From positions 1,245,921 through 1,277,920 of the forward strand of contig CAXXHZ010000003.1 of the NCBI GenBank assembly GCA_963666685.2: 32,000 nucleotides of DNA. Direction: 5' to 3'. A program made the position numbers and the translations under genes. Under the pieces are notes generated by a model. The model did no database searches and was not told where the DNA came from. It saw nothing but the letters and a program-made list of their open reading frames with translations. Shown here piece by piece: positions 1 to 32,000 of the stretch. How positions within the stretch are numbered: the stretch's first letter is position 1; each line of letters begins with the position of its first letter. The DNA comes from an uncultured Desulfobulbus sp. Its GTDB lineage: Bacteria; Desulfobacterota; Desulfobulbia; Desulfobulbales; Desulfobulbaceae.

Positions 1-26
1 AGATTGAATTGTTGACGATTTGTTCT

Positions 27-827
27 TCATGAAAAAGGATGAAAAGATCCCATAATTTCAAAGCGCAAACGACCGTCCCGTAGAAAAGTCATGACACTTT
101 GATTAATCAGGTCCTTATTCAGCAAGTCGTTTACTCTGTATTCACCTGCTATGGCAACCAGTTCCGGGTTGCACTGTAAACTGAAGATCCGGGCGGTACT
201 ATCACCATTGATGCCGGCCATGGCCCGTCCACGCAATGCACCGTAAACATGGATGTTGCCTGCAGCAAAGACCTCCGCCCCAGCATTGACCGAAGAAAGA
301 ACAACCAGATCCCCGTGTGGGGCAAACACCTGTTGCCCGGAGCGGACAGGATGCGTTATGATTTTGGTCGGAACAGAGCCGGAAGCCTGATCTGGAACGG
401 TGGGGCCGGATGCTGCGGGCTGATTTTTTTCTTCCGCCGATTCCGGGAGGGAAGCTTGGTCTTCCATACAGGTTTCGACCGTTTTCTCCGTCTTGACGGC
501 CGGCAGCAAACCCAGTCCGGCCTGGAGCGCCTGTTCGATCCGGCCTGTTGTAACCCCGCGAACACCCACCGGAACCAAACCTAATCCACGCAGCGTGTCA
601 ACAAGAACCATGAAATCCAGAGCCACCTGATTTTCCTCATCCACGGCACACAGGTCTATTAATATCGGAGCATTATTAAAGAAGGATCGTGCTTGTCCGA
701 TCTTTTTTTCCAGTTGTGAATAAAGTTGGTCTGTATCGGTTTTTTTGATATGCAGCACTATTACAGTAAGAACGCTGCCCTTCAACTCAAAGGATTGCTC
801 TTCAGTGGATGTATTATTTGATTTCAT
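27..827 (-). CDS. minC: septum site-determining protein MinC
   Basis: 266-aa ORF. The C-terminal signature [44 protein letters not shown]...ELVAIAGEY is typical of the MinC beta-helix domain. Its TGA overlaps an ATG (tcat at 27-30) that opens the next minus-strand ORF, which runs off the window. minD is expected there by synteny, but only 10 codons are visible. Confidence 0.85.
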
Positions 828-924
828 GGGATTGTTCCGGCTCGAAAATAATTCAAAAACCGAATTTATACCTATTCACTCAACGAATCTCAAGAACTAA
901 CTTTTCAATGAAAAGAATACCTGC

Positions 925-956
925 CTTCAGTTCGGGAGGACTTCAGTTCGGGAGGA
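925..956. repeat. perfect tandem duplication, 2 x 16 bp (cttcagttcgggagga)
   Basis: Read directly: 925-940 equals 941-956. Each copy carries an SD-like GGGAGGA. The repeat ends 11 nt before the kup-remnant ATG at 968. Confidence 0.9.
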
Positions 957-967
957 CACCCTGCAAT

Positions 968-1444
968 ATGACCAACGCACTTGAAGTTCCGCATGCAGCA
1001 ACCGCCCAATCCCACGAAGAATCCTCTCTCCAAAAAACACGGGACTCCACTCTGGCACCCTTGACCCTTGCCGCTTTGGGGGTTGTTTACGGCGATATCG
1101 GAACCAGCCCGCTCTACGCTCTACGAGAATGTTTTCACGGCGACTACGGCATTGCCGTGACCAATCAAAATCTGGGTGACGGCATTTTTCGCATCATTGC
1201 GCATTACGATTTCATGGAAGAGCCGAATTTCACCTTATCCCGCGACAAGGGTATCGAACTGGAAATGAAGGATGCGAGCTTTTTTCTTGGTCGTGAAAAT
1301 CTGGGGATTCATGAGGAATCGAAAATGAGTCGGTGGCGATCAAACCTGTTTCTCTTTTTATCTAAAAATTCAATGGATGTAAGTTCTTACTTCGGCATCC
1401 CTTTAAACCAGGTTATTGAGGGCGGCATTCAACTTGATGTTTAG
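968..1444 (+). pseudogene. kup: Kup/HAK/KT potassium transporter remnant with a large in-frame internal deletion
   Basis: 159 codons from ATG 968. The N-terminal ~69 aa carry the Kup N-terminal signature [25 protein letters not shown]. They join directly, near nt 1175, to a Kup C-terminal cytoplasmic signature (YDFMEEPN...[11 protein letters not shown]...[16 protein letters not shown]...[16 protein letters not shown]). Full-length Kup is several hundred aa longer and the whole membrane core is missing. Confidence 0.7.
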
Positions 1445-1532
1445 CGCTCCCCGGTCGGACCGAGACTGCATCTCAATAGATCTGCCTGTTTTTTCAAAAA
1501 AAGGCCCGGAAGTGTTCCGCCTGCAAAATAGG

Positions 1533-1859
1533 TTACGGTCCTTGAAGCAGCTTGAAATATTCCTCGATCATGTGCATCGATTCCATTGAGGCCTGAAAAA
1601 GCAGCCAACTGAGAGCAAGGATTCCTGTAGTAAGCCCGATTTTCCAGGCCAATGAGGTGTGGGGACGCCACCAAATCAGCGGCAGAGCCAGGGGCCCCAC
1701 TGAAAAAAATGCGAAGAGGATCAGCGATTTCCGGAAATACCAAGGCGTCTTTTCTTCTTCCAGATACAAAGGGGAAGCGCCCGAAGGCGCTCCGCAATGA
1801 ATACACCGAGGAACATTTTCCTGAATATTTTCAGCACAGAAAGGGCACTTTTTCATCAT
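1533..1859 (-). CDS. zinc-ribbon membrane protein (function unknown)
   Basis: 108-aa ORF. N-terminal CPFC-x11-CIHC zinc ribbon followed by two hydrophobic helices (LILFAFFSVGPLALPLIWW, IGLTTGILALSWLLF). Confidence 0.6.
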   Translation of the reverse strand: MMKKCPFCAENIQENVPRCIHCGAPSGASPLYLEEEKTPWYFRKSLILFAFFSVGPLALPLIWWRPHTSLAWKIGLTTGILALSWLLFQASMESMHMIEEYFKLLQGP

Positions 1860-2086
1860 AACCTCAGAGAAAAAATGAAGAATGCAAGGAGCCGGGTATT
1901 AAAGAATGCATTCCTGAAACCCGGCTCTCTATCAATCCGCAGGCTGGTGGTCACAGAATTCCCAAAGAAGCACGAACCATTTTTCCTTCTCCGCACCTAC
2001 AAAAACGCGGAAGACCGTCACGGAACTCCGTCGACACGCACACTTGGTGCAGAGTTGATGGAACCGGATACCTTAAGGAGAGCATC

Positions 2087-2980
2087 ATGAAATACTGTGA
2101 AAAATTCCGAGTCAAACCAGGGAGCACCGTTGAACTGAACCAAATCGATGCCGGGTTCAAGGACGCACATGAGAACCAAACATCGGCACTTGGAGAACTG
2201 GAGAATTATACGCAACGGCTTCGCGAACTGCAATATCTCTTATATGCCGAGGATAAGCGCTCGCTTCTCATCATCCTGCAGGCCATGGATGCCGGCGGCA
2301 AGGATGGCTCCATCAATCACTTTCTCGGCAACATGAATCCTCAGGGAGCACGGGTCTACGGATTCAAAACACCTTCCGCCGAGGAGGCGGACCACGATTT
2401 CCTCTGGCGCATTCATCAGGCCGCACCTCGACGGGGACGGGTCGCTATCTTTAACCGCTCCCACTACGAGGATGTGCTGGTCACCCGCGTCCATAATCTT
2501 GTTCCGAAGAAGGTCTGGTCGAAACGGTATGACCGTATCAACGATTTCGAAAAGAACCTGGTTGAAAACAACACCCATATCCTCAAATTTTACCTGCATA
2601 TCAGCAAAGATGAGCAGCTTCACCGCTTCAAACAACGGCTCGAGGACCCCGCACGTCACTGGAAAATCAGTGAGTCCGACTACCGGGAACGCGAGTACTG
2701 GGACAAATACACCCAGGCCTTTGAGGAGGCCCTGAGCAAGTGCAGCACAAAGCATGCGCCCTGGTACATTATTCCGGCCAACCACAAATGGTTCCGCAAT
2801 CTGGCAATCTCACAAATTGTTGTTGATACGCTTGAATCGTTGAAGATGGAATTTCCGCCGCCAACGGTCGACATCAAGGAGATCGAAGAGCGGTATCACA
2901 AGGCAGCAGAAGAACAGGCTGCGACAAAAGAAGAGAAAACGGAGAAGAAGGGGCACAAAAAAAGCAAAAAACAGGGGTGA
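2087..2980 (+). CDS. ppk2: polyphosphate kinase 2 (PPK2) family polyphosphate:nucleotide phosphotransferase
   Basis: 297-aa ORF with the PPK2 P-loop-like motif LQAMDAGGKDG, plus FLWRIH and FNRSHYEDVL motifs. SD-like aaggagag lies upstream of the ATG. The C-terminus is a K/E-rich tail. Confidence 0.85.
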   Translation: MKYCEKFRVKPGSTVELNQIDAGFKDAHENQTSALGELENYTQRLRELQYLLYAEDKRSLLIILQAMDAGGKDGSINHFLGNMNPQGARVYGFKTPSAEEADHDFLWRIHQAAPRRGRVAIFNRSHYEDVLVTRVHNLVPKKVWSKRYDRINDFEKNLVENNTHILKFYLHISKDEQLHRFKQRLEDPARHWKISESDYREREYWDKYTQAFEEALSKCSTKHAPWYIIPANHKWFRNLAISQIVVDTLESLKMEFPPPTVDIKEIEERYHKAAEEQAATKEEKTEKKGHKKSKKQG

Positions 2981-3140
2981 GTCGAACGTCCCCCCGAGTT
3001 TCTTGGGGTTTGGCCATAAAAAACTTGAATAAATTTACGCTCGGATTTTAGTCGGATTGGGTTGAGACGAACAGCGTAAAACCGTTGGCTGAGCAGCACT
3101 CCATCAAAGATTTTGCAATTAAGCCGCAGCCCACAGGCCT

Positions 3141-4508
3141 TTAGAGGGAAATATTGTATTTTTTCAGTTTGTTATTGAGTGTTGTCCTGGTGATATTGAG
3201 CAGTTTGGCCGCCTCGCTCTTGTTGCCTTCGGTTTGTTCCAGGGTTTCCTTGATGGCTCGGCTCTCAATCTCTTCAAGCGATTTGCCCCCCAGACCACCG
3301 GAACTCGTACTGTCCGAAGCAGGGACCTGCGGGGCCGTCAGCGTCAGCGGCAGGTCCTTTTCTGAGATATAGGGGCTCATGGTCAAGATCACTGCCCGCT
3401 CGATCACGTTCTCCAGTTCCCGAACATTGCCCGGCCATGAACCGTGGCTCAACAGTTCCATGGCGGCAGGGGTGATTCCTTTGAGGTCCTTGCGGTTTTT
3501 TTGCACATATTTCTGCAGGAAATGCTGCGCCAGCAGCGGGATATCCTCGGGCCGCCTGCGTAAGGGCGGAATATGGATGTTCATGACATTGAGGCGGTAA
3601 AAAAGATCTTCGCGGAACCTTCCGTTCTGCACCTCCTCCTCAAGATTTCTGTTGGTGGCGGCGACGATGCGCACATCCACATGCAGGACTTCATCGCTGC
3701 CCAGGCGTTGAATCTCCCGCTCCTGGATGGTACGGAGAATTTTTGCCTGCATGGTCAGAGGGATCTCGCCGACCTCATCCAGAAAGATTGTGCCCTTGTT
3801 TGCCTGCATGAAGCGCCCGTTCCGTTGGCGGTCCGCGCCGGTAAAGGTGCCTTTTTCATGACCGAAGAGTTCCGATTCCAGCAGGGTTTCGGTGAGGGCC
3901 GCACAATTCACGGTCACCAGCGGGCCTCTTTTACGCTCGCTGGTGGTATGGATCGCCTTGGCAAACAGCTCCTTACCGGTACCGCTCTCGCCGGTGATCA
4001 GCACCGTTGCCTCGGTGGGGGCAACGATATGGGCCATGTCGAGTACTTTTTGCATGGCATTGCTTGAGCCGATGATTTCAGCAAAGCTGTTTCCCGAGGC
4101 GACCTGCTCCTTGAGCAGACGGTTTTCCAGCTTAAGCTGCAGATGTTCCATGGCCCGCTCGATGATCAGTTTCATCTCCTCGAAATTGAGCGGTTTGGTC
4201 AGGTAGTCATAGGCCCCGAGCTTCATGGCTTCCACGGCGGTATCCACCGAGGAATAAGCGGTCATGATAATAATGGGAAGGGCCGGATTGAACTCCTTAA
4301 TCCGTCGCAGGGCTTCAATGCCGTCCACATTGGCCATGCGCACATCCATGAGAATGAGATCGCAGGGCTTTTCCTTGGCCATGATAATGGCCTCGCTGCC
4401 GTCGGTGGCTGTCTCCACTTTGTGGCCCAGGCTTTTGAGCACGGTTTGGAGCATGCGCAGGTGGGCAAGGTCGTCGTCAACAATTAAAATCGTTCCTTTC
4501 ATGCTCAA
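3141..4508 (-). CDS. sigma-54-dependent response regulator (NtrC/ZraR/AtoC class)
   Basis: 455 aa. REC domain (ILIVDDD...LILMDVRM). AAA+ sigma-54 interaction domain (Walker A GESGTGKE, GAFTGA-variant GTFTGA). C-terminal Fis-type HTH (AAKLLNITRTTLNNKLKKY). ATGA overlap with the upstream kinase gene. Confidence 0.9.
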   Translation of the reverse strand: MSMKGTILIVDDDLAHLRMLQTVLKSLGHKVETATDGSEAIIMAKEKPCDLILMDVRMANVDGIEALRRIKEFNPALPIIIMTAYSSVDTAVEAMKLGAYDYLTKPLNFEEMKLIIERAMEHLQLKLENRLLKEQVASGNSFAEIIGSSNAMQKVLDMAHIVAPTEATVLITGESGTGKELFAKAIHTTSERKRGPLVTVNCAALTETLLESELFGHEKGTFTGADRQRNGRFMQANKGTIFLDEVGEIPLTMQAKILRTIQEREIQRLGSDEVLHVDVRIVAATNRNLEEEVQNGRFREDLFYRLNVMNIHIPPLRRRPEDIPLLAQHFLQKYVQKNRKDLKGITPAAMELLSHGSWPGNVRELENVIERAVILTMSPYISEKDLPLTLTAPQVPASDSTSSGGLGGKSLEEIESRAIKETLEQTEGNKSEAAKLLNITRTTLNNKLKKYNISL

Positions 4509-6349
4509 GCTTCCTTCCCGCGCTGCAACGGCAGGATGATGGTAAGGGTGGTGCCCTGGCCCGGGGAGCTGTCAACCTGAAGGCTGCCGCCGTGATCTTC
4601 GATGATTTTGTGGACAATGGCCAGCCCCAGTCCGGTTCCGTTTTTCTTGGTGGTGAAATAGGGGTTAAAAATATCGACTTGATCTGCCAAGGCAATACCT
4701 GTGCCGGTATCGCTGATCCGAATCATCAACCGCTCTTCCTCCTGGGTTGCGGCAATGAGCAATTCTCCTCCTTTTTGCATGGCCTGGAGGGCGTTGATAA
4801 AGATATTGAGCAGGACCTGGGTGATTCGGTCGGGGTCGACCATGACGGTCGGAAGATCGGGAGCGAGCTCGGTGCGCACCCGCACCCCGGCTGTTTGCGC
4901 TTCATAGGCGATGATGTGCAGAGAATGATCAATCAGCGTTCGCAGATCGGTTGGTTTGGGTTTGAGATCCGAGGGACGGGCAAATTCCAATAACTCTGAA
5001 ATGACCCGGTTTACCCGGTCCACTTCCCCGGCCATGATGGTCGCGGCCTCCCGTTTTTCGCTGCCTTCGGCAAAAAGGCTGCCGAAATAGGTGACATACC
5101 CCTTGATGGAACTGAGCGGGTTTCTGATTTCATGGGCAATGCCGGCAGCCAGGTTGCCGATGGCCGCCAGCTTTTCCCGCTGCCTGACGCTGCGTTCCAG
5201 ATTCCGCAATTCGGAAACATCCTGGAGAATGAACATACAGCCAATATATTGCCCCTCCTCGCCGAGCATATCCGTGGTGCTGACATTAACAATGGCATTC
5301 CCCCGGTCCGCAACGGCAAAGGTCAGTTCCTGTTCCACCACCGGTCGCTGGCGGCTTATATTTTTGCGCAGGTGCAACAGTGATTTCGGCAACAGTTGGT
5401 CTGCCGGTCTGCCTTCGGCCGTTTTCAAAGGAAGGGATAAAAGCGAACCGGCCGCTTCATTGATAAAGAGGATGGTGCCCTCGCCGCTGATCACCACCAT
5501 ACCGACGGGCAGGTTACGCACGATCTCCGAGGCAAAGGCGCGGATATCGCGCAATAATTTGCGACTGTTGACGTAATGCTGCGCCCAGAAAAGGGAAACC
5601 ACACCGCCAAGTGCCAAAAGAAAGATGATGCTTGCTGTGATCAGGGTGTTGCGGAGATCATCCGCAAGAGCGGTTGCATAGGGCTGAATGTTCATGCCGA
5701 TAATCAGGGCGGGCCGGTTGTCCGGGTCGAGTATTCGCTTGCTCGGCAGATTACGGATCCACTCCGGCGAGCAATCCATCTCGGAAGGCGCTGCCCTCAT
5801 TGCCATGTGATTCCCGCGGTACAGCTCTTCCGGCTGAGCGCCATGCCTGCCATGACCGCCATGTTTTCCTCTAATGGGCAGAAAACGTTTGTAAACCTCA
5901 AAAAGCCGGAGTTGCCCGGCATCTGTTCGTATCCGCCATTGCACCTTGTCGGTTGGGGTGAAGATTTTGCTGAAGGCGAAATCTTGTACCGTGGTGCCGA
6001 CCCGTTGTTTCTCGCTATCGGCAAGGACAACCCCGTTTTTATCCACCAGGGCAATGGAAGCGATATCCGAGCGAGCTGCGGTTTCCTCCAGCAAGGTCTG
6101 CAAATGCGCTTCATTGCCCAACCGTCCCATCATGCCTGTCCGGGCTCCGGCCTCAAATGATTGAATCAGGGCCGCGCCTTTCTCCTGCAGCAACTCCTCT
6201 ACAGAATTTTTCTCCCGATGGTGGTTGATGATCCCCATGAACAGTACCACGACCATAAGGACGAGGCTGATGCCGATGATCATCCATGAAGGGGCGTACA
6301 TCGTATTGCGTTTTATCCACTGCACATGCATGTCACTGTAAGCTGTCAC
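4505..6349 (-). CDS. PAS-domain sensor histidine kinase (partner of the sigma-54 regulator)
   Basis: 614 aa. Two TM helices bracket a ~200-aa periplasmic region, followed by a PAS-like segment. H-box AAGIAHEIRNPLSSI, N-box LLNIFINALQAM, G-boxes DTGTGI and GTGLGLAIV. Confidence 0.85.
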   Translation of the reverse strand: MTAYSDMHVQWIKRNTMYAPSWMIIGISLVLMVVVLFMGIINHHREKNSVEELLQEKGAALIQSFEAGARTGMMGRLGNEAHLQTLLEETAARSDIASIALVDKNGVVLADSEKQRVGTTVQDFAFSKIFTPTDKVQWRIRTDAGQLRLFEVYKRFLPIRGKHGGHGRHGAQPEELYRGNHMAMRAAPSEMDCSPEWIRNLPSKRILDPDNRPALIIGMNIQPYATALADDLRNTLITASIIFLLALGGVVSLFWAQHYVNSRKLLRDIRAFASEIVRNLPVGMVVISGEGTILFINEAAGSLLSLPLKTAEGRPADQLLPKSLLHLRKNISRQRPVVEQELTFAVADRGNAIVNVSTTDMLGEEGQYIGCMFILQDVSELRNLERSVRQREKLAAIGNLAAGIAHEIRNPLSSIKGYVTYFGSLFAEGSEKREAATIMAGEVDRVNRVISELLEFARPSDLKPKPTDLRTLIDHSLHIIAYEAQTAGVRVRTELAPDLPTVMVDPDRITQVLLNIFINALQAMQKGGELLIAATQEEERLMIRISDTGTGIALADQVDIFNPYFTTKKNGTGLGLAIVHKIIEDHGGSLQVDSSPGQGTTLTIILPLQRGKEA

Positions 6350-6430
6350 TGGGATGGTATTGAAGAAGCGGACACTTTCTTAACTTTCTTAAGAGTGGGT
6401 TAGAGCCCCCGAGGAAGTATTCTCTGACAA

Positions 6431-6541
6431 AAAAAGAAAAAGTACACTCAAGAATTCAGGGAGTCTACCGTCAAATTAGTTACCAAGCAAGGATGTCAGA
6501 CTGCCGAGTCCGCTCGTCATCTCGGTATTAACCCAACCATG
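6431..6541 (+). mobile_element. IS3-family transposase OrfA (HTH) fragment, degraded
   Basis: The frame containing 6443 translates KKKKYTQEFRESTVKLVTKQGCQTAESARHLGINPTM. This matches the conserved N-terminal HTH of IS3/IS911-type OrfA (KRxKYTxEFKxxAVxLV...ARxLGI). A TGA lies immediately upstream, there is no start codon, and the similarity stops near 6541. Confidence 0.5.
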
Positions 6542-6605
6542 CGTCTCAGGGTTTATGTGCCCCCCTTATACAGGTCAGGTCGATTTACCCCATGGGGCAC
6601 AAAAC

Positions 6606-6648
6606 AAAAACAGCCACTTAGCAAGCTGTCCGCTAAGTGGCTGTTTTT
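6606..6648. terminator. 17-bp-stem hairpin flanked by A5/T5 (bidirectional intrinsic-terminator shape)
   Basis: aaaaacagccacttagc (6606-6622) pairs perfectly with gctaagtggctgttttt (6632-6648). The stem core gccactta/taagtggc recurs at 19523-19551 and 19703-19730. Confidence 0.5.
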
Positions 6649-6653
6649 GTTAT

Positions 6654-6690
6654 TGGTGAACGCGGCGGCATTCAAACCCGCAATTACCCT
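6654..6690 (-). repeat. decayed copy of the 3' end of tRNA-Arg(CCG) (att-like direct repeat)
   Basis: ttattggtgaacgCggcggCattcAaacccgcAa aligns with ttattggtgaacgAggcggGattcGaacccgcGa at 19738-19771 with 4 mismatches. It is in the same orientation and is preceded by the same kind of hairpin. Confidence 0.6.
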
Positions 6691-6744
6691 TGCAACCAAT
6701 TGATCTATATAGAATTATTTTCACAGTGTGATACCGTTGTTATA

Positions 6745-6785
6745 CCGGGAGTTGAACCCGCGTCCCACCTTGTATAGCAAGGCTT
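6745..6785 (-). other. tRNA/tmRNA-like T-arm fragment
   Basis: The reverse complement reads GCCTTGCTATACAAGGTGGGACGCGGGTTCAACTCCCGG. GGACGCGGGTTCAACTCCCG is a T-arm (TTCAACT loop), but no matching acceptor stem or CCA follows. Confidence 0.4.
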
Positions 6786-6843
6786 TCAAGATATGCCGGG
6801 ATACATCCGGGATACCATAGAAAATAATTCAGCCCTTTTAATT

Positions 6844-6879
6844 GTGGCCTGTCCCCGATTGTTTCTGTCCCCGATTGTT
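6844..6879. repeat. repeat gtggcctgtccccgattgtt with an internal tandem copy of ctgtccccgattgtt
   Basis: 6844-6863 is identical to 7455-7474. The core ctgtccccgattgtt occurs at 6849-6863, 6865-6879 and 7460-7474. Confidence 0.85.
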
Positions 6880-6887
6880 TCCTAAGA

Positions 6888-7118
6888 TCATGGGCGATGG
6901 GCGGCGTATTCGTCTAATAGCCGCCGAATCATTTTTTGATACTGGGTGTTATGCTTTTTCGCTTCGTTCTTAAAAAATTCGACACTCGCCTTGCTCAACG
7001 CAATTGTGACTTTAACGGTTTCATCCTTCAAGGCAAGTTCTTCAGGTGAGGGAAGAAAATCAGAAACTCTCTTCACCTTGCCTATAGGCTCTTCAGTGTA
7101 TTTGATTTTCTCTTTCAT
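6888..7118 (-). CDS. brnA: BrnA-type antitoxin (CopG/RHH-like)
   Basis: 76 aa. Carries the pattern DFLPSPEEL...VKVTIALSKASVEFFKNEAKKHNTQYQKMIRRLLDEYA characteristic of BrnA. Overlaps the upstream BrnT gene by 26 nt. Confidence 0.8.
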   Translation of the reverse strand: MKEKIKYTEEPIGKVKRVSDFLPSPEELALKDETVKVTIALSKASVEFFKNEAKKHNTQYQKMIRRLLDEYAAHRP

Positions 7119-7383
7119 ATATCCTCTTTCCTTTCCGCCAGTACCCTGCCCCGATGATTCGGATTTTGCCTTTTTGATGCGTGAACCTCACGGTCATAAT
7201 TCCGCCGGAAACTCTTCCCAGGCAATAATATCGCTTTTCCTGGTCGCTGTGTTCGACATCCTCTAAAATGATACGTTTATGATCTAAGAACGCAAGTTGA
7301 GCTAAAGCAAAAGCAACTCCGTGCTTTTCTTGGTTCAGCTGATCCTTCTCCGAATCCCATTCGAAATCAGATTGCTTACCCAT
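7093..7383 (-). CDS. brnT: BrnT-type (DUF497) ribonuclease toxin
   Basis: 96 aa. FEWDSEKDQLNQEKHGVAF...RYYCLGRVSGGIMTVRFTHQKGKIRIIGAGYWRKGKRIYE matches the DUF497/BrnT layout. Confidence 0.8.
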   Translation of the reverse strand: MGKQSDFEWDSEKDQLNQEKHGVAFALAQLAFLDHKRIILEDVEHSDQEKRYYCLGRVSGGIMTVRFTHQKGKIRIIGAGYWRKGKRIYERENQIH

Positions 7384-7389
7384 TTATGA

Positions 7390-7418
7390 TAAATATGTCG
7401 CCCTAGGCAAACTGTCAA
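7390..7418 (-). promoter_or_regulatory. candidate sigma-70 promoter for brnTA, placed for a leaderless transcript
   Basis: The minus strand reads TTGACA (7418-7413), 17 nt, TATTTA (7395-7390), then 6 nt, then the brnT ATG at 7383. There is no SD between them. Confidence 0.35.
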
Positions 7419-7454
7419 TATAATTATATGTATATTTATACGGTTTATTTACTC

Positions 7455-7474
7455 GTGGCCTGTCCCCGATTGTT
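7455..7474. repeat. second copy of gtggcctgtccccgattgtt
   Basis: Exact 20-bp direct repeat of 6844-6863. The two copies bracket the brnTA cassette. Confidence 0.85.
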
Positions 7475-7566
7475 CTCCGAAATTTCCATCTAAGCCATGC
7501 GTTTTAAAAAGTTGGCACTTATCGCAGCTTACCCGGTCAATAGGCCAACAAAATAACCGAATTTAT

Positions 7567-7630
7567 GTAATAACAATGTTGACACTTTTTATAAATAGCG
7601 GTAAAGTTGTTCATGTAACAACATTGTTAC
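7567..7630 (+). promoter_or_regulatory. mazEF-like promoter with palindromic operator
   Basis: TTGACA at 7579-7584, 17 nt, TAAAGT at 7602-7607. Palindrome GTAACAA-ca-TTGTTAC at 7615-7630. A related inverted half, aacaatgtt (7572-7580), overlaps the -35. SD aagagg lies 8 nt before the ATG at 7652. Confidence 0.45.
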
Positions 7631-7651
7631 TACTAAAAAGAGGCTGGTTTT

Positions 7652-7903
7652 ATGAAAACAACAGTAAGAAAGATTGGTAACAGCTTGGGGAACACTATAC
7701 CTGCTGCCTTTGCCAGAGATATAGGTATTGAGGAAGGAAGTGAAATCAACATCTCGATTAAGGACGGCAATATCATTATTGAGCCAATCACAGGGAAAAA
7801 GCGCTTTCCGTATTCAGAAAAGGATTTGCTTAAAGGGTTGACTGCTCAGACTGCTCATGCTGATGAACTGGCTAGCATATCACCTAAAGAATGGGGTGAA
7901 TAG
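7652..7903 (+). CDS. mazE: AbrB/SpoVT-fold antitoxin (MazE/PemI family)
   Basis: 83 aa. The N-terminal VRKIGNSLGNTIPAAFARDIGIEEGSEINISIKDGNIIIEP is the swapped-hairpin AbrB/MazE motif. Confidence 0.8.
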   Translation: MKTTVRKIGNSLGNTIPAAFARDIGIEEGSEINISIKDGNIIIEPITGKKRFPYSEKDLLKGLTAQTAHADELASISPKEWGE

Positions 7904-8262
7904 TGGTTCGGTACATTCCAGAACGGAACGACATAATTTGGCTAGATTTTGAACCAACAAAAGGCCGTGAGATTGGTAAATATCGGCCCGCCCTTGTTTT
8001 ATCAAGCAAAGCCTATAACCAGCAAACCGGTTTACTGATCTGTTGTCCTATAAGCACCAGTATTAGAGGTGGAATAACTGAGGTGCCAATCAATAACCTC
8101 GATAAGCCTTCAGTGGTCGCAGCTAGCCTCATTCAAACTTTGTCCTGGCGCGATCGAGCAGCCAAGAAGATAACAACGGCTGAATCTCAGGTTATGAATG
8201 ATGTGCTTTATCGCCTTATTCCGCTTATCGGCGGTGATAAGCTACTAAACATAGCAGACTGA
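7903..8262 (+). CDS. mazF: MazF/PemK-family endoribonuclease toxin
   Basis: 119 aa with a GTG start overlapping the mazE TAG. IPERNDIIWLDFEPTKGREIGKYRPALVLS...GLLICCPISTS matches the PemK/MazF core. Confidence 0.8.
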   Translation: MVRYIPERNDIIWLDFEPTKGREIGKYRPALVLSSKAYNQQTGLLICCPISTSIRGGITEVPINNLDKPSVVAASLIQTLSWRDRAAKKITTAESQVMNDVLYRLIPLIGGDKLLNIAD

Positions 8263-8711
8263 ATCAAAATACCTCAAAGTGATTCACGGAAAGCAATAAA
8301 AGCCGTCTGAAGCCCGGTTTAAATCCTCGATCCGCGTTTTTTTTCGGCTATTTTGATTCAAATCTTTTATGTTTTGATTCAACCAAAGGAAAGAGATGAA
8401 ATCAATAATTTCCCCCGAAATGTGGCTGTTCTCCCCCGGTGGTGAATGACTCTATTTGTCAGCTCAAGAGCGCCAGCGGTTTGGCGGGGGCGAATTCTCG
8501 CCGGTCGATAAATTAGAGGATACCGACCTTGCGAAAGGACTTTTTGATACCAACCGTCGCGACTACTAGCCCCCGATCTGCACGGCGCTGGTTATAACAT
8601 AATTAATATTGGTATCAAAACAGAAGTGGCGCCGGCAATCAACCTGGCCAAATGAAAACGGTATCATTAATCGAGATCCGGAGCAAACCTGGGATGAGTT
8701 TTTGATACCAA
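8260..8711. repeat. cluster of six TTTTGAT(T/A)C(C)AA motifs in non-coding DNA
   Basis: ttttgattcaa at 8351-8361 and 8372-8382, with an inverted copy at 8260-8269 that overlaps the mazF stop. tttttgataccaa at 8541-8553 and 8699-8711, with an inverted copy ttggtatcaaaa at 8609-8620. Confidence 0.6.
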
Positions 8712-9301
8712 GCAAAGCGGAAACCCAATCAGCAATCCTAGAAGAACAGGGCTTCCCTTCAATTGTGAGCATTGTGGAAAATCGATTAAAATTGAAGCAG
8801 CCTTGCTCTTTTCCCCTCCCAGTGGGGATATAGTGCAAAAGCACCATCTATGTGGCAACTGCTATCACTCTATTGTTCATAATTTCGTATCCTACGAAAA
8901 GTAACGATAGCAAATAGCTATGATGGATCGTCAGGAATCAACCAGAATTAAAATAGCGAGGTCAATAACTATTAAAGATGTTGACTTTCTAATTACGAAA
9001 TATTTTACAATGAATTGTAAGTCTACTGCCAGCACTGTGAATGATTAGCAGAAACTATTTAATTAAATTCGGTTCTCGATGAGAAATATGTCAGATGTCT
9101 TCTCTAACAAGTAATCACATATGGCTAAAGCAATTTTGCCGTCCTTTCACCTTTTTATTAATAAGTAAGTTGACAACCGAACATTGATTTTTTTTTTGCT
9201 CAACGATTCACGTTCAATTTGCATAAATATTGTTTAATCACCTAATCGATGATCGTCGAGATGTCAGATGATTAACGACCGCCTTAATAGGATAAAAAGA
9301 G

Positions 9302-10195
9302 ATGGCTCTGGCAATATCGACCTCGCAGCACCTCCGACCTTCGGCGATTGAACTGCTCGCCACGCTGCAACAACAAATTGACGCCTCAGAAAGAGGGCTT
9401 CAACGCTTTCTTCCAAAAAATCGAAAAAAGAAACGCTCTGCCACAACTTTGAAAGGTCTGCTTTCTGGGGACCAAAAATCGCATTCTTTCGATTCGATGC
9501 GCATGCTGGTGGCGATCGGCCTTTTACATTGGTCTGATGTACTCGGAAACAGCGCATCGCGCAGCTCTGCCATACCAAATGTCGCTGACTCACTAGCGTT
9601 CTCAGCATGCGCTCTCTGGCCACTTGTACTGATAAGGCATTTCCCAAAAAATTGGGAAGACGATTTGATAGAATTCTCTTCACCTCAAGTTGCTCAACTC
9701 CTGCTGGATGCACGTTTAGCTCTTCGGAAACACAATGAACATACTGTCTTTCCACTTTTTGCATCGGAGCTAACAAAACAAATCTATTCCAGAGGAATAT
9801 ATAATATTTTTGAGGATCTGAATGATGCAGAACGGGGTGCCCACGCCTTTGCTTCTGTCTTGAGGCTTTCTTCTAACAAGAAGATTCCGAAGCGACTTTC
9901 AACAAAAGATTTCTTTCTCTGGATTGGGTCGGCAGCCGTTACTGGCGCCATCGGAAACTTGTTTTATGACGAACTCAAGCAAGTCTGGTCAAATATCGAT
10001 ATTACACACGCGGTTAGTGGTGAAGTAAGCAGTGGATCTGGCGGTAGCTGCGACAACGCAGCATCGCTAAAGCATGATCCCGTTGCTGCAGGGCACGCAG
10101 TCAGCGCTCTTGCCCCCGCCCATTCCCATTCTGCACAGAGCACAACGGCCGATGATCTCGCCAACGGGCTTTCCAGCCTATTTGATCAAGATTAG
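9302..10195 (+). CDS. hypothetical protein (helical, disordered Ser/Ala/His-rich acidic C-tail)
   Basis: 297-aa ORF, the longest frame in this stretch. The overlapping minus-strand 170-aa ORF is R/S-rich and looks like a shadow frame. I recognise no motif. Confidence 0.5.
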   Translation: MALAISTSQHLRPSAIELLATLQQQIDASERGLQRFLPKNRKKKRSATTLKGLLSGDQKSHSFDSMRMLVAIGLLHWSDVLGNSASRSSAIPNVADSLAFSACALWPLVLIRHFPKNWEDDLIEFSSPQVAQLLLDARLALRKHNEHTVFPLFASELTKQIYSRGIYNIFEDLNDAERGAHAFASVLRLSSNKKIPKRLSTKDFFLWIGSAAVTGAIGNLFYDELKQVWSNIDITHAVSGEVSSGSGGSCDNAASLKHDPVAAGHAVSALAPAHSHSAQSTTADDLANGLSSLFDQD

Positions 10196-10232
10196 GCACG
10201 ATAGTGCCATCATCACTCGGAGGATTTCATCA

Positions 10233-10766
10233 ATGCAATGGATTTATCATTTATTGAATTATGCTTTGTGGGCAATCATTCTTGCTTTGCTGTGCATACC
10301 AATCAATATAGCTTTGATAGCGTTACGCTGGTGCTCTGCAAAATATATCTTCCATTTGTGGCGCGTTCGCAAAACACTAACAAAAGTTCCTGACGACTTG
10401 CTGCTACGGTCCGATGGAAAGCATGTTGTATTTGTCACGATAAGTCCAGATGGCACAGAGCAGTATCACCAATTCTATTCTGGTGTGTTAACCTGGAAAT
10501 CAGGACAACGACTTGTGAAGAAATTCCGTAGAACTGTAGACAAACAACTATTGTATCGATCGATTGCGTGGACTTTTATTGTGCTTCCATTATTTATTTC
10601 ATTTACATATTTTATTTTTAACAAACCTGAAGTTATTTCAACAAAGGATGTCTCCGAAATAAGGGGTTGTGTGTCTGGCATCCTGATATTAAGTATTCTT
10701 CAAGCTATGCCATTTACTTTGTTCATGTGGCCAGGACTGCAAGCACTTTTAGAAAATGTTGACTAA
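10233..10766 (+). CDS. hypothetical membrane protein (about 3 TM helices)
   Basis: Start chosen at ATG 10233 (MQWIYHLL), 8 nt after SD ggagga and 38 nt after the previous stop. TM segments: LWAIILALLCIPINIALIAL, IAWTFIVLPLFISFTYFIF and GILILSILQAMPFTLFMW. Confidence 0.55.
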   Translation: MQWIYHLLNYALWAIILALLCIPINIALIALRWCSAKYIFHLWRVRKTLTKVPDDLLLRSDGKHVVFVTISPDGTEQYHQFYSGVLTWKSGQRLVKKFRRTVDKQLLYRSIAWTFIVLPLFISFTYFIFNKPEVISTKDVSEIRGCVSGILILSILQAMPFTLFMWPGLQALLENVD

Positions 10767-10903
10767 TTTTTCTATCGGACCAGGTTGCAGGTTGTTTCAC
10801 CATTTCAATGTTACGTATAACTCTGAAAAGTGTTGACCAGCGGGATATTGACTTTTTCACGATATCTTCTCTGGACTACCCCTTCAGGTAGAAATGGGAT
10901 GAC

Positions 10904-11017
10904 ATTCGGTTTCTGGTTACCACTCAAAATTGCATGATATCCAGTTAGCCGGCACCCTAAAACGCCGATTTTCTGACATCTTGGCTTGAAATGGTGAGTG
11001 ATAGCCAGAAACCGGAT
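10904..11017. repeat. long imperfect inverted repeat / candidate structured RNA
   Basis: 10907-10925 (cggtttctggttaccactc) pairs with 10996-11014 (gagtgatagccagaaaccg): 17 Watson-Crick pairs, 1 G-U and 1 mismatch. The stem extends 3 bp outward and encloses 70 nt that contain smaller complementary segments. Confidence 0.6.
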
Positions 11018-11110
11018 AATAACTTGTTATGCCCCTGAAAACCATCTAGTCGACTGTAACCATTATGAAATATCATGAAACCTAATCGGTAACGTAAACG
11101 GAAACTCGTA

Positions 11111-11836
11111 ATGGCCCTAGAAGAATACGAAAAAACATTAGCGCGATTTCAACTGGAAAAACTGAATACTAAAGTTGACCTCCGGTTAAACAAGAACGGT
11201 AACATAGAAAAAACCCGCGATGGCGATTTGCAATTTGGCAATACCCAAATGAATGCAATGTTCAGGTTAGTTGAGAGATGGCGTCACAGTGAATCCACCA
11301 TAAATGAGTTATTTTTTCCAATGCTTCGCGCTGTAAAGCAACTTGAAAACTTGGAAAAGGAAAGAAAGCAAGGCACGAGCCCTTCGCTTAGCCAAGACCC
11401 AATAGCATATCACCGCGCGACAGAAGCTATTATTGAATATCAATCAGTCTCATCAGTGCTAGCAGGCTCAATTTTTGTTGTTGCGAATAATTTACTTCAA
11501 CGTTTTAGAATGGATCTGAATGCCTCTTGGGACGAGTGGAAATCAGCTATCCCAAAAATCAACAACTTTTCGATTGGCGAGATCTACTCGGCTGCTGCAG
11601 CAAATTTCAGACATTACGATGAATGGGCAATCTCTAAAAAGCCAGACCAAAAGCAACTTCCATCAATGACAGTACTTTGTGGGTTGCTTGACTACCCTGT
11701 TCAAACAAAACATGGATTCTCAACAATCCGAACAAATGTATGCGGAAGCATTCTAATGATGGTCAGCGAAGGGTCAATCGATGGTTTTCACCAGAAAACA
11801 TTTGACTATGTAAAGGCGCTGGCAAAATATCAGTAA
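11111..11836 (+). CDS. hypothetical protein (all-helical, function unknown)
   Basis: 241-aa ORF with no overlapping competitor. It contains R/H-rich segments (RLVERWRH, NFRHYDEW). I cannot assign these to a family. Confidence 0.6.
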   Translation: MALEEYEKTLARFQLEKLNTKVDLRLNKNGNIEKTRDGDLQFGNTQMNAMFRLVERWRHSESTINELFFPMLRAVKQLENLEKERKQGTSPSLSQDPIAYHRATEAIIEYQSVSSVLAGSIFVVANNLLQRFRMDLNASWDEWKSAIPKINNFSIGEIYSAAAANFRHYDEWAISKKPDQKQLPSMTVLCGLLDYPVQTKHGFSTIRTNVCGSILMMVSEGSIDGFHQKTFDYVKALAKYQ

Positions 11837-11985
11837 TGGGCTACGATCAGGCAGTTTTTGCATAAAGTTAACAGCATAAACCAGTCAATAAACCTGACCG
11901 GAAATGGCCACGTTCTTGAAAGGTGGGCAGCATCTCGGCCGGCAGGTTATTTCGCCGTTAGCAATTACTCATTATATAAATAAAT

Positions 11986-12873
11986 ATGGATAAAGTTAGC
12001 ACAGAACTTCTAAAAAGACTGCAATCAACTTCTAAACAATTGCTTACACATGCACTAGAGCACGCTCTCGATGAAACACAAAATGAAAGTAACGTACTGC
12101 AAACAATAATTAATATGCAGTCAGCTCTTGAATTATTGAGCAAATCATATGTTCTACGAAGAGATGGTTGGAAAGCAATTATCGACCCAAAATTTCATTC
12201 GCGTTCAGAATCTTTTCTTCTGTCAGCAATTGCGGATGGGTCAATTAAGACTATACCTTTTTGGAAAAGCCGAGAGATAGCATCTGAAACACTATACCTA
12301 AATGAAGAGGATAGGACTCTGCTAGATACATTTCAAAACAGAAGAAACCAGTTATTGCATTTGGGGTATATAAGTCCACCTAAAGAAATTCTCAATGAGG
12401 CAATATGGTTCTTGGTAAGAATTATTCATCAGCTAAAATGGAAAGAAATTTTACCAGTGAGCGATCAATATCTCACAAATAGTCTTAAGCTATTTATTGG
12501 CAGTGCACTCTATTATAAGTTAATGACAAACTCTTGTTATATCGATGAATCAATTGATCGAGCACACGATCTTTATCCATATGAAGTAACATATTGTTTA
12601 GAATGCGGAAAAGAATCTTTTGTAAAAACCGAAAAAGATAACTTGGTTTGTTTTGTTTGTGGATTTAAAGCAAACACAGATATTATCGGCTTCACCGATT
12701 GCCCATTGTGTGATACGGCTGAAACTGTAGCGTATGACAGGATGAATATTGGAATTAATGATAGAATTAATGGTAAATGCTGCAAATGTAGGGAATTCAT
12801 AGATGTATCAATGTGCAAGGAATGCGGTAATGTTTTTATTGCCGGAAAAATATGCGAATTTTGTGAATGCTAA
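11986..12873 (+). CDS. HEPN-motif protein with three C-terminal CxxC zinc ribbons (predicted RNase, uncharacterised)
   Basis: 295 aa. Helical N-terminal ~190 aa with FQNRRNQLLHLG, the Rx4H (RNxxxH) HEPN signature. The C-terminus has CLEC-x15-CFVC, CPLC-x24-CCKC and CKEC-x11-CEFCEC. AT-rich, with no SD before the ATG. Confidence 0.65.
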   Translation: MDKVSTELLKRLQSTSKQLLTHALEHALDETQNESNVLQTIINMQSALELLSKSYVLRRDGWKAIIDPKFHSRSESFLLSAIADGSIKTIPFWKSREIASETLYLNEEDRTLLDTFQNRRNQLLHLGYISPPKEILNEAIWFLVRIIHQLKWKEILPVSDQYLTNSLKLFIGSALYYKLMTNSCYIDESIDRAHDLYPYEVTYCLECGKESFVKTEKDNLVCFVCGFKANTDIIGFTDCPLCDTAETVAYDRMNIGINDRINGKCCKCREFIDVSMCKECGNVFIAGKICEFCEC

Positions 12874-13386
12874 CATAACGATCAAGCGGATGCTTACCTT
12901 GGGCGTACTAGTCAAGGTTTCTCCAGTCTACCGTGACTTTCGGCAGGGGTTGTGGGATGAAAATAAAGTTGGAAACCAAAAGACACTTATGTGTTTGATG
13001 TTCCGTGAATTGAGTTTCAGGGAATTCAATAAAGATGGTAACTTTGAGGTCGATTTTAGAACCAGTGCATGTAAAAACAAGCAGTTAACTCTATAGTTAC
13101 CGACTTTATTTGGAAGATCCCAACTATATTTTCAACCCACAAGAATGGCCTTCAAGAAACGATGAAAAGGCGTATGGCGGAATGAGTCATAAAATGAAAA
13201 AACAGGCGATACGCCAGAGACACCAAGGAGACAGAAGACTCGTCGTGATTGACGAGAGACAGAATGTCGCGACAAAATCAGGTCCCGCAATTATTGTGGG
13301 ATTTATGGTTCAAATGGTTAATAACCAAGGTCAATTCGCGCCTGCCAATGCAATTTCGCATGGCCTGCTCAAAATTTAACGCCCTA

Positions 13387-14256
13387 TTAATAAATATAAT
13401 CACCAATCCATGGATAATCTGCTTTAGACAACAAGACTGCACATTGCCTGGCTCTTGCAAATGGCTTGGAATCTTTGATTTCAGATTTAAGTCTGGCGAT
13501 TGCGGCATCAAATCTTTTGTAAAAAACACTACCTGTTGCGGCTCCACTTTTTTGCCATATTTTGAACATAGCATCGGCATCCTTAATATCTCGTGAAATA
13601 TCAATTACATAGGCTCTACGTTGTTGTGCTATTTCTTTTTTATCCAGATGGAACAACCATATGGTAACTTTTAAACGCCCCAATTCCTCATCACTCGGAG
13701 AATCTTTTTTCAAAGTTGGAGTGCCATCGGGACTGAACCACAGTAGTGCCATATCAGCTACGTTACATGGATCAAATGGCAACACAGCTTCTTCGATCTG
13801 ATCCCATTCCGTTCCTTCTGGTGCTCTTGCTCCTTCAACGGGGAAAAAATCCCACTTGCCTCCTTCCGTTTCCTCATCAACTCGTCGTTGATTCGAATGC
13901 ATGCAAGACAAACGAAAATTTTTCGGTTCAAACGCCAACCACCAGTAGCCTGGCGATATATCCCCCGTTTTTTCCAAGGTGCTATGGTCGATTTCGACAA
14001 CCCTTCCCTTGGGACGGAAGTGATCAACATTTGGATCTGCTCCATCCAAAGGCACTTCGGAGTACCAGCACTTGTTTCCGACAGCGCTTCTCAACCATTC
14101 CAGCAAAGCACCGTTGCCCCAAGTTTCATCTCTCTTTGATTTGATGAACGCAGCTCTTTCTTCGGGATTTTTCTCCAGCAGCTCTTTCGTTAACTCCCGA
14201 GCCTTGGCCTCCCATGCGGGGTCAAAAGGCATGTCATAGGGATTTATATATATCAT
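13387..14256 (-). CDS. ptuB: HNH endonuclease, Septu PtuB-like
   Basis: 289 aa. HNH core NKCWYSEVPL...VDHFRPKG...WWLAFEPKNFRLSCMHSNQRR, as in the HNH nucleases that pair with AAA_15/21 ATPases. ATGA overlap with the upstream ATPase gene. Confidence 0.7.
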   Translation of the reverse strand: MIYINPYDMPFDPAWEAKARELTKELLEKNPEERAAFIKSKRDETWGNGALLEWLRSAVGNKCWYSEVPLDGADPNVDHFRPKGRVVEIDHSTLEKTGDISPGYWWLAFEPKNFRLSCMHSNQRRVDEETEGGKWDFFPVEGARAPEGTEWDQIEEAVLPFDPCNVADMALLWFSPDGTPTLKKDSPSDEELGRLKVTIWLFHLDKKEIAQQRRAYVIDISRDIKDADAMFKIWQKSGAATGSVFYKRFDAAIARLKSEIKDSKPFARARQCAVLLSKADYPWIGDYIY

Positions 14257-15797
14257 CCCTGCCCCCCACTAACAGCATCGTACAACTTCGAAGAAAGTTT
14301 ATCTATCGCCTCAATCTTCCAGTCGGGGTTCTCGTCGGATGAGACAATCTCATTCACAACAATTTCATAGGCCATTCGGGCTATATTTTGATATGGATCG
14401 GGAGATATCTCGTCAGGGGTAAGACTTGGCACAAGCTTCCGAAGACGCTCAAGGTCTCTTTGTTGCTTCGGGTACTTTTCTTCAGAGGCTACTTCATATA
14501 TTCGTTTCAATACCCGTAGGCTAAAGGGATCAAGCTGGCTCTCCAAGCCAAACAAGGGGCTTGTCAAAACCCCGGCAACGCCCCTCCCACGTGGACTCTC
14601 TTCAGGCTCTTTTGCAACTATTTGCCCTTTTTGATTTCGGTGCAGCACGCGAATTTCATTTTTACGCAACCCGGAAACGAGCAAGGGGTCATGGGTCGCA
14701 AGGATAGTATGACTATTCTTATCAATCTCACCGACATTGCGTAAATGCTCCAGATAGTCAACACCCCAAGCCGGATTCAGATGGGTGTCCGGCTCATCAA
14801 GGAAATAGAGGGATTCAGCATTTCTGGTAAAGCGCATGAGGCCCAGGACCGTTAACAACTGCTGCTCGCCTTCGCTCAATTGCCGGGTGTGAATTGAGTC
14901 ATCACTACCTTTCACCCTTACCTTTACACGAAATGAACTTTCATCGATAAATTCGCTCAGCCGCATAGTGTCGAGTGCCTGGAAGAGTGCACCGGGGTCT
15001 TTTCCGTATTCCCTGGCCAAGGATTGAAGTGCTTGTAAATCAGGCAGATAAAGATAAAGAAATTCTTTTGTCAGGTTGCGACGAAAATCAACTTTAGTCC
15101 TCACTGTACTTGAAAACGGGACGAGACTATGCCGCTTGATCGCTTCCAGCAAGTCACGGACCGGCCCTTTGGCACCCCAGAAATCCTTTGCCTCAGCATT
15201 TTTTTTAGCCCAGGATGGTTTGTTTAAAACGATAAGCAACGAATCGAATGCTTCAATCCTGGGAAGTTTTTCGAGAAATTTGCAGACTTCTATATCGTCG
15301 GAATAATAGAAGGCTAAAAGGGAAAAAAGACCGTGGATCGGTCGCGCACAAATAAAGCTGCTTAGATCAAGTTTGTCGTTATCCTGGTTGTCTTCCAGTG
15401 TTTTATTCAGGGCAATTTTGTCGTGTTCTTCAAATAGTTCTTTAAAACGATCACTCGTTCCGGAATAATACCCGACAACATACCGAGGAGAATACTTCTC
15501 TCTAACTACTGTTGCAGTAACATTCTTACCGTTAACAGTTGCAGTAGGCGTTTTCCCTTCAATCCCATTGAGGCAGACATGATGTCCAGCAATCTTGTAG
15601 CTGAGTTCATAGGAGAACGGGGCAGATTTCTTGAGATTCAATTGGGAAAATATGCTGATGAGCGCCTCAGCCAAGTTCGTTTTAGCGGAACCATTACGGC
15701 CAATCAATACGGTAACATCGCAAGACTCGTTAAAGTCGATACAGAATCCTTCAAGGTTTTTCCACTTGCTGGTAATTCTTAGCTTATTGATTCGCAT
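14253..15797 (-). CDS. ptuA: ABC/SMC-like AAA_15/AAA_21 ATPase, Septu PtuA-like
   Basis: 514 aa. Walker A GRNGSAKTN, signature-like LSEGEQQ, Walker B LYFLDEPDTHL, H-loop ILATHDP. The start overlaps the hsdS 3' end by 14 nt. Confidence 0.7.
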   Translation of the reverse strand: MRINKLRITSKWKNLEGFCIDFNESCDVTVLIGRNGSAKTNLAEALISIFSQLNLKKSAPFSYELSYKIAGHHVCLNGIEGKTPTATVNGKNVTATVVREKYSPRYVVGYYSGTSDRFKELFEEHDKIALNKTLEDNQDNDKLDLSSFICARPIHGLFSLLAFYYSDDIEVCKFLEKLPRIEAFDSLLIVLNKPSWAKKNAEAKDFWGAKGPVRDLLEAIKRHSLVPFSSTVRTKVDFRRNLTKEFLYLYLPDLQALQSLAREYGKDPGALFQALDTMRLSEFIDESSFRVKVRVKGSDDSIHTRQLSEGEQQLLTVLGLMRFTRNAESLYFLDEPDTHLNPAWGVDYLEHLRNVGEIDKNSHTILATHDPLLVSGLRKNEIRVLHRNQKGQIVAKEPEESPRGRGVAGVLTSPLFGLESQLDPFSLRVLKRIYEVASEEKYPKQQRDLERLRKLVPSLTPDEISPDPYQNIARMAYEIVVNEIVSSDENPDWKIEAIDKLSSKLYDAVSGGQG

Positions 15798-17373
15798 CGG
15801 TTATCCTCCGAATCGGCTCGTTCGAGCCGACAGGAACATCAAGCAGCGTGTTTCTGCCTTCGCGTAACAGCTCGAAAAAACGATCGATGTCGCCAGATAA
15901 ACCAGATTCTATAACAAGTCGATCCGCCGTTGCATTTCCGCCGAGTTGATCAAGAGCAGAAACAAGTTCATTGAGTGTTGTGACCGTTTTTGTTTTCACA
16001 TGGCGCTCTTTTTTTATTTTATTTGTCCGGGGCTCTCGTTTTTGTTCAGGCTCGTTCGCTTTCCCTTCCTTGATACGTTTCAAAAGCTCACTTGCAGGTT
16101 CGTCGTTGGGGGCTTGGGGCACCAATTCACCACGAAAGGCCTTATTAAGAAGAGAGGGCGTTAGTTGGGCGACCTGTTCGAGACCTGCTGCGTAGCGGGC
16201 TTCAAGGCGGTTGGCAAAGGAAAATAAAATTTCGACACGACGGACTATTTCGCGCTGCTCAGACAATTTGGGGACTAAAGCAGGCGCAGATACTACGGTC
16301 TGTTGGTTTATCTTTGGCATATTGCCGGCTGTGCCTGTAGCATTTTCGCGAAAATAATTACGAACCGGCTCGCTTGATAAGATGTAATAGAGGTATTCCG
16401 TCAATACACGATGATTAGGCCGACATTTCATCATTAAATCCGGATAAATGAAACTTTCAACTGGACCATCATAGATCGCACTTACTCCAACGTATTCAAT
16501 AGAATTTGCTCGTTGAATTAATATGTCGCCAGGCATCAACCATAGATGTGAATTTTTCGGGATGTCCTCGTCAATATATTTAGAATGTGCCCGATTGAAT
16601 CGACCGCTTGTAGTTGCTGAGAGAGTCAGTGAGCGTGTATTAGTTTGGAACGGAACAGCTTTGGGCGAGTATCCGTTCCGAGGTTTTTCAGCCAGCAGGT
16701 CACCAATTCGAACTTTCTCCCATTCAAACTCTTCTCCTTGATCTTCTCGCCACTCCTCCGTCAGAGTACCCGAAGTGGCGGCAGCAAGCACCGACTGGCG
16801 GAAACGTTTGAGAATTTGTGGCACCCGGTCCAGCCGGTCGCGGCATGCATCAACCCGCGCCAGCAATGCGTCGAGTTTATCAGCAATCCGTTTTTGTTCA
16901 TTGAGGGGAGCAAGTACAAAAGGGAGTTTTGCTGCGACCGAGCCAGAGAGTTCCTTGAAGGTCGTGCCGGTCGCCATCATTTCCGCAATAGGCTTGATAT
17001 GGCGCAAATAATAATAAACGAAGCGGCTGTCTGTCGATTCAGTCAGGACAAAACTTTTGAATCCCTGACTGGTAGTGACTTCAGTTGACGCGATTGCAAC
17101 GTACCCTACCGGTGCACGACTGGAAAACAAGACGCTTCCGGCAGGCATTTTCATCGCAGAGCAAGCCGAATAGCCTTTCTCGGAAAGATTCCGAGCCCCT
17201 TTGCTAATGTATGCATCTTTGTAACCGCTCAAATCCGCTGGAGTAATCCAAGGAATCCCACCCTGAGTCGTAAAATTCGTTGGGTCCTTTGATGGAGGAG
17301 TCCCGCCACCAACAACTTTTGCGACATCGCAGATCTCGCATTCAACCCAGTTTTCGGGCAACTCTGAGCTCAC
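15784..17373 (-). CDS. hsdS: type I restriction-modification specificity subunit HsdS with a ~90-aa C-terminal extension
   Basis: 529 aa. Two TRD halves, each followed by a conserved helical spacer (LNEQKRIADKLDALLARVDACRDRL... and LSEQREIVRRVEILFSFANRLEARY...LLNKAFRGELVPQ). GTG start overlaps the hsdM TGA. Confidence 0.85.
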   Translation of the reverse strand: MSSELPENWVECEICDVAKVVGGGTPPSKDPTNFTTQGGIPWITPADLSGYKDAYISKGARNLSEKGYSACSAMKMPAGSVLFSSRAPVGYVAIASTEVTTSQGFKSFVLTESTDSRFVYYYLRHIKPIAEMMATGTTFKELSGSVAAKLPFVLAPLNEQKRIADKLDALLARVDACRDRLDRVPQILKRFRQSVLAAATSGTLTEEWREDQGEEFEWEKVRIGDLLAEKPRNGYSPKAVPFQTNTRSLTLSATTSGRFNRAHSKYIDEDIPKNSHLWLMPGDILIQRANSIEYVGVSAIYDGPVESFIYPDLMMKCRPNHRVLTEYLYYILSSEPVRNYFRENATGTAGNMPKINQQTVVSAPALVPKLSEQREIVRRVEILFSFANRLEARYAAGLEQVAQLTPSLLNKAFRGELVPQAPNDEPASELLKRIKEGKANEPEQKREPRTNKIKKERHVKTKTVTTLNELVSALDQLGGNATADRLVIESGLSGDIDRFFELLREGRNTLLDVPVGSNEPIRRITDANQ

Positions 17374-18767
17374 CCCTCCACCTCCACACCCAGTTCCGCC
17401 ATAATCCCCCTCAACTCTGCCATGGCCGCTTCCAACGCCCCCATCGCTTCCTGCGCCAGGACCACCGGCTCGGAAAGTTCGTCGATTATTCCAAACCAGG
17501 AAATGTCGAGGCTGTCATCTTTGATGTCTTTAATCCATTCACGCGTAAAGCAGCGAAAGCGGCCTTCCTCCCCCAGATCCTTGCGCTTGAACTTGCCGTG
17601 GGGGGCATCGCCGAAACTGGCAATGAACTCCTTAAAATGCTCTTTTCCCAGCGGTGTCCGCTTACCGAAACTGGGCATATTGGCCCGCATGTCGTAAACC
17701 CAAACCTCTTTCGTATTCTCCTTGTCTTTCTCTCCCCGCGAGAAAAAGAGAACATTCGTCTTCACACCTTGGGAGTAGAATATACCGGTGGGAAGACGCA
17801 AGATCGTGTGGAGGTTGCACTTGTTCATCAGATCCTGACGAATATCTTTCCCCACCCCGCTCTCGAACAGAACATTATCGGGAAGTACCACTGCTGCCCG
17901 GCCACCCGCCTTAAGGCCAAGATAGATATGCTGTAAAAATAAGAACTGTTTATTGGCCGATGTGAACGGAATATCATCTCGCCCCTTTCTCGCGCCGCCA
18001 GCTTTTGCCCCAAATGGCGGATTAGCAAGTATCAAATCAGCAGGTTGCAATTCTCGGCAATCCTCGGAAAGGGCGTCACCCAGTATGATATTGGCGTTCA
18101 TTCGATGCAGGAATGTGTTCATCAGGCTGATACGGTGCGTTCCTTTTTCAATCTCCATACCTTGGTAAACAGGTGGATTGGCCAGATATTGAGATTTACT
18201 GTTTTCAGCCCGAATAAAGTGGTCGGCGGAAATTAGGAAGCCACAACTCCCTGATGCCGGATCTTGAATCACCTCTCCCAACTGCGGTTTCATCACCTGA
18301 ACAATACAATCAACCAACGCCCGAGGGGTAAAATATTGACCTGCGCCTGAACGCGCATCTTCAGAATTTTTTGCCAGCAAACCTTCGTATATCTGCCCAA
18401 AACCATCGTCTGATACCGAGTGCCAGTCGATTTTGTTTATCCCATCGATGACAGCCTTAAGGTTTTCCGAGTGATTAAAGACTGTTGTAGGAAATGCGTA
18501 TATCTCCCGTACCGTTTCCGTTGCACCCGCACCTCCAAGATGGGTCAACATCTCCTGATAGTAAAACAACAGGTTGTCGCCTTTGAAACTGACTAAATCT
18601 TTCCAGCGGTGTCTAGCAGGAAGGAGGTCTTCCGTCCCTGTCTCCTCCGCAATTTTCAGGAACAGAAGGTAGGTTAGCTCCGAAATATACTCATGGTAAC
18701 TGATGCCGTCACCACGCAGAATATTGCAGAGACTCCAGAGTCTTTGGACTATATTTTCGCTTTTCAT
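17370..18767 (-). CDS. hsdM: type I restriction-modification N6-adenine DNA methyltransferase HsdM
   Basis: 465 aa. HsdM N-terminal helix LWSLCNILRGDGISYHEYISELTYLLFLK, SAM motif DPASGSCGFL, catalytic NPPFG. Confidence 0.9.
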   Translation of the reverse strand: MKSENIVQRLWSLCNILRGDGISYHEYISELTYLLFLKIAEETGTEDLLPARHRWKDLVSFKGDNLLFYYQEMLTHLGGAGATETVREIYAFPTTVFNHSENLKAVIDGINKIDWHSVSDDGFGQIYEGLLAKNSEDARSGAGQYFTPRALVDCIVQVMKPQLGEVIQDPASGSCGFLISADHFIRAENSKSQYLANPPVYQGMEIEKGTHRISLMNTFLHRMNANIILGDALSEDCRELQPADLILANPPFGAKAGGARKGRDDIPFTSANKQFLFLQHIYLGLKAGGRAAVVLPDNVLFESGVGKDIRQDLMNKCNLHTILRLPTGIFYSQGVKTNVLFFSRGEKDKENTKEVWVYDMRANMPSFGKRTPLGKEHFKEFIASFGDAPHGKFKRKDLGEEGRFRCFTREWIKDIKDDSLDISWFGIIDELSEPVVLAQEAMGALEAAMAELRGIMAELGVEVEG

Positions 18768-19152
18768 ATTCTCAACCCTTCACAGTTATTTGCACAACAG
18801 GACACTATTCTGTTTTTTCAACAGGCGGCCATCGGCCGGAATCCCGGAACCATCATGCCAATCCGCCTGATCATTCCCAGTACCATAAAATACCCTCAGA
18901 TCCCCAAGAACCTCGCCCAAGCTTCTGCTTCTCGATTCCAGATTTTTTAGGCGAGCAAGTCATCCAGGGAGAATCAGAATTGCATTTTTGTATTTCGCAT
19001 TGCCAACCACTCCAGTTTTAAGCAATTTTTTCAAGAAAGTCCCCTGCAAATCGATTAAACTAGCGCCATTCCGAAAGCACCACGTTTTCTGGTTGTTGGC
19101 ATTTTAGGTTAGCCGTCACGTCCAACCGCTTGCCCTGCCCTGAACGAGTGAT

Positions 19153-19527
19153 TCACCCTTCGACAAGTCTCTTGAGCTTCTCGGCATATTCATTGGCCCG
19201 ACTCCTTGAATTCAGGGCCGCTTTTTTGTACCCGCTCCCCAGAGAGTCAAACAATACCATCTCCCGCTCCTCATGCTGCATGAGGGCGGTATAGGCAGCA
19301 ATCTTGACGGAGCGCTCCTGTTCGTCCCGCTGGGCAAGTAATGCTTGCGTGTTGGTCTTCAGTTCCTCCCCCTGCTGCCGGTAACCTAAAACCAGCCAGA
19401 GAAACGCTACCGGTGCGCAATATCCGGCCAGGATATCGCTCCACTCATTCAGCCTAAGCTGGGATACATCGGAAACCCAGTAGGCAGCTTGACTATTAAC
19501 ATTGGGGCACAAAACGGAAAAAGCCAC
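19153..19527 (-). CDS. hypothetical protein, possibly 5'-truncated
   Basis: 124-aa ORF with one TM-like helix (ILAGYCAPVAFLWLVLGY) and a coiled-coil-like tail. Its only start is a GTG lying inside the hairpin stem at 19523-19533. Confidence 0.4.
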   Translation of the reverse strand: MAFSVLCPNVNSQAAYWVSDVSQLRLNEWSDILAGYCAPVAFLWLVLGYRQQGEELKTNTQALLAQRDEQERSVKIAAYTALMQHEEREMVLFDSLGSGYKKAALNSRSRANEYAEKLKRLVEG

Positions 19528-19560
19528 TCAGTCAAAAATAGACTAAGTGGCTAATATTGT

Positions 19561-19610
19561 TGGTGCGCAAGGCAGGATTCGAACCCGCAGCCCACGGCTT
19601 AGAAGGCCGA
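19561..19610 (-). pseudogene. 3' fragment of a tRNA-Arg(UCU) (anticodon arm to CCA), 5' part absent
   Basis: The reverse complement reads TCGGC-CTTCTAA-GCCGT-GGGCT-GCGGG-TTCGAAT-CCTGC-CTTGCGC-A-CCA. No D-arm or 5' acceptor strand (GCGCAAG) follows. It is preceded by the hairpin gccactcagtc/gactaagtggc at 19523-19551. Confidence 0.6.
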
Positions 19611-19692
19611 ACAGATTGCGTGTTCCTTTGGTTTATTCTGCTGCGACTCGTTTAAGGGCTTTATGAGATAGGGGTAGCAATAGGGTAGCAAA

Positions 19693-19730
19693 GCTAAAAC
19701 AAGCCACTTAACCAAAACAAGTTAAGTGGC
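19693..19730 (-). terminator. intrinsic terminator of tRNA-Arg
   Basis: 10-bp perfect stem gccacttaac/gttaagtggc (19703-19712 / 19721-19730), starting 9 nt after the tRNA 3' end. It is followed on the minus strand by TTGTTTT. Confidence 0.55.
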
Positions 19731-19739
19731 TAATATTAT

Positions 19740-19816
19740 TGGTGAACGAGGCGGGATTCGAACCCGCGACCTTTGGCTTCGGAGGCCAACACTCTATCCA
19801 GCTGAGCTACCCGTCC
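19740..19816 (-). tRNA. tRNA-Arg (anticodon CCG), CCA encoded
   Basis: Folded by hand, 77 nt: GGACGGG-TA-GCTC-AGCTGGATA-GAGT-G-TTGGC-CTCCGAA-GCCAA-AGGTC-GCGGG-TTCGAAT-CCCGC-CTCGTTC-A-CCA. All four stems pair, with two G-U pairs in the acceptor stem. Confidence 0.9.
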
Positions 19817-19959
19817 ATTAAGTGAATTTGCGGATATTTCATACCATACAATCTTTCGGGTTCCTAGCCTAAAATGTCTGTTGCGGCCCAATGTTCTCCT
19901 GTGGGATTCTATAATCTCTTTTCGAACGGGATATTTTTCGCTCTCGGCATGAGCACAGA

Positions 19960-20607
19960 TCAGTCGTCCTGCGTATTAATTCGATTGATCTGCAGGCCTG
20001 AATCCCAAAGGGCATCAATGAGCGCATCCATCTTTTCTCCTTGCACCTTAAGAGTGACCAGTTGATGTTCCTCGCTGAAATCCGGATAAACAGTCATGCC
20101 GAGGATAGTCATCTCATATTTTTTAAACAGCTCCAGCATGGCGTAAAAAGAAGCTGGTTTGTGATCTATCTTTAACTCGATCCGGGCACCGTTTTTTTTT
20201 GCTCCAAGCACTTCCAGAAAAGCATCGAAAATATTGGTTTCGGTAATGATACCGACCAGTTCTTCGCCCTGCATCACCGGCAGAGAACTGAATTTGTGGG
20301 TTCGCATCAACAGGGCGGCTTGTTCCAGGGGAGTTGAAGGCTCGACAGTCATAGGGGACCGGCTCATTACCGCGGCAGCCTCGATCCGACCGGCTTGATC
20401 GAGCGTTTCGGGGGTAACGCTCGGATCGAAGATGGAGGGCATGGCCCTGAAGAGATCCTCGCGACTGATGATGCCCAGGAGTTTGCCGTTATCCACCACA
20501 GGAATCTGACGAACACGGTTTTCTCGCATCATCTGTTCGACCTCGATAATCGGTTGTGTGCTGTTGACGGTAAACACATTGCTGGTCATCCAAAGTTTAA
20601 CGAACAT
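19960..20607 (-). CDS. CBS-pair + ACT-like domain protein (AcuB-like)
   Basis: 215 aa. Two CBS repeats (VRQIPVVDNGKLLGIISREDL and FSSLPVMQGEELVGIITETNI), then a C-terminal ACT-like segment. Confidence 0.8.
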   Translation of the reverse strand: MFVKLWMTSNVFTVNSTQPIIEVEQMMRENRVRQIPVVDNGKLLGIISREDLFRAMPSIFDPSVTPETLDQAGRIEAAAVMSRSPMTVEPSTPLEQAALLMRTHKFSSLPVMQGEELVGIITETNIFDAFLEVLGAKKNGARIELKIDHKPASFYAMLELFKKYEMTILGMTVYPDFSEEHQLVTLKVQGEKMDALIDALWDSGLQINRINTQDD

Positions 20608-20622
20608 GGGGGGGCTCCTGAA

Positions 20623-22590
20623 CTATTTGGTTAACGGGGTTGCGAGAATGAAGGTTTGGGTTTTGCCACTGACGAGAACTTGCTTTTCCTGTAATTGAAA
20701 GCGGATATTTGTCATTGTCCGTTCCAAAACCATACTGCTATTACCGATGCGGATTTCTGTGCCCAAAAAAATCTTGTCACGGACCACAATGGAGCACTGG
20801 AGTGCATACGCCCGCTCTGAGGGAGTTGAATTCGACGAATCAGAACTGATAAAATTCAGATGGGCCAGTTTATCTTTGTTTTCTTCCAATTCGGCTCTCA
20901 GCCGGTCGAGCTCGTTGGAAGCGGCCCCATGACCGAGCCTCATCTTCAAGGCCTCAAGCTGTTTTATCTGCAAAGCAATGGTTCGTCGTATATCAAAAGA
21001 GAACTGCAGCTGCACCGGCGAGACAGCTGCGGCAAGCAGAGCAGGCTCAGCGTTGTCCGATCCGACCCTTCCCGCGGTTATCGATCCGGCGGCCACCAGT
21101 TGGGAATGAATAATCCTGGATAAGGGATCAGCATGGATATCGCCGCAGGAATACAGACGGCAGGAAAAACCGCTTTTTCTTAGTATGATCGATCCAGCCG
21201 CAAAGACTCGTCCGTGTTCAATGATTTTCACGTCAACATCACCTTGTGCATGAATCACAGCGAAATCGCCTAGTATCCCGTTTTGCACAACCACATTGCC
21301 GCCCGATTTGACCTCCGCCTTTTCAATGCTGCCGCAGACCAGGATGTCTCCCAAGGCATTGACCTTGAATTTCGGCATGATCGAGCCCTTGATTTCAAGG
21401 GAAGCATTGGTGTTGATATGACCGGTTTCAAAATCAACATCCTTGGTGATAATCTGTCTGGAACAGACCTTGACCGAGCCTTCGGACACCTTAGAGAGCA
21501 CCCCAGCCCGGGTTGCACTGATTTGACCGGTGTCCACGTCATAGGCGGCATCATCGGATACTTTGACAATGATGTCCTTGCCCGGTTCCTGCGTTATGGT
21601 GCTGCCAAAAATATCCTTGCCGGGAGAGCCGGCCGTGGGTGGAATTTTAACGGCGATAATCTGATCTTTGTTGACCGGAACAAACATATTCCGTTCTCGA
21701 AAATCGATCTCGCCGTTGCCCATGATCTTGCCGGGAAGCGGGCCAATCTCCATTTCGTACCGCAGCCAGGCATCCTTGCCTTTGATCGGCAGGGCTCCCA
21801 AGGCGATTATTGCCTGCTGTGGCCGCTGCTCTTTGTTTGTGTTTTCCAGGCATCGCTCGACTGCATGCGGCAGGCGGCCAAAGGAAATACCCTCGTCGTC
21901 AAAAAGTCGCAGGAGCATTTCCAAATCAGGGAGACTCTGCCCTTGGGGTACTGGTCTCAGAAAAAGAAGAGCCTGCATCCGGTCCGGAGTGATTTGGATC
22001 AATTTATCAAGGCTGAGGATGCGGTGTTCAACCGCTCCCGTCTTCTTATGGGTCAGCACGGGATACCCGCAGAGGGTGGCTGTCAGTTGTTGCTTCTCTT
22101 CGTTAAACTCTACGTATTCTCCTGGAAAAAGCGGTGATTCGGGTACATTTGAACCTGGTATGATCTGACCCAAAACATTTTTCCCGGGCTGAGACGGAGT
22201 CGCGGCCCGGTGCTGGGCAAGGATATCTCCCGGGTGAACAAGCGGGGTGAAAACGATTGGGGATCGTTGAGTTTCTCCGTTTTCGTCGGTTTCTTCTATA
22301 GAGACTGTCTGGGAGGTGAAATTCGGTTGCATACCGCGTGAAACGGCAATCGGTGGGGTTCCGGAAGCCAGAATCAGCGGTGTTTCCAAAGGTTCCGCGT
22401 TGTCGATACCGGCAACGGCTTGGGCAATGGCCGCATGATCAAGGCCATGGACTATTCCTTTATCCAAAAGCAGATTCCGCAGTTCCGCGCTCGTGTCGAG
22501 CTGCAGCCCTTCCCCCTCGCCCCCGGAGGCGCAAAGTGTGACATGAAGAAGGTCCGACGATATCTGTAGAAAATAGGTATTGTTGTTCAC
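20623..22590 (-). CDS. FapA/DUF342 family protein
   Basis: 655 aa with a GTG start and no clear SD, so the 5' end is uncertain. It has the DUF342 pattern GEIDFRERN...PPTAGSPGKDIFG...DVDFETGHI. A repetitive beta-helix segment follows (GDILVCGSIEKAEVKSGGNVVVQNGILG...), then a C-terminal coiled coil. Confidence 0.8.
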   Translation of the reverse strand: MNNNTYFLQISSDLLHVTLCASGGEGEGLQLDTSAELRNLLLDKGIVHGLDHAAIAQAVAGIDNAEPLETPLILASGTPPIAVSRGMQPNFTSQTVSIEETDENGETQRSPIVFTPLVHPGDILAQHRAATPSQPGKNVLGQIIPGSNVPESPLFPGEYVEFNEEKQQLTATLCGYPVLTHKKTGAVEHRILSLDKLIQITPDRMQALLFLRPVPQGQSLPDLEMLLRLFDDEGISFGRLPHAVERCLENTNKEQRPQQAIIALGALPIKGKDAWLRYEMEIGPLPGKIMGNGEIDFRERNMFVPVNKDQIIAVKIPPTAGSPGKDIFGSTITQEPGKDIIVKVSDDAAYDVDTGQISATRAGVLSKVSEGSVKVCSRQIITKDVDFETGHINTNASLEIKGSIMPKFKVNALGDILVCGSIEKAEVKSGGNVVVQNGILGDFAVIHAQGDVDVKIIEHGRVFAAGSIILRKSGFSCRLYSCGDIHADPLSRIIHSQLVAAGSITAGRVGSDNAEPALLAAAVSPVQLQFSFDIRRTIALQIKQLEALKMRLGHGAASNELDRLRAELEENKDKLAHLNFISSDSSNSTPSERAYALQCSIVVRDKIFLGTEIRIGNSSMVLERTMTNIRFQLQEKQVLVSGKTQTFILATPLTK

Positions 22591-22684
22591 GCTGTGCTGT
22601 GTCCATGAAAAAGTAGTGGAATTTTAAGGATTTTAACAGAAAGACCGATTGACGACAAGGTTGATGCCGGAGTTGTTGCCCGAA

Positions 22685-22700
22685 TTGCAATGCATTGCAA
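22685..22700. promoter_or_regulatory. perfect 16-bp palindrome TTGCAATGCATTGCAA
   Basis: Read directly and self-complementary. It lies 95 nt upstream of the fapA-like start and 139 nt downstream of the TunR-like stop. Confidence 0.5.
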
Positions 22701-22838
22701 CTCAAGAAAGGGGGAGCGCGGTGAACACGAATTCCGGCTTTCGTTGCCTGTGGTGGCAATAAGCGCCGCAAACCTCAGGCTCTTTGTATTGCCGGGAACA
22801 AAAGGAATTCATCAAGAAAAGAGAGAGGGGGGTGACGG

Positions 22839-24002
22839 TCAGTAATCGGTATGAAGGATGACGGCGAAACAATTGAATACGGCCCAGGCCGAATCCCCTA
22901 TATTGAGATGAAGCGCCTTACTCCCGCTGGTTGAAAACGAAGAGCATAATTCTGTGCCGTCGCTGATTTGCACGACATACTCAGAACTCACTTTCCCCTT
23001 GTTAATGCGAACCACCTTGCCTTTGAACCGATTTTCCGCACTGCAGGGAGGTTCCGCATCACCCGGTTGCAGGATGACCCAGGGCGCTTTAATCTCAGCG
23101 GTGACCAACCGGCCCGTATTCAGTCCCAACCGCTCGAGACTGTTGTTGGTGATCATTGCCGTTACCGTATATCCGGCGAGATTGATGAGGCTGACCAGTG
23201 ATTGCAAGTCTCCGCGCTGGATATCGACGATCTTCCCGAAAAAAGCATTTCTGGCACTGGTTTTTCGGGTTGATTCCCGTTCCATAAAAATTTTGGTCAC
23301 CCGCTGGAGTTCCTCCTCGGAAAAGGAAACATAGGCGGTTGTCAGGTTGGGAGTGGAATGCCCCAGAAGCTTCTGCACCGCAGGCAAAGGCAAATTGCTC
23401 TGCACCAATTCCACAGCCCTGGCTCGCCGGATCATTTCCGGGCCGCCGAGACGCTTGACAAATCCGCAGGCCTCGGCACGTTCATAGAATTTTCGTCGAA
23501 CAAAGGCCGGATCAACGGCAAACAGCTTTGTCAGCGATCCTCTGAAAACAGGGTCGGCTAAAGCAACTTGAATCTCTTTGCTCAGGTGTTCGGCAATACT
23601 AATCTCCCGATCGAATCCTTGTTCTTCACCGTCGAGATTCTGGATACAGACCACCCGGCGCTCGGTATCGATATCGGCAAATGGATCGAGCGCAAGAATT
23701 TCGCTGAGTTTGGCCCCGGTATAACGAATGAGGAGAAAAACAATCAGAATGCGACGGCGGGAGAGCCGGACATCGGTGCGTGACGAGGCCTCAACCCATT
23801 GTCGAAACGATTGTTCCAGCAGGCTGAGCTGTATCGTATCAAGGCAGGGGTCGTCACTGGGGCTGGAGACAATGCCCCCGAGACTGAATCCCGCACTAAG
23901 TTGTGGTATTATTTTTTTTCTCTCTGATTTTTTTGGACGCATGGCGCTTGCTCTTCGTGCATGGGGAGATTTTCCGATACTCTTGTCAGCCTCCTCCCGC
24001 AT
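22839..24002 (-). CDS. TunR-family regulator: XerC/D-like domain fused to tandem Mop/TOBE oxyanion-binding domains
   Basis: 387 aa. Tyrosine-recombinase-like region (YTGAKLSEILAL...LLGHSTPNLTTAYV) with the first catalytic Arg replaced by Lys and the HxxR box lost. The C-terminus has two Mop/TOBE repeats (SARNAFFGKIVDIQRGDLQSLVSL... and AENRFKGKVVRINKGKVSSEYVV...). Confidence 0.7.
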   Translation of the reverse strand: MREEADKSIGKSPHARRASAMRPKKSERKKIIPQLSAGFSLGGIVSSPSDDPCLDTIQLSLLEQSFRQWVEASSRTDVRLSRRRILIVFLLIRYTGAKLSEILALDPFADIDTERRVVCIQNLDGEEQGFDREISIAEHLSKEIQVALADPVFRGSLTKLFAVDPAFVRRKFYERAEACGFVKRLGGPEMIRRARAVELVQSNLPLPAVQKLLGHSTPNLTTAYVSFSEEELQRVTKIFMERESTRKTSARNAFFGKIVDIQRGDLQSLVSLINLAGYTVTAMITNNSLERLGLNTGRLVTAEIKAPWVILQPGDAEPPCSAENRFKGKVVRINKGKVSSEYVVQISDGTELCSSFSTSGSKALHLNIGDSAWAVFNCFAVILHTDY

Positions 24003-24272
24003 CCTTCTGATTTTGCAACATCGGCAGGAGAAGTCACCTTTATACGGTGGATTGCGGCGTAAAATGAATTACCCCTCAATCAATTAAGATCTTAAAAAAG
24101 ACTTGAGTATCTTGCAACAGTGGCCTATGAATGGCGGCATTATGAATGGTGGCTTTTGGTCTGGCCGATAAGGCTTCCGTACTTTATGCCCCCACATCAA
24201 AAAAAGTTTGTGATCATCGCACCTCAATGGATAAAAACGATGGTTATGGCGAACAACAAAGGAGCTGAAAAA

Positions 24273-25205
24273 ATGTTGAACCGCAGTAAATCGATATGCG
24301 TGGTTTTCAGTTGTTTCGTATTACTTCTCGGTGCTGCGCTGACGGGCCAGGCCGCCACCATGGGATCGCACTATCCTTTTGGCGGCGAAGGTGTGTTGGC
24401 AGGGTCGGCACCGCCTCCCGGTTTTCACTATCGCATCTACAACACCTGGTACAACCCAACGACACTTATGGACGACAACGGCAACAATAGCAACGCCGGC
24501 TTTGATCTGGATCTCTTTGCCTCGGTGCATCGTTTTATTTATGTCACCAATGTCAAGATCCTTGGTGCCGATTTTCTCTACGACGTTATTGTGCCGTTTA
24601 CGGATAAGGATCTCACCATCACTAAAATGAACGTATCAGACAGTAGCTCGTTCACTGTCGGCGACATCATTTTGGAACCCTTTGTACTGGCCTGGCACAA
24701 ACCCCGCTGGGATGCGACCGTAGGTCTGGGCGTGATTACACCGACCGGAAATTACGATGCAAGCAAACTTGCTTCCCCCGGCCTCGGTTACTGGTCCGGT
24801 ATGCTGACACTCGGCGGCACCTATTATCTTGATGACAAGAAAACCTGGTCCGTGAGCGCCCTCAGCCGCACCTTGGTGCATACCGAGCAGGAAGACACCA
24901 AGGTCACTCCGGGGTCCGAATTTGTGGTTGAATACGGTATCGGCAAGGAAATAGCGGTGAACGATAAATTGCTGGTACGCCCCGGCCTAAGCGGTTGTTC
25001 CTACTGGCAGATCGAAGATGACAGCAAGGACGGACTCAACACCTACGCTGATCAACGGAAACAGGCCCATGCCATCGGCGGTGAAATCAATTTTTTCTGG
25101 CTACCCCAACTGCTGCAGTTAAATCTACGCGTATTAAGCGAGTACGGAGCGGAGAATACCACCGAGGGCACCCAGTTCGTCGCCACTCTGACCAAGTCCT
25201 GGTAA
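24273..25205 (+). CDS. outer-membrane beta-barrel protein, MetA-pathway-of-phenol-degradation-like family
   Basis: Start chosen at ATG 24273 (MLNRSKS...), 8 nt after SD aaaggag. Signal peptide ...LTGQAA. The mature N-terminus SHYPFGGEGVLAGSAPPPGFHY and the alternating aromatic strands fit this family. The longer ORF from 24120 has no signal-peptide logic. Confidence 0.7.
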   Translation: MLNRSKSICVVFSCFVLLLGAALTGQAATMGSHYPFGGEGVLAGSAPPPGFHYRIYNTWYNPTTLMDDNGNNSNAGFDLDLFASVHRFIYVTNVKILGADFLYDVIVPFTDKDLTITKMNVSDSSSFTVGDIILEPFVLAWHKPRWDATVGLGVITPTGNYDASKLASPGLGYWSGMLTLGGTYYLDDKKTWSVSALSRTLVHTEQEDTKVTPGSEFVVEYGIGKEIAVNDKLLVRPGLSGCSYWQIEDDSKDGLNTYADQRKQAHAIGGEINFFWLPQLLQLNLRVLSEYGAENTTEGTQFVATLTKSW

Positions 25206-25457
25206 CCCCGTCTGACTTTTTTTGTCTTTGCAAACGGTATTTTTTTCTCATTGCCTCTTTCGGACACAGAGGTTCACCGCCCGGATTGTACCACTACACT
25301 TGCACATAAAGACACTCCCTTTTCGAGAGGAGATGATGCCTGTCATTTCCTCTCGATCCCCCGAAAAAACGTATAAGTACAAGGTTCCTCCCGGATACGC
25401 TTCACCTGGATTGTGCTCTGCATGTAAAATGGAATACAAACGGACAGGTGGCTTCGC

Positions 25458-26399
25458 CTAACGAACCAATTCGATTTCATTGGATAAAAATGCAGAAGGC
25501 ATTTGATCAAAGGGTTTCCTGCAAACTTCCATTTTCATTCTATATCGGCCAGCAGGGAGTTCAGATGGCAACGAGGCATACAGAAACCGAGATGTAATCC
25601 GGTCACTCATGAGAATACAAGCATCTTTTGCCTGCGTTTTAATTGTTATCTGAGCCACCGGATTTTCTAAATCGGCAGGTCGATATACGTACACCGTTGG
25701 TTTCACCCCGAACCCGAATGTACTTATTCCTGACAGGGACAATCGCATTACCTCTTCAGGAGCATACCTGTCAAAATCAGAGGAAAGATAGATATGACGA
25801 TTGTAATCCGGGGTTTTGTCCCTGGTTCCTGAGGTCGCTGCTTGCCAAAAGCGTGGCCGACCGGCGTCCAGGTGAATACTCCTGTCGCCATAATGTCCGA
25901 CTCCACAACAATTTTTCGCTCTGATTGTCTCCCAAAGATACTTCCCCTCCATACCCTCTATCCAAAAATCCAGGGCCATGCCGTCTATATGCGTGCTTGT
26001 TTTTGCGGCATTCGCTCCTCTTTTTCGAATTTTGCTATTATAGGACGGGCTACGGTATCCCGATTGGATATTGATGGTCCTGCCTGGCGCAATATGATCG
26101 GAAAAGTAACTGAGTATAAAAAGAAGCCGGGGGGAAATATGCTCCATCTTTTCCTGTGTTGGAAAACCGAAAACCCGGTCAACCTCATCCAAGGCTTTTT
26201 CGCTGAGCGATCCATCCTGATTGAGAAGATGGACCGAGGCTTCTTGTGCATTGCGTAGATTCTCAAGATGAAGCGAACCGGAACCCATCAGAAAAAACCG
26301 ATTCACCTCTTTTCCAGCCACACCAAGGTTGGGGAGGGAGAGGGAAAACAGAACAAAAAAGGAGATGCAGATTGATAATTGAATAATTTTTCTCATCAT
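25458..26399 (-). CDS. DUF882 / peptidase M15 family (YcbK/MepK-like) periplasmic peptidoglycan peptidase
   Basis: Start chosen at MMRKIIQLS (26399), which gives a signal peptide. Core motif INIQSGYRSPSYN...STHIDGMALDF...GVGHYGDRSIHLDAGRPRFW. An extra ~110-aa C-terminal domain is present. Confidence 0.75.
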   Translation of the reverse strand: MMRKIIQLSICISFFVLFSLSLPNLGVAGKEVNRFFLMGSGSLHLENLRNAQEASVHLLNQDGSLSEKALDEVDRVFGFPTQEKMEHISPRLLFILSYFSDHIAPGRTINIQSGYRSPSYNSKIRKRGANAAKTSTHIDGMALDFWIEGMEGKYLWETIRAKNCCGVGHYGDRSIHLDAGRPRFWQAATSGTRDKTPDYNRHIYLSSDFDRYAPEEVMRLSLSGISTFGFGVKPTVYVYRPADLENPVAQITIKTQAKDACILMSDRITSRFLYASLPSELPAGRYRMKMEVCRKPFDQMPSAFLSNEIELVR

Positions 26400-26939
26400 C
26401 TTGAATGGGTGTAGTAAGGCACACTGTGTGTCGGTGTGCAATTTTTGGTTGCAGGACCGAGGCTTGTGCTCAAGTAACCCGCCGTCATCAATCAGGAGCT
26501 CCCCTCCGTCTGCCAAGAACTGAAAAAACAAAATATTGTATACTCCTTCCGGCAAACAGCCAAAAGTGAAAGATTCACAAAAATTATATTTTTCTGGTTA
26601 AATCGATAAACCTCAGCTGGCAATTTTACCCTACCAATAGCGCAAATCTGAAACACCTGTAACCGCTTACACGTTGCACGTCAGAAAAAAAATTGGTTAC
26701 AGCCCCCGTGATCAGTTACCTTTTGGTGAGCATTATTAAGTAGATCTTATGTAAAGAATCCAGATATCCTAAAAGAGTTTCAAAGAGGATGAATAAGTAT
26801 TTGACAGGTAACCATGCTGAACTGTAATAATTAAGTTTTCTAATAAAAAATTCCCCCTTGGTGCAGGGATGCTGAATACAGGACGTTCTCGGAAGGAAAA
26901 ACGATTTTCCGGATTGATTGCGATACGTCCCAAACGGAC

Positions 26940-26989
26940 AGGGATAATAATCGGGCAGAAGACCCCATTGTCATCCCTCTTTTTTTTTT
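26940..26989 (+). terminator. weak hairpin + T10 run inside the leader of the carboxypeptidase gene
   Basis: agggat (26940-26945) pairs with atccct (26973-26978) across a 27-nt loop, followed by c + ten T (26980-26989). The element ends 73 nt before the ATG at 27063. Confidence 0.3.
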
Positions 26990-27062
26990 ACCGATCAATC
27001 CTCGGAAATATTGCTAACGGATTGCAACGGTCGCTTGATCGACCAGGAGCTTTGTAAAAAAC

Positions 27063-28211
27063 ATGAAACGTATTTTTTGCTATGTGTTTGTTTTAATGTT
27101 AATCGTGCCCGTTACCTGGGCAGCCCGCAACCCACTGAATGTTATTGCCAAGGATCCGTATATTTCTGCATTGGTGATCGATGCAGACACAGGAAAAACC
27201 CTGTTTGCGGAAAACGCCGATGCAAGGGTTTATCCTGCCAGCGTACTCAAACTGATGGATCTCTATGTTATTCTCGATCGTATTGAAAAGGGGACGTTAA
27301 AGCTGGACGAGATGGTTCAGGTCACTCCGGAAGCCTCGAAGATCGGCGGTTCGCAAGTCTATCTCGACCCCAAAGAACAATTTTCGGTAGAGGATCTAAT
27401 TTATGCTCTGATGGTGCAGTCGGCCAATGATGCGGCGGTGGCTCTCGCCACCCACATTGCCGGATCCAAGGAGGGATTCGTGGCCTTGATGAATCAGAAA
27501 GCACAGGATCTGGGAATGAAAAATTCCCGCTTTCATTCAGTACACGGGTTGCCACCCTCTCAGGGCCAGGAACCGGATGTCACCACGGCTCGTGATTTTT
27601 CCATTCTTTGCCGTGAGTTAGCCAAGCGGCCTGAAGCCTTGAAGTATACCGGAACGCAGACCAAGGGATTTCGTGAAGATAAATTCATCATGCGTAATCA
27701 CAACAAATTGCTGAAAAAGGTGCCCGGTTGCGATGGTTTCAAAACCGGTTATTACCAGGCGGCCGGATTTTCTATAGCCGCTACAGCCAAAAAGGGCGGG
27801 GTCCGGATTATCGCTCTGGTCATGGGGAGTAAGGATCGCAAGGTACGTGACGCTAAGGCTGCTGAATTGCTGGCCAAGGGATTTGCCATCGTTCCGCCAA
27901 AACCGGAATCGAACCATTCCCCATCCGTTTCTGCACCACAGCAGCAGTTGCCTGCAACAGGTGTTTCGGCCGATCCGGCACCAACGCAGCCCACTCTATC
28001 GGAGCCGACTGAATCGCTTCCCGAAGAGGTCAATGATGTGCAAAAGGTACCGGAATCTGCTTCATCGTCACATAACAAGGATAGCAGATGGGGTACGTTC
28101 TTTATCGGCTTGGGAGCCGGTTTTGTCCTCTTTTTAGGCTTTCTCATTGCAGCCGGATATTTTATGAAAAGGCGCTCCGGAGCTCGATCAAAGTTAAAAA
28201 ATCGTTTTTAA
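27063..28211 (+). CDS. D-alanyl-D-alanine carboxypeptidase (S11, PBP5/6-like) with Pro/Ser-rich linker and C-terminal TM anchor
   Basis: 382 aa. Signal peptide, SxxK (PASVLKLM), SxN (VQSANDAA) and KTG (GFKTGY) boxes, and a C-terminal TM segment FFIGLGAGFVLFLGFLIAAGYF. Confidence 0.85.
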   Translation: MKRIFCYVFVLMLIVPVTWAARNPLNVIAKDPYISALVIDADTGKTLFAENADARVYPASVLKLMDLYVILDRIEKGTLKLDEMVQVTPEASKIGGSQVYLDPKEQFSVEDLIYALMVQSANDAAVALATHIAGSKEGFVALMNQKAQDLGMKNSRFHSVHGLPPSQGQEPDVTTARDFSILCRELAKRPEALKYTGTQTKGFREDKFIMRNHNKLLKKVPGCDGFKTGYYQAAGFSIAATAKKGGVRIIALVMGSKDRKVRDAKAAELLAKGFAIVPPKPESNHSPSVSAPQQQLPATGVSADPAPTQPTLSEPTESLPEEVNDVQKVPESASSSHNKDSRWGTFFIGLGAGFVLFLGFLIAAGYFMKRRSGARSKLKNRF

Positions 28212-28354
28212 AAAATCACTCAGGATTGGTAACTCCTCACCCCTCTCCTCCCCGCCAGTGCTAACTGGATAGCCACAAGCGGGTGATACCCTGACTTGCC
28301 ATGGTCTTGCAGGGAGCTTGAAATCCGACAGTATGCCTGGGCATATTGTTTGCG

Positions 28355-28378
28355 CCGAAAACAACCTGAAATTTCAGG
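28355..28378 (-). terminator. candidate terminator of the HlyD-family gene
   Basis: Palindrome cctgaaatttcagg (28365-28378), followed on the minus strand by TTGTTTTCGG. It lies ~55 nt after the stop at 28433. Confidence 0.35.
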
Positions 28379-28432
28379 ACAGACCCCAAACACTGATTTC
28401 GATCTACATCAAAAGTATATCAATATACAAAG

Positions 28433-29530
28433 TCAGTCGCCGCATGACAATTTAACTTTTTGATTTTGTTCAGTTATAATAGTTACGGTGACCGGCATGC
28501 CGAGCCGCAGTTCCTGTTGGGGATCGCAGGCAAAAATCCGAGCCCGATAGACCAGTTTGGTTCGGAGTTCCGTGGTTTCCACTGTCTTAGGAGTAAACTC
28601 AGCAGTTGAGGATATAAAACCTACCCATCCTTTATAGACCTTGTCAGGATAGGTATCGGTGTGAAGTTCGGCCCGCATCCCTTCCCGCACCTTACCGAGA
28701 TCCGGTTCGCTGATATACGCCCGAACCCAAAGCGGGTTGATCAGAGCAAGGGTCAATACCGGTGAGCCGGCCGAAGCCATGGCGCCCGGCTCAAGAATAC
28801 GATTTCGGATAACACCGTCGGCCGGAGCCAGAAGCCTGGTATCGGTCAGCCGTTTTTCCGCCAGCTCCTTGGAAGCCCGCAGCGCCGCCAAGTTTGCCTC
28901 AGCGGCAGCGATATCTTCCCTGCGTGGCCCCTCGATGGCCAAGGACTCCTCCTCCTCGGCTGTCTTCAAGGCCGCCCAGGAGGTCTGCACTCTGGTTTGG
29001 GCGCTGTCGACATCCTGCTGGGAGATACGGTTGGTCCGTAACAACGATTGTTTACGGGACAAATTAAGTTCAGCCTCTTTAAGAGTGGCCGCGGCCGCCT
29101 TCACCTTGGCCTTGGCCATTGCCACTTCCTGGGGCCGACTCCCCTGATGCAGCCGATCAACGACCTGGGACTGGGCCGCTACTTCCCCAGCCAGGCGCCT
29201 GACCTCCAACTGAAAACGAATGGGGTCAAGTTCGGCAACCACCTGGCCCTGCTGCACCTTTGCGCCTTCATCCACAGTAAGACGCAGGATTCTTCCCGCA
29301 TCCTGGAAGGCTAACTGAACCTCCCGAATGTCGATATTGCCGAACAAGGTCAGGGCATTTTCCGGCCCCTTTGTATCGTGTCGATCCCAACAACCTATTG
29401 CAGCGACACTGAAGGCGGCCAACAACGCCGGCACCAGCAATCGTCGAGAAAAAAATTGCATAATGCGATTTCGTGGGATTGGTTCACGCCTCTCGAATAG
29501 CGAATTCACACTCTCTTTCTTTTTATTCAC
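28433..29530 (-). CDS. HlyD-family periplasmic adaptor (membrane-fusion) protein
   Basis: 365 aa. N-terminal anchor/lipobox-like AAIGC, a long coiled-coil hairpin and a C-terminal beta-barrel ending [11 protein letters not shown]. The start overlaps the yjbQ stop by 8 nt. Confidence 0.8.
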
Positions 29531-29939
29531 CGATTATTTTAACCAGAACCCTTTTTTTCCGCCGTCCATCGAACTCCCCGTAAAAAATCTGTTCCCAAGT
29601 ACCGAAATGCAATTTCCCTTCGGTTATCGCCACCACCACCTCCCGCCCCATGATCTGCCGCTTCATGTGGGCATCGGCATTGTCCTCGAACCCGTTGTGT
29701 TTGTATTGACTGACCGGTTCATGCGGTGCCAGGTGCTCCAGCCACTTTTCATAATCGGCATGAAGACCGGATTCATCATCATTGATGAATACCGAGGCCG
29801 TGATATGCATGGCGTTACAGAGCAATAATCCTTCCTGGATGCCGCTCTCTGCCAGACATTTTTCCACATCAGCGGTGATGTTGATAAAGGCCCGCCGGGT
29901 GGGCACATGAAACCACAGTTCCTTCTGGTAACTTTTCAT
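29523..29939 (-). CDS. yjbQ: YjbQ/UPF0047 family (secondary thiamine-phosphate synthase) protein
   Basis: 138 aa. Motifs [23 protein letters not shown] and [39 protein letters not shown] are typical of the family. Confidence 0.85.
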
Positions 29940-29954
29940 AATCTTCAGGAAATT

Positions 29955-29987
29955 GAATAAAATAAGGCCGACAGCTGTATTGCTGTC
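29955..29987 (-). terminator. candidate terminator after the HD-GYP regulator gene
   Basis: Stem gacagc/gctgtc (29970-29975 / 29982-29987), starting 2 nt after the TAA. It is followed on the minus strand by GGCCTTATTTTATTC. Confidence 0.4.
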
Positions 29988-29988
29988 A

Positions 29989-31053
29989 TTAATCGATATT
30001 TTTCGCCGCGATCTGATTAAAAACCGGTTCCACCTCTAAAAGGGCTTCAATCAGGATAGAATCAAAATGAGTTCCCTTGCCGTCAATCATAATCTTCATG
30101 GCCTCGGCGTGAGTCATGGCATTTTTATACACTCGTTTGGAGATCAAGGCATCATAGACATCGGCAATGGCCATGATACGACCGGCTAATGGAATGGCAT
30201 TGCCCATAAGACCTCTGGGGTAGCCACTGCCGTCGATCTTTTCATGGTGGCTACCGGCGATCTCTTTGGCACAGCTCAGAAAAGAGGTTGGGTGCCCGGC
30301 CATCTGCTCAAGATTGGCGATGACCTCCTCACCATAGGTGGTGTGTCCCTTCATTTCTTCGAACTCTTCAGCTGTCAGTTTTCCCGGTTTAAGCAGGATC
30401 GAGTCACGGATAGCTACTTTACCGATGTCATGTAACGGCGCTGATTTGCGAAGCAGGGTTATGTAATCCGGGGTGAGCTGGTCACAAAAATGTCCTTGGG
30501 TGACCAGGGTCTCAGCAAGCAGCTGGACATACTCGCGGGTACGGTGAATGTGACTGCCGGTCTCGGGATCACGATACTCCGCCATTTCGCCCATGGCCTC
30601 TATGATCACATCTTTGAGCAGCTCGGCATCCCGGCTCCGTTCCTCGACCAATCGTTCCAGATTCGTCCGATAACTATGCAACTCAAGATGGTTACGAACG
30701 CGCGAACGGAGCTCCACTCCCTTAAAGGGTTTGGTGATATAATCGACACCGCCGAGGTTAAAGCCATGAACCACATCTTCAGATTCCGCTCGGGCCGTAA
30801 GAAAAATGACGGGAATGGATTGTGTCACCTCGTCTTTTTTCAACATCTCAACCGTCTGGAATCCGCTCATTCCCGGCATCATCACATCCATGAGGATCAA
30901 CTGCGGTTGGGTGGCGCTGATACGTTCCAAAGCCTGCTCGCCGGAGGTTGCATAAGCGAAATCACAACACAATTCCTTCAGATGCGACATCGCAATCTGT
31001 ATATTTTCAGGAACATCGTCGACAATAAAAACAAGCGGTTGTTTTTGGCTCAT
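29989..31053 (-). CDS. response regulator with HD-GYP domain (RpfG-like c-di-GMP phosphodiesterase)
   Basis: 354 aa. REC domain ([13 protein letters not shown]), then an HD-GYP domain ([23 protein letters not shown]). ATGA overlap with the upstream kinase gene. Confidence 0.9.
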
Positions 31054-32000
31054 GGTTGGTTTCGGTTTGCGATCCTGGAAAATTTTGCGAGAAGACGGTC
31101 TACACCCAGGATGTTGGGTTCCGCCGTATATTGCATCAGTTCTCGACCAAGATCAACCAACAGAGATTGATGCGCTATCGTCCCGATTTGTTGCATCGTG
31201 ACGGCCAGGGCCGCAGCATCGGATAAACTGCCGGATCGGGTAGCCTGACGACGTAATTGCTCAAGTTCCTCGGTCCACAAGGATTCAATAGAGACAAAAA
31301 AAGCCTGATCCAACTGCTGCACAATAATGTCGGCCGCTTTTGTTTGCGATGTCTCAGGCGAGTCGGATTGAACATATCGGGCGATAATCTCCGTCAAGGC
31401 ATCCAAACGAAAAGGCTTCTGGAGAAAATCATCAAACAGCGGCTTATAGTCCGCCTCCTCCAGAATTTCTCCGGTCATGACCACCACGGGAATCGTTGCG
31501 GTATCCGCCTGTTGCCGTAAATATTCGGTGACCGTTCTGCCATCCATGCCGACCAGATTCAGATCCATGAAAATGATATCCGGTTTTTCCCGGGCCGCAA
31601 GAGTAAGGGCCTCTTCTCCGGTATTGGCTGTCAACACGTTAACCGGACTGTCCTGGAAATAATCGATAAAAACATCTTTGATCAGATCAATGTCATCAAC
31701 AACAAGGAGTTTAGTCTTCCGGCCTTTTGCCACCGAACTGGCTTCTGGAGTCATTTGCGACGGGAGCTGTTCGGCAACCTTGACGTTTTTAAGAGATATG
31801 GTGAAACACGCCCCCTCCCCTTCTTTACTGAACAGCTCGATCTCCCCCCCCATCATTACCACCAGGCGGCTGCAGAGAGTAAGCCCCAAGCCAATTCCAC
31901 CATATTGCTTGGATATGGTTTCTTCACGCTGCTGAAACAATTCAAAAATTTTTTTCTGATCCGCAGCCGGGATGCCGATTCCAGTGTCTTTGACACTAAA
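31050..32000 (-). CDS. hybrid sensor histidine kinase, 3' part (gene runs off the window)
   Basis: The frame stays open to nt 32000. The visible part reads FSVKDTGIGIPAADQKKIFELFQQ...GGIGLGLTL (HATPase_c G-boxes). A REC domain follows (LLVVDDIDL...IIFMDLNLVGMDG), then a helical HPt-like tail. The 'M' at 31940 in the ORF track is an internal TTG codon. Confidence 0.8.
   Translation of the reverse strand, partial: FSVKDTGIGIPAADQKKIFELFQQREETISKQYGGIGLGLTLCSRLVVMMGGEIELFSKEGEGACFTISLKNVKVAEQLPSQMTPEASSVAKGRKTKLLVVDDIDLIKDVFIDYFQDSPVNVLTANTGEEALTLAAREKPDIIFMDLNLVGMDGRTVTEYLRQQADTATIPVVVMTGEILEEADYKPLFDDFLQKPFRLDALTEIIARYVQSDSPETSQTKAADIIVQQLDQAFFVSIESLWTEELEQLRRQATRSGSLSDAAALAVTMQQIGTIAHQSLLVDLGRELMQYTAEPNILGVDRLLAKFSRIANRNQP

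Follow-up and report, generated by a model that had tools for sequence, protein, structure and literature searches.

A four-gene block in a tRNA-Arg island of an uncultured Desulfobulbus sp. probably consists of three separately inherited accessory modules

Four adjacent genes of an uncultured Desulfobulbus sp. lie on one strand inside a defence island and raise the question of whether they form one multi-gene system or several independent ones. The window analysed was a stretch of 32,000 nt of contig CAXXHZ010000003.1 and all positions refer to it. The original prediction put forward a single four-gene defence cassette, with two or three independent units as the alternative.

The tRNA-Arg island and its four-gene block

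Four ORFs on one strand had been predicted and all four were found. The features of the block and of the surrounding island are as follows.

ORF1: 9302-10195, plus strand, soluble protein of 297 aa, first gene of a conserved two-gene module
ORF2: 10233-10766, plus strand, membrane protein of 177 aa with three transmembrane segments, second gene of the pair
ORF3: 11111-11836, plus strand, stand-alone protein of 241 aa, all-helical in the model
ORF4: 11986-12873, plus strand, protein of 295 aa with a predicted HEPN domain and three zinc ribbons
ptuB (Septu): 13387-14256, minus strand, convergent with ORF4, PADLOC PtuB E 3.1e-56
ptuA (Septu): 14253-15797, minus strand, PADLOC PtuA E 3.7e-149
Distal direct repeat of the tRNA-Arg 3' end: 6650-6681, far boundary of the island, found by blastn
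Second partial tRNA-Arg copy: 19544-19588, found by repeat search
tRNA-Arg(CCG): 19740-19816, minus strand, integration site of the island, identified by ARAGORN and Rfam

The intergenic gaps were 37, 344 and 149 nt, each one less than the 38, 345 and 150 nt given previously. The block had been described as AT-rich. This held for ORF2, ORF3 and ORF4 (GC 0.38, 0.41 and 0.35) and not for ORF1, which at 0.483 equalled the window mean of 0.48. Sequence searches returned homologues elsewhere for all four ORFs, indicating that these are real genes and not chance ORFs. No motif had been placed in most of the block, and Pfam, NCBIfam, PADLOC and PHROGs gave no significant match for any of the four proteins. 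With PADLOC-DB v2.0.0 the best E value was 0.019, between the zinc ribbon region of ORF4 and Cas7_IIIf, and no system model was matched. The profile and structure searches that had been proposed as a check assigned none of the ORFs to a significant family and gave sub-threshold HEPN matches for ORF4.

The island is ~13 kb in size, and direct repeats of the tRNA-Arg 3' end mark its boundaries. The 3' part of the tRNA (19736-19767) recurs at 19544-19588 and 6650-6681, the distal repeat having 91% identity over 32 nt (blastn of 19651-19900 against the window), so the claim of a tRNA-anchored island held. GC content is 0.55 in the left flank and drops to 0.35-0.48 within the island. Besides the block the island contains BrnTA, MazEF, Septu and type I hsdM/hsdS, in keeping with the predicted setting of a tRNA-integrated island rich in defence and toxin-antitoxin genes. 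As described, mazEF lies upstream of the block and the convergent Septu genes downstream. The PtuA ATPase and the PtuB HNH nuclease are encoded in an operon with a gene overlap of 4 nt, the arrangement of Septu. No integrase was present in the ORF list of the island and no integrase domain was detected in the ORFs searched. Work of Rousset et al. from 2022 reportedly found defence genes stacked at tRNA-integrated islands and at prophage and satellite hotspots. The Desulfobulbus island is similar in that repeats of a tRNA 3' end flank unrelated immunity and toxin-antitoxin modules. It differs from those hotspots in that no integrase was seen and in that the defence role of its modules is putative.

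The ORF1-ORF2 pair

ORF2 is preceded by the predicted Shine-Dalgarno sequence, GGAGGA at 10219-10224 on the plus strand, 8 nt ahead of the ATG. Its description as a three-TM protein agreed with a hydropathy scan, which placed hydrophobic segments at residues 11-29, 111-129 and 146-164 and predicted no transmembrane segment in ORF1. A loop domain of ~75 aa carries the motif Y-[ST]-G-x-L-T-W-x-x-G. Exhaustive phmmer searching gave 18 matches to ORF2, of which ~11 were collinear proteins of ~160 aa. A word-indexed search of 5.8 billion clusters with ORF1 returned only ORF1 itself, and this apparent orphan was recovered through the conservation of gene order around its partner. Immediately before the ORF2 homologue, a gene homologous to ORF1 was present in Streptomyces sp. 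NPDC054813 (L010, E 5e-14), in a metagenome contig (L011/L012; L011, E 1e-16) and in Micromonospora sp. NPDC049274 (L014, tblastn E 2.5e-19). The two genes are 37 nt apart in the window, 52 nt apart in the Streptomyces strain and 25 nt apart in the metagenome contig, and they overlap in the Micromonospora strain. Adjacent, closely spaced homologues on the same strand are thus present in unrelated genomes, and the pair is common to Proteobacteria and Actinobacteria. The exception was L013, where a distant ORF2 relative has no ORF1-like neighbour. By these comparisons ORF1 and ORF2 form a conserved, tightly linked operon pair that recurs in three other genomes or contigs.

The four aligned ORF1 sequences are collinear over their full length with 34 invariant positions (including ALWP.V, DL.D..RG and the C-terminal L....F). 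ORF1 is mostly helical, and has a Ser/Gly/His-rich linker as well as this short conserved C-terminal motif. ORF2 would be located in the inner membrane with its ~75 aa loop domain predicted to face the cytoplasm. The soluble ORF1 may regulate ORF2 or sense on its behalf, and ORF2 may act as a membrane-perturbing effector. Kiwa is a two-gene defence system in which a small membrane protein, KwaA, and a soluble partner, KwaB, are combined. ORF1-ORF2 appears to resemble it as a tight pair of a soluble and a multi-TM protein in a defence island. It differs in that no PADLOC model, those for Kiwa included, matched ORF1 or ORF2, and in that the soluble gene comes first. The ORF2 family is also tiny and mostly actinobacterial, and the surroundings of the actinobacterial pair loci are not clearly defensive.

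The ORF4 and ORF3 families

ORF4 was divided into the following parts.

N-terminal helical domain (residues 1-200): 11986-12585, plus strand, predicted HEPN RNase, based on the AF2 model and conserved residues
Codons of R120-N-Q-L-L-H125 (Rx4H): 12343-12360, plus strand, based on the alignment
C-terminal triple zinc ribbon (residues 204-293) with the stop codon: 12595-12873, plus strand, based on the alignment, the model and Pfam DZR

In HEPN domains core helix 3 ends with an Rx4-6H motif, where the loop to helix 4 begins (PMC3710099). The ORF4 family comprises ~19 clusters, and the alignment contained 19 sequences of 43-71% identity. The HEPN motif predicted in ORF4 was present as R-x4-H, with R120, N121, Q122 and H125 invariant in all 19 members, as was E49 in helix 2. 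The N-terminal domain was modelled by AF2 with a pLDDT of 91.6. The modelled helices span residues 3-27, 34-60, 107-125 and 132-145, with an insert of two short helices at 61-106. Helix 107-125 ends at H125 and is followed by a loop at 126-131, so that the motif position in the alignment and the helix arrangement in the predicted model are those of HEPN domains (PMC3710099). The family matched Pfam HEPN_Apea at E 0.08-0.15, below the cut-off, and this was the sole nuclease family among the weak Pfam matches. In a Foldseek search of the PDB the top matches of the N-terminal domain were enriched for MNT-HEPN toxins at target TM-scores of 0.45-0.60, with HEPN chains at E>=0.58. A profile search of PDB sequences with ORF4 returned zinc ribbons only and no HEPN.

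The C-terminus has 12 invariant Cys residues in six CxxC pairs (204/207, 222/225, 239/242, 265/268, 277/280 and 290/293). It forms beta-hairpins in the model with two CxxC knuckles per ribbon, as in zinc ribbons. Pfam DZR (double zinc ribbon) matched 7 of the 19 members (best E 1.3e-4) and weak matches to the ribosomal zinc ribbons S27e and L37ae were also obtained. The original HEPN-ZnR call is credible from the invariant motif, the 12 Cys and the model. A new HEPN family with three zinc ribbons is a well-supported prediction for ORF4, with HEPN matches that are sub-threshold.

ORF4 is predicted to be a metal-independent RNase in which R120 and H125 are catalytic and E49 has an auxiliary role. 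The zinc ribbons may be binding sites for nucleic acid or for a trigger, and may restrain the RNase as long as there is no infection. On infection, cleavage of RNA would lead to arrest of the cell or of the phage, by analogy with stand-alone Abi-type HEPN proteins. The latter (AbiD/AbiF/Abi_2, AbiJ, AbiU2 and ApeA-like HEPN) were catalogued by Anantharaman et al. 2013, where HEPN-zinc-ribbon fusions are already listed as Npun_R5629 and EC042_2821 (PMC3710099). ORF4 is similar to the Abi-type proteins in being encoded by one gene that lacks a conserved partner and in occurring near restriction-modification and other defence genes. It also shares with them the Rx4H at the end of helix 3, the acidic residue in helix 2 and an insert separating helix 2 from helix 3. 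It differs in that neither sequence nor structure searches linked it significantly to one of these families, and in its triple zinc ribbon with 12 invariant Cys, which is specific to the ORF4 family. As a predicted single-gene RNase effector, ORF4 would extend the known range of such effectors by a distinct architecture, HEPN with a triple zinc ribbon. MNT-HEPN toxins are about 130 aa long, and the MNT nucleotidyltransferase encoded next to them neutralises them. ORF4 has the catalytic motif type of these toxin-antitoxin systems (SO_3166/SO_3165, HpeT/MntA; PDB 5yep, 6m6w, 8xeh), which are the best, if non-significant, structural neighbours of its N-terminal domain. At 295 aa, with zinc ribbons instead and no conserved neighbour, it differs from them.

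The neighbourhood of ORF4 was studied in 21 fetched loci (L001-L005, L022-L037), ~14-15 of them distinct after duplicate contigs were merged. Neighbours included type I/IIG restriction-modification, a CHAT protease, ThiF with JAB, DUF6602/DUF6615 and transposases, and one relative sits in a housekeeping setting, after hrcA. All-against-all blastp found no neighbour family in common except on duplicate contigs. A role for ORF4 as a type II toxin was not borne out, as the non-duplicate loci shared no neighbour family that could be a conserved antitoxin.

ORF3 had 92 homologous clusters. A near-invariant A-N-F-R-H-x-D-E-W motif (NFRHxDEW) lies at residues 163-172, and the invariant residues are kept down to 26% identity. 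R52, R58, N165, R167, H168, D170 and E171 form an invariant polar cluster which looks enzyme-like. The AF2 model is all-helical (pLDDT 92.6, pTM 0.88) and Foldseek searches of PDB and BFVD found nothing at E<0.1, so the confident model points to a new helical fold. Nothing meaningful was returned when 55 family members were compared to PADLOC. The relatives of ORF3 are singletons in prophages, a TraG-bearing conjugative-type element, plasmids and islands. One adjoins the integrase of a P2-like prophage, a slot reportedly known from Rousset et al. 2022 to hold defence genes. Others adjoin phage Dam/Dcm methylases, directly follow the BREX gene brxL or follow a 1924-aa STAND/NACHT protein. In integrase modules of Burkholderia plasmids they end arrays of small genes after an integrase and an HTH regulator. 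Some are found amid housekeeping genes, between hisG and a gene of the EPSP_synthase family (probably murA) or after tpiA. ORF3 may be a self-contained effector in conflicts that involve phages or mobile genetic elements. Widely mobile proteins with a confident unmatched fold have repeatedly proved to have new immune or anti-immune functions.

Independence and possible roles of the modules

Neighbourhood conservation, another check that had been proposed, was examined by tblastn of the four proteins against 37 related loci. ORF1+ORF2 recurred and the other combinations did not. No relative of ORF1, ORF2 or ORF3 was near ORF4 relatives in the 21 fetched loci. ORF3 relatives had no ORF1, ORF2 or ORF4 relative in the loci fetched at the time of the tblastn search, and no recurring partner gene in the ~26 fetched in total. 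A single four-gene cassette was not borne out, as the families never co-occur elsewhere except for ORF1+ORF2. Of the alternative of two or three independent units, the neighbourhood data favour three. We consider it probable that the 3.6-kb block represents three independently inherited accessory modules stacked in the island. The combination of a membrane protein and an RNase had been read as an abortive infection layout. ORF4 relatives are never near ORF2 relatives in the fetched loci, and with no co-occurrence outside ORF1+ORF2 this layout appears to be an accidental juxtaposition. Annotation pipelines should not take genes that adjoin on one strand of a defence island as evidence for a single system. 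That the modules are inherited separately elsewhere does not disprove cooperation in this genome. The block is resolved into three delimited candidates that can be tested one by one, and for each the family, the conserved residues and a target for mutagenesis are defined.

Each of the three modules has a putative role in defence. The island and the conflict-type neighbours of ORF3 and ORF4 relatives speak for such roles. The homologues amid housekeeping genes, the actinobacterial pair loci and the lack of PADLOC matches speak against them. It is plausible, though short of probable, that at least one of the modules represents an anti-phage (or counter-defence) system not described before. ORF3 would be the most attractive candidate, a single protein without a fold relative in PDB or BFVD, with a site kept to 26% identity and with mobile, BREX and STAND contexts. 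ORF4, a candidate new self-contained RNase immune effector, would be second and ORF1-ORF2 third.

The modules may instead be selfish or counter-defence cargo, which we regard as rather unlikely. ORF3 would then be an anti-restriction, anti-defence or establishment protein of phages, ICEs and plasmids, ORF4 an addiction-type toxin and ORF1-ORF2 a pair with a membrane housekeeping or stress function. The ORF3 relatives beside phage Dam/Dcm methylases, in the TraG-bearing element and at the end of the plasmid arrays are consistent with this, as are the actinobacterial ORF1-ORF2 loci without obvious defence neighbours. However, ORF3 is also found immediately after BREX, after a STAND NTPase and next to the integrase of a P2-like prophage, ORF4 has no conserved antitoxin-like partner, and the phage protein families of PHROGs show no similarity.

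The hairpin predicted in the gap between ORF2 and ORF3 (10904-11017) was present, with arms of 31 nt, 81% complementarity and a loop of 52 nt. Its MFE is -45.4 kcal/mol on the plus strand and -43.4 kcal/mol on the minus strand, with z about -4.3 on either. This stable structure could be a functional non-coding partner of ORF3 or of ORF1-ORF2, such as a cis-regulatory leader or antitoxin-like RNA, and the ORF3 locus of Sideroxydans has its own long hairpin (z -5.0) which likewise ends 93 nt before the start codon. Such a partner is improbable, as the hairpin had no Rfam match and no sequence match in any related locus searched, and the equal folding of both strands is expected of a plain DNA inverted repeat. 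ORF3 homologues had no consistent upstream hairpin, and none was found in seven loci (L008, L015, L016, L017, L021, L045 and L047). Judged from these comparisons, the hairpin is locus-specific and not conserved with the ORF1-ORF4 families.

A single multi-gene abortive-infection system, with ORF2 and ORF4 as effectors and ORF1 and ORF3 as sensors or regulators, is very improbable and largely refuted by the neighbourhood data: the four genes are contiguous on one strand inside a defence island, with no strong plus strand terminator between them in a consensus scan, but only the ORF1 and ORF2 families co-occur elsewhere, the relatives of ORF3 and ORF4 are singletons in dozens of unrelated contexts, and the gaps of 344 and 149 nt together with the unequal GC contents (0.48, 0.38, 0.41 and 0.35) suggest separate acquisitions.

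Composition of the block and its island

At 9302-12873 the four genes make up three uncharacterised modules, stacked one after another inside a bona fide tRNA-Arg island. The modules are the ORF1-ORF2 pair, ORF3 and ORF4, read as follows.

Open reading frames of the block
9302-10195, plus strand: ORF1, 297 aa, read in the window
10233-10766, plus strand: ORF2, 177 aa, counted from the ATG after GGAGGA
11111-11836, plus strand: ORF3, 241 aa, read in the window
11986-12873, plus strand: ORF4, 295 aa, read in the window

The four same-strand ORFs were found where the original prediction had placed them, with GGAGGA before the ORF2 ATG. Three hydrophobic segments were present in ORF2, in agreement with its description as a 3-TM membrane protein. 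The intergenic distances were 37, 344 and 149 nt, in gene order. GC contents were 0.483 for ORF1, 0.380 for ORF2, 0.410 for ORF3 and 0.347 for ORF4, compared to 0.55 and 0.51 in the flanks. The term AT-rich thus holds for ORF2-4 and not for ORF1. Searches of Pfam, NCBIfam, PHROGs and PADLOC with the proteins, all family members and the family consensus sequences gave no significant match, as the claim that no motif could be placed had implied. Megablast searches of E. coli genomes and plasmids were negative. No relative of ORF1, ORF2 or ORF4 was found in GenBank phages or PLSDB plasmids by tblastn, and no viral copies of these three genes were found.

Features around the block
6650-6681: distal copy of the tRNA-Arg 3' repeat, 91% over 32 nt
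6888-7383, minus strand: BrnT/BrnA toxin-antitoxin pair, at the island edge and adjoining MazEF
13387-14256, minus strand: ptuB (Septu), clear PADLOC system, downstream of and convergent with ORF4
14253-15797, minus strand: ptuA (Septu), clear PADLOC system
19544-19588: second copy of the tRNA-Arg 3' repeat, 89% over 45 nt
19736-19767: direct-repeat copy, 3' part of tRNA-Arg
19740-19816: tRNA-Arg(CCG)

The three copies of the tRNA-Arg(CCG) 3' end bound a low-GC island of approximately 13 kb and an inner segment of approximately 200 bp. As the repeats bracket the low-GC island, the proposed tRNA-anchored defence island was confirmed. No integrase gene was evident inside the 13-kb island. The flanking genes were also as described, with MazEF upstream of ORF1-4 and convergent PtuB/PtuA downstream. 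BrnTA likewise lies upstream. Type I hsdS and hsdM come after ptuA on the same strand as Septu. The genes hsdM, hsdS, ptuA and ptuB form a single minus strand array (13387-18767) with overlaps of 4 nt (hsdM/hsdS), 14 nt (hsdS/ptuA) and 4 nt (ptuA/ptuB). Every ORF within the window was too short to be hsdR. Based on the overlaps and the lack of an ORF of hsdR length in the window, Septu appears to have been joined to a type I M+S operon without its restriction subunit.

A 123-aa ORF without a Pfam match (19153-19527, minus strand) lies between hsdM and the tRNA repeats, a spot at which one might look for an integrase remnant or an excisionase. The interval of approximately 1 kb between mazF and ORF1 (8263-9301, GC 0.40) contained no ORF longer than 93 aa on either strand, was negative in Rfam and had no counterpart in related loci. 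Either a decayed gene or non-coding sequence could account for it.

Neighbourhood comparison and the hairpin

The original prediction read the four genes as a candidate multi-gene defence cassette. Only ORF1 and ORF2 recurred together in the neighbourhood comparison. Twenty-one loci carrying ORF4 relatives were inspected (approximately 14-15 distinct after merging duplicate contigs) and none encoded a relative of ORF1, ORF2 or ORF3. In an all-against-all comparison no neighbour family was common to the ORF4 loci except on duplicate contigs. The ORF3 relatives were singletons. From these patterns ORF1-ORF2 is a genuine conserved pair across two phyla, while ORF3 and ORF4 are one independent single-gene module each. 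The underlying observation was thus largely correct; its single-cassette interpretation is unsupported, and its fallback of two or three independent units was right. The pair and ORF3 are unknowns worth testing. As candidates for experiment the three families are clean and tractable, and they do not overturn current ideas.

ORF3 and ORF4 were unrelated to each other by hhalign. Two ORF4 neighbours of 239 and 279 aa in related locus L002 were tested as ORF3 or ORF1 homologues and were not homologous.

The long hairpin in the ORF2-ORF3 gap (10904-11017) is real. Its 31-nt arms show 81% complementarity, and on either strand its folding is much more stable than that of shuffled sequences (z about -4.3). 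It was negative in Rfam, related loci had nothing similar in sequence, and structure upstream of the ORF3 relatives was inconsistent, so it was rejected as a conserved element. Most plausibly the hairpin marks the boundary between modules that were acquired separately, or serves as a terminator or insulator. A Sideroxydans locus (L006, 2772-2948) has its own hairpin of approximately 180 nt before the ORF3 homologue, with 51-nt arms and a z of -5.0. The distance from the hairpin end to the ORF3 homologue start is 93 nt, equal to that in the window, with no obvious sequence likeness. This equal spacing is recorded as an unexplained coincidence.

The ORF1-ORF2 pair

ORF1 seemed to be an orphan, as the sole return of a word-indexed search across 5.8 billion clusters was ORF1 itself. 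For ORF2, about a dozen distant relatives of approximately 160 aa were found. Directly 5' of three of these lies a collinear ORF1 homologue.

Loci carrying the pair, with the pairwise E value of the ORF1 homologue
L010: Streptomyces sp. NPDC054813, 5e-14
L011/L012: metagenome contig, 1e-16
L014: Micromonospora sp. NPDC049274, 2.5e-19

The alignment of the four ORF1 sequences contained 34 invariant positions. ORF1 is soluble, with a basic N-terminal helical region, a conserved core (ALWP.V...P..W and DL.D..RG), a Ser/Gly/His-rich linker and a short conserved C-terminal L....F. ORF2 is comprised of a TM segment, a loop of approximately 75 aa and two further TM segments. The loop carries the motif Y-[ST]-G-x-L-T-W-x-x-G and a basic stretch, and is predicted to be cytoplasmic by the positive-inside rule. 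No database family matched ORF1, ORF2 or their relatives, and searches of phages, plasmids and viral contigs gave no copy of the pair. ORF1 might be a cytosolic regulator or sensor that acts on ORF2 as a membrane effector. A 79-aa Streptomyces gene was considered as a third member of the pair and was not conserved.

The single-gene modules ORF4 and ORF3

ORF4 had 19 homologous clusters, each of approximately 295 aa. The closest relative with an organism name was from a Nitrosomonas MAG. R120-N-Q-x-x-H125 and E49 were invariant in the family alignment, as were twelve cysteines forming six CxxC pairs. The AlphaFold2 model built from this alignment (pLDDT 91.6, pTM 0.85) has helices at 3-27 and 34-60, an insert at 61-106, helices at 107-125 and 132-145, and a C-terminus rich in beta-hairpins. 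In the HEPN core four helices form a bundle, and an insert separates helix 2 from helix 3 (Anantharaman et al. 2013, PMC3710099); ORF4 as modelled fits every point of that description. The direct matches linking ORF4 to HEPN are only suggestive: many MNT-HEPN toxins were among the best Foldseek matches in PDB but at E 0.6-2, and Pfam HEPN_Apea matched the family at E 0.08-0.15. Zinc ribbons at the C-terminus are supported by sequence matches, with Pfam DZR matching 7 of the 19 family members and weak matches to ribosomal ribbons. Zinc ribbons were all that a profile search of PDB sequences gave for ORF4. Based on the motif, model layout and ribbon matches, ORF4 is called a predicted new family of HEPN proteins with three zinc ribbons fused to the domain, within the known type of stand-alone HEPN effectors. 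ORF4 would be a self-contained RNase effector, with ribbons that may bind nucleic acid or a trigger and provide autoinhibition.

Genes near ORF4 relatives included LysR, a type I/IIG restriction-modification system, transposases, a CHAT protease, ThiF+JAB, DUF6602/DUF6615 and HrcA. A ThiF+JAB fusion protein (L032, 3867-5246), a CHAT-domain protein (L027, 2559-4937) and a DUF6602/DUF6615 pair (L035, 367-3057) each adjoin an ORF4 homologue. These are conflict-system types, each non-recurring among the ORF4 loci.

ORF3 had 92 homologous clusters. Relatives were located between hisG and an EPSP_synthase-family gene in Sideroxydans, after BREX brxL in Glaciimonas, after tpiA in a MAG, after a 1924-aa STAND/NACHT protein in Methylobacter and in a TraG-bearing element. 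By tblastn there were no matches in GenBank phages; distant relatives were found in integrase modules on three PLSDB plasmids (two Burkholderia, one Methylobacterium). Seven IMG/VR viral contigs carried ORF3 relatives. One is a P2-like prophage with the relative between integrase and an IrrE/HTH regulator, and others have Dam and Dcm methylases beside it. This distribution marks ORF3 as mobile-element cargo with a probable role in conflict, for defence or for counter-defence.

The AlphaFold2 model of ORF3 is confident (pLDDT 92.6, pTM 0.88); it starts with a small beta-hairpin region at the N-terminus and continues as long helices. Foldseek gave no fold match, the best E values being 0.13 in PDB and 0.28 in BFVD with generic coiled coils, and a profile search of PDB sequences was empty. 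R52, W57, R58, G119, A163, N165-F-R-H168, D170-E-W172, Q182, S185, N209 and C211 were kept in viral homologues at 26-27% identity. From this striking conservation they look like an active or binding site.

Residues 23-43 of ORF3 (11177-11239) contain a conserved D-L-x-L-x3-G-D-I-x4-D-G-D-L-Q-x-G, and F-R-L-V-E-R-W-R follows after them. This pattern is reminiscent of the N-terminal sequences in Mu gp46-like and gp25-like baseplate proteins, a likeness unsupported by PHROGs and BFVD. In Methylobacter sp. BBA5.1 (L045, 1-5726) the ORF3 homologue lies 201 nt 3' of the STAND/NACHT-type NTPase on the same strand, and is followed by IS66 and three integrase genes. On a Burkholderia glumae plasmid (L048, 1988-3918) an integrase is separated by genes for a SLATT-domain protein and a nucleotidyltransferase from an array of small genes, the last member of which is an ORF3-like gene.

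What the first reader, a model, noticed from the sequence alone, without database searches (positions are those of the whole stretch)
11986..12873. Uncharacterised HEPN-motif protein fused to three zinc ribbons
Seen directly: a 295-aa ORF whose helical N-terminal half contains FQNRRNQLLHLG, an R-N-x3-H match to the HEPN Rx4-6H catalytic motif. The last ~100 aa carry six CxxC pairs arranged as three ribbons (CLEC..CFVC, CPLC..CCKC, CKEC..CEFCEC). The gene is much more AT-rich than the core: 21 G+C in the 60 nt at 12001-12060 against 37 in the 60 nt at 4501-4560, counted by hand. It also lacks an SD.

Established knowledge: HEPN domains are metal-independent RNases that recur in abortive-infection, toxin-antitoxin and CRISPR ancillary systems (Anantharaman et al. 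2013).

Inference: I do not recognise this HEPN + triple-ribbon architecture as any named defence protein. Its position between TA modules and Septu/type I RM suggests an undescribed RNase effector, with the ribbons as a nucleic-acid or protein sensor.
Basis: partly seen in the sequence, partly recalled or inferred. Interest (0 to 1): 0.75.

Follow-up and report, generated by a model that had tools for sequence, protein, structure and literature searches.

The report
Divergent HEC-08-like HEPN–zinc-ribbon defence gene
This gene encodes a predicted RNA-cutting (HEPN) domain fused to three zinc ribbons; it is real and probably an anti-phage or anti-plasmid suicide nuclease, but the design has already been described and tested as the defence system HEC-08, of which this is a distant relative that current annotation models miss.

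Summary
The 295-aa ORF, the RNQLLH motif, the twelve ribbon cysteines, the low G+C and the missing SD are all there.

The HEPN reading is supported. R120, N121 and H125 are at least 98% conserved across 128 relatives. Relatives give weak hits to eight HEPN Pfam families, always over this motif. HepT toxins are the best specific fold matches, but none is statistically significant.

The claim that the architecture is undescribed is wrong. HEC-08 (Payne et al. 2024 preprint, E. coli ECOR52) has an N-terminal DUF3644 HEPN domain plus C-terminal zinc ribbons. It protects against phage, and protection is lost when the Rx4-6H histidine is mutated. The target clade aligns with the HEC-08 clade over its full length (hhalign 99.4%, E=1e-21). 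Identity is only about 21%, and PADLOC's HEC-08, DUF3644 and PDC-S64 models do not detect the target.

The gene has no conserved partner. Its relatives sit beside Mokosh, Borvo, Tiamat and RM systems, and here beside Septu. Several relatives are integron cassettes. The window copy keeps the cassette boundary heptamers inside a roughly 13-kb tRNA-Arg island.

The most likely function is a self-contained abortive-infection RNase whose ribbons act as sensor or regulator. That last step is inferred, by analogy with RAZR.

Verdict: new, divergent member of a known kind; moderate interest.

The parts
11957..11963 (+). GTTAGCA heptamer 22 nt upstream of the ATG. It looks like an integron cassette 5' boundary (R'-like core, close to GTTRRRY).
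   Evidence: GTTAGC[A/C] lies 14-22 nt before the start codon in 4 of 10 independent loci whose upstream DNA is otherwise unrelated. It is the exact reverse complement of 12868-12874. GTTAGCV is not enriched window-wide, so the evidence is its position and pairing, not its count.
11986..12873 (+). Complete ORF of 295 aa: a HEC-08-like HEPN plus triple zinc-ribbon protein.
   Evidence: Searches show the ORF. There are 19 close and 172 distant homologues, nearly all about 300 aa. The AF2 model has pLDDT 91.6 and pTM 0.85. hhalign against the HEC-08 clade gives 99.4%, E=1.2e-21, over residues 6-294.
11986..12465 (+). N-terminal all-helical HEPN domain (aa 1 to about 160), DUF3644/EC042_2821-like.
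   Evidence: Helices are predicted at 3-27, 34-60, 75-84, 92-100, 107-125 and 132-145. BLASTP against the HEC-08 HEPN domain gives E=1e-7. hhalign of A2 against HEC-08 gives 97.6%. Family members give weak hits to HEPN_RiboL-PSP, Apea, Swt1, HepT-like, HEPN, MAE_28990, Cthe2314 and DUF3644. A subgroup consensus exceeds the HepT-like gathering score. The best specific Foldseek matches are HepT/SO_3166 5YEP and other HEPN toxins, none of them significant.
12118..12144 (+). Conserved polar residues on helix 2 (Q45, E49, L50, K53), a candidate second half of the active site.
   Evidence: In the 128-sequence family E49 is 99% conserved, Q45 91% and K53 88%. Their role is inferred.
12343..12360 (+). 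R120-N-Q-L-L-H125, an Rx4H HEPN catalytic-type motif at the C-terminal end of helix 107-125.
   Evidence: The motif is invariant in A1 and 98% conserved in A2. It aligns with R123/H128 of HEC-08, whose H128A mutant loses defence.
12466..12582 (+). Helical linker (aa 161-199) between the HEPN core and the ribbons.
   Evidence: Helices are predicted at 166-171, 173-181 and 185-196. N165, S166, G172, L175, L179, Y185, E188 and D191 are conserved in the close clade.
12595..12660 (+). Zinc ribbon 1 (C204, C207, C222, C225).
   Evidence: All four cysteines are invariant in 128 sequences. There is a weak S27e/TFIIB-type ribbon similarity.
12700..12789 (+). Zinc ribbon 2 (C239, C242, C265, C268), carrying the conserved Y250-D251-x-M/L-N254 patch at nt 12733-12747.
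   Evidence: The cysteines are invariant or 99% conserved. D251 and N254 are 88% conserved across 128 sequences. This is the most conserved of the three ribbons.
12814..12864 (+). Zinc ribbon 3 (C277, C280, C290, C293), the most variable part of the protein.
   Evidence: The cysteines are 91-95% conserved. Non-Cys identity is only 25% in the close clade, against 54% for the HEPN domain.
12868..12874 (+). TGCTAAC overlapping the stop codon, resembling an attC R''-like inverse core. It is the exact reverse complement of 11957-11963.
   Evidence: GCTAAC lies at or just after the stop codon in 5 of 10 loci, although their C-terminal residues differ. In L012 and L013 it starts a complete attC-like site that ends in GTTAG. 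L001 shows the compensatory pair GTTAGCC/GGCTAAC. In the window no closing GTTAG occurs within 150 nt downstream, so the attC is incomplete.

Best explanation
The ORF encodes a distant member of the HEC-08-like group of single-protein defence nucleases.

**Domains.** The N-terminal domain is a DUF3644/EC042_2821-type HEPN fold. Its R120-N-x3-H125 motif, probably together with Q45, E49 and K53 on helix 2, would form a metal-independent RNase site. As in other HEPN enzymes, that site is expected to be completed across a homodimer. The C-terminal 95 residues are three Cys4 zinc ribbons.

**Proposed mechanism.** The protein is made constitutively in a latent form. The ribbon module senses an infection cue and switches on the HEPN RNase. 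The cue could be a phage or plasmid protein or nucleic acid, and sensing may work through a change in oligomeric state. The RNase then cuts cellular or invader RNA, which stops translation and aborts the infection. No antitoxin or partner is needed.

**Mobility.** The gene moves as an integron cassette. The copy in the window is an ex-cassette inside a roughly 13-kb tRNA-Arg defence island.

**What is shown and what is inferred.**
- Shown here: the anatomy, residue conservation, full-length homology to HEC-08, absence of a conserved partner, defence-island and cassette contexts.
- Shown by others for HEC-08 only: phage defence that depends on the motif histidine.
- Inferred: RNase activity of this protein, dimerisation, the sensor role of the ribbons, and an abortive outcome.

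**Confidence by step.** Homology to HEC-08 and the HEPN plus ribbon architecture: about 0.95. A defence or conflict function: about 0.75. The ribbons as trigger sensor: about 0.4. The overall figure given is for the statement that this is a HEC-08-like stand-alone defence RNase.
For: **Homology to HEC-08.**
- BLASTP gives E=1e-7 over the whole HEPN domain, with R120/H125 aligned to R123/H128.
- hhalign of the 128-sequence profile against HEC-08 gives 97.6%, E=3e-12.
- hhalign of the target clade against the HEC-08 clade gives 99.4%, E=1.2e-21 over 266 columns, covering the HEPN domain and all three ribbons.
- An HMM built from HEC-08 and its 9 nearest relatives scores the target at 52 bits.

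**Catalytic and structural residues.** R120, N121 and H125 are 98% conserved, E49 99%, and the ribbon cysteines 91-100% in 128 sequences.

**HEPN family signals.** They cover the motif helix. HEPN toxins are the best specific fold matches.

**Domain swap.** P0140 carries a bona fide PIN_12 RNase domain (E=2.5e-17) fused to the same ribbon module. The ribbons are therefore a portable module that is paired with different RNase heads.

**Variability.** Ribbons evolve faster than the HEPN domain in the close clade: 37% against 54% identity, and 25% for ribbon 3. In RAZR the zinc-finger domain is likewise the variable, specificity-determining part.

**No partner.** No neighbour is conserved across 10 independent loci.

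**Defence neighbours.** MkoA/MkoB, BovA, TmtA, RM genes and (weakly) LmuA flank homologues. Septu, HsdMS, BrnTA and MazEF flank the gene here.

**Horizontal transfer.** The gene is 2-16 G+C points below its locus in all nine homologue loci examined, and 13 points below the window average here. attC-flanked copies occur in Pontibacterium and Microbulbifer. The tRNA-Arg 3' end is duplicated at both island ends.
Against: - The target is not detected by PADLOC's HEC-08, DUF3644 or PDC-S64 HMMs even at E<=1. Those models do detect 26, 36 and 13 of the 128 relatives.
- The target has no hit in Pfam or NCBIfam.
- Identity to HEC-08 is only about 21%, so function could have diverged.
- RNA cleavage has not been shown biochemically, even for HEC-08. 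That paper reports only the H128A phenotype.
- Nothing is known about what the ribbons do. The conserved YDxLN patch in ribbon 2 argues that part of the module binds something invariant rather than a fast-evolving phage protein.
- Some contexts are not obviously defensive: L001 sits next to a LysR regulator, and L004 lies between IS elements.
- This copy lacks an SD and any promoter match above chance, so its expression is unproven.
Confidence: 0.72

Rival explanations
1. It is an anti-plasmid rather than anti-phage immunity protein of the Ishtar type. In that model a HEPN protein clears conjugative plasmids, for example by degrading replication primer RNA, with only a mild effect on the host.
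For: Ishtar Ist1 and Ist2 from A. baumannii are single-gene proteins. [quoted passage not shown] They occur near defence genes and in integron-like regions with attC sites. The target model has three helices (166-196) followed by eight short strands, which fits that description. The target's relatives are integron cassettes.
Against: The Ishtar sequences (XZW63086.1, MGQ1310977.1) were not available, so homology could not be tested. None of five family accessions, nor the HEC-08 accession itself, appears in that paper's supplementary tables. The paper mentions neither cysteines nor zinc. The only experimentally tested homologue with proven sequence similarity, HEC-08, is anti-phage. The two roles are not mutually exclusive.
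Confidence: 0.15
2. It is the toxin of a toxin-antitoxin or addiction module. Such a module would stabilise the island or cassette array, with an adjacent gene such as the upstream 241-aa ORF at 11111-11836 as antitoxin, as in HepT/MNT systems.
For: HEPN toxins of type II/VII TA systems (HepT) are the best structural matches. A subgroup consensus passes the HepT-like Pfam threshold. TA cassettes are common in integron arrays, and BrnTA and MazEF lie in the same island. A co-oriented ORFan ends 150 nt upstream.
Against: No neighbour recurs across 10 independent loci; only duplicate contigs share neighbours. No MNT or nucleotidyltransferase gene is adjacent in any locus. The upstream ORF is a database singleton with no family match. 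At 295 aa with three ribbons, the protein is unlike the roughly 130-aa HepT toxins.
Confidence: 0.06
3. It is a catalytically competent HEPN protein with a non-defence role, such as RNA processing or regulation, in which the ribbons bind a fixed cellular RNA or the ribosome.
For: Ribbon 1 weakly resembles ribosomal S27e/L37e and TFIIB-type ribbons. The YDxLN patch in ribbon 2 is conserved across very divergent members, which suggests an invariant ligand.
Against: The distribution is rare and patchy: 19 clusters at 90% identity in 5.8 billion proteins and 172 representatives in 1.84 billion. Only 3 of 185,579 species-representative genomes hold a close relative. The gene is atypically AT-rich in every host. 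It sits in defence, IS or integron contexts. The closest tested homologue is a defence gene.
Confidence: 0.04
4. The N-terminal domain is not a HEPN nuclease, and the RNxxxH match belongs to an unrelated helical scaffold. The protein would then act purely as a zinc-ribbon nucleic-acid or protein binder.
For: No curated HEPN model hits the target itself. Foldseek E-values are above 0.1. An Rx4-6H match occurs by chance in 56% of shuffles.
Against: R, N and H are 98% conserved over 128 sequences. Eight different HEPN-clan families give weak hits, always over the motif helix. PADLOC's DUF3644 HEPN model hits 36 relatives at E-values down to 4e-25. Profile-profile links to HEC-08 are strong, and HEC-08's motif histidine is functionally required.
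Confidence: 0.03

Closest known systems
HEC-08 (Payne et al. 2024, bioRxiv 10.1101/2024.01.29.577857; WP_001313577.1, E. coli ECOR52; PADLOC PDLC04162)
   Same: Both are single-gene systems. The domain order is the same: an N-terminal DUF3644-type HEPN domain with RNxxxH (H128 in HEC-08, H125 here), then helical linkers, then C-terminal Cys4 zinc ribbons. Homology is detectable over the full length. Both are found embedded in or next to other defence systems.
   Different: Identity is about 21%, and the target is not recognised by the PADLOC HEC-08 HMM. The target is 295 aa against 366 aa. HEC-08 carries a fourth, inserted ribbon (C253/C256/C271/C274) that the target and most HEC-08 relatives lack. 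HEC-08 was found embedded in Hma (Hachiman-type) loci in Enterobacteriaceae, whereas this clade is found in environmental Proteobacteria and in integron cassettes. This clade has no experimental data.
PDC-S64 (PADLOC phage-defence candidate, PDLC05059/05058)
   Same: PDC-S64 has the three-ribbon HEPN-ZnR form at about 320-340 aa. The most distant clade recovered by the target's profile (P0148, P0155 and others) matches it full-length at E=1e-24 to 1e-36.
   Different: The target itself does not hit the model. PDC-S64 is only a computational candidate.
RAZR / PD-T7-4 (Zhang et al., Nature 2026, PMC13017515)
   Same: RAZR is a single protein that combines a Cys4 zinc-ribbon domain with a HEPN RNase. 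The HEPN R and H residues are needed for defence. The zinc-finger domain is the most variable region and sets phage specificity. It is an abortive-infection RNase. This is the best mechanistic analogue.
   Different: The domain order is reversed: RAZR has the ribbon at the N-terminus and only one ribbon, not three. Its HEPN domain is of the DUF4145 family, not DUF3644-like. No PADLOC PD-T7-4 or Pfam DUF4145 hit was obtained for the target. Activation of RAZR by 24-mer assembly around phage portal or Gp77 rings is shown for RAZR only.
EC042_2821/DUF3644 HEPN family (Anantharaman et al. 2013, PMC3710099)
   Same: [quoted passage not shown] Twelve family members give weak Pfam DUF3644 hits, and 36 hit PADLOC's DUF3644 model.
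   Different: The target is below detection for PF12358. The 2013 survey did not single out the stand-alone triple-ribbon architecture.
HepT/MNT type VII toxin-antitoxin HEPN toxins (e.g. SO_3166, PDB 5YEP)
   Same: They are the best specific structural match to the N-terminal domain (probability 0.85, TM 0.50, 149 columns). The Rx4H motif sits on the equivalent helix. A subgroup consensus passes the Pfam HepT-like threshold.
   Different: HepT toxins are about 130 aa, have no ribbons, and depend on an adjacent MNT antitoxin that AMPylates them. No such gene is present here.
Ishtar Ist1/Ist2 (bioRxiv 10.64898/2026.07.06.735840)
   Same: They are single-gene proteins with an N-terminal HEPN domain (DUF3644 or DUF4145) and a beta-rich C-terminal domain. 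They occur in integron-like contexts and near defence genes.
   Different: They are anti-plasmid (causing RP4 loss) rather than anti-phage. No zinc or cysteines are reported for them.

Membership tests
HEPN superfamily (Anantharaman et al. 2013) | Conserved Rx4-6H motif, commonly with a polar residue after the R | tested here: met
   R120-N-Q-L-L-H125 is invariant in 19 sequences. R, N and H are each 98% conserved in 128 sequences.
HEPN superfamily (Anantharaman et al. 2013) | All-alpha helical-bundle core with the motif on the equivalent helix of known HEPN structures | tested here: inconclusive
HEPN superfamily (Anantharaman et al. 2013) | Profile similarity to established HEPN families | tested here: met
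   The target alone gives no hit. Family members hit RiboL-PSP, Apea, Swt1, HepT-like, HEPN, MAE_28990, Cthe2314 and DUF3644. A subgroup consensus scores 27.5 bits against HepT-like, above the gathering score of 23.5. Thirty-six of 128 members hit PADLOC's DUF3644 model at E-values down to 4e-25.
HEPN superfamily (Anantharaman et al. 2013) | Metal-independent RNase activity from a composite dimeric active site | not testable with these tools
   This needs biochemistry or a multimer structure. Only monomer prediction was possible.
HEC-08-like HEPN-zinc-ribbon defence proteins (defined by homology and architecture) | N-terminal DUF3644-type HEPN domain homologous to that of HEC-08 | tested here: met
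   BLASTP gives E=1e-7 for residues 6-179 against 11-190. hhalign of A2 against HEC-08 gives 97.6%, E=3e-12.
HEC-08-like HEPN-zinc-ribbon defence proteins (defined by homology and architecture) | Several C-terminal zinc-ribbon or zinc-finger-like domains that can be aligned with those of HEC-08 | tested here: met
   hhalign of the target clade against the HEC-08 clade gives 99.4%, E=1.2e-21, for target residues 6-294 against HEC-08 residues 18-358. Ribbons 1, 2 and 3 align with HEC-08 C212-C242, C304-C325 and C335-C357, and HEC-08 has one extra inserted ribbon. The CxxC-rich composition may inflate this part of the score.
HEC-08-like HEPN-zinc-ribbon defence proteins (defined by homology and architecture) | Stand-alone gene without a conserved partner, located among defence genes | tested here: met
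   No neighbour recurs in 10 independent loci. Validated defence genes flank the gene in at least 5 of them.
HEC-08-like HEPN-zinc-ribbon defence proteins (defined by homology and architecture) | Phage defence that requires the Rx4-6H histidine | not testable with these tools
   This is shown for HEC-08 only (H128A).
HEC-08 as PADLOC defines it (HMM PDLC04162); also PDC-S64 (PDLC05059) and PADLOC DUF3644 (PDLC01688) | Significant match to the PADLOC HMM | tested here: not met
   The target shows no such hit at E<=1 or at E<=1e-3. As a positive control, HEC-08 itself scores 1e-173, and P0155, P0148 and P0063 score 1e-18 to 1e-28. The target is therefore not filed as HEC-08 in the strict sense, only as a distant relative.
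RAZR / PD-T7-4 | N-terminal single Cys4 zinc-finger domain followed by a C-terminal DUF4145 HEPN domain | tested here: not met
   The domain order is reversed and there are three ribbons. No DUF4145 (Pfam) or PD-T7-4 (PADLOC) hit was obtained.
RAZR / PD-T7-4 | Activation by oligomerising around ring-shaped phage proteins | not testable with these tools
   This rests on experimental work (cryo-EM and escape mutants) done for RAZR only.
HepT/MNT (type VII TA) | Adjacent MNT nucleotidyltransferase antitoxin gene | tested here: not met
   No NTase gene is adjacent in the window or in any homologue locus.
Integron gene cassette | attC recombination site directly 3' of the ORF (R'' RYYYAAC ... R' GTTRRRY, imperfect palindrome) | tested here: inconclusive
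   Homologues in L012 and L013 carry complete attC-like sites (GCTAACAAG...GTTAG, 80-100 nt). L012 is an array with at least 4 such sites. The window copy has only the R''-like TGCTAAC at the stop codon and no closing GTTAG within 150 nt. Folding energies were not diagnostic. No attC covariance model was run.
Integron gene cassette | 5' boundary core complementary to the cassette's own R'' | tested here: met
   The window pair is GTTAGCA/TGCTAAC (7/7). L001 has GTTAGCC/GGCTAAC (7/7, a compensatory change). L004 and L012 match 6/7.
Integron gene cassette | Integron integrase (intI) and attI nearby | tested here: not met
   No integrase-like ORF was seen in the window among those scanned. Not every ORF of the window was scanned.
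Ishtar (Ist1/Ist2) | Sequence homology to Ist1 (XZW63086.1) or Ist2 (MGQ1310977.1) | not tested
   Only accession numbers are given. The sequences could not be obtained with these tools, and five family accessions plus the HEC-08 accession are absent from that paper's tables.

The most novel reading that the evidence does not exclude
The triple zinc-ribbon block may be a portable trigger-sensing module that can drive different RNase heads. It is paired with a HEPN domain in most members and with PIN_12 in P0140. This unmodelled clade, spread by integrons, might use the block to recognise a conserved invader feature through the invariant YDxLN patch of ribbon 2. Ribbons 1 and 3 would tune specificity. 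Activation might work by trigger-induced assembly, as in RAZR, and the target might be conjugative plasmids as well as phages, which would link HEC-08, PDC-S64 and Ishtar into one superfamily. None of this is excluded by the evidence, and none of it is shown.
Probability: 0.2. Interest if true: 0.6.

Novelty: new member of a known kind. Interest (0 to 1): 0.4.

Why it matters
**Annotation.** About 70% of the 128 relatives examined, including this gene, are invisible to PADLOC's HEC-08, DUF3644 and PDC-S64 models. The HEC-08-like group is therefore several times broader than annotated, and defence-island censuses undercount it.

**Biology.** HEC-08 has a phenotype but no known mechanism. This family supplies:
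- a deep alignment that separates candidate catalytic residues (R120, N121, H125, E49, Q45, K53) from a conserved ribbon-2 patch (Y250, D251, N254) and from variable ribbons 1 and 3;
- a natural PIN-for-HEPN domain swap;
- evidence that the gene travels as an integron cassette.

These give concrete mutants and chimeras for testing how a zinc-ribbon module controls a suicide RNase.

**Limits.** The finding does not open a new class of system.

Tried and rejected
- **Direct family scans.** Scans of the target against Pfam, NCBIfam and PADLOC found nothing relevant.
- **PDB sequence searches.** Searches with the protein and with both profiles found only generic zinc-ribbon similarities such as S27e, L37e, RPB9 and TFIIB.
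- **Conserved partner.** An all-against-all BLASTP of ORFs within 6 kb across 12 loci looked for a partner or antitoxin and found none.
- **Window as an attC array.** Repeat search found no recurring attC family. GTTAGCV is not enriched. ssDNA folding z-scores were weak even for the clear attC sites of L012, so they were not used as evidence. My simple attC finder missed the known sites and was dropped. The 5-site alignment was too poor at its 3' end to justify building a covariance model.
- **Expression signals.** Promoter and terminator scans around the gene gave counts equal to shuffles.
- **Rfam.** Scanning 6300-13500 found only a sub-threshold tmRNA-like T-arm.
- **Other collections.** There are no copies in E. 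coli complete genomes (DNA), PLSDB plasmids or INPHARED phages (tblastn).
- **Source organism.** It was not identified. The protein comes from a 3.18-Mb NCBI/ENA contig without a name, and the exact-protein locus look-up failed.
- **Link to Ishtar.** This could not be tested because only accession numbers are given.
Full report

Yes. The ORF at 11986..12873 (+) is 295 aa with an ATG start. It contains FQNRRNQLLHLG, with R120 to H125 at nt 12343-12360. It also contains six CxxC pairs, starting at residues 204, 222, 239, 265, 277 and 290.

The gene is 34.7% G+C against 48.0% for the window. The 22 nt before the ATG hold no SD.

A bare Rx4-6H match means little on its own. It appears in 56% of shuffles of this protein, and RNxxxH in 1.3%. 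The real signal is conservation:
- Nineteen homologues (43-71% identity, all about 295 aa) keep R120, N121, Q122, H125, L126, G127 and all twelve ribbon cysteines invariant.
- An exhaustive profile search found 172 representatives, mostly about 300 aa.
- In a 128-sequence alignment, seven of the ribbon cysteines are invariant and the other five are 91-99% conserved. E49 is 99% conserved, R120, N121 and H125 are 98%, and Q45 is 91%.

**2. What is the protein?**

The AlphaFold2 model is confident (pLDDT 91.6, pTM 0.85). Residues 1-196 are all-helical, with the motif at the end of helix 107-125. Eight short strands follow and form three ribbons.

The target itself matches nothing in Pfam, NCBIfam, PADLOC or PDB sequences, apart from generic ribbon similarities.

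Scanning all 128 relatives gave weak but convergent hits to eight HEPN-clan families: RiboL-PSP, Apea, Swt1, HepT-like, HEPN, MAE_28990, Cthe2314 and DUF3644. It also gave hits to double-zinc-ribbon models. Subgroup consensus sequences place every HEPN hit over the RNxxxH helix, and one exceeds the HepT-like gathering score (27.5 against 23.5 bits).

**3. The architecture is already known.**

A literature search found HEC-08 (Payne et al., bioRxiv 2024). [quoted passage not shown] It matches SO_3166 structurally, it reduced plaquing of at least two coliphages by orders of magnitude, and its H128A mutant lost defence. Its sequence is in that paper's Table S2.

Direct tests of homology:
- BLASTP of target against HEC-08 gives E=1e-7 over the whole HEPN domain, with R120/H125 aligned to R123/H128.
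- hhalign of the 128-sequence profile against HEC-08 gives 97.6%, E=3e-12.
- HEC-08 aligns full-length with the most distant clade my profile had recovered (P0155, P0148 and others).
- hhalign of the target clade against HEC-08 plus nine relatives gives 99.4%, E=1.2e-21 over 266 columns (target 6-294, HEC-08 18-358). This includes all three ribbons. HEC-08 merely has a fourth, inserted ribbon that most of its own relatives lack.
- A reciprocal HMM scores the target at 52 bits.

**Calibration of the negative PADLOC result.** PADLOC-DB 2.0.0 does contain HEC-08 (PDLC04162), DUF3644 (PDLC01688) and the candidate PDC-S64 (PDLC05059). HEC-08 scores 1e-173 against its own model. Of the 128 relatives, 26, 36 and 13 hit these three models. 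The target and about 70% of the family do not. The target is therefore a distant relative of HEC-08/PDC-S64 with the same architecture, and not HEC-08 as currently modelled.

DUF3644 corresponds to the EC042_2821 HEPN family of Anantharaman et al. 2013, which that survey recorded as fused to ZnR domains and occurring in R-M operons.

**4. Context.**

No neighbouring gene is conserved across ten independent loci, so the gene is a stand-alone unit. Neighbours of homologues include:
- MkoA/MkoB (Mokosh), immediately upstream;
- BovA (Borvo), immediately upstream;
- TmtA (Tiamat), immediately downstream;
- a type I-like RM system with integrases;
- IS elements;
- TA pairs.

In the window the gene lies between BrnTA, MazEF and three ORFans on one side and ptuB-ptuA-hsdS-hsdM on the other. 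The gene is AT-richer than its locus in every genome examined. No copies were found on plasmids, on phages or in E. coli.

Only three of 185,579 species-representative genomes hold a close relative: Pontibacterium sinense, Microbulbifer hainanensis and a Nitrosomonas MAG.

**5. Mobility.**

In Pontibacterium the homologue sits in a clear integron cassette array. Successive ORFs are separated by 80-100-nt sites that begin YTAACAAG and end GTTAKVV. In Microbulbifer the stop codon runs straight into GGCTAACAAG...GGCGTTAGC.

The window copy keeps GTTAGCA 22 nt before the ATG, and its exact reverse complement TGCTAAC over the stop codon. The Nitrosomonas copy has the compensatory pair GTTAGCC/GGCTAAC. 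However, the window has no complete 3' attC and no attC array. It is therefore best read as an ex-cassette.

The surrounding roughly 13 kb (about 6.68-19.74 kb) is bounded by tRNA-Arg(CCG) at 19740-19816 and by a 32-nt, 91% copy of that tRNA's 3' end at 6650-6681. This marks an integrase-less tRNA island.

It may also account for the lack of own expression signals. Other copies do have SD sequences.

**6. How it most likely works.**

This section combines established HEPN biology with inference. HEPN RNases dimerise to build a composite Rx4-6H active site (Anantharaman 2013; summary in PMC13017515). Here R120, N121 and H125, together with the equally conserved Q45, E49 and K53 on helix 2, are the candidate site.

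The ribbons are probably the regulatory or sensing part, for three reasons:
- **Faster evolution.** In the close clade the ribbons evolve faster than the HEPN domain: 37% against 54% identity, and 25% for ribbon 3.
- **Analogy with RAZR.** In RAZR, the one mechanistically solved zinc-ribbon+HEPN defence protein, the zinc-finger domain binds phage ring proteins, sets specificity and drives the activating assembly.

The strongly conserved Y250-D251-x-L/M-N254 patch of ribbon 2 suggests that part of the module contacts something invariant. That could be the HEPN domain itself (autoinhibition) or nucleic acid.

No part of this mechanism has been tested for this clade. RNase activity has not been shown biochemically even for HEC-08.

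**7. Rivals.**

- **Anti-plasmid role, as in Ishtar.** Ishtar proteins combine a HEPN DUF3644/DUF4145 domain with a beta-rich C-terminus and occur in integron-like contexts.
- **TA toxin.** This is disfavoured by the lack of any conserved neighbour.
- **Housekeeping role.** This is disfavoured by rarity, composition and context.
- **Not a HEPN domain.** This is disfavoured by conservation and by the profile links.

**8. Verdict.**

The HEPN, ribbon and defence reading is supported. The 'undescribed architecture' claim is not.

The gene is a new, divergent member of a known kind, the HEC-08-like HEPN-zinc-ribbon defence proteins. It belongs to a large part of that group that current defence-annotation models miss, and it spreads as an integron cassette.

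Interest is moderate (0.4). It is useful for annotation and as a rich comparative data set for working out how the ribbon module controls the RNase. It is not a new class of system.

Noticed in passing
window 6650-6681 and 19736-19816 (also 6593-6621 / 19503-19531; 19535-19608): tRNA-Arg(CCG) lies at 19740-19816 (-). A 32-nt, 91% copy of its 3' end lies 13 kb away at 6650-6681. Similar terminator-like sequences sit beside both copies. A second, uncalled tRNA-like 3' half lies at 19535-19608. Together these delimit an integrase-less genomic island of about 13 kb that holds all the defence and TA genes.
   Followed up: partly
L012 (Pontibacterium sinense NZ_JADEYS010000015.1) 9890-12300; L013 (Microbulbifer hainanensis) 1153-1252: Homologues of the gene are integron cassettes. 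L012 is an array with at least four attC-like sites (YTAACAAG...GTTAKVV, 80-100 nt) separating small ORFs. In L013 the gene has a complete attC-like site at its stop codon and an IS3-type transposase end inserted just upstream.
   Followed up: partly
window 14253-18767 (-): hsdM (17370-18767), hsdS (15784-17373), ptuA (14253-15797) and ptuB (13387-14256) are co-oriented, and each successive pair overlaps by 4-14 nt. No hsdR was seen in the window. PtuA's best NCBIfam hit is TIGR04435, 'restriction system-associated AAA family ATPase'. This looks like a Septu pair embedded in, or replacing the R subunit of, a type I methylase/specificity operon.
   Followed up: no
window 6837-6880 and 7448-7475: A 27-nt repeat (TTTAMTYGTGGCCTGTCCCCGATTGTT; its CTGTCCCCGATTGTTT core is tandemly doubled at 6849-6880) flanks the brnT-brnA pair (6888-7383, minus strand) on both sides. 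The TA module may have been inserted as a small mobile unit.
   Followed up: no
window 6440-6540 and 6744-6819: An IS3-family OrfA-like HTH remnant (translation ...ESTVKLVTKQGCQTAESARHLGINPTM...) lies at the left edge of the island; this is my own reading of the translation and was not scanned against any family. A sub-threshold Rfam tmRNA/T-arm-like match (14.6 bits, gathering score 47) lies at 6744-6819 (-).
   Followed up: no
window 9302-11836 (+): Three co-oriented ORFs lie just upstream of the target: 9302-10195 (297 aa), 10074-10766 (230 aa, overlapping the first) and 11111-11836 (241 aa). None has a credible Pfam, NCBIfam or PADLOC match. The 241-aa protein is a database singleton. A 31-nt, 81% complementary inverted repeat (10904-10934 / 10987-11017; DNA fold z = -2.4) lies between the last two.
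   Followed up: partly
P0140 (Logan contig, 355 aa); P0146 (412 aa); P0048 (706 aa); P0067, P0099, P0115, P0125 (about 500 aa): Several family members have variant architectures. [quoted passage not shown] P0146 has an unrelated 300-aa N-terminus with no RNxxxH. P0048 carries a 420-aa N-terminal extension. A small clade has a C-terminal extension of about 200 aa after the ribbons.
   Followed up: partly
window 12961-13111: Inverted repeats (AAATAAAGTTGGAAAC / GTTACCGACTTTATTT and a second overlapping pair) lie in the 500-nt ORF-free gap between the target and ptuB. They could be degenerate attC remains or a terminator.
   Followed up: no

What the first reader, a model, noticed from the sequence alone, without database searches (positions are those of the whole stretch)
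13387..18767. Type I methylase and specificity genes without HsdR, translationally coupled to a Septu-like ATPase/HNH pair in one four-gene operon
Seen directly: hsdM, hsdS, an AAA_15/21-type ATPase and an HNH nuclease lie head-to-tail on the minus strand, and every junction overlaps. The hsdM TGA overlaps the hsdS GTG at 17370-17373. hsdS and the ATPase overlap by 14 nt (15784-15797). The ATPase and HNH genes share an ATGA at 14253-14256. No ORF in the 32 kb has HsdR hallmarks (SF2 helicase plus PD-(D/E)xK nuclease, about 800-1100 aa), and the genes beyond the HNH gene converge on it.

Established knowledge: M2S1 alone methylates but cannot restrict. PtuA/PtuB form the stand-alone Septu defence system (Doron et al. 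2018) and also serve as retron effectors. Other effectors such as PrrC are known to be embedded in type I loci, but those loci retain hsdR.

Inference: the ATPase/HNH pair may occupy the place of HsdR. That would give a methylation-marked self/non-self system with a Septu-type effector, or a Septu whose activity is gated by the HsdMS methylation state. The plain alternative is defence-island stacking with hsdR lost or encoded elsewhere.
Basis: partly seen in the sequence, partly recalled or inferred. Interest (0 to 1): 0.8.

Follow-up and report, generated by a model that had tools for sequence, protein, structure and literature searches.

The report
Type I methylase wired to Septu nuclease
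A DNA-methylase pair (HsdM/HsdS) that normally works with the HsdR restriction motor is here joined to a Septu-type ATPase/nuclease pair (PtuA/PtuB) through an extra tail domain on HsdS. The arrangement recurs in hundreds of species, often with no HsdR and sometimes as a single HsdS–PtuA fusion protein. It therefore looks like a previously undescribed hybrid defence system rather than neighbouring genes.

Summary
hsdM, hsdS, ptuA and ptuB lie head-to-tail on the minus strand with GTGA, 14-nt and ATGA overlaps, and the window holds no HsdR, not even a remnant.

The link is not defence-island stacking.
- In every related locus with readable upstream sequence (80 of 86), ptuA sits directly after hsdS. 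hsdM is next to it as M-S-A-B or S-A-B-M.
- Every PtuA-linked HsdS has an extra C-terminal tail: a basic linker plus a three-helix domain with no Pfam family. Canonical EcoBI HsdS lacks the tail, although its HsdM is 95% identical to that of a tailed, PtuAB-linked relative.
- Searches started from the tail alone found PtuAB genes in 10 of 10 loci.
- The tail co-varies with PtuA, not with HsdM.
- Natural HsdS::PtuA fusion proteins exist in [S::PtuA]-PtuB-HsdM operons.

HsdR is optional: 32 loci have it, 30 lack it and 3 hold fragments. The window's HsdM belongs to a clade in which no member has hsdR. That clade keeps its methylase motifs and still swaps target-recognition domains.

Most likely the HsdM2S1 methylase acts as the sensor and PtuAB as the effector. 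Whether the trigger is unmethylated DNA or anti-restriction proteins is unresolved. I call it a new variant of known kinds.

The parts
17370..18767 (-). hsdM, type I N6-adenine DNA methyltransferase subunit (465 aa). Motif I is DPASGSCGF at residue 169 and the catalytic NPPFG is at residue 249.
   Evidence: Member of an HsdM clade in which no locus has hsdR.
15784..17373 (-). hsdS, type I specificity subunit (529 aa): two target-recognition domains, two conserved regions and a C-terminal tail.
   Evidence: The target-recognition domains are 10-30% identical to those of L001, while HsdM is 93% and PtuA 89% identical.
15787..16068 (-). HsdS C-terminal tail (last 94 aa): a Lys/Arg-rich disordered linker followed by a three-helix domain. 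Proposed adaptor to PtuA.
   Evidence: Present in all PtuA-linked HsdS. No Pfam family. Absent from EcoBI HsdS of the same type IA family. AlphaFold gives helices at tail residues 32-75 with pLDDT 85-89. Tracks PtuA with rho 0.52 and HsdM with rho 0.15. Sits between HsdS and PtuA in the natural fusions.
14253..15797 (-). ptuA, Septu-type ABC ATPase (514 aa): Walker A GRNGSAKT at 33, signature LSEGE at 307, Walker B YFLDEPD at 331, ATHD at 367.
13387..14256 (-). ptuB, Septu-type HNH nuclease partner (289 aa).
   Evidence: PADLOC PtuB 8e-57. HNH-type motifs present. No Pfam or PDB sequence hit.
17370..17373 (-). hsdM/hsdS junction, GTGA overlap.
   Evidence: The M-to-S junction overlaps in 45 of 50 related loci.
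15784..15797 (-). hsdS/ptuA junction, 14-nt overlap. The ptuA start and its GGAGG lie inside the tail-coding region.
   Evidence: The S-to-A gap is between -14 and +30 nt in 75 of 79 loci, and 50 of them overlap.
14253..14256 (-). ptuA/ptuB junction, ATGA overlap.
   Evidence: The A-to-B junction overlaps in 69 of 82 loci.
6593..6681 (.). Distal boundary of the roughly 12.9-kb genomic island: direct-repeat copies of the tRNA-Arg 3' half and adjacent sequence.
   Evidence: repeat families D2 and D4. GC content drops inside the island.
19503..19816 (-). tRNA-proximal boundary: matching repeats at 19503-19531 and 19557-19588, a degenerate tRNA-like copy at 19535-19608, and the intact tRNA-Arg(CCG) at 19740-19816.

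Best explanation
This is a self-contained four-gene defence unit in which a type I methyltransferase core is coupled to a Septu-type effector, and HsdR is not required.

Shown:
- ptuAB of this lineage is always attached to the 3' end of an hsdS gene.
- That HsdS always carries an extra tail domain.
- In one sub-lineage HsdS, the tail and PtuA are a single polypeptide.
- hsdR is optional.
- In the loci without hsdR, methyltransferase motifs are conserved and target-recognition domains turn over.

Inferred:
- HsdM2-HsdS1 assembles as in EcoKI, methylates the host's target sites, and holds a PtuA oligomer with PtuB through the flexible HsdS tail.
- While HsdMS meets only methylated or hemimethylated self DNA, PtuAB stays silent.
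- My preferred trigger is HsdMS bound to an unmethylated target site on incoming DNA. That releases or activates PtuAB, and the PtuB HNH nuclease then cuts nucleic acid (DNA nicking as in E. coli Septu, or tRNA as in retron-Eco7).
- On this view it works as a methylation-marked self/non-self system with PtuAB as an alternative effector. Where hsdR is also present, PtuAB is a second effector on the same sensor.
For: Synteny:
- 80 of 80 species-representative loci found with PtuA have hsdS-ptuA-ptuB plus an adjacent hsdM. The plasmid and E. coli loci inspected show the same layout.
- Junctions overlap in most loci.

Adaptor tail:
- It is present in all PtuA-linked HsdS proteins.
- EcoBI HsdS lacks it. 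L063 has it and has ptuAB, and its HsdM is 95% identical to EcoBI HsdM.
- Tail-first searches reached PtuAB genes in 10 of 10 loci.
- Tail distances track PtuA (rho 0.52) and not HsdM (rho 0.15); target-recognition domain 1 tracks PtuA at only 0.06.

Fusions:
- At least six full-length HsdS::PtuA fusions exist, 48-81% identical to one another, in [S::PtuA]-PtuB-HsdM operons.

HsdR independence:
- 30 loci with at least 5 kb on both sides lack hsdR and are flanked by housekeeping genes.
- The window's HsdM clade and its actinobacterial sister clade have no hsdR at all.
- The cassette travels alone on two E. coli integrase islands, on a conjugative Vibrio plasmid, and on the window's own att-bounded 12.9-kb island.

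Methylation and specificity still under selection without HsdR:
- NPPF is present in 29 of 29 HsdM proteins from loci without hsdR.
- Target-recognition domains have been swapped between 89-93%-identical operons.

Precedents:
- PtuAB is a toxin module governed by a bound sensor in retron-Eco7 (PMC12640716).
- MADS is a methylation-based defence with a type I-like M/S pair and an ABC ATPase (bioRxiv 10.1101/2023.03.30.534895).
Against: - No physical interaction was tested, and a multimer prediction was not possible with these tools.
- The tail-PtuA co-variation could reflect plain physical linkage of adjacent DNA.
- About half of the relatives keep hsdR, so PtuAB is not needed for restriction there. 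That fits a back-up or guard role better.
- Both experimentally studied precedents for such add-ons (PrrC-EcoprrI, retron I-A) work by sensor disruption, not by sensing unmethylated DNA.
- An hsdR elsewhere in the genome cannot be excluded for the window. From my own knowledge, Staphylococcus aureus Sau1 keeps hsdR apart from its hsdMS pairs.
- Conserved methylase motifs could serve epigenetic functions unrelated to defence.
Confidence: 0.5

Rival explanations
1. PrrC-like guard or toxin-antitoxin. HsdMS, through the tail, binds and silences the PtuAB toxin. Phage anti-restriction proteins that attack or mimic DNA on the methylase core (Ocr-, ArdA- or Stp-like) dislodge it, and PtuAB then aborts the infection. 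Where hsdR has been lost, HsdMS persists as bait and antitoxin.
For: - ptuAB sits directly after hsdS, the same position as prrC, and is truly embedded in the S-A-B-M loci.
- PrrC is silenced by EcoprrI and activated by T4 Stp (PMC12707154; bioRxiv 10.1101/2024.01.29.577857).
- Retron-Eco7 RT-msDNA is an antitoxin for PtuAB and is triggered by a phage nuclease (PMC12640716).
- Repeated hsdR loss with M-S-A-B always retained looks like addiction to the antitoxin.
- About half of the loci are complete R-M systems, where a second layer makes sense.
Against: - A pure bait would not need methylase catalysis, yet NPPF is intact in 29 of 29 HsdM proteins from loci without hsdR.
- Turnover of target-recognition domains between near-identical hsdR-less operons has no obvious value for sensing sequence-independent DNA mimics.
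- Neither point is decisive.
Confidence: 0.3
2. Ordinary type I R-M plus an independent Septu. The two systems merely travel together, and hsdR is encoded elsewhere or was lost recently.
For: - Defence genes cluster, and genes are often embedded in type I loci (bioRxiv 10.1101/2024.01.29.577857).
- hsdR fragments occur in L008, L059, L092, L093 and L104.
- The rest of the window's genome could not be searched.
- 938 of 5,426 E. coli genomes carry a type IA hsdR that might act in trans.
Against: - Hitch-hiking does not explain strict adjacency in every locus across phyla, or a tail found only with PtuAB, or the in-frame HsdS::PtuA fusions.
- A whole HsdM clade has no hsdR.
- The mobile islands and the plasmid carry only M-S-A-B.
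- The E. coli island HsdM proteins are only 48-49% identical to EcoBI HsdM.
Confidence: 0.1
3. Selfish stabilisation module. PtuAB is a post-segregational killer that hitch-hikes on hsdS, with the tail as its antidote-binding site, and stabilises an epigenetic or orphan methylase island without any role in phage defence.
For: - The unit sits on mobile islands together with other toxin-antitoxin pairs (BrnTA and MazEF in the window).
- PtuAB is toxic when freed in retron systems (PMC12640716, PMC13376987).
Against: - PtuAB homologues are experimentally validated as defence effectors.
- Diversifying target-recognition domains are the hallmark of restriction specificity.
- No direct evidence points this way.
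Confidence: 0.07
4. Non-functional remnant of a decayed R-M-S-A-B operon.
For: Some related loci are visibly decayed, with split genes in L092, L093, L029 and L018.
Against: - All four window genes are intact with every catalytic motif.
- The closest relatives are 82-93% identical in HsdM, PtuA and PtuB with the same architecture.
- The hsdR-less state is conserved across phyla.
Confidence: 0.03

Closest known systems
Septu type I (stand-alone PtuA/PtuB; Doron et al. 2018; structure 8EEA)
   Same: An ABC-ATPase and HNH pair with overlapping genes. PADLOC PtuA and PtuB models match over their full length. The PtuA model's best structural matches are PtuA chains.
   Different: Sequence similarity to the solved PtuA proteins is very low (E about 1e-5, covering only the Walker B region). 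This lineage is never stand-alone: it is always attached to a tailed hsdS plus hsdM.
Retron type I-A / Septu type II (RT-msDNA + PtuAB; Ec78/Eco7, Ec83)
   Same: The PtuAB effector is subordinated to a separate, co-encoded sensor module that binds it (PMC12640716). PADLOC classified the retron version as a Septu subtype on the basis of a conserved extra gene (PMC8565338).
   Different: Here the partner is a type I methyltransferase core (HsdM + HsdS), not a reverse transcriptase and msDNA. The window has no reverse transcriptase and no ncRNA.
PrrC-EcoprrI (and RloC): an ABC-ATPase-type effector embedded in a type I R-M locus
   Same: An ABC-ATPase-based nuclease effector encoded directly after hsdS. 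PrrC is physically silenced by the R-M complex (PMC12707154).
   Different: PrrC is a single protein with its own anticodon-nuclease domain, its loci keep hsdR, and no HsdS adaptor tail or HsdS fusion is described for it. Here the effector has two subunits (PtuA plus an HNH PtuB) and hsdR is often absent.
Classical type I R-M (EcoKI/EcoBI, family IA)
   Same: HsdM and HsdS are bona fide members (45% identity to EcoBI HsdM; EcoKI M 1.6e-126). Target-recognition-domain shuffling and M-S translational coupling are present.
   Different: There is no HsdR motor-nuclease, HsdS carries an extra C-terminal domain, and two extra genes are coupled to it.
MADS (methylation-associated defence system, mad1-8)
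   Same: A methylation-based defence that uses a type I-like M (mad2) and S (mad5) and an ABC ATPase (mad3) without a canonical HsdR. The window proteins give secondary hits to the mad2, mad3 and mad5 models.
   Different: MADS is an eight-gene operon whose defining genes are mad6-8 (bioRxiv 10.1101/2023.03.30.534895). None of them is present here. All MADS scores fall far below the NCBIfam cut-offs and below the type I and PtuA models.
RloA/RloB 'restriction-linked ORFs' in Campylobacter type I loci, and TIGR04435 'restriction system-associated AAA family ATPase'
   Same: ATPase-containing gene pairs recognised at annotation level as neighbours of type I genes. The window's PtuA gives a sub-threshold TIGR04435 hit (111 bits against a cut-off of 300).
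   Different: As far as I recall, RloB is Toprim-like rather than HNH, those loci keep hsdR, and no adaptor tail or fusion has been reported. This comparison rests on memory and was not tested here.

Membership tests
Type I restriction-modification system | HsdM N6-adenine methyltransferase with AdoMet-binding and NPPF motifs | tested here: met
Type I restriction-modification system | HsdS with two target-recognition domains and conserved regions | tested here: met
   It carries an additional, non-canonical C-terminal tail.
Type I restriction-modification system | HsdR (SF2 helicase motor plus PD-(D/E)xK nuclease) encoded with hsdMS | tested here: not met
   None in the 32-kb window by Pfam or by the six-frame HsdR profile. 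None in any member of the window's HsdM clade. The rest of the genome is not testable.
Septu (PtuAB) | PtuA: ABC/SMC-like ATPase with Walker A, Walker B and signature motifs | tested here: met
   PADLOC 2.2e-150. The top 46 Foldseek hits are PtuA chains, best E 6e-13. Motifs present. NCBIfam PtuA (NF041760) scores only 56 bits against a cut-off of 500, so it is a distant subfamily.
Septu (PtuAB) | PtuB: HNH nuclease encoded immediately downstream of PtuA | tested here: met
   PADLOC PtuB 8e-57. ATGA overlap. DH...N...H motifs present. The Pfam HNH model does not hit, and the fold was not modelled.
Septu (PtuAB) | Autonomous two-gene system | tested here: not met
   Always linked to hsdS and hsdM in this lineage.
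Retron type I-A (Septu type II) | Reverse transcriptase and msr/msd ncRNA next to ptuAB | tested here: not met
   No reverse-transcriptase domain in the window ORFs. Rfam finds only a tRNA.
PrrC/RloC-type anticodon nuclease embedded in type I R-M | Single polypeptide with an ABC-ATPase N-domain and a C-terminal anticodon-nuclease domain, flanked by hsdS and hsdR or hsdM | tested here: not met
   The effector has two subunits with an HNH partner. PtuA models are the top PADLOC matches, and no PrrC model appears among the 25 best shown. hsdR is absent.
PrrC/RloC-type anticodon nuclease embedded in type I R-M | Effector silenced by binding the R-M complex and activated by an anti-restriction factor | not testable with these tools
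   Needs biochemistry or genetics.
MADS | mad6, mad7 and mad8 present (mandatory in the authors' model) | tested here: not met
   PADLOC gave no hit on nine of the island's other ORFs. The four operon proteins hit only the mad2, mad3 and mad5 models, more weakly than the type I and PtuA models.

The most novel reading that the evidence does not exclude
HsdM-HsdS(tail)-PtuA-PtuB, and its fused form [HsdS::PtuA]-PtuB-HsdM, is a distinct and widespread class of restriction-modification system. The type I methyltransferase core reads methylation at a bipartite target and directs a Septu ABC-ATPase/HNH effector in place of the HsdR translocase-nuclease. That would be restriction without a DNA-translocating motor, with exchangeable specificity domains.
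Probability: 0.4. Interest if true: 0.85.

Novelty: new variant of a known kind. Interest (0 to 1): 0.74.

Why it matters
Septu's trigger is poorly understood, and type I methylase pairs without HsdR are usually dismissed as orphans or remnants. If this coupling is real:
- A sizeable share of those 'orphan' hsdMS pairs are working immune systems.
- PtuAB becomes a general plug-in effector that different sensors recruit: retron RT-msDNA, and here a methyltransferase.
- The HsdS tail and the natural HsdS::PtuA fusions give a concrete, testable interface for how a sequence- and methylation-reading complex switches on an ABC-ATPase nuclease.
- Defence-annotation tools would probably report these loci as 'Septu' plus an incomplete type I R-M (my expectation, not tested), so they would need a new subtype.
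- The E. coli islands supply native, tractable versions for experiments.

Tried and rejected
1. Exact-match look-up of the window's PtuA to find the source contig: not on record. The genome could therefore not be searched for a distal hsdR.
2. Large-database search with the 94-aa tail alone: only two near-identical fragments. Repeating it with conserved region 2 plus the tail returned mostly short HsdS fragments. These were still useful for three context checks.
3. Fold identification of the tail: Foldseek against the PDB gave nothing with E below 2, so no fold family is assigned.
4. Distal cognate hsdR in E. coli genomes that carry the hsdR-less cassette: the hsdR of L063 proved to be EcoKI/EcoBI-type and matches 938 genomes. 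Only 60 rows are listed, so the strains of interest could not be checked. Inconclusive.
5. Promoter and terminator scan of the operon: the number of sites is no higher than in shuffled sequence, and the best promoter-like site overlaps the hsdM start. No transcript boundaries are claimed.
6. A domain lost from the HsdM proteins of hsdR-less loci: only a deletion of about 7 aa after motif I and small substitutions were seen, and no domain is missing. This is not used as evidence.
7. Other recurrent partner genes near the cassette: none. Clustering the neighbours gave only sporadic Fic, YhcG/DUF1016, RadC and HNH genes.
8. Large unclassified neighbours in hsdR-less loci as hidden HsdR proteins: they are housekeeping or unrelated proteins. 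Two atypical helicases, in L057 and L068, were left unresolved.
9. Krishnan et al. 2020 (ABC ATPase classification) could not be read, so a prior comparative-genomics mention cannot be excluded.
10. The 16-sequence tail alignment was too variable for a collection scan. A 5-sequence version worked.
11. A multimer prediction of HsdS tail with PtuA was not attempted. The tool folds single chains and accepts only window or database proteins, so no paired alignment could be supplied.

Full report
**1. What is in the window**

Four ORFs lie head-to-tail on the minus strand at exactly the reported coordinates: hsdM 17370-18767, hsdS 15784-17373, an ABC-type ATPase 14253-15797 and a 289-aa protein 13387-14256.

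Domain searches confirm the identities.
- HsdM: N6_Mtase 2.9e-69 and PADLOC MTase_I 7e-188.
- HsdS: Methylase_S with two stretches and PADLOC Specificity_I 1e-108.
- ATPase: AAA_21/AAA_15/SMC_N and a full-length match to PADLOC PtuA model PDLC00293 (2.2e-150).
- Last protein: PADLOC PtuB 8e-57, with no Pfam hit.

An AlphaFold model of the ATPase (pLDDT 77) has PtuA chains from E. coli Septu and from retron I-A complexes as its best 46 PDB matches, ahead of SMC heads and AriA. Sequence similarity to those solved PtuA proteins is marginal, at E about 1e-5, so this is a distant PtuA subfamily.

All catalytic motifs are intact: HsdM DPASGSCGF and NPPFG; PtuA Walker A, signature and Walker B; PtuB DH...N...H.

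The three junctions were read directly: GTGA, a 14-nt overlap and ATGA. A GGAGG-like or G-rich stretch lies inside the upstream gene just before each downstream start.

**2. No HsdR here**

Pfam on the other large ORFs found only housekeeping and regulatory proteins. A profile built from 33 HsdR proteins found nothing in any of the six frames, with a best E-value of 0.86.

The operon sits in a low-GC island. Direct repeats of the tRNA-Arg 3' half bound the island: 6650-6681 against 19736-19767 at 91% identity, and 6593-6621 against 19503-19531. The island is about 12.9 kb. It carries BrnT/BrnA, MazE/MazF, four unknown ORFs and the operon, with no integrase and no hsdR.

**3. The arrangement recurs, and the constant part is S-A-B with M**

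The closest PtuA relative on a long contig (L001, 89% identical) has the same four overlapping genes between housekeeping genes, with no hsdR within 10 kb. A 67% relative (L005/L006) has hsdR-hsdM-hsdS-ptuA-ptuB.

I annotated the 80 best, which are 36-86% identical, with phmmer and an iterated HsdR profile.
- Every locus with sequence upstream of ptuA has hsdS immediately 5' of it and ptuB immediately 3'.
- hsdM is either upstream (M-S-A-B) or directly downstream (S-A-B-M).
- The S-to-A gap is between -14 and +30 nt in 75 of 79 loci. A-to-B overlaps in 69 of 82 and M-to-S in 45 of 50.

The loci inspected on plasmids and on E. coli chromosomes show the same arrangement.

**4. HsdR is optional**

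Of the loci that could be judged, 32 have a full hsdR, 30 have none despite at least 5 kb on both sides, and 3 have only fragments.

The large neighbours in the hsdR-less loci are carB, glmS (twice), gyrB, dnaE, gcvT, glycosidases or conjugation genes. They are not disguised helicase-nucleases.

On the PtuA tree, hsdR presence is patchy, and sister pairs differ (L039/L040, L056/L052, L047/L049, L032/L044). That indicates repeated loss.

On the HsdM tree the window falls in a clade made up of the window, L001, L004, L037, L047, L051, L056, L060, L074, L078, L082 and two E. coli islands. No member of that clade has hsdR, and it spans Geobacterales-like metagenome bins, Alpha- and Gammaproteobacteria and Nitrospinota. 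The actinobacterial sister clade also lacks hsdR. The clade that contains EcoBI mostly has it.

The hsdR-less cassette is mobile on its own. Two different E. coli integrase islands carry it, at yicC/dinD and at mutS/ygbA, and so does a conjugative Vibrio vulnificus plasmid.

**5. The HsdS tail is the signature of the coupling**

All PtuA-linked HsdS proteins are long, at about 500-690 aa. After the usual C-terminal conserved region ('...DEPAS.LL.RIK') they continue with a Lys/Arg-rich linker and a helical domain of about 60 aa. The tail has no Pfam family.

AlphaFold predicts a disordered linker and a confident three-helix bundle with pLDDT 85-89. Foldseek could not place it.

A within-family comparison is telling. 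L063's HsdM is 95% identical to EcoBI HsdM and its hsdR is 79% identical in DNA, yet EcoBI HsdS ends at '...KIKAERAASGGKKASRKKF'. L063 HsdS runs on for about 75 residues into the tail and is followed by ptuAB.

I then searched from the tail instead of from PtuA. All three long-contig hits from the protein database have the ATPase directly after the tailed HsdS. A metagenome scan gave seven loci. Six have ptuA-ptuB after the tailed hsdS, and one (L100) is R-S(tail)-ptuB-M with ptuA deleted. That makes 10 of 10 attached to PtuAB genes.

Across 67 loci, tail distances correlate with PtuA distances (Spearman 0.52, and 0.46 among pairs with very different HsdM). They do not correlate with HsdM distances (0.15, and -0.02 in that subset). 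PtuB correlates with PtuA at 0.58 and target-recognition domain 1 at 0.06. For example, L047 and L049 share 88% in PtuA and 72% in the tail but only 53% in HsdM.

The tail, ptuA and ptuB therefore behave as one module that has been grafted onto different type I families. Physical adjacency alone could produce part of this correlation.

**6. Natural fusions**

An exhaustive search of 1.84 billion cluster representatives with the window's PtuA gave 258 representatives at E of 1e-30 or better. Several are proteins of 1,099-1,179 aa in which the PtuA part begins around residue 550-620.

Pfam shows Methylase_S at the N-terminus and AAA_15/AAA_21 at the C-terminus. The sequences run from conserved region 2 through the basic linker, the tail-type helical domain and a second linker into the PtuA N-terminus, all in one frame.

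The PtuA parts of these fusions are 48-81% identical to one another, so this is an established lineage and not an assembly artefact.

Their loci are three-gene operons, [HsdS::PtuA]-PtuB-HsdM, with intact NPPF, Walker and HNH motifs. L105 has no hsdR within 9 kb on either side in a 2.1-Mb contig. L104 has a 74-aa HsdR-like remnant just upstream.

This is classical Rosetta-stone evidence that HsdS and PtuA act in one complex, and that the complex does not need HsdR.

**7. Is DNA specificity still in use without HsdR?**

Between the window and L001, which lacks hsdR, HsdM is 93% identical, PtuA 89% and PtuB 82%. Both target-recognition domains of HsdS are only 10-30% identical, while the conserved regions and the tail are 80-93%. 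L007 shares the first target-recognition domain (80-96%) but not the second. This is the domain shuffling typical of active type I systems.

NPPF is present in 29 of 29 HsdM proteins from hsdR-less loci, and motif I in 26 of 29 by a strict pattern. No HsdM domain has been lost.

**8. Mechanism**

Shown: obligate genetic coupling, the adaptor tail, the fusions, HsdR being dispensable, and maintained methylase motifs and specificity turnover.

Inferred: HsdM2S1 is the sensor, it tethers PtuAB through the HsdS tail, and PtuAB is the effector.

Two triggers are plausible.
- Recognition of unmethylated target sites (restriction-like). I prefer this one because catalysis and specificity appear to be under selection without HsdR, and because MADS shows that methylation-based defence with a type I-like M/S pair and an ABC ATPase exists (bioRxiv 10.1101/2023.03.30.534895).
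- Disruption of HsdMS by anti-restriction proteins (a PrrC-like guard). The experimentally studied precedents favour this: PrrC-EcoprrI (PMC12707154) and retron-Eco7, where RT-msDNA is an antitoxin for PtuAB (PMC12640716). So does the fact that half of the loci are complete R-M systems.

The two are not mutually exclusive. The nuclease substrate could be DNA or tRNA (PMC11555353, PMC13376987).

**9. Known or new?**

Full-text searches combining PtuA or Septu with HsdS, HsdM or 'specificity subunit' found no description of this unit.

PADLOC's Septu type II is the retron form (PMC8565338). Payne et al. describe Septu embedded in Hma, and PrrC as the system typical of type I loci, without singling out this lineage.

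NCBIfam has a related model named 'restriction system-associated AAA family ATPase' (TIGR04435; the window protein scores below its threshold). So a loose annotation-level association was already known. Krishnan et al. 2020 could not be read.

I therefore rate this as a new variant of known kinds: Septu effector, type I methylase sensor. It is not categorically new.

**10. Caveats**
- Trees are neighbour-joining on BLOSUM distances with no support values.
- ORF calls are mechanical.
- Many loci come from metagenome-assembled genomes.
- hsdR absence is judged within 5-10 kb.
- The source genome could not be searched.
- No interaction was modelled or measured.

Noticed in passing
window 6593-6681 and 19503-19816: The island is bracketed by direct repeats of the tRNA-Arg(CCG) 3' half. 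A second, degenerate tRNA-like copy lies at 19535-19608 (78% identical to 19714-19787). This suggests two successive integrations at the same tRNA, or a decayed tandem island. No integrase is left inside.
   Followed up: partly
window 6888-7383 (-) and 7652-8262 (+): Two type II toxin-antitoxin pairs sit at the far end of the island: BrnT (1.8e-20) with BrnA (8e-5, below the Pfam cut-off), and MazE (5.5e-11) with PemK/MazF (4.9e-24). A 16-nt unit, CTGTCCCCGATTGTTT, is tandemly duplicated at 6849-6880 and recurs at 7460-7475, flanking the brnTA pair. It may be an operator.
   Followed up: partly
window 9302-12873 (+): Four consecutive ORFs of 230-297 aa have no Pfam or PADLOC match and converge on ptuB. 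The last one (11986-12873) ends in a Cys-rich region with several CxxC pairs, which looks like a zinc ribbon. They could be an uncharacterised defence or mobile-element cassette.
   Followed up: partly
window 8262-9300: About 1 kb inside the island has no ORF of 100 aa or more and no Rfam match.
   Followed up: no
window 809-1444 (+): A 211-aa ORF matches only the first 38 positions of the K_trans membrane domain plus the K_trans C-terminal domain. It looks like an internally deleted kup-type potassium transporter pseudogene next to minC.
   Followed up: no
window 22839-24002 (-): A 387-aa protein combines a weak Phage_integrase match (1.2e-9) with two TOBE domains (3.3e-21). This is an unusual pairing, and it lies outside the island.
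   Followed up: no
L100 4564-8451: A natural deletion variant: hsdR, then hsdS with the tail, then ptuB, then hsdM. ptuA is missing and ptuB starts inside the end of hsdS.
   Followed up: partly
L040, L049, L052, L054, L062, L039, L087 (about 5.4-6.7 kb in each locus): In the gammaproteobacterial branch a Fic/DOC-family gene (Fic_N, Fic, SoFic-like_C) is inserted between hsdR and hsdM. It remains in front of hsdM even where hsdR has been lost (L039 and the Vibrio plasmid). In L004 and L024 a YhcG/DUF1016 PD-(D/E)xK gene sits between hsdM and hsdS.
   Followed up: partly
gammaproteobacterial loci, e.g. L047/L049/L034/L063 versus L039/L056/L052/L082: PtuB comes in two types, of about 287 aa and about 269 aa, that are only 27-35% identical to each other, although the adjacent PtuA proteins are 72-88% identical. 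PtuB appears to have been exchanged independently of PtuA.
   Followed up: no
L015 6351-8204 and L082 4702-6540: In two unrelated genomes the hsdR-less cassette lies immediately downstream of glmS, the classical Tn7-type attachment region. That hints at a preferred insertion site.
   Followed up: no
L057 13985-16510 (-) and L068 15903-19049 (-): Two hsdR-less S-A-B-M loci have atypical SF2 helicases nearby on the opposite strand: ResIII + Helicase_C_2 (841 aa) and DEAD + Helicase_C (1048 aa). Both lack HSDR_N and EcoEI_R_C. Whether they relate to the system is unknown.
   Followed up: no
L049 12566-15942: Directly after ptuB lie a small HNH protein (243 aa) and an 876-aa ResIII + KAP-NTPase protein. 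The small HNH gene recurs after ptuB in L039 and L040 and lies between hsdR and hsdM in L065. It may be another appended defence pair.
   Followed up: no
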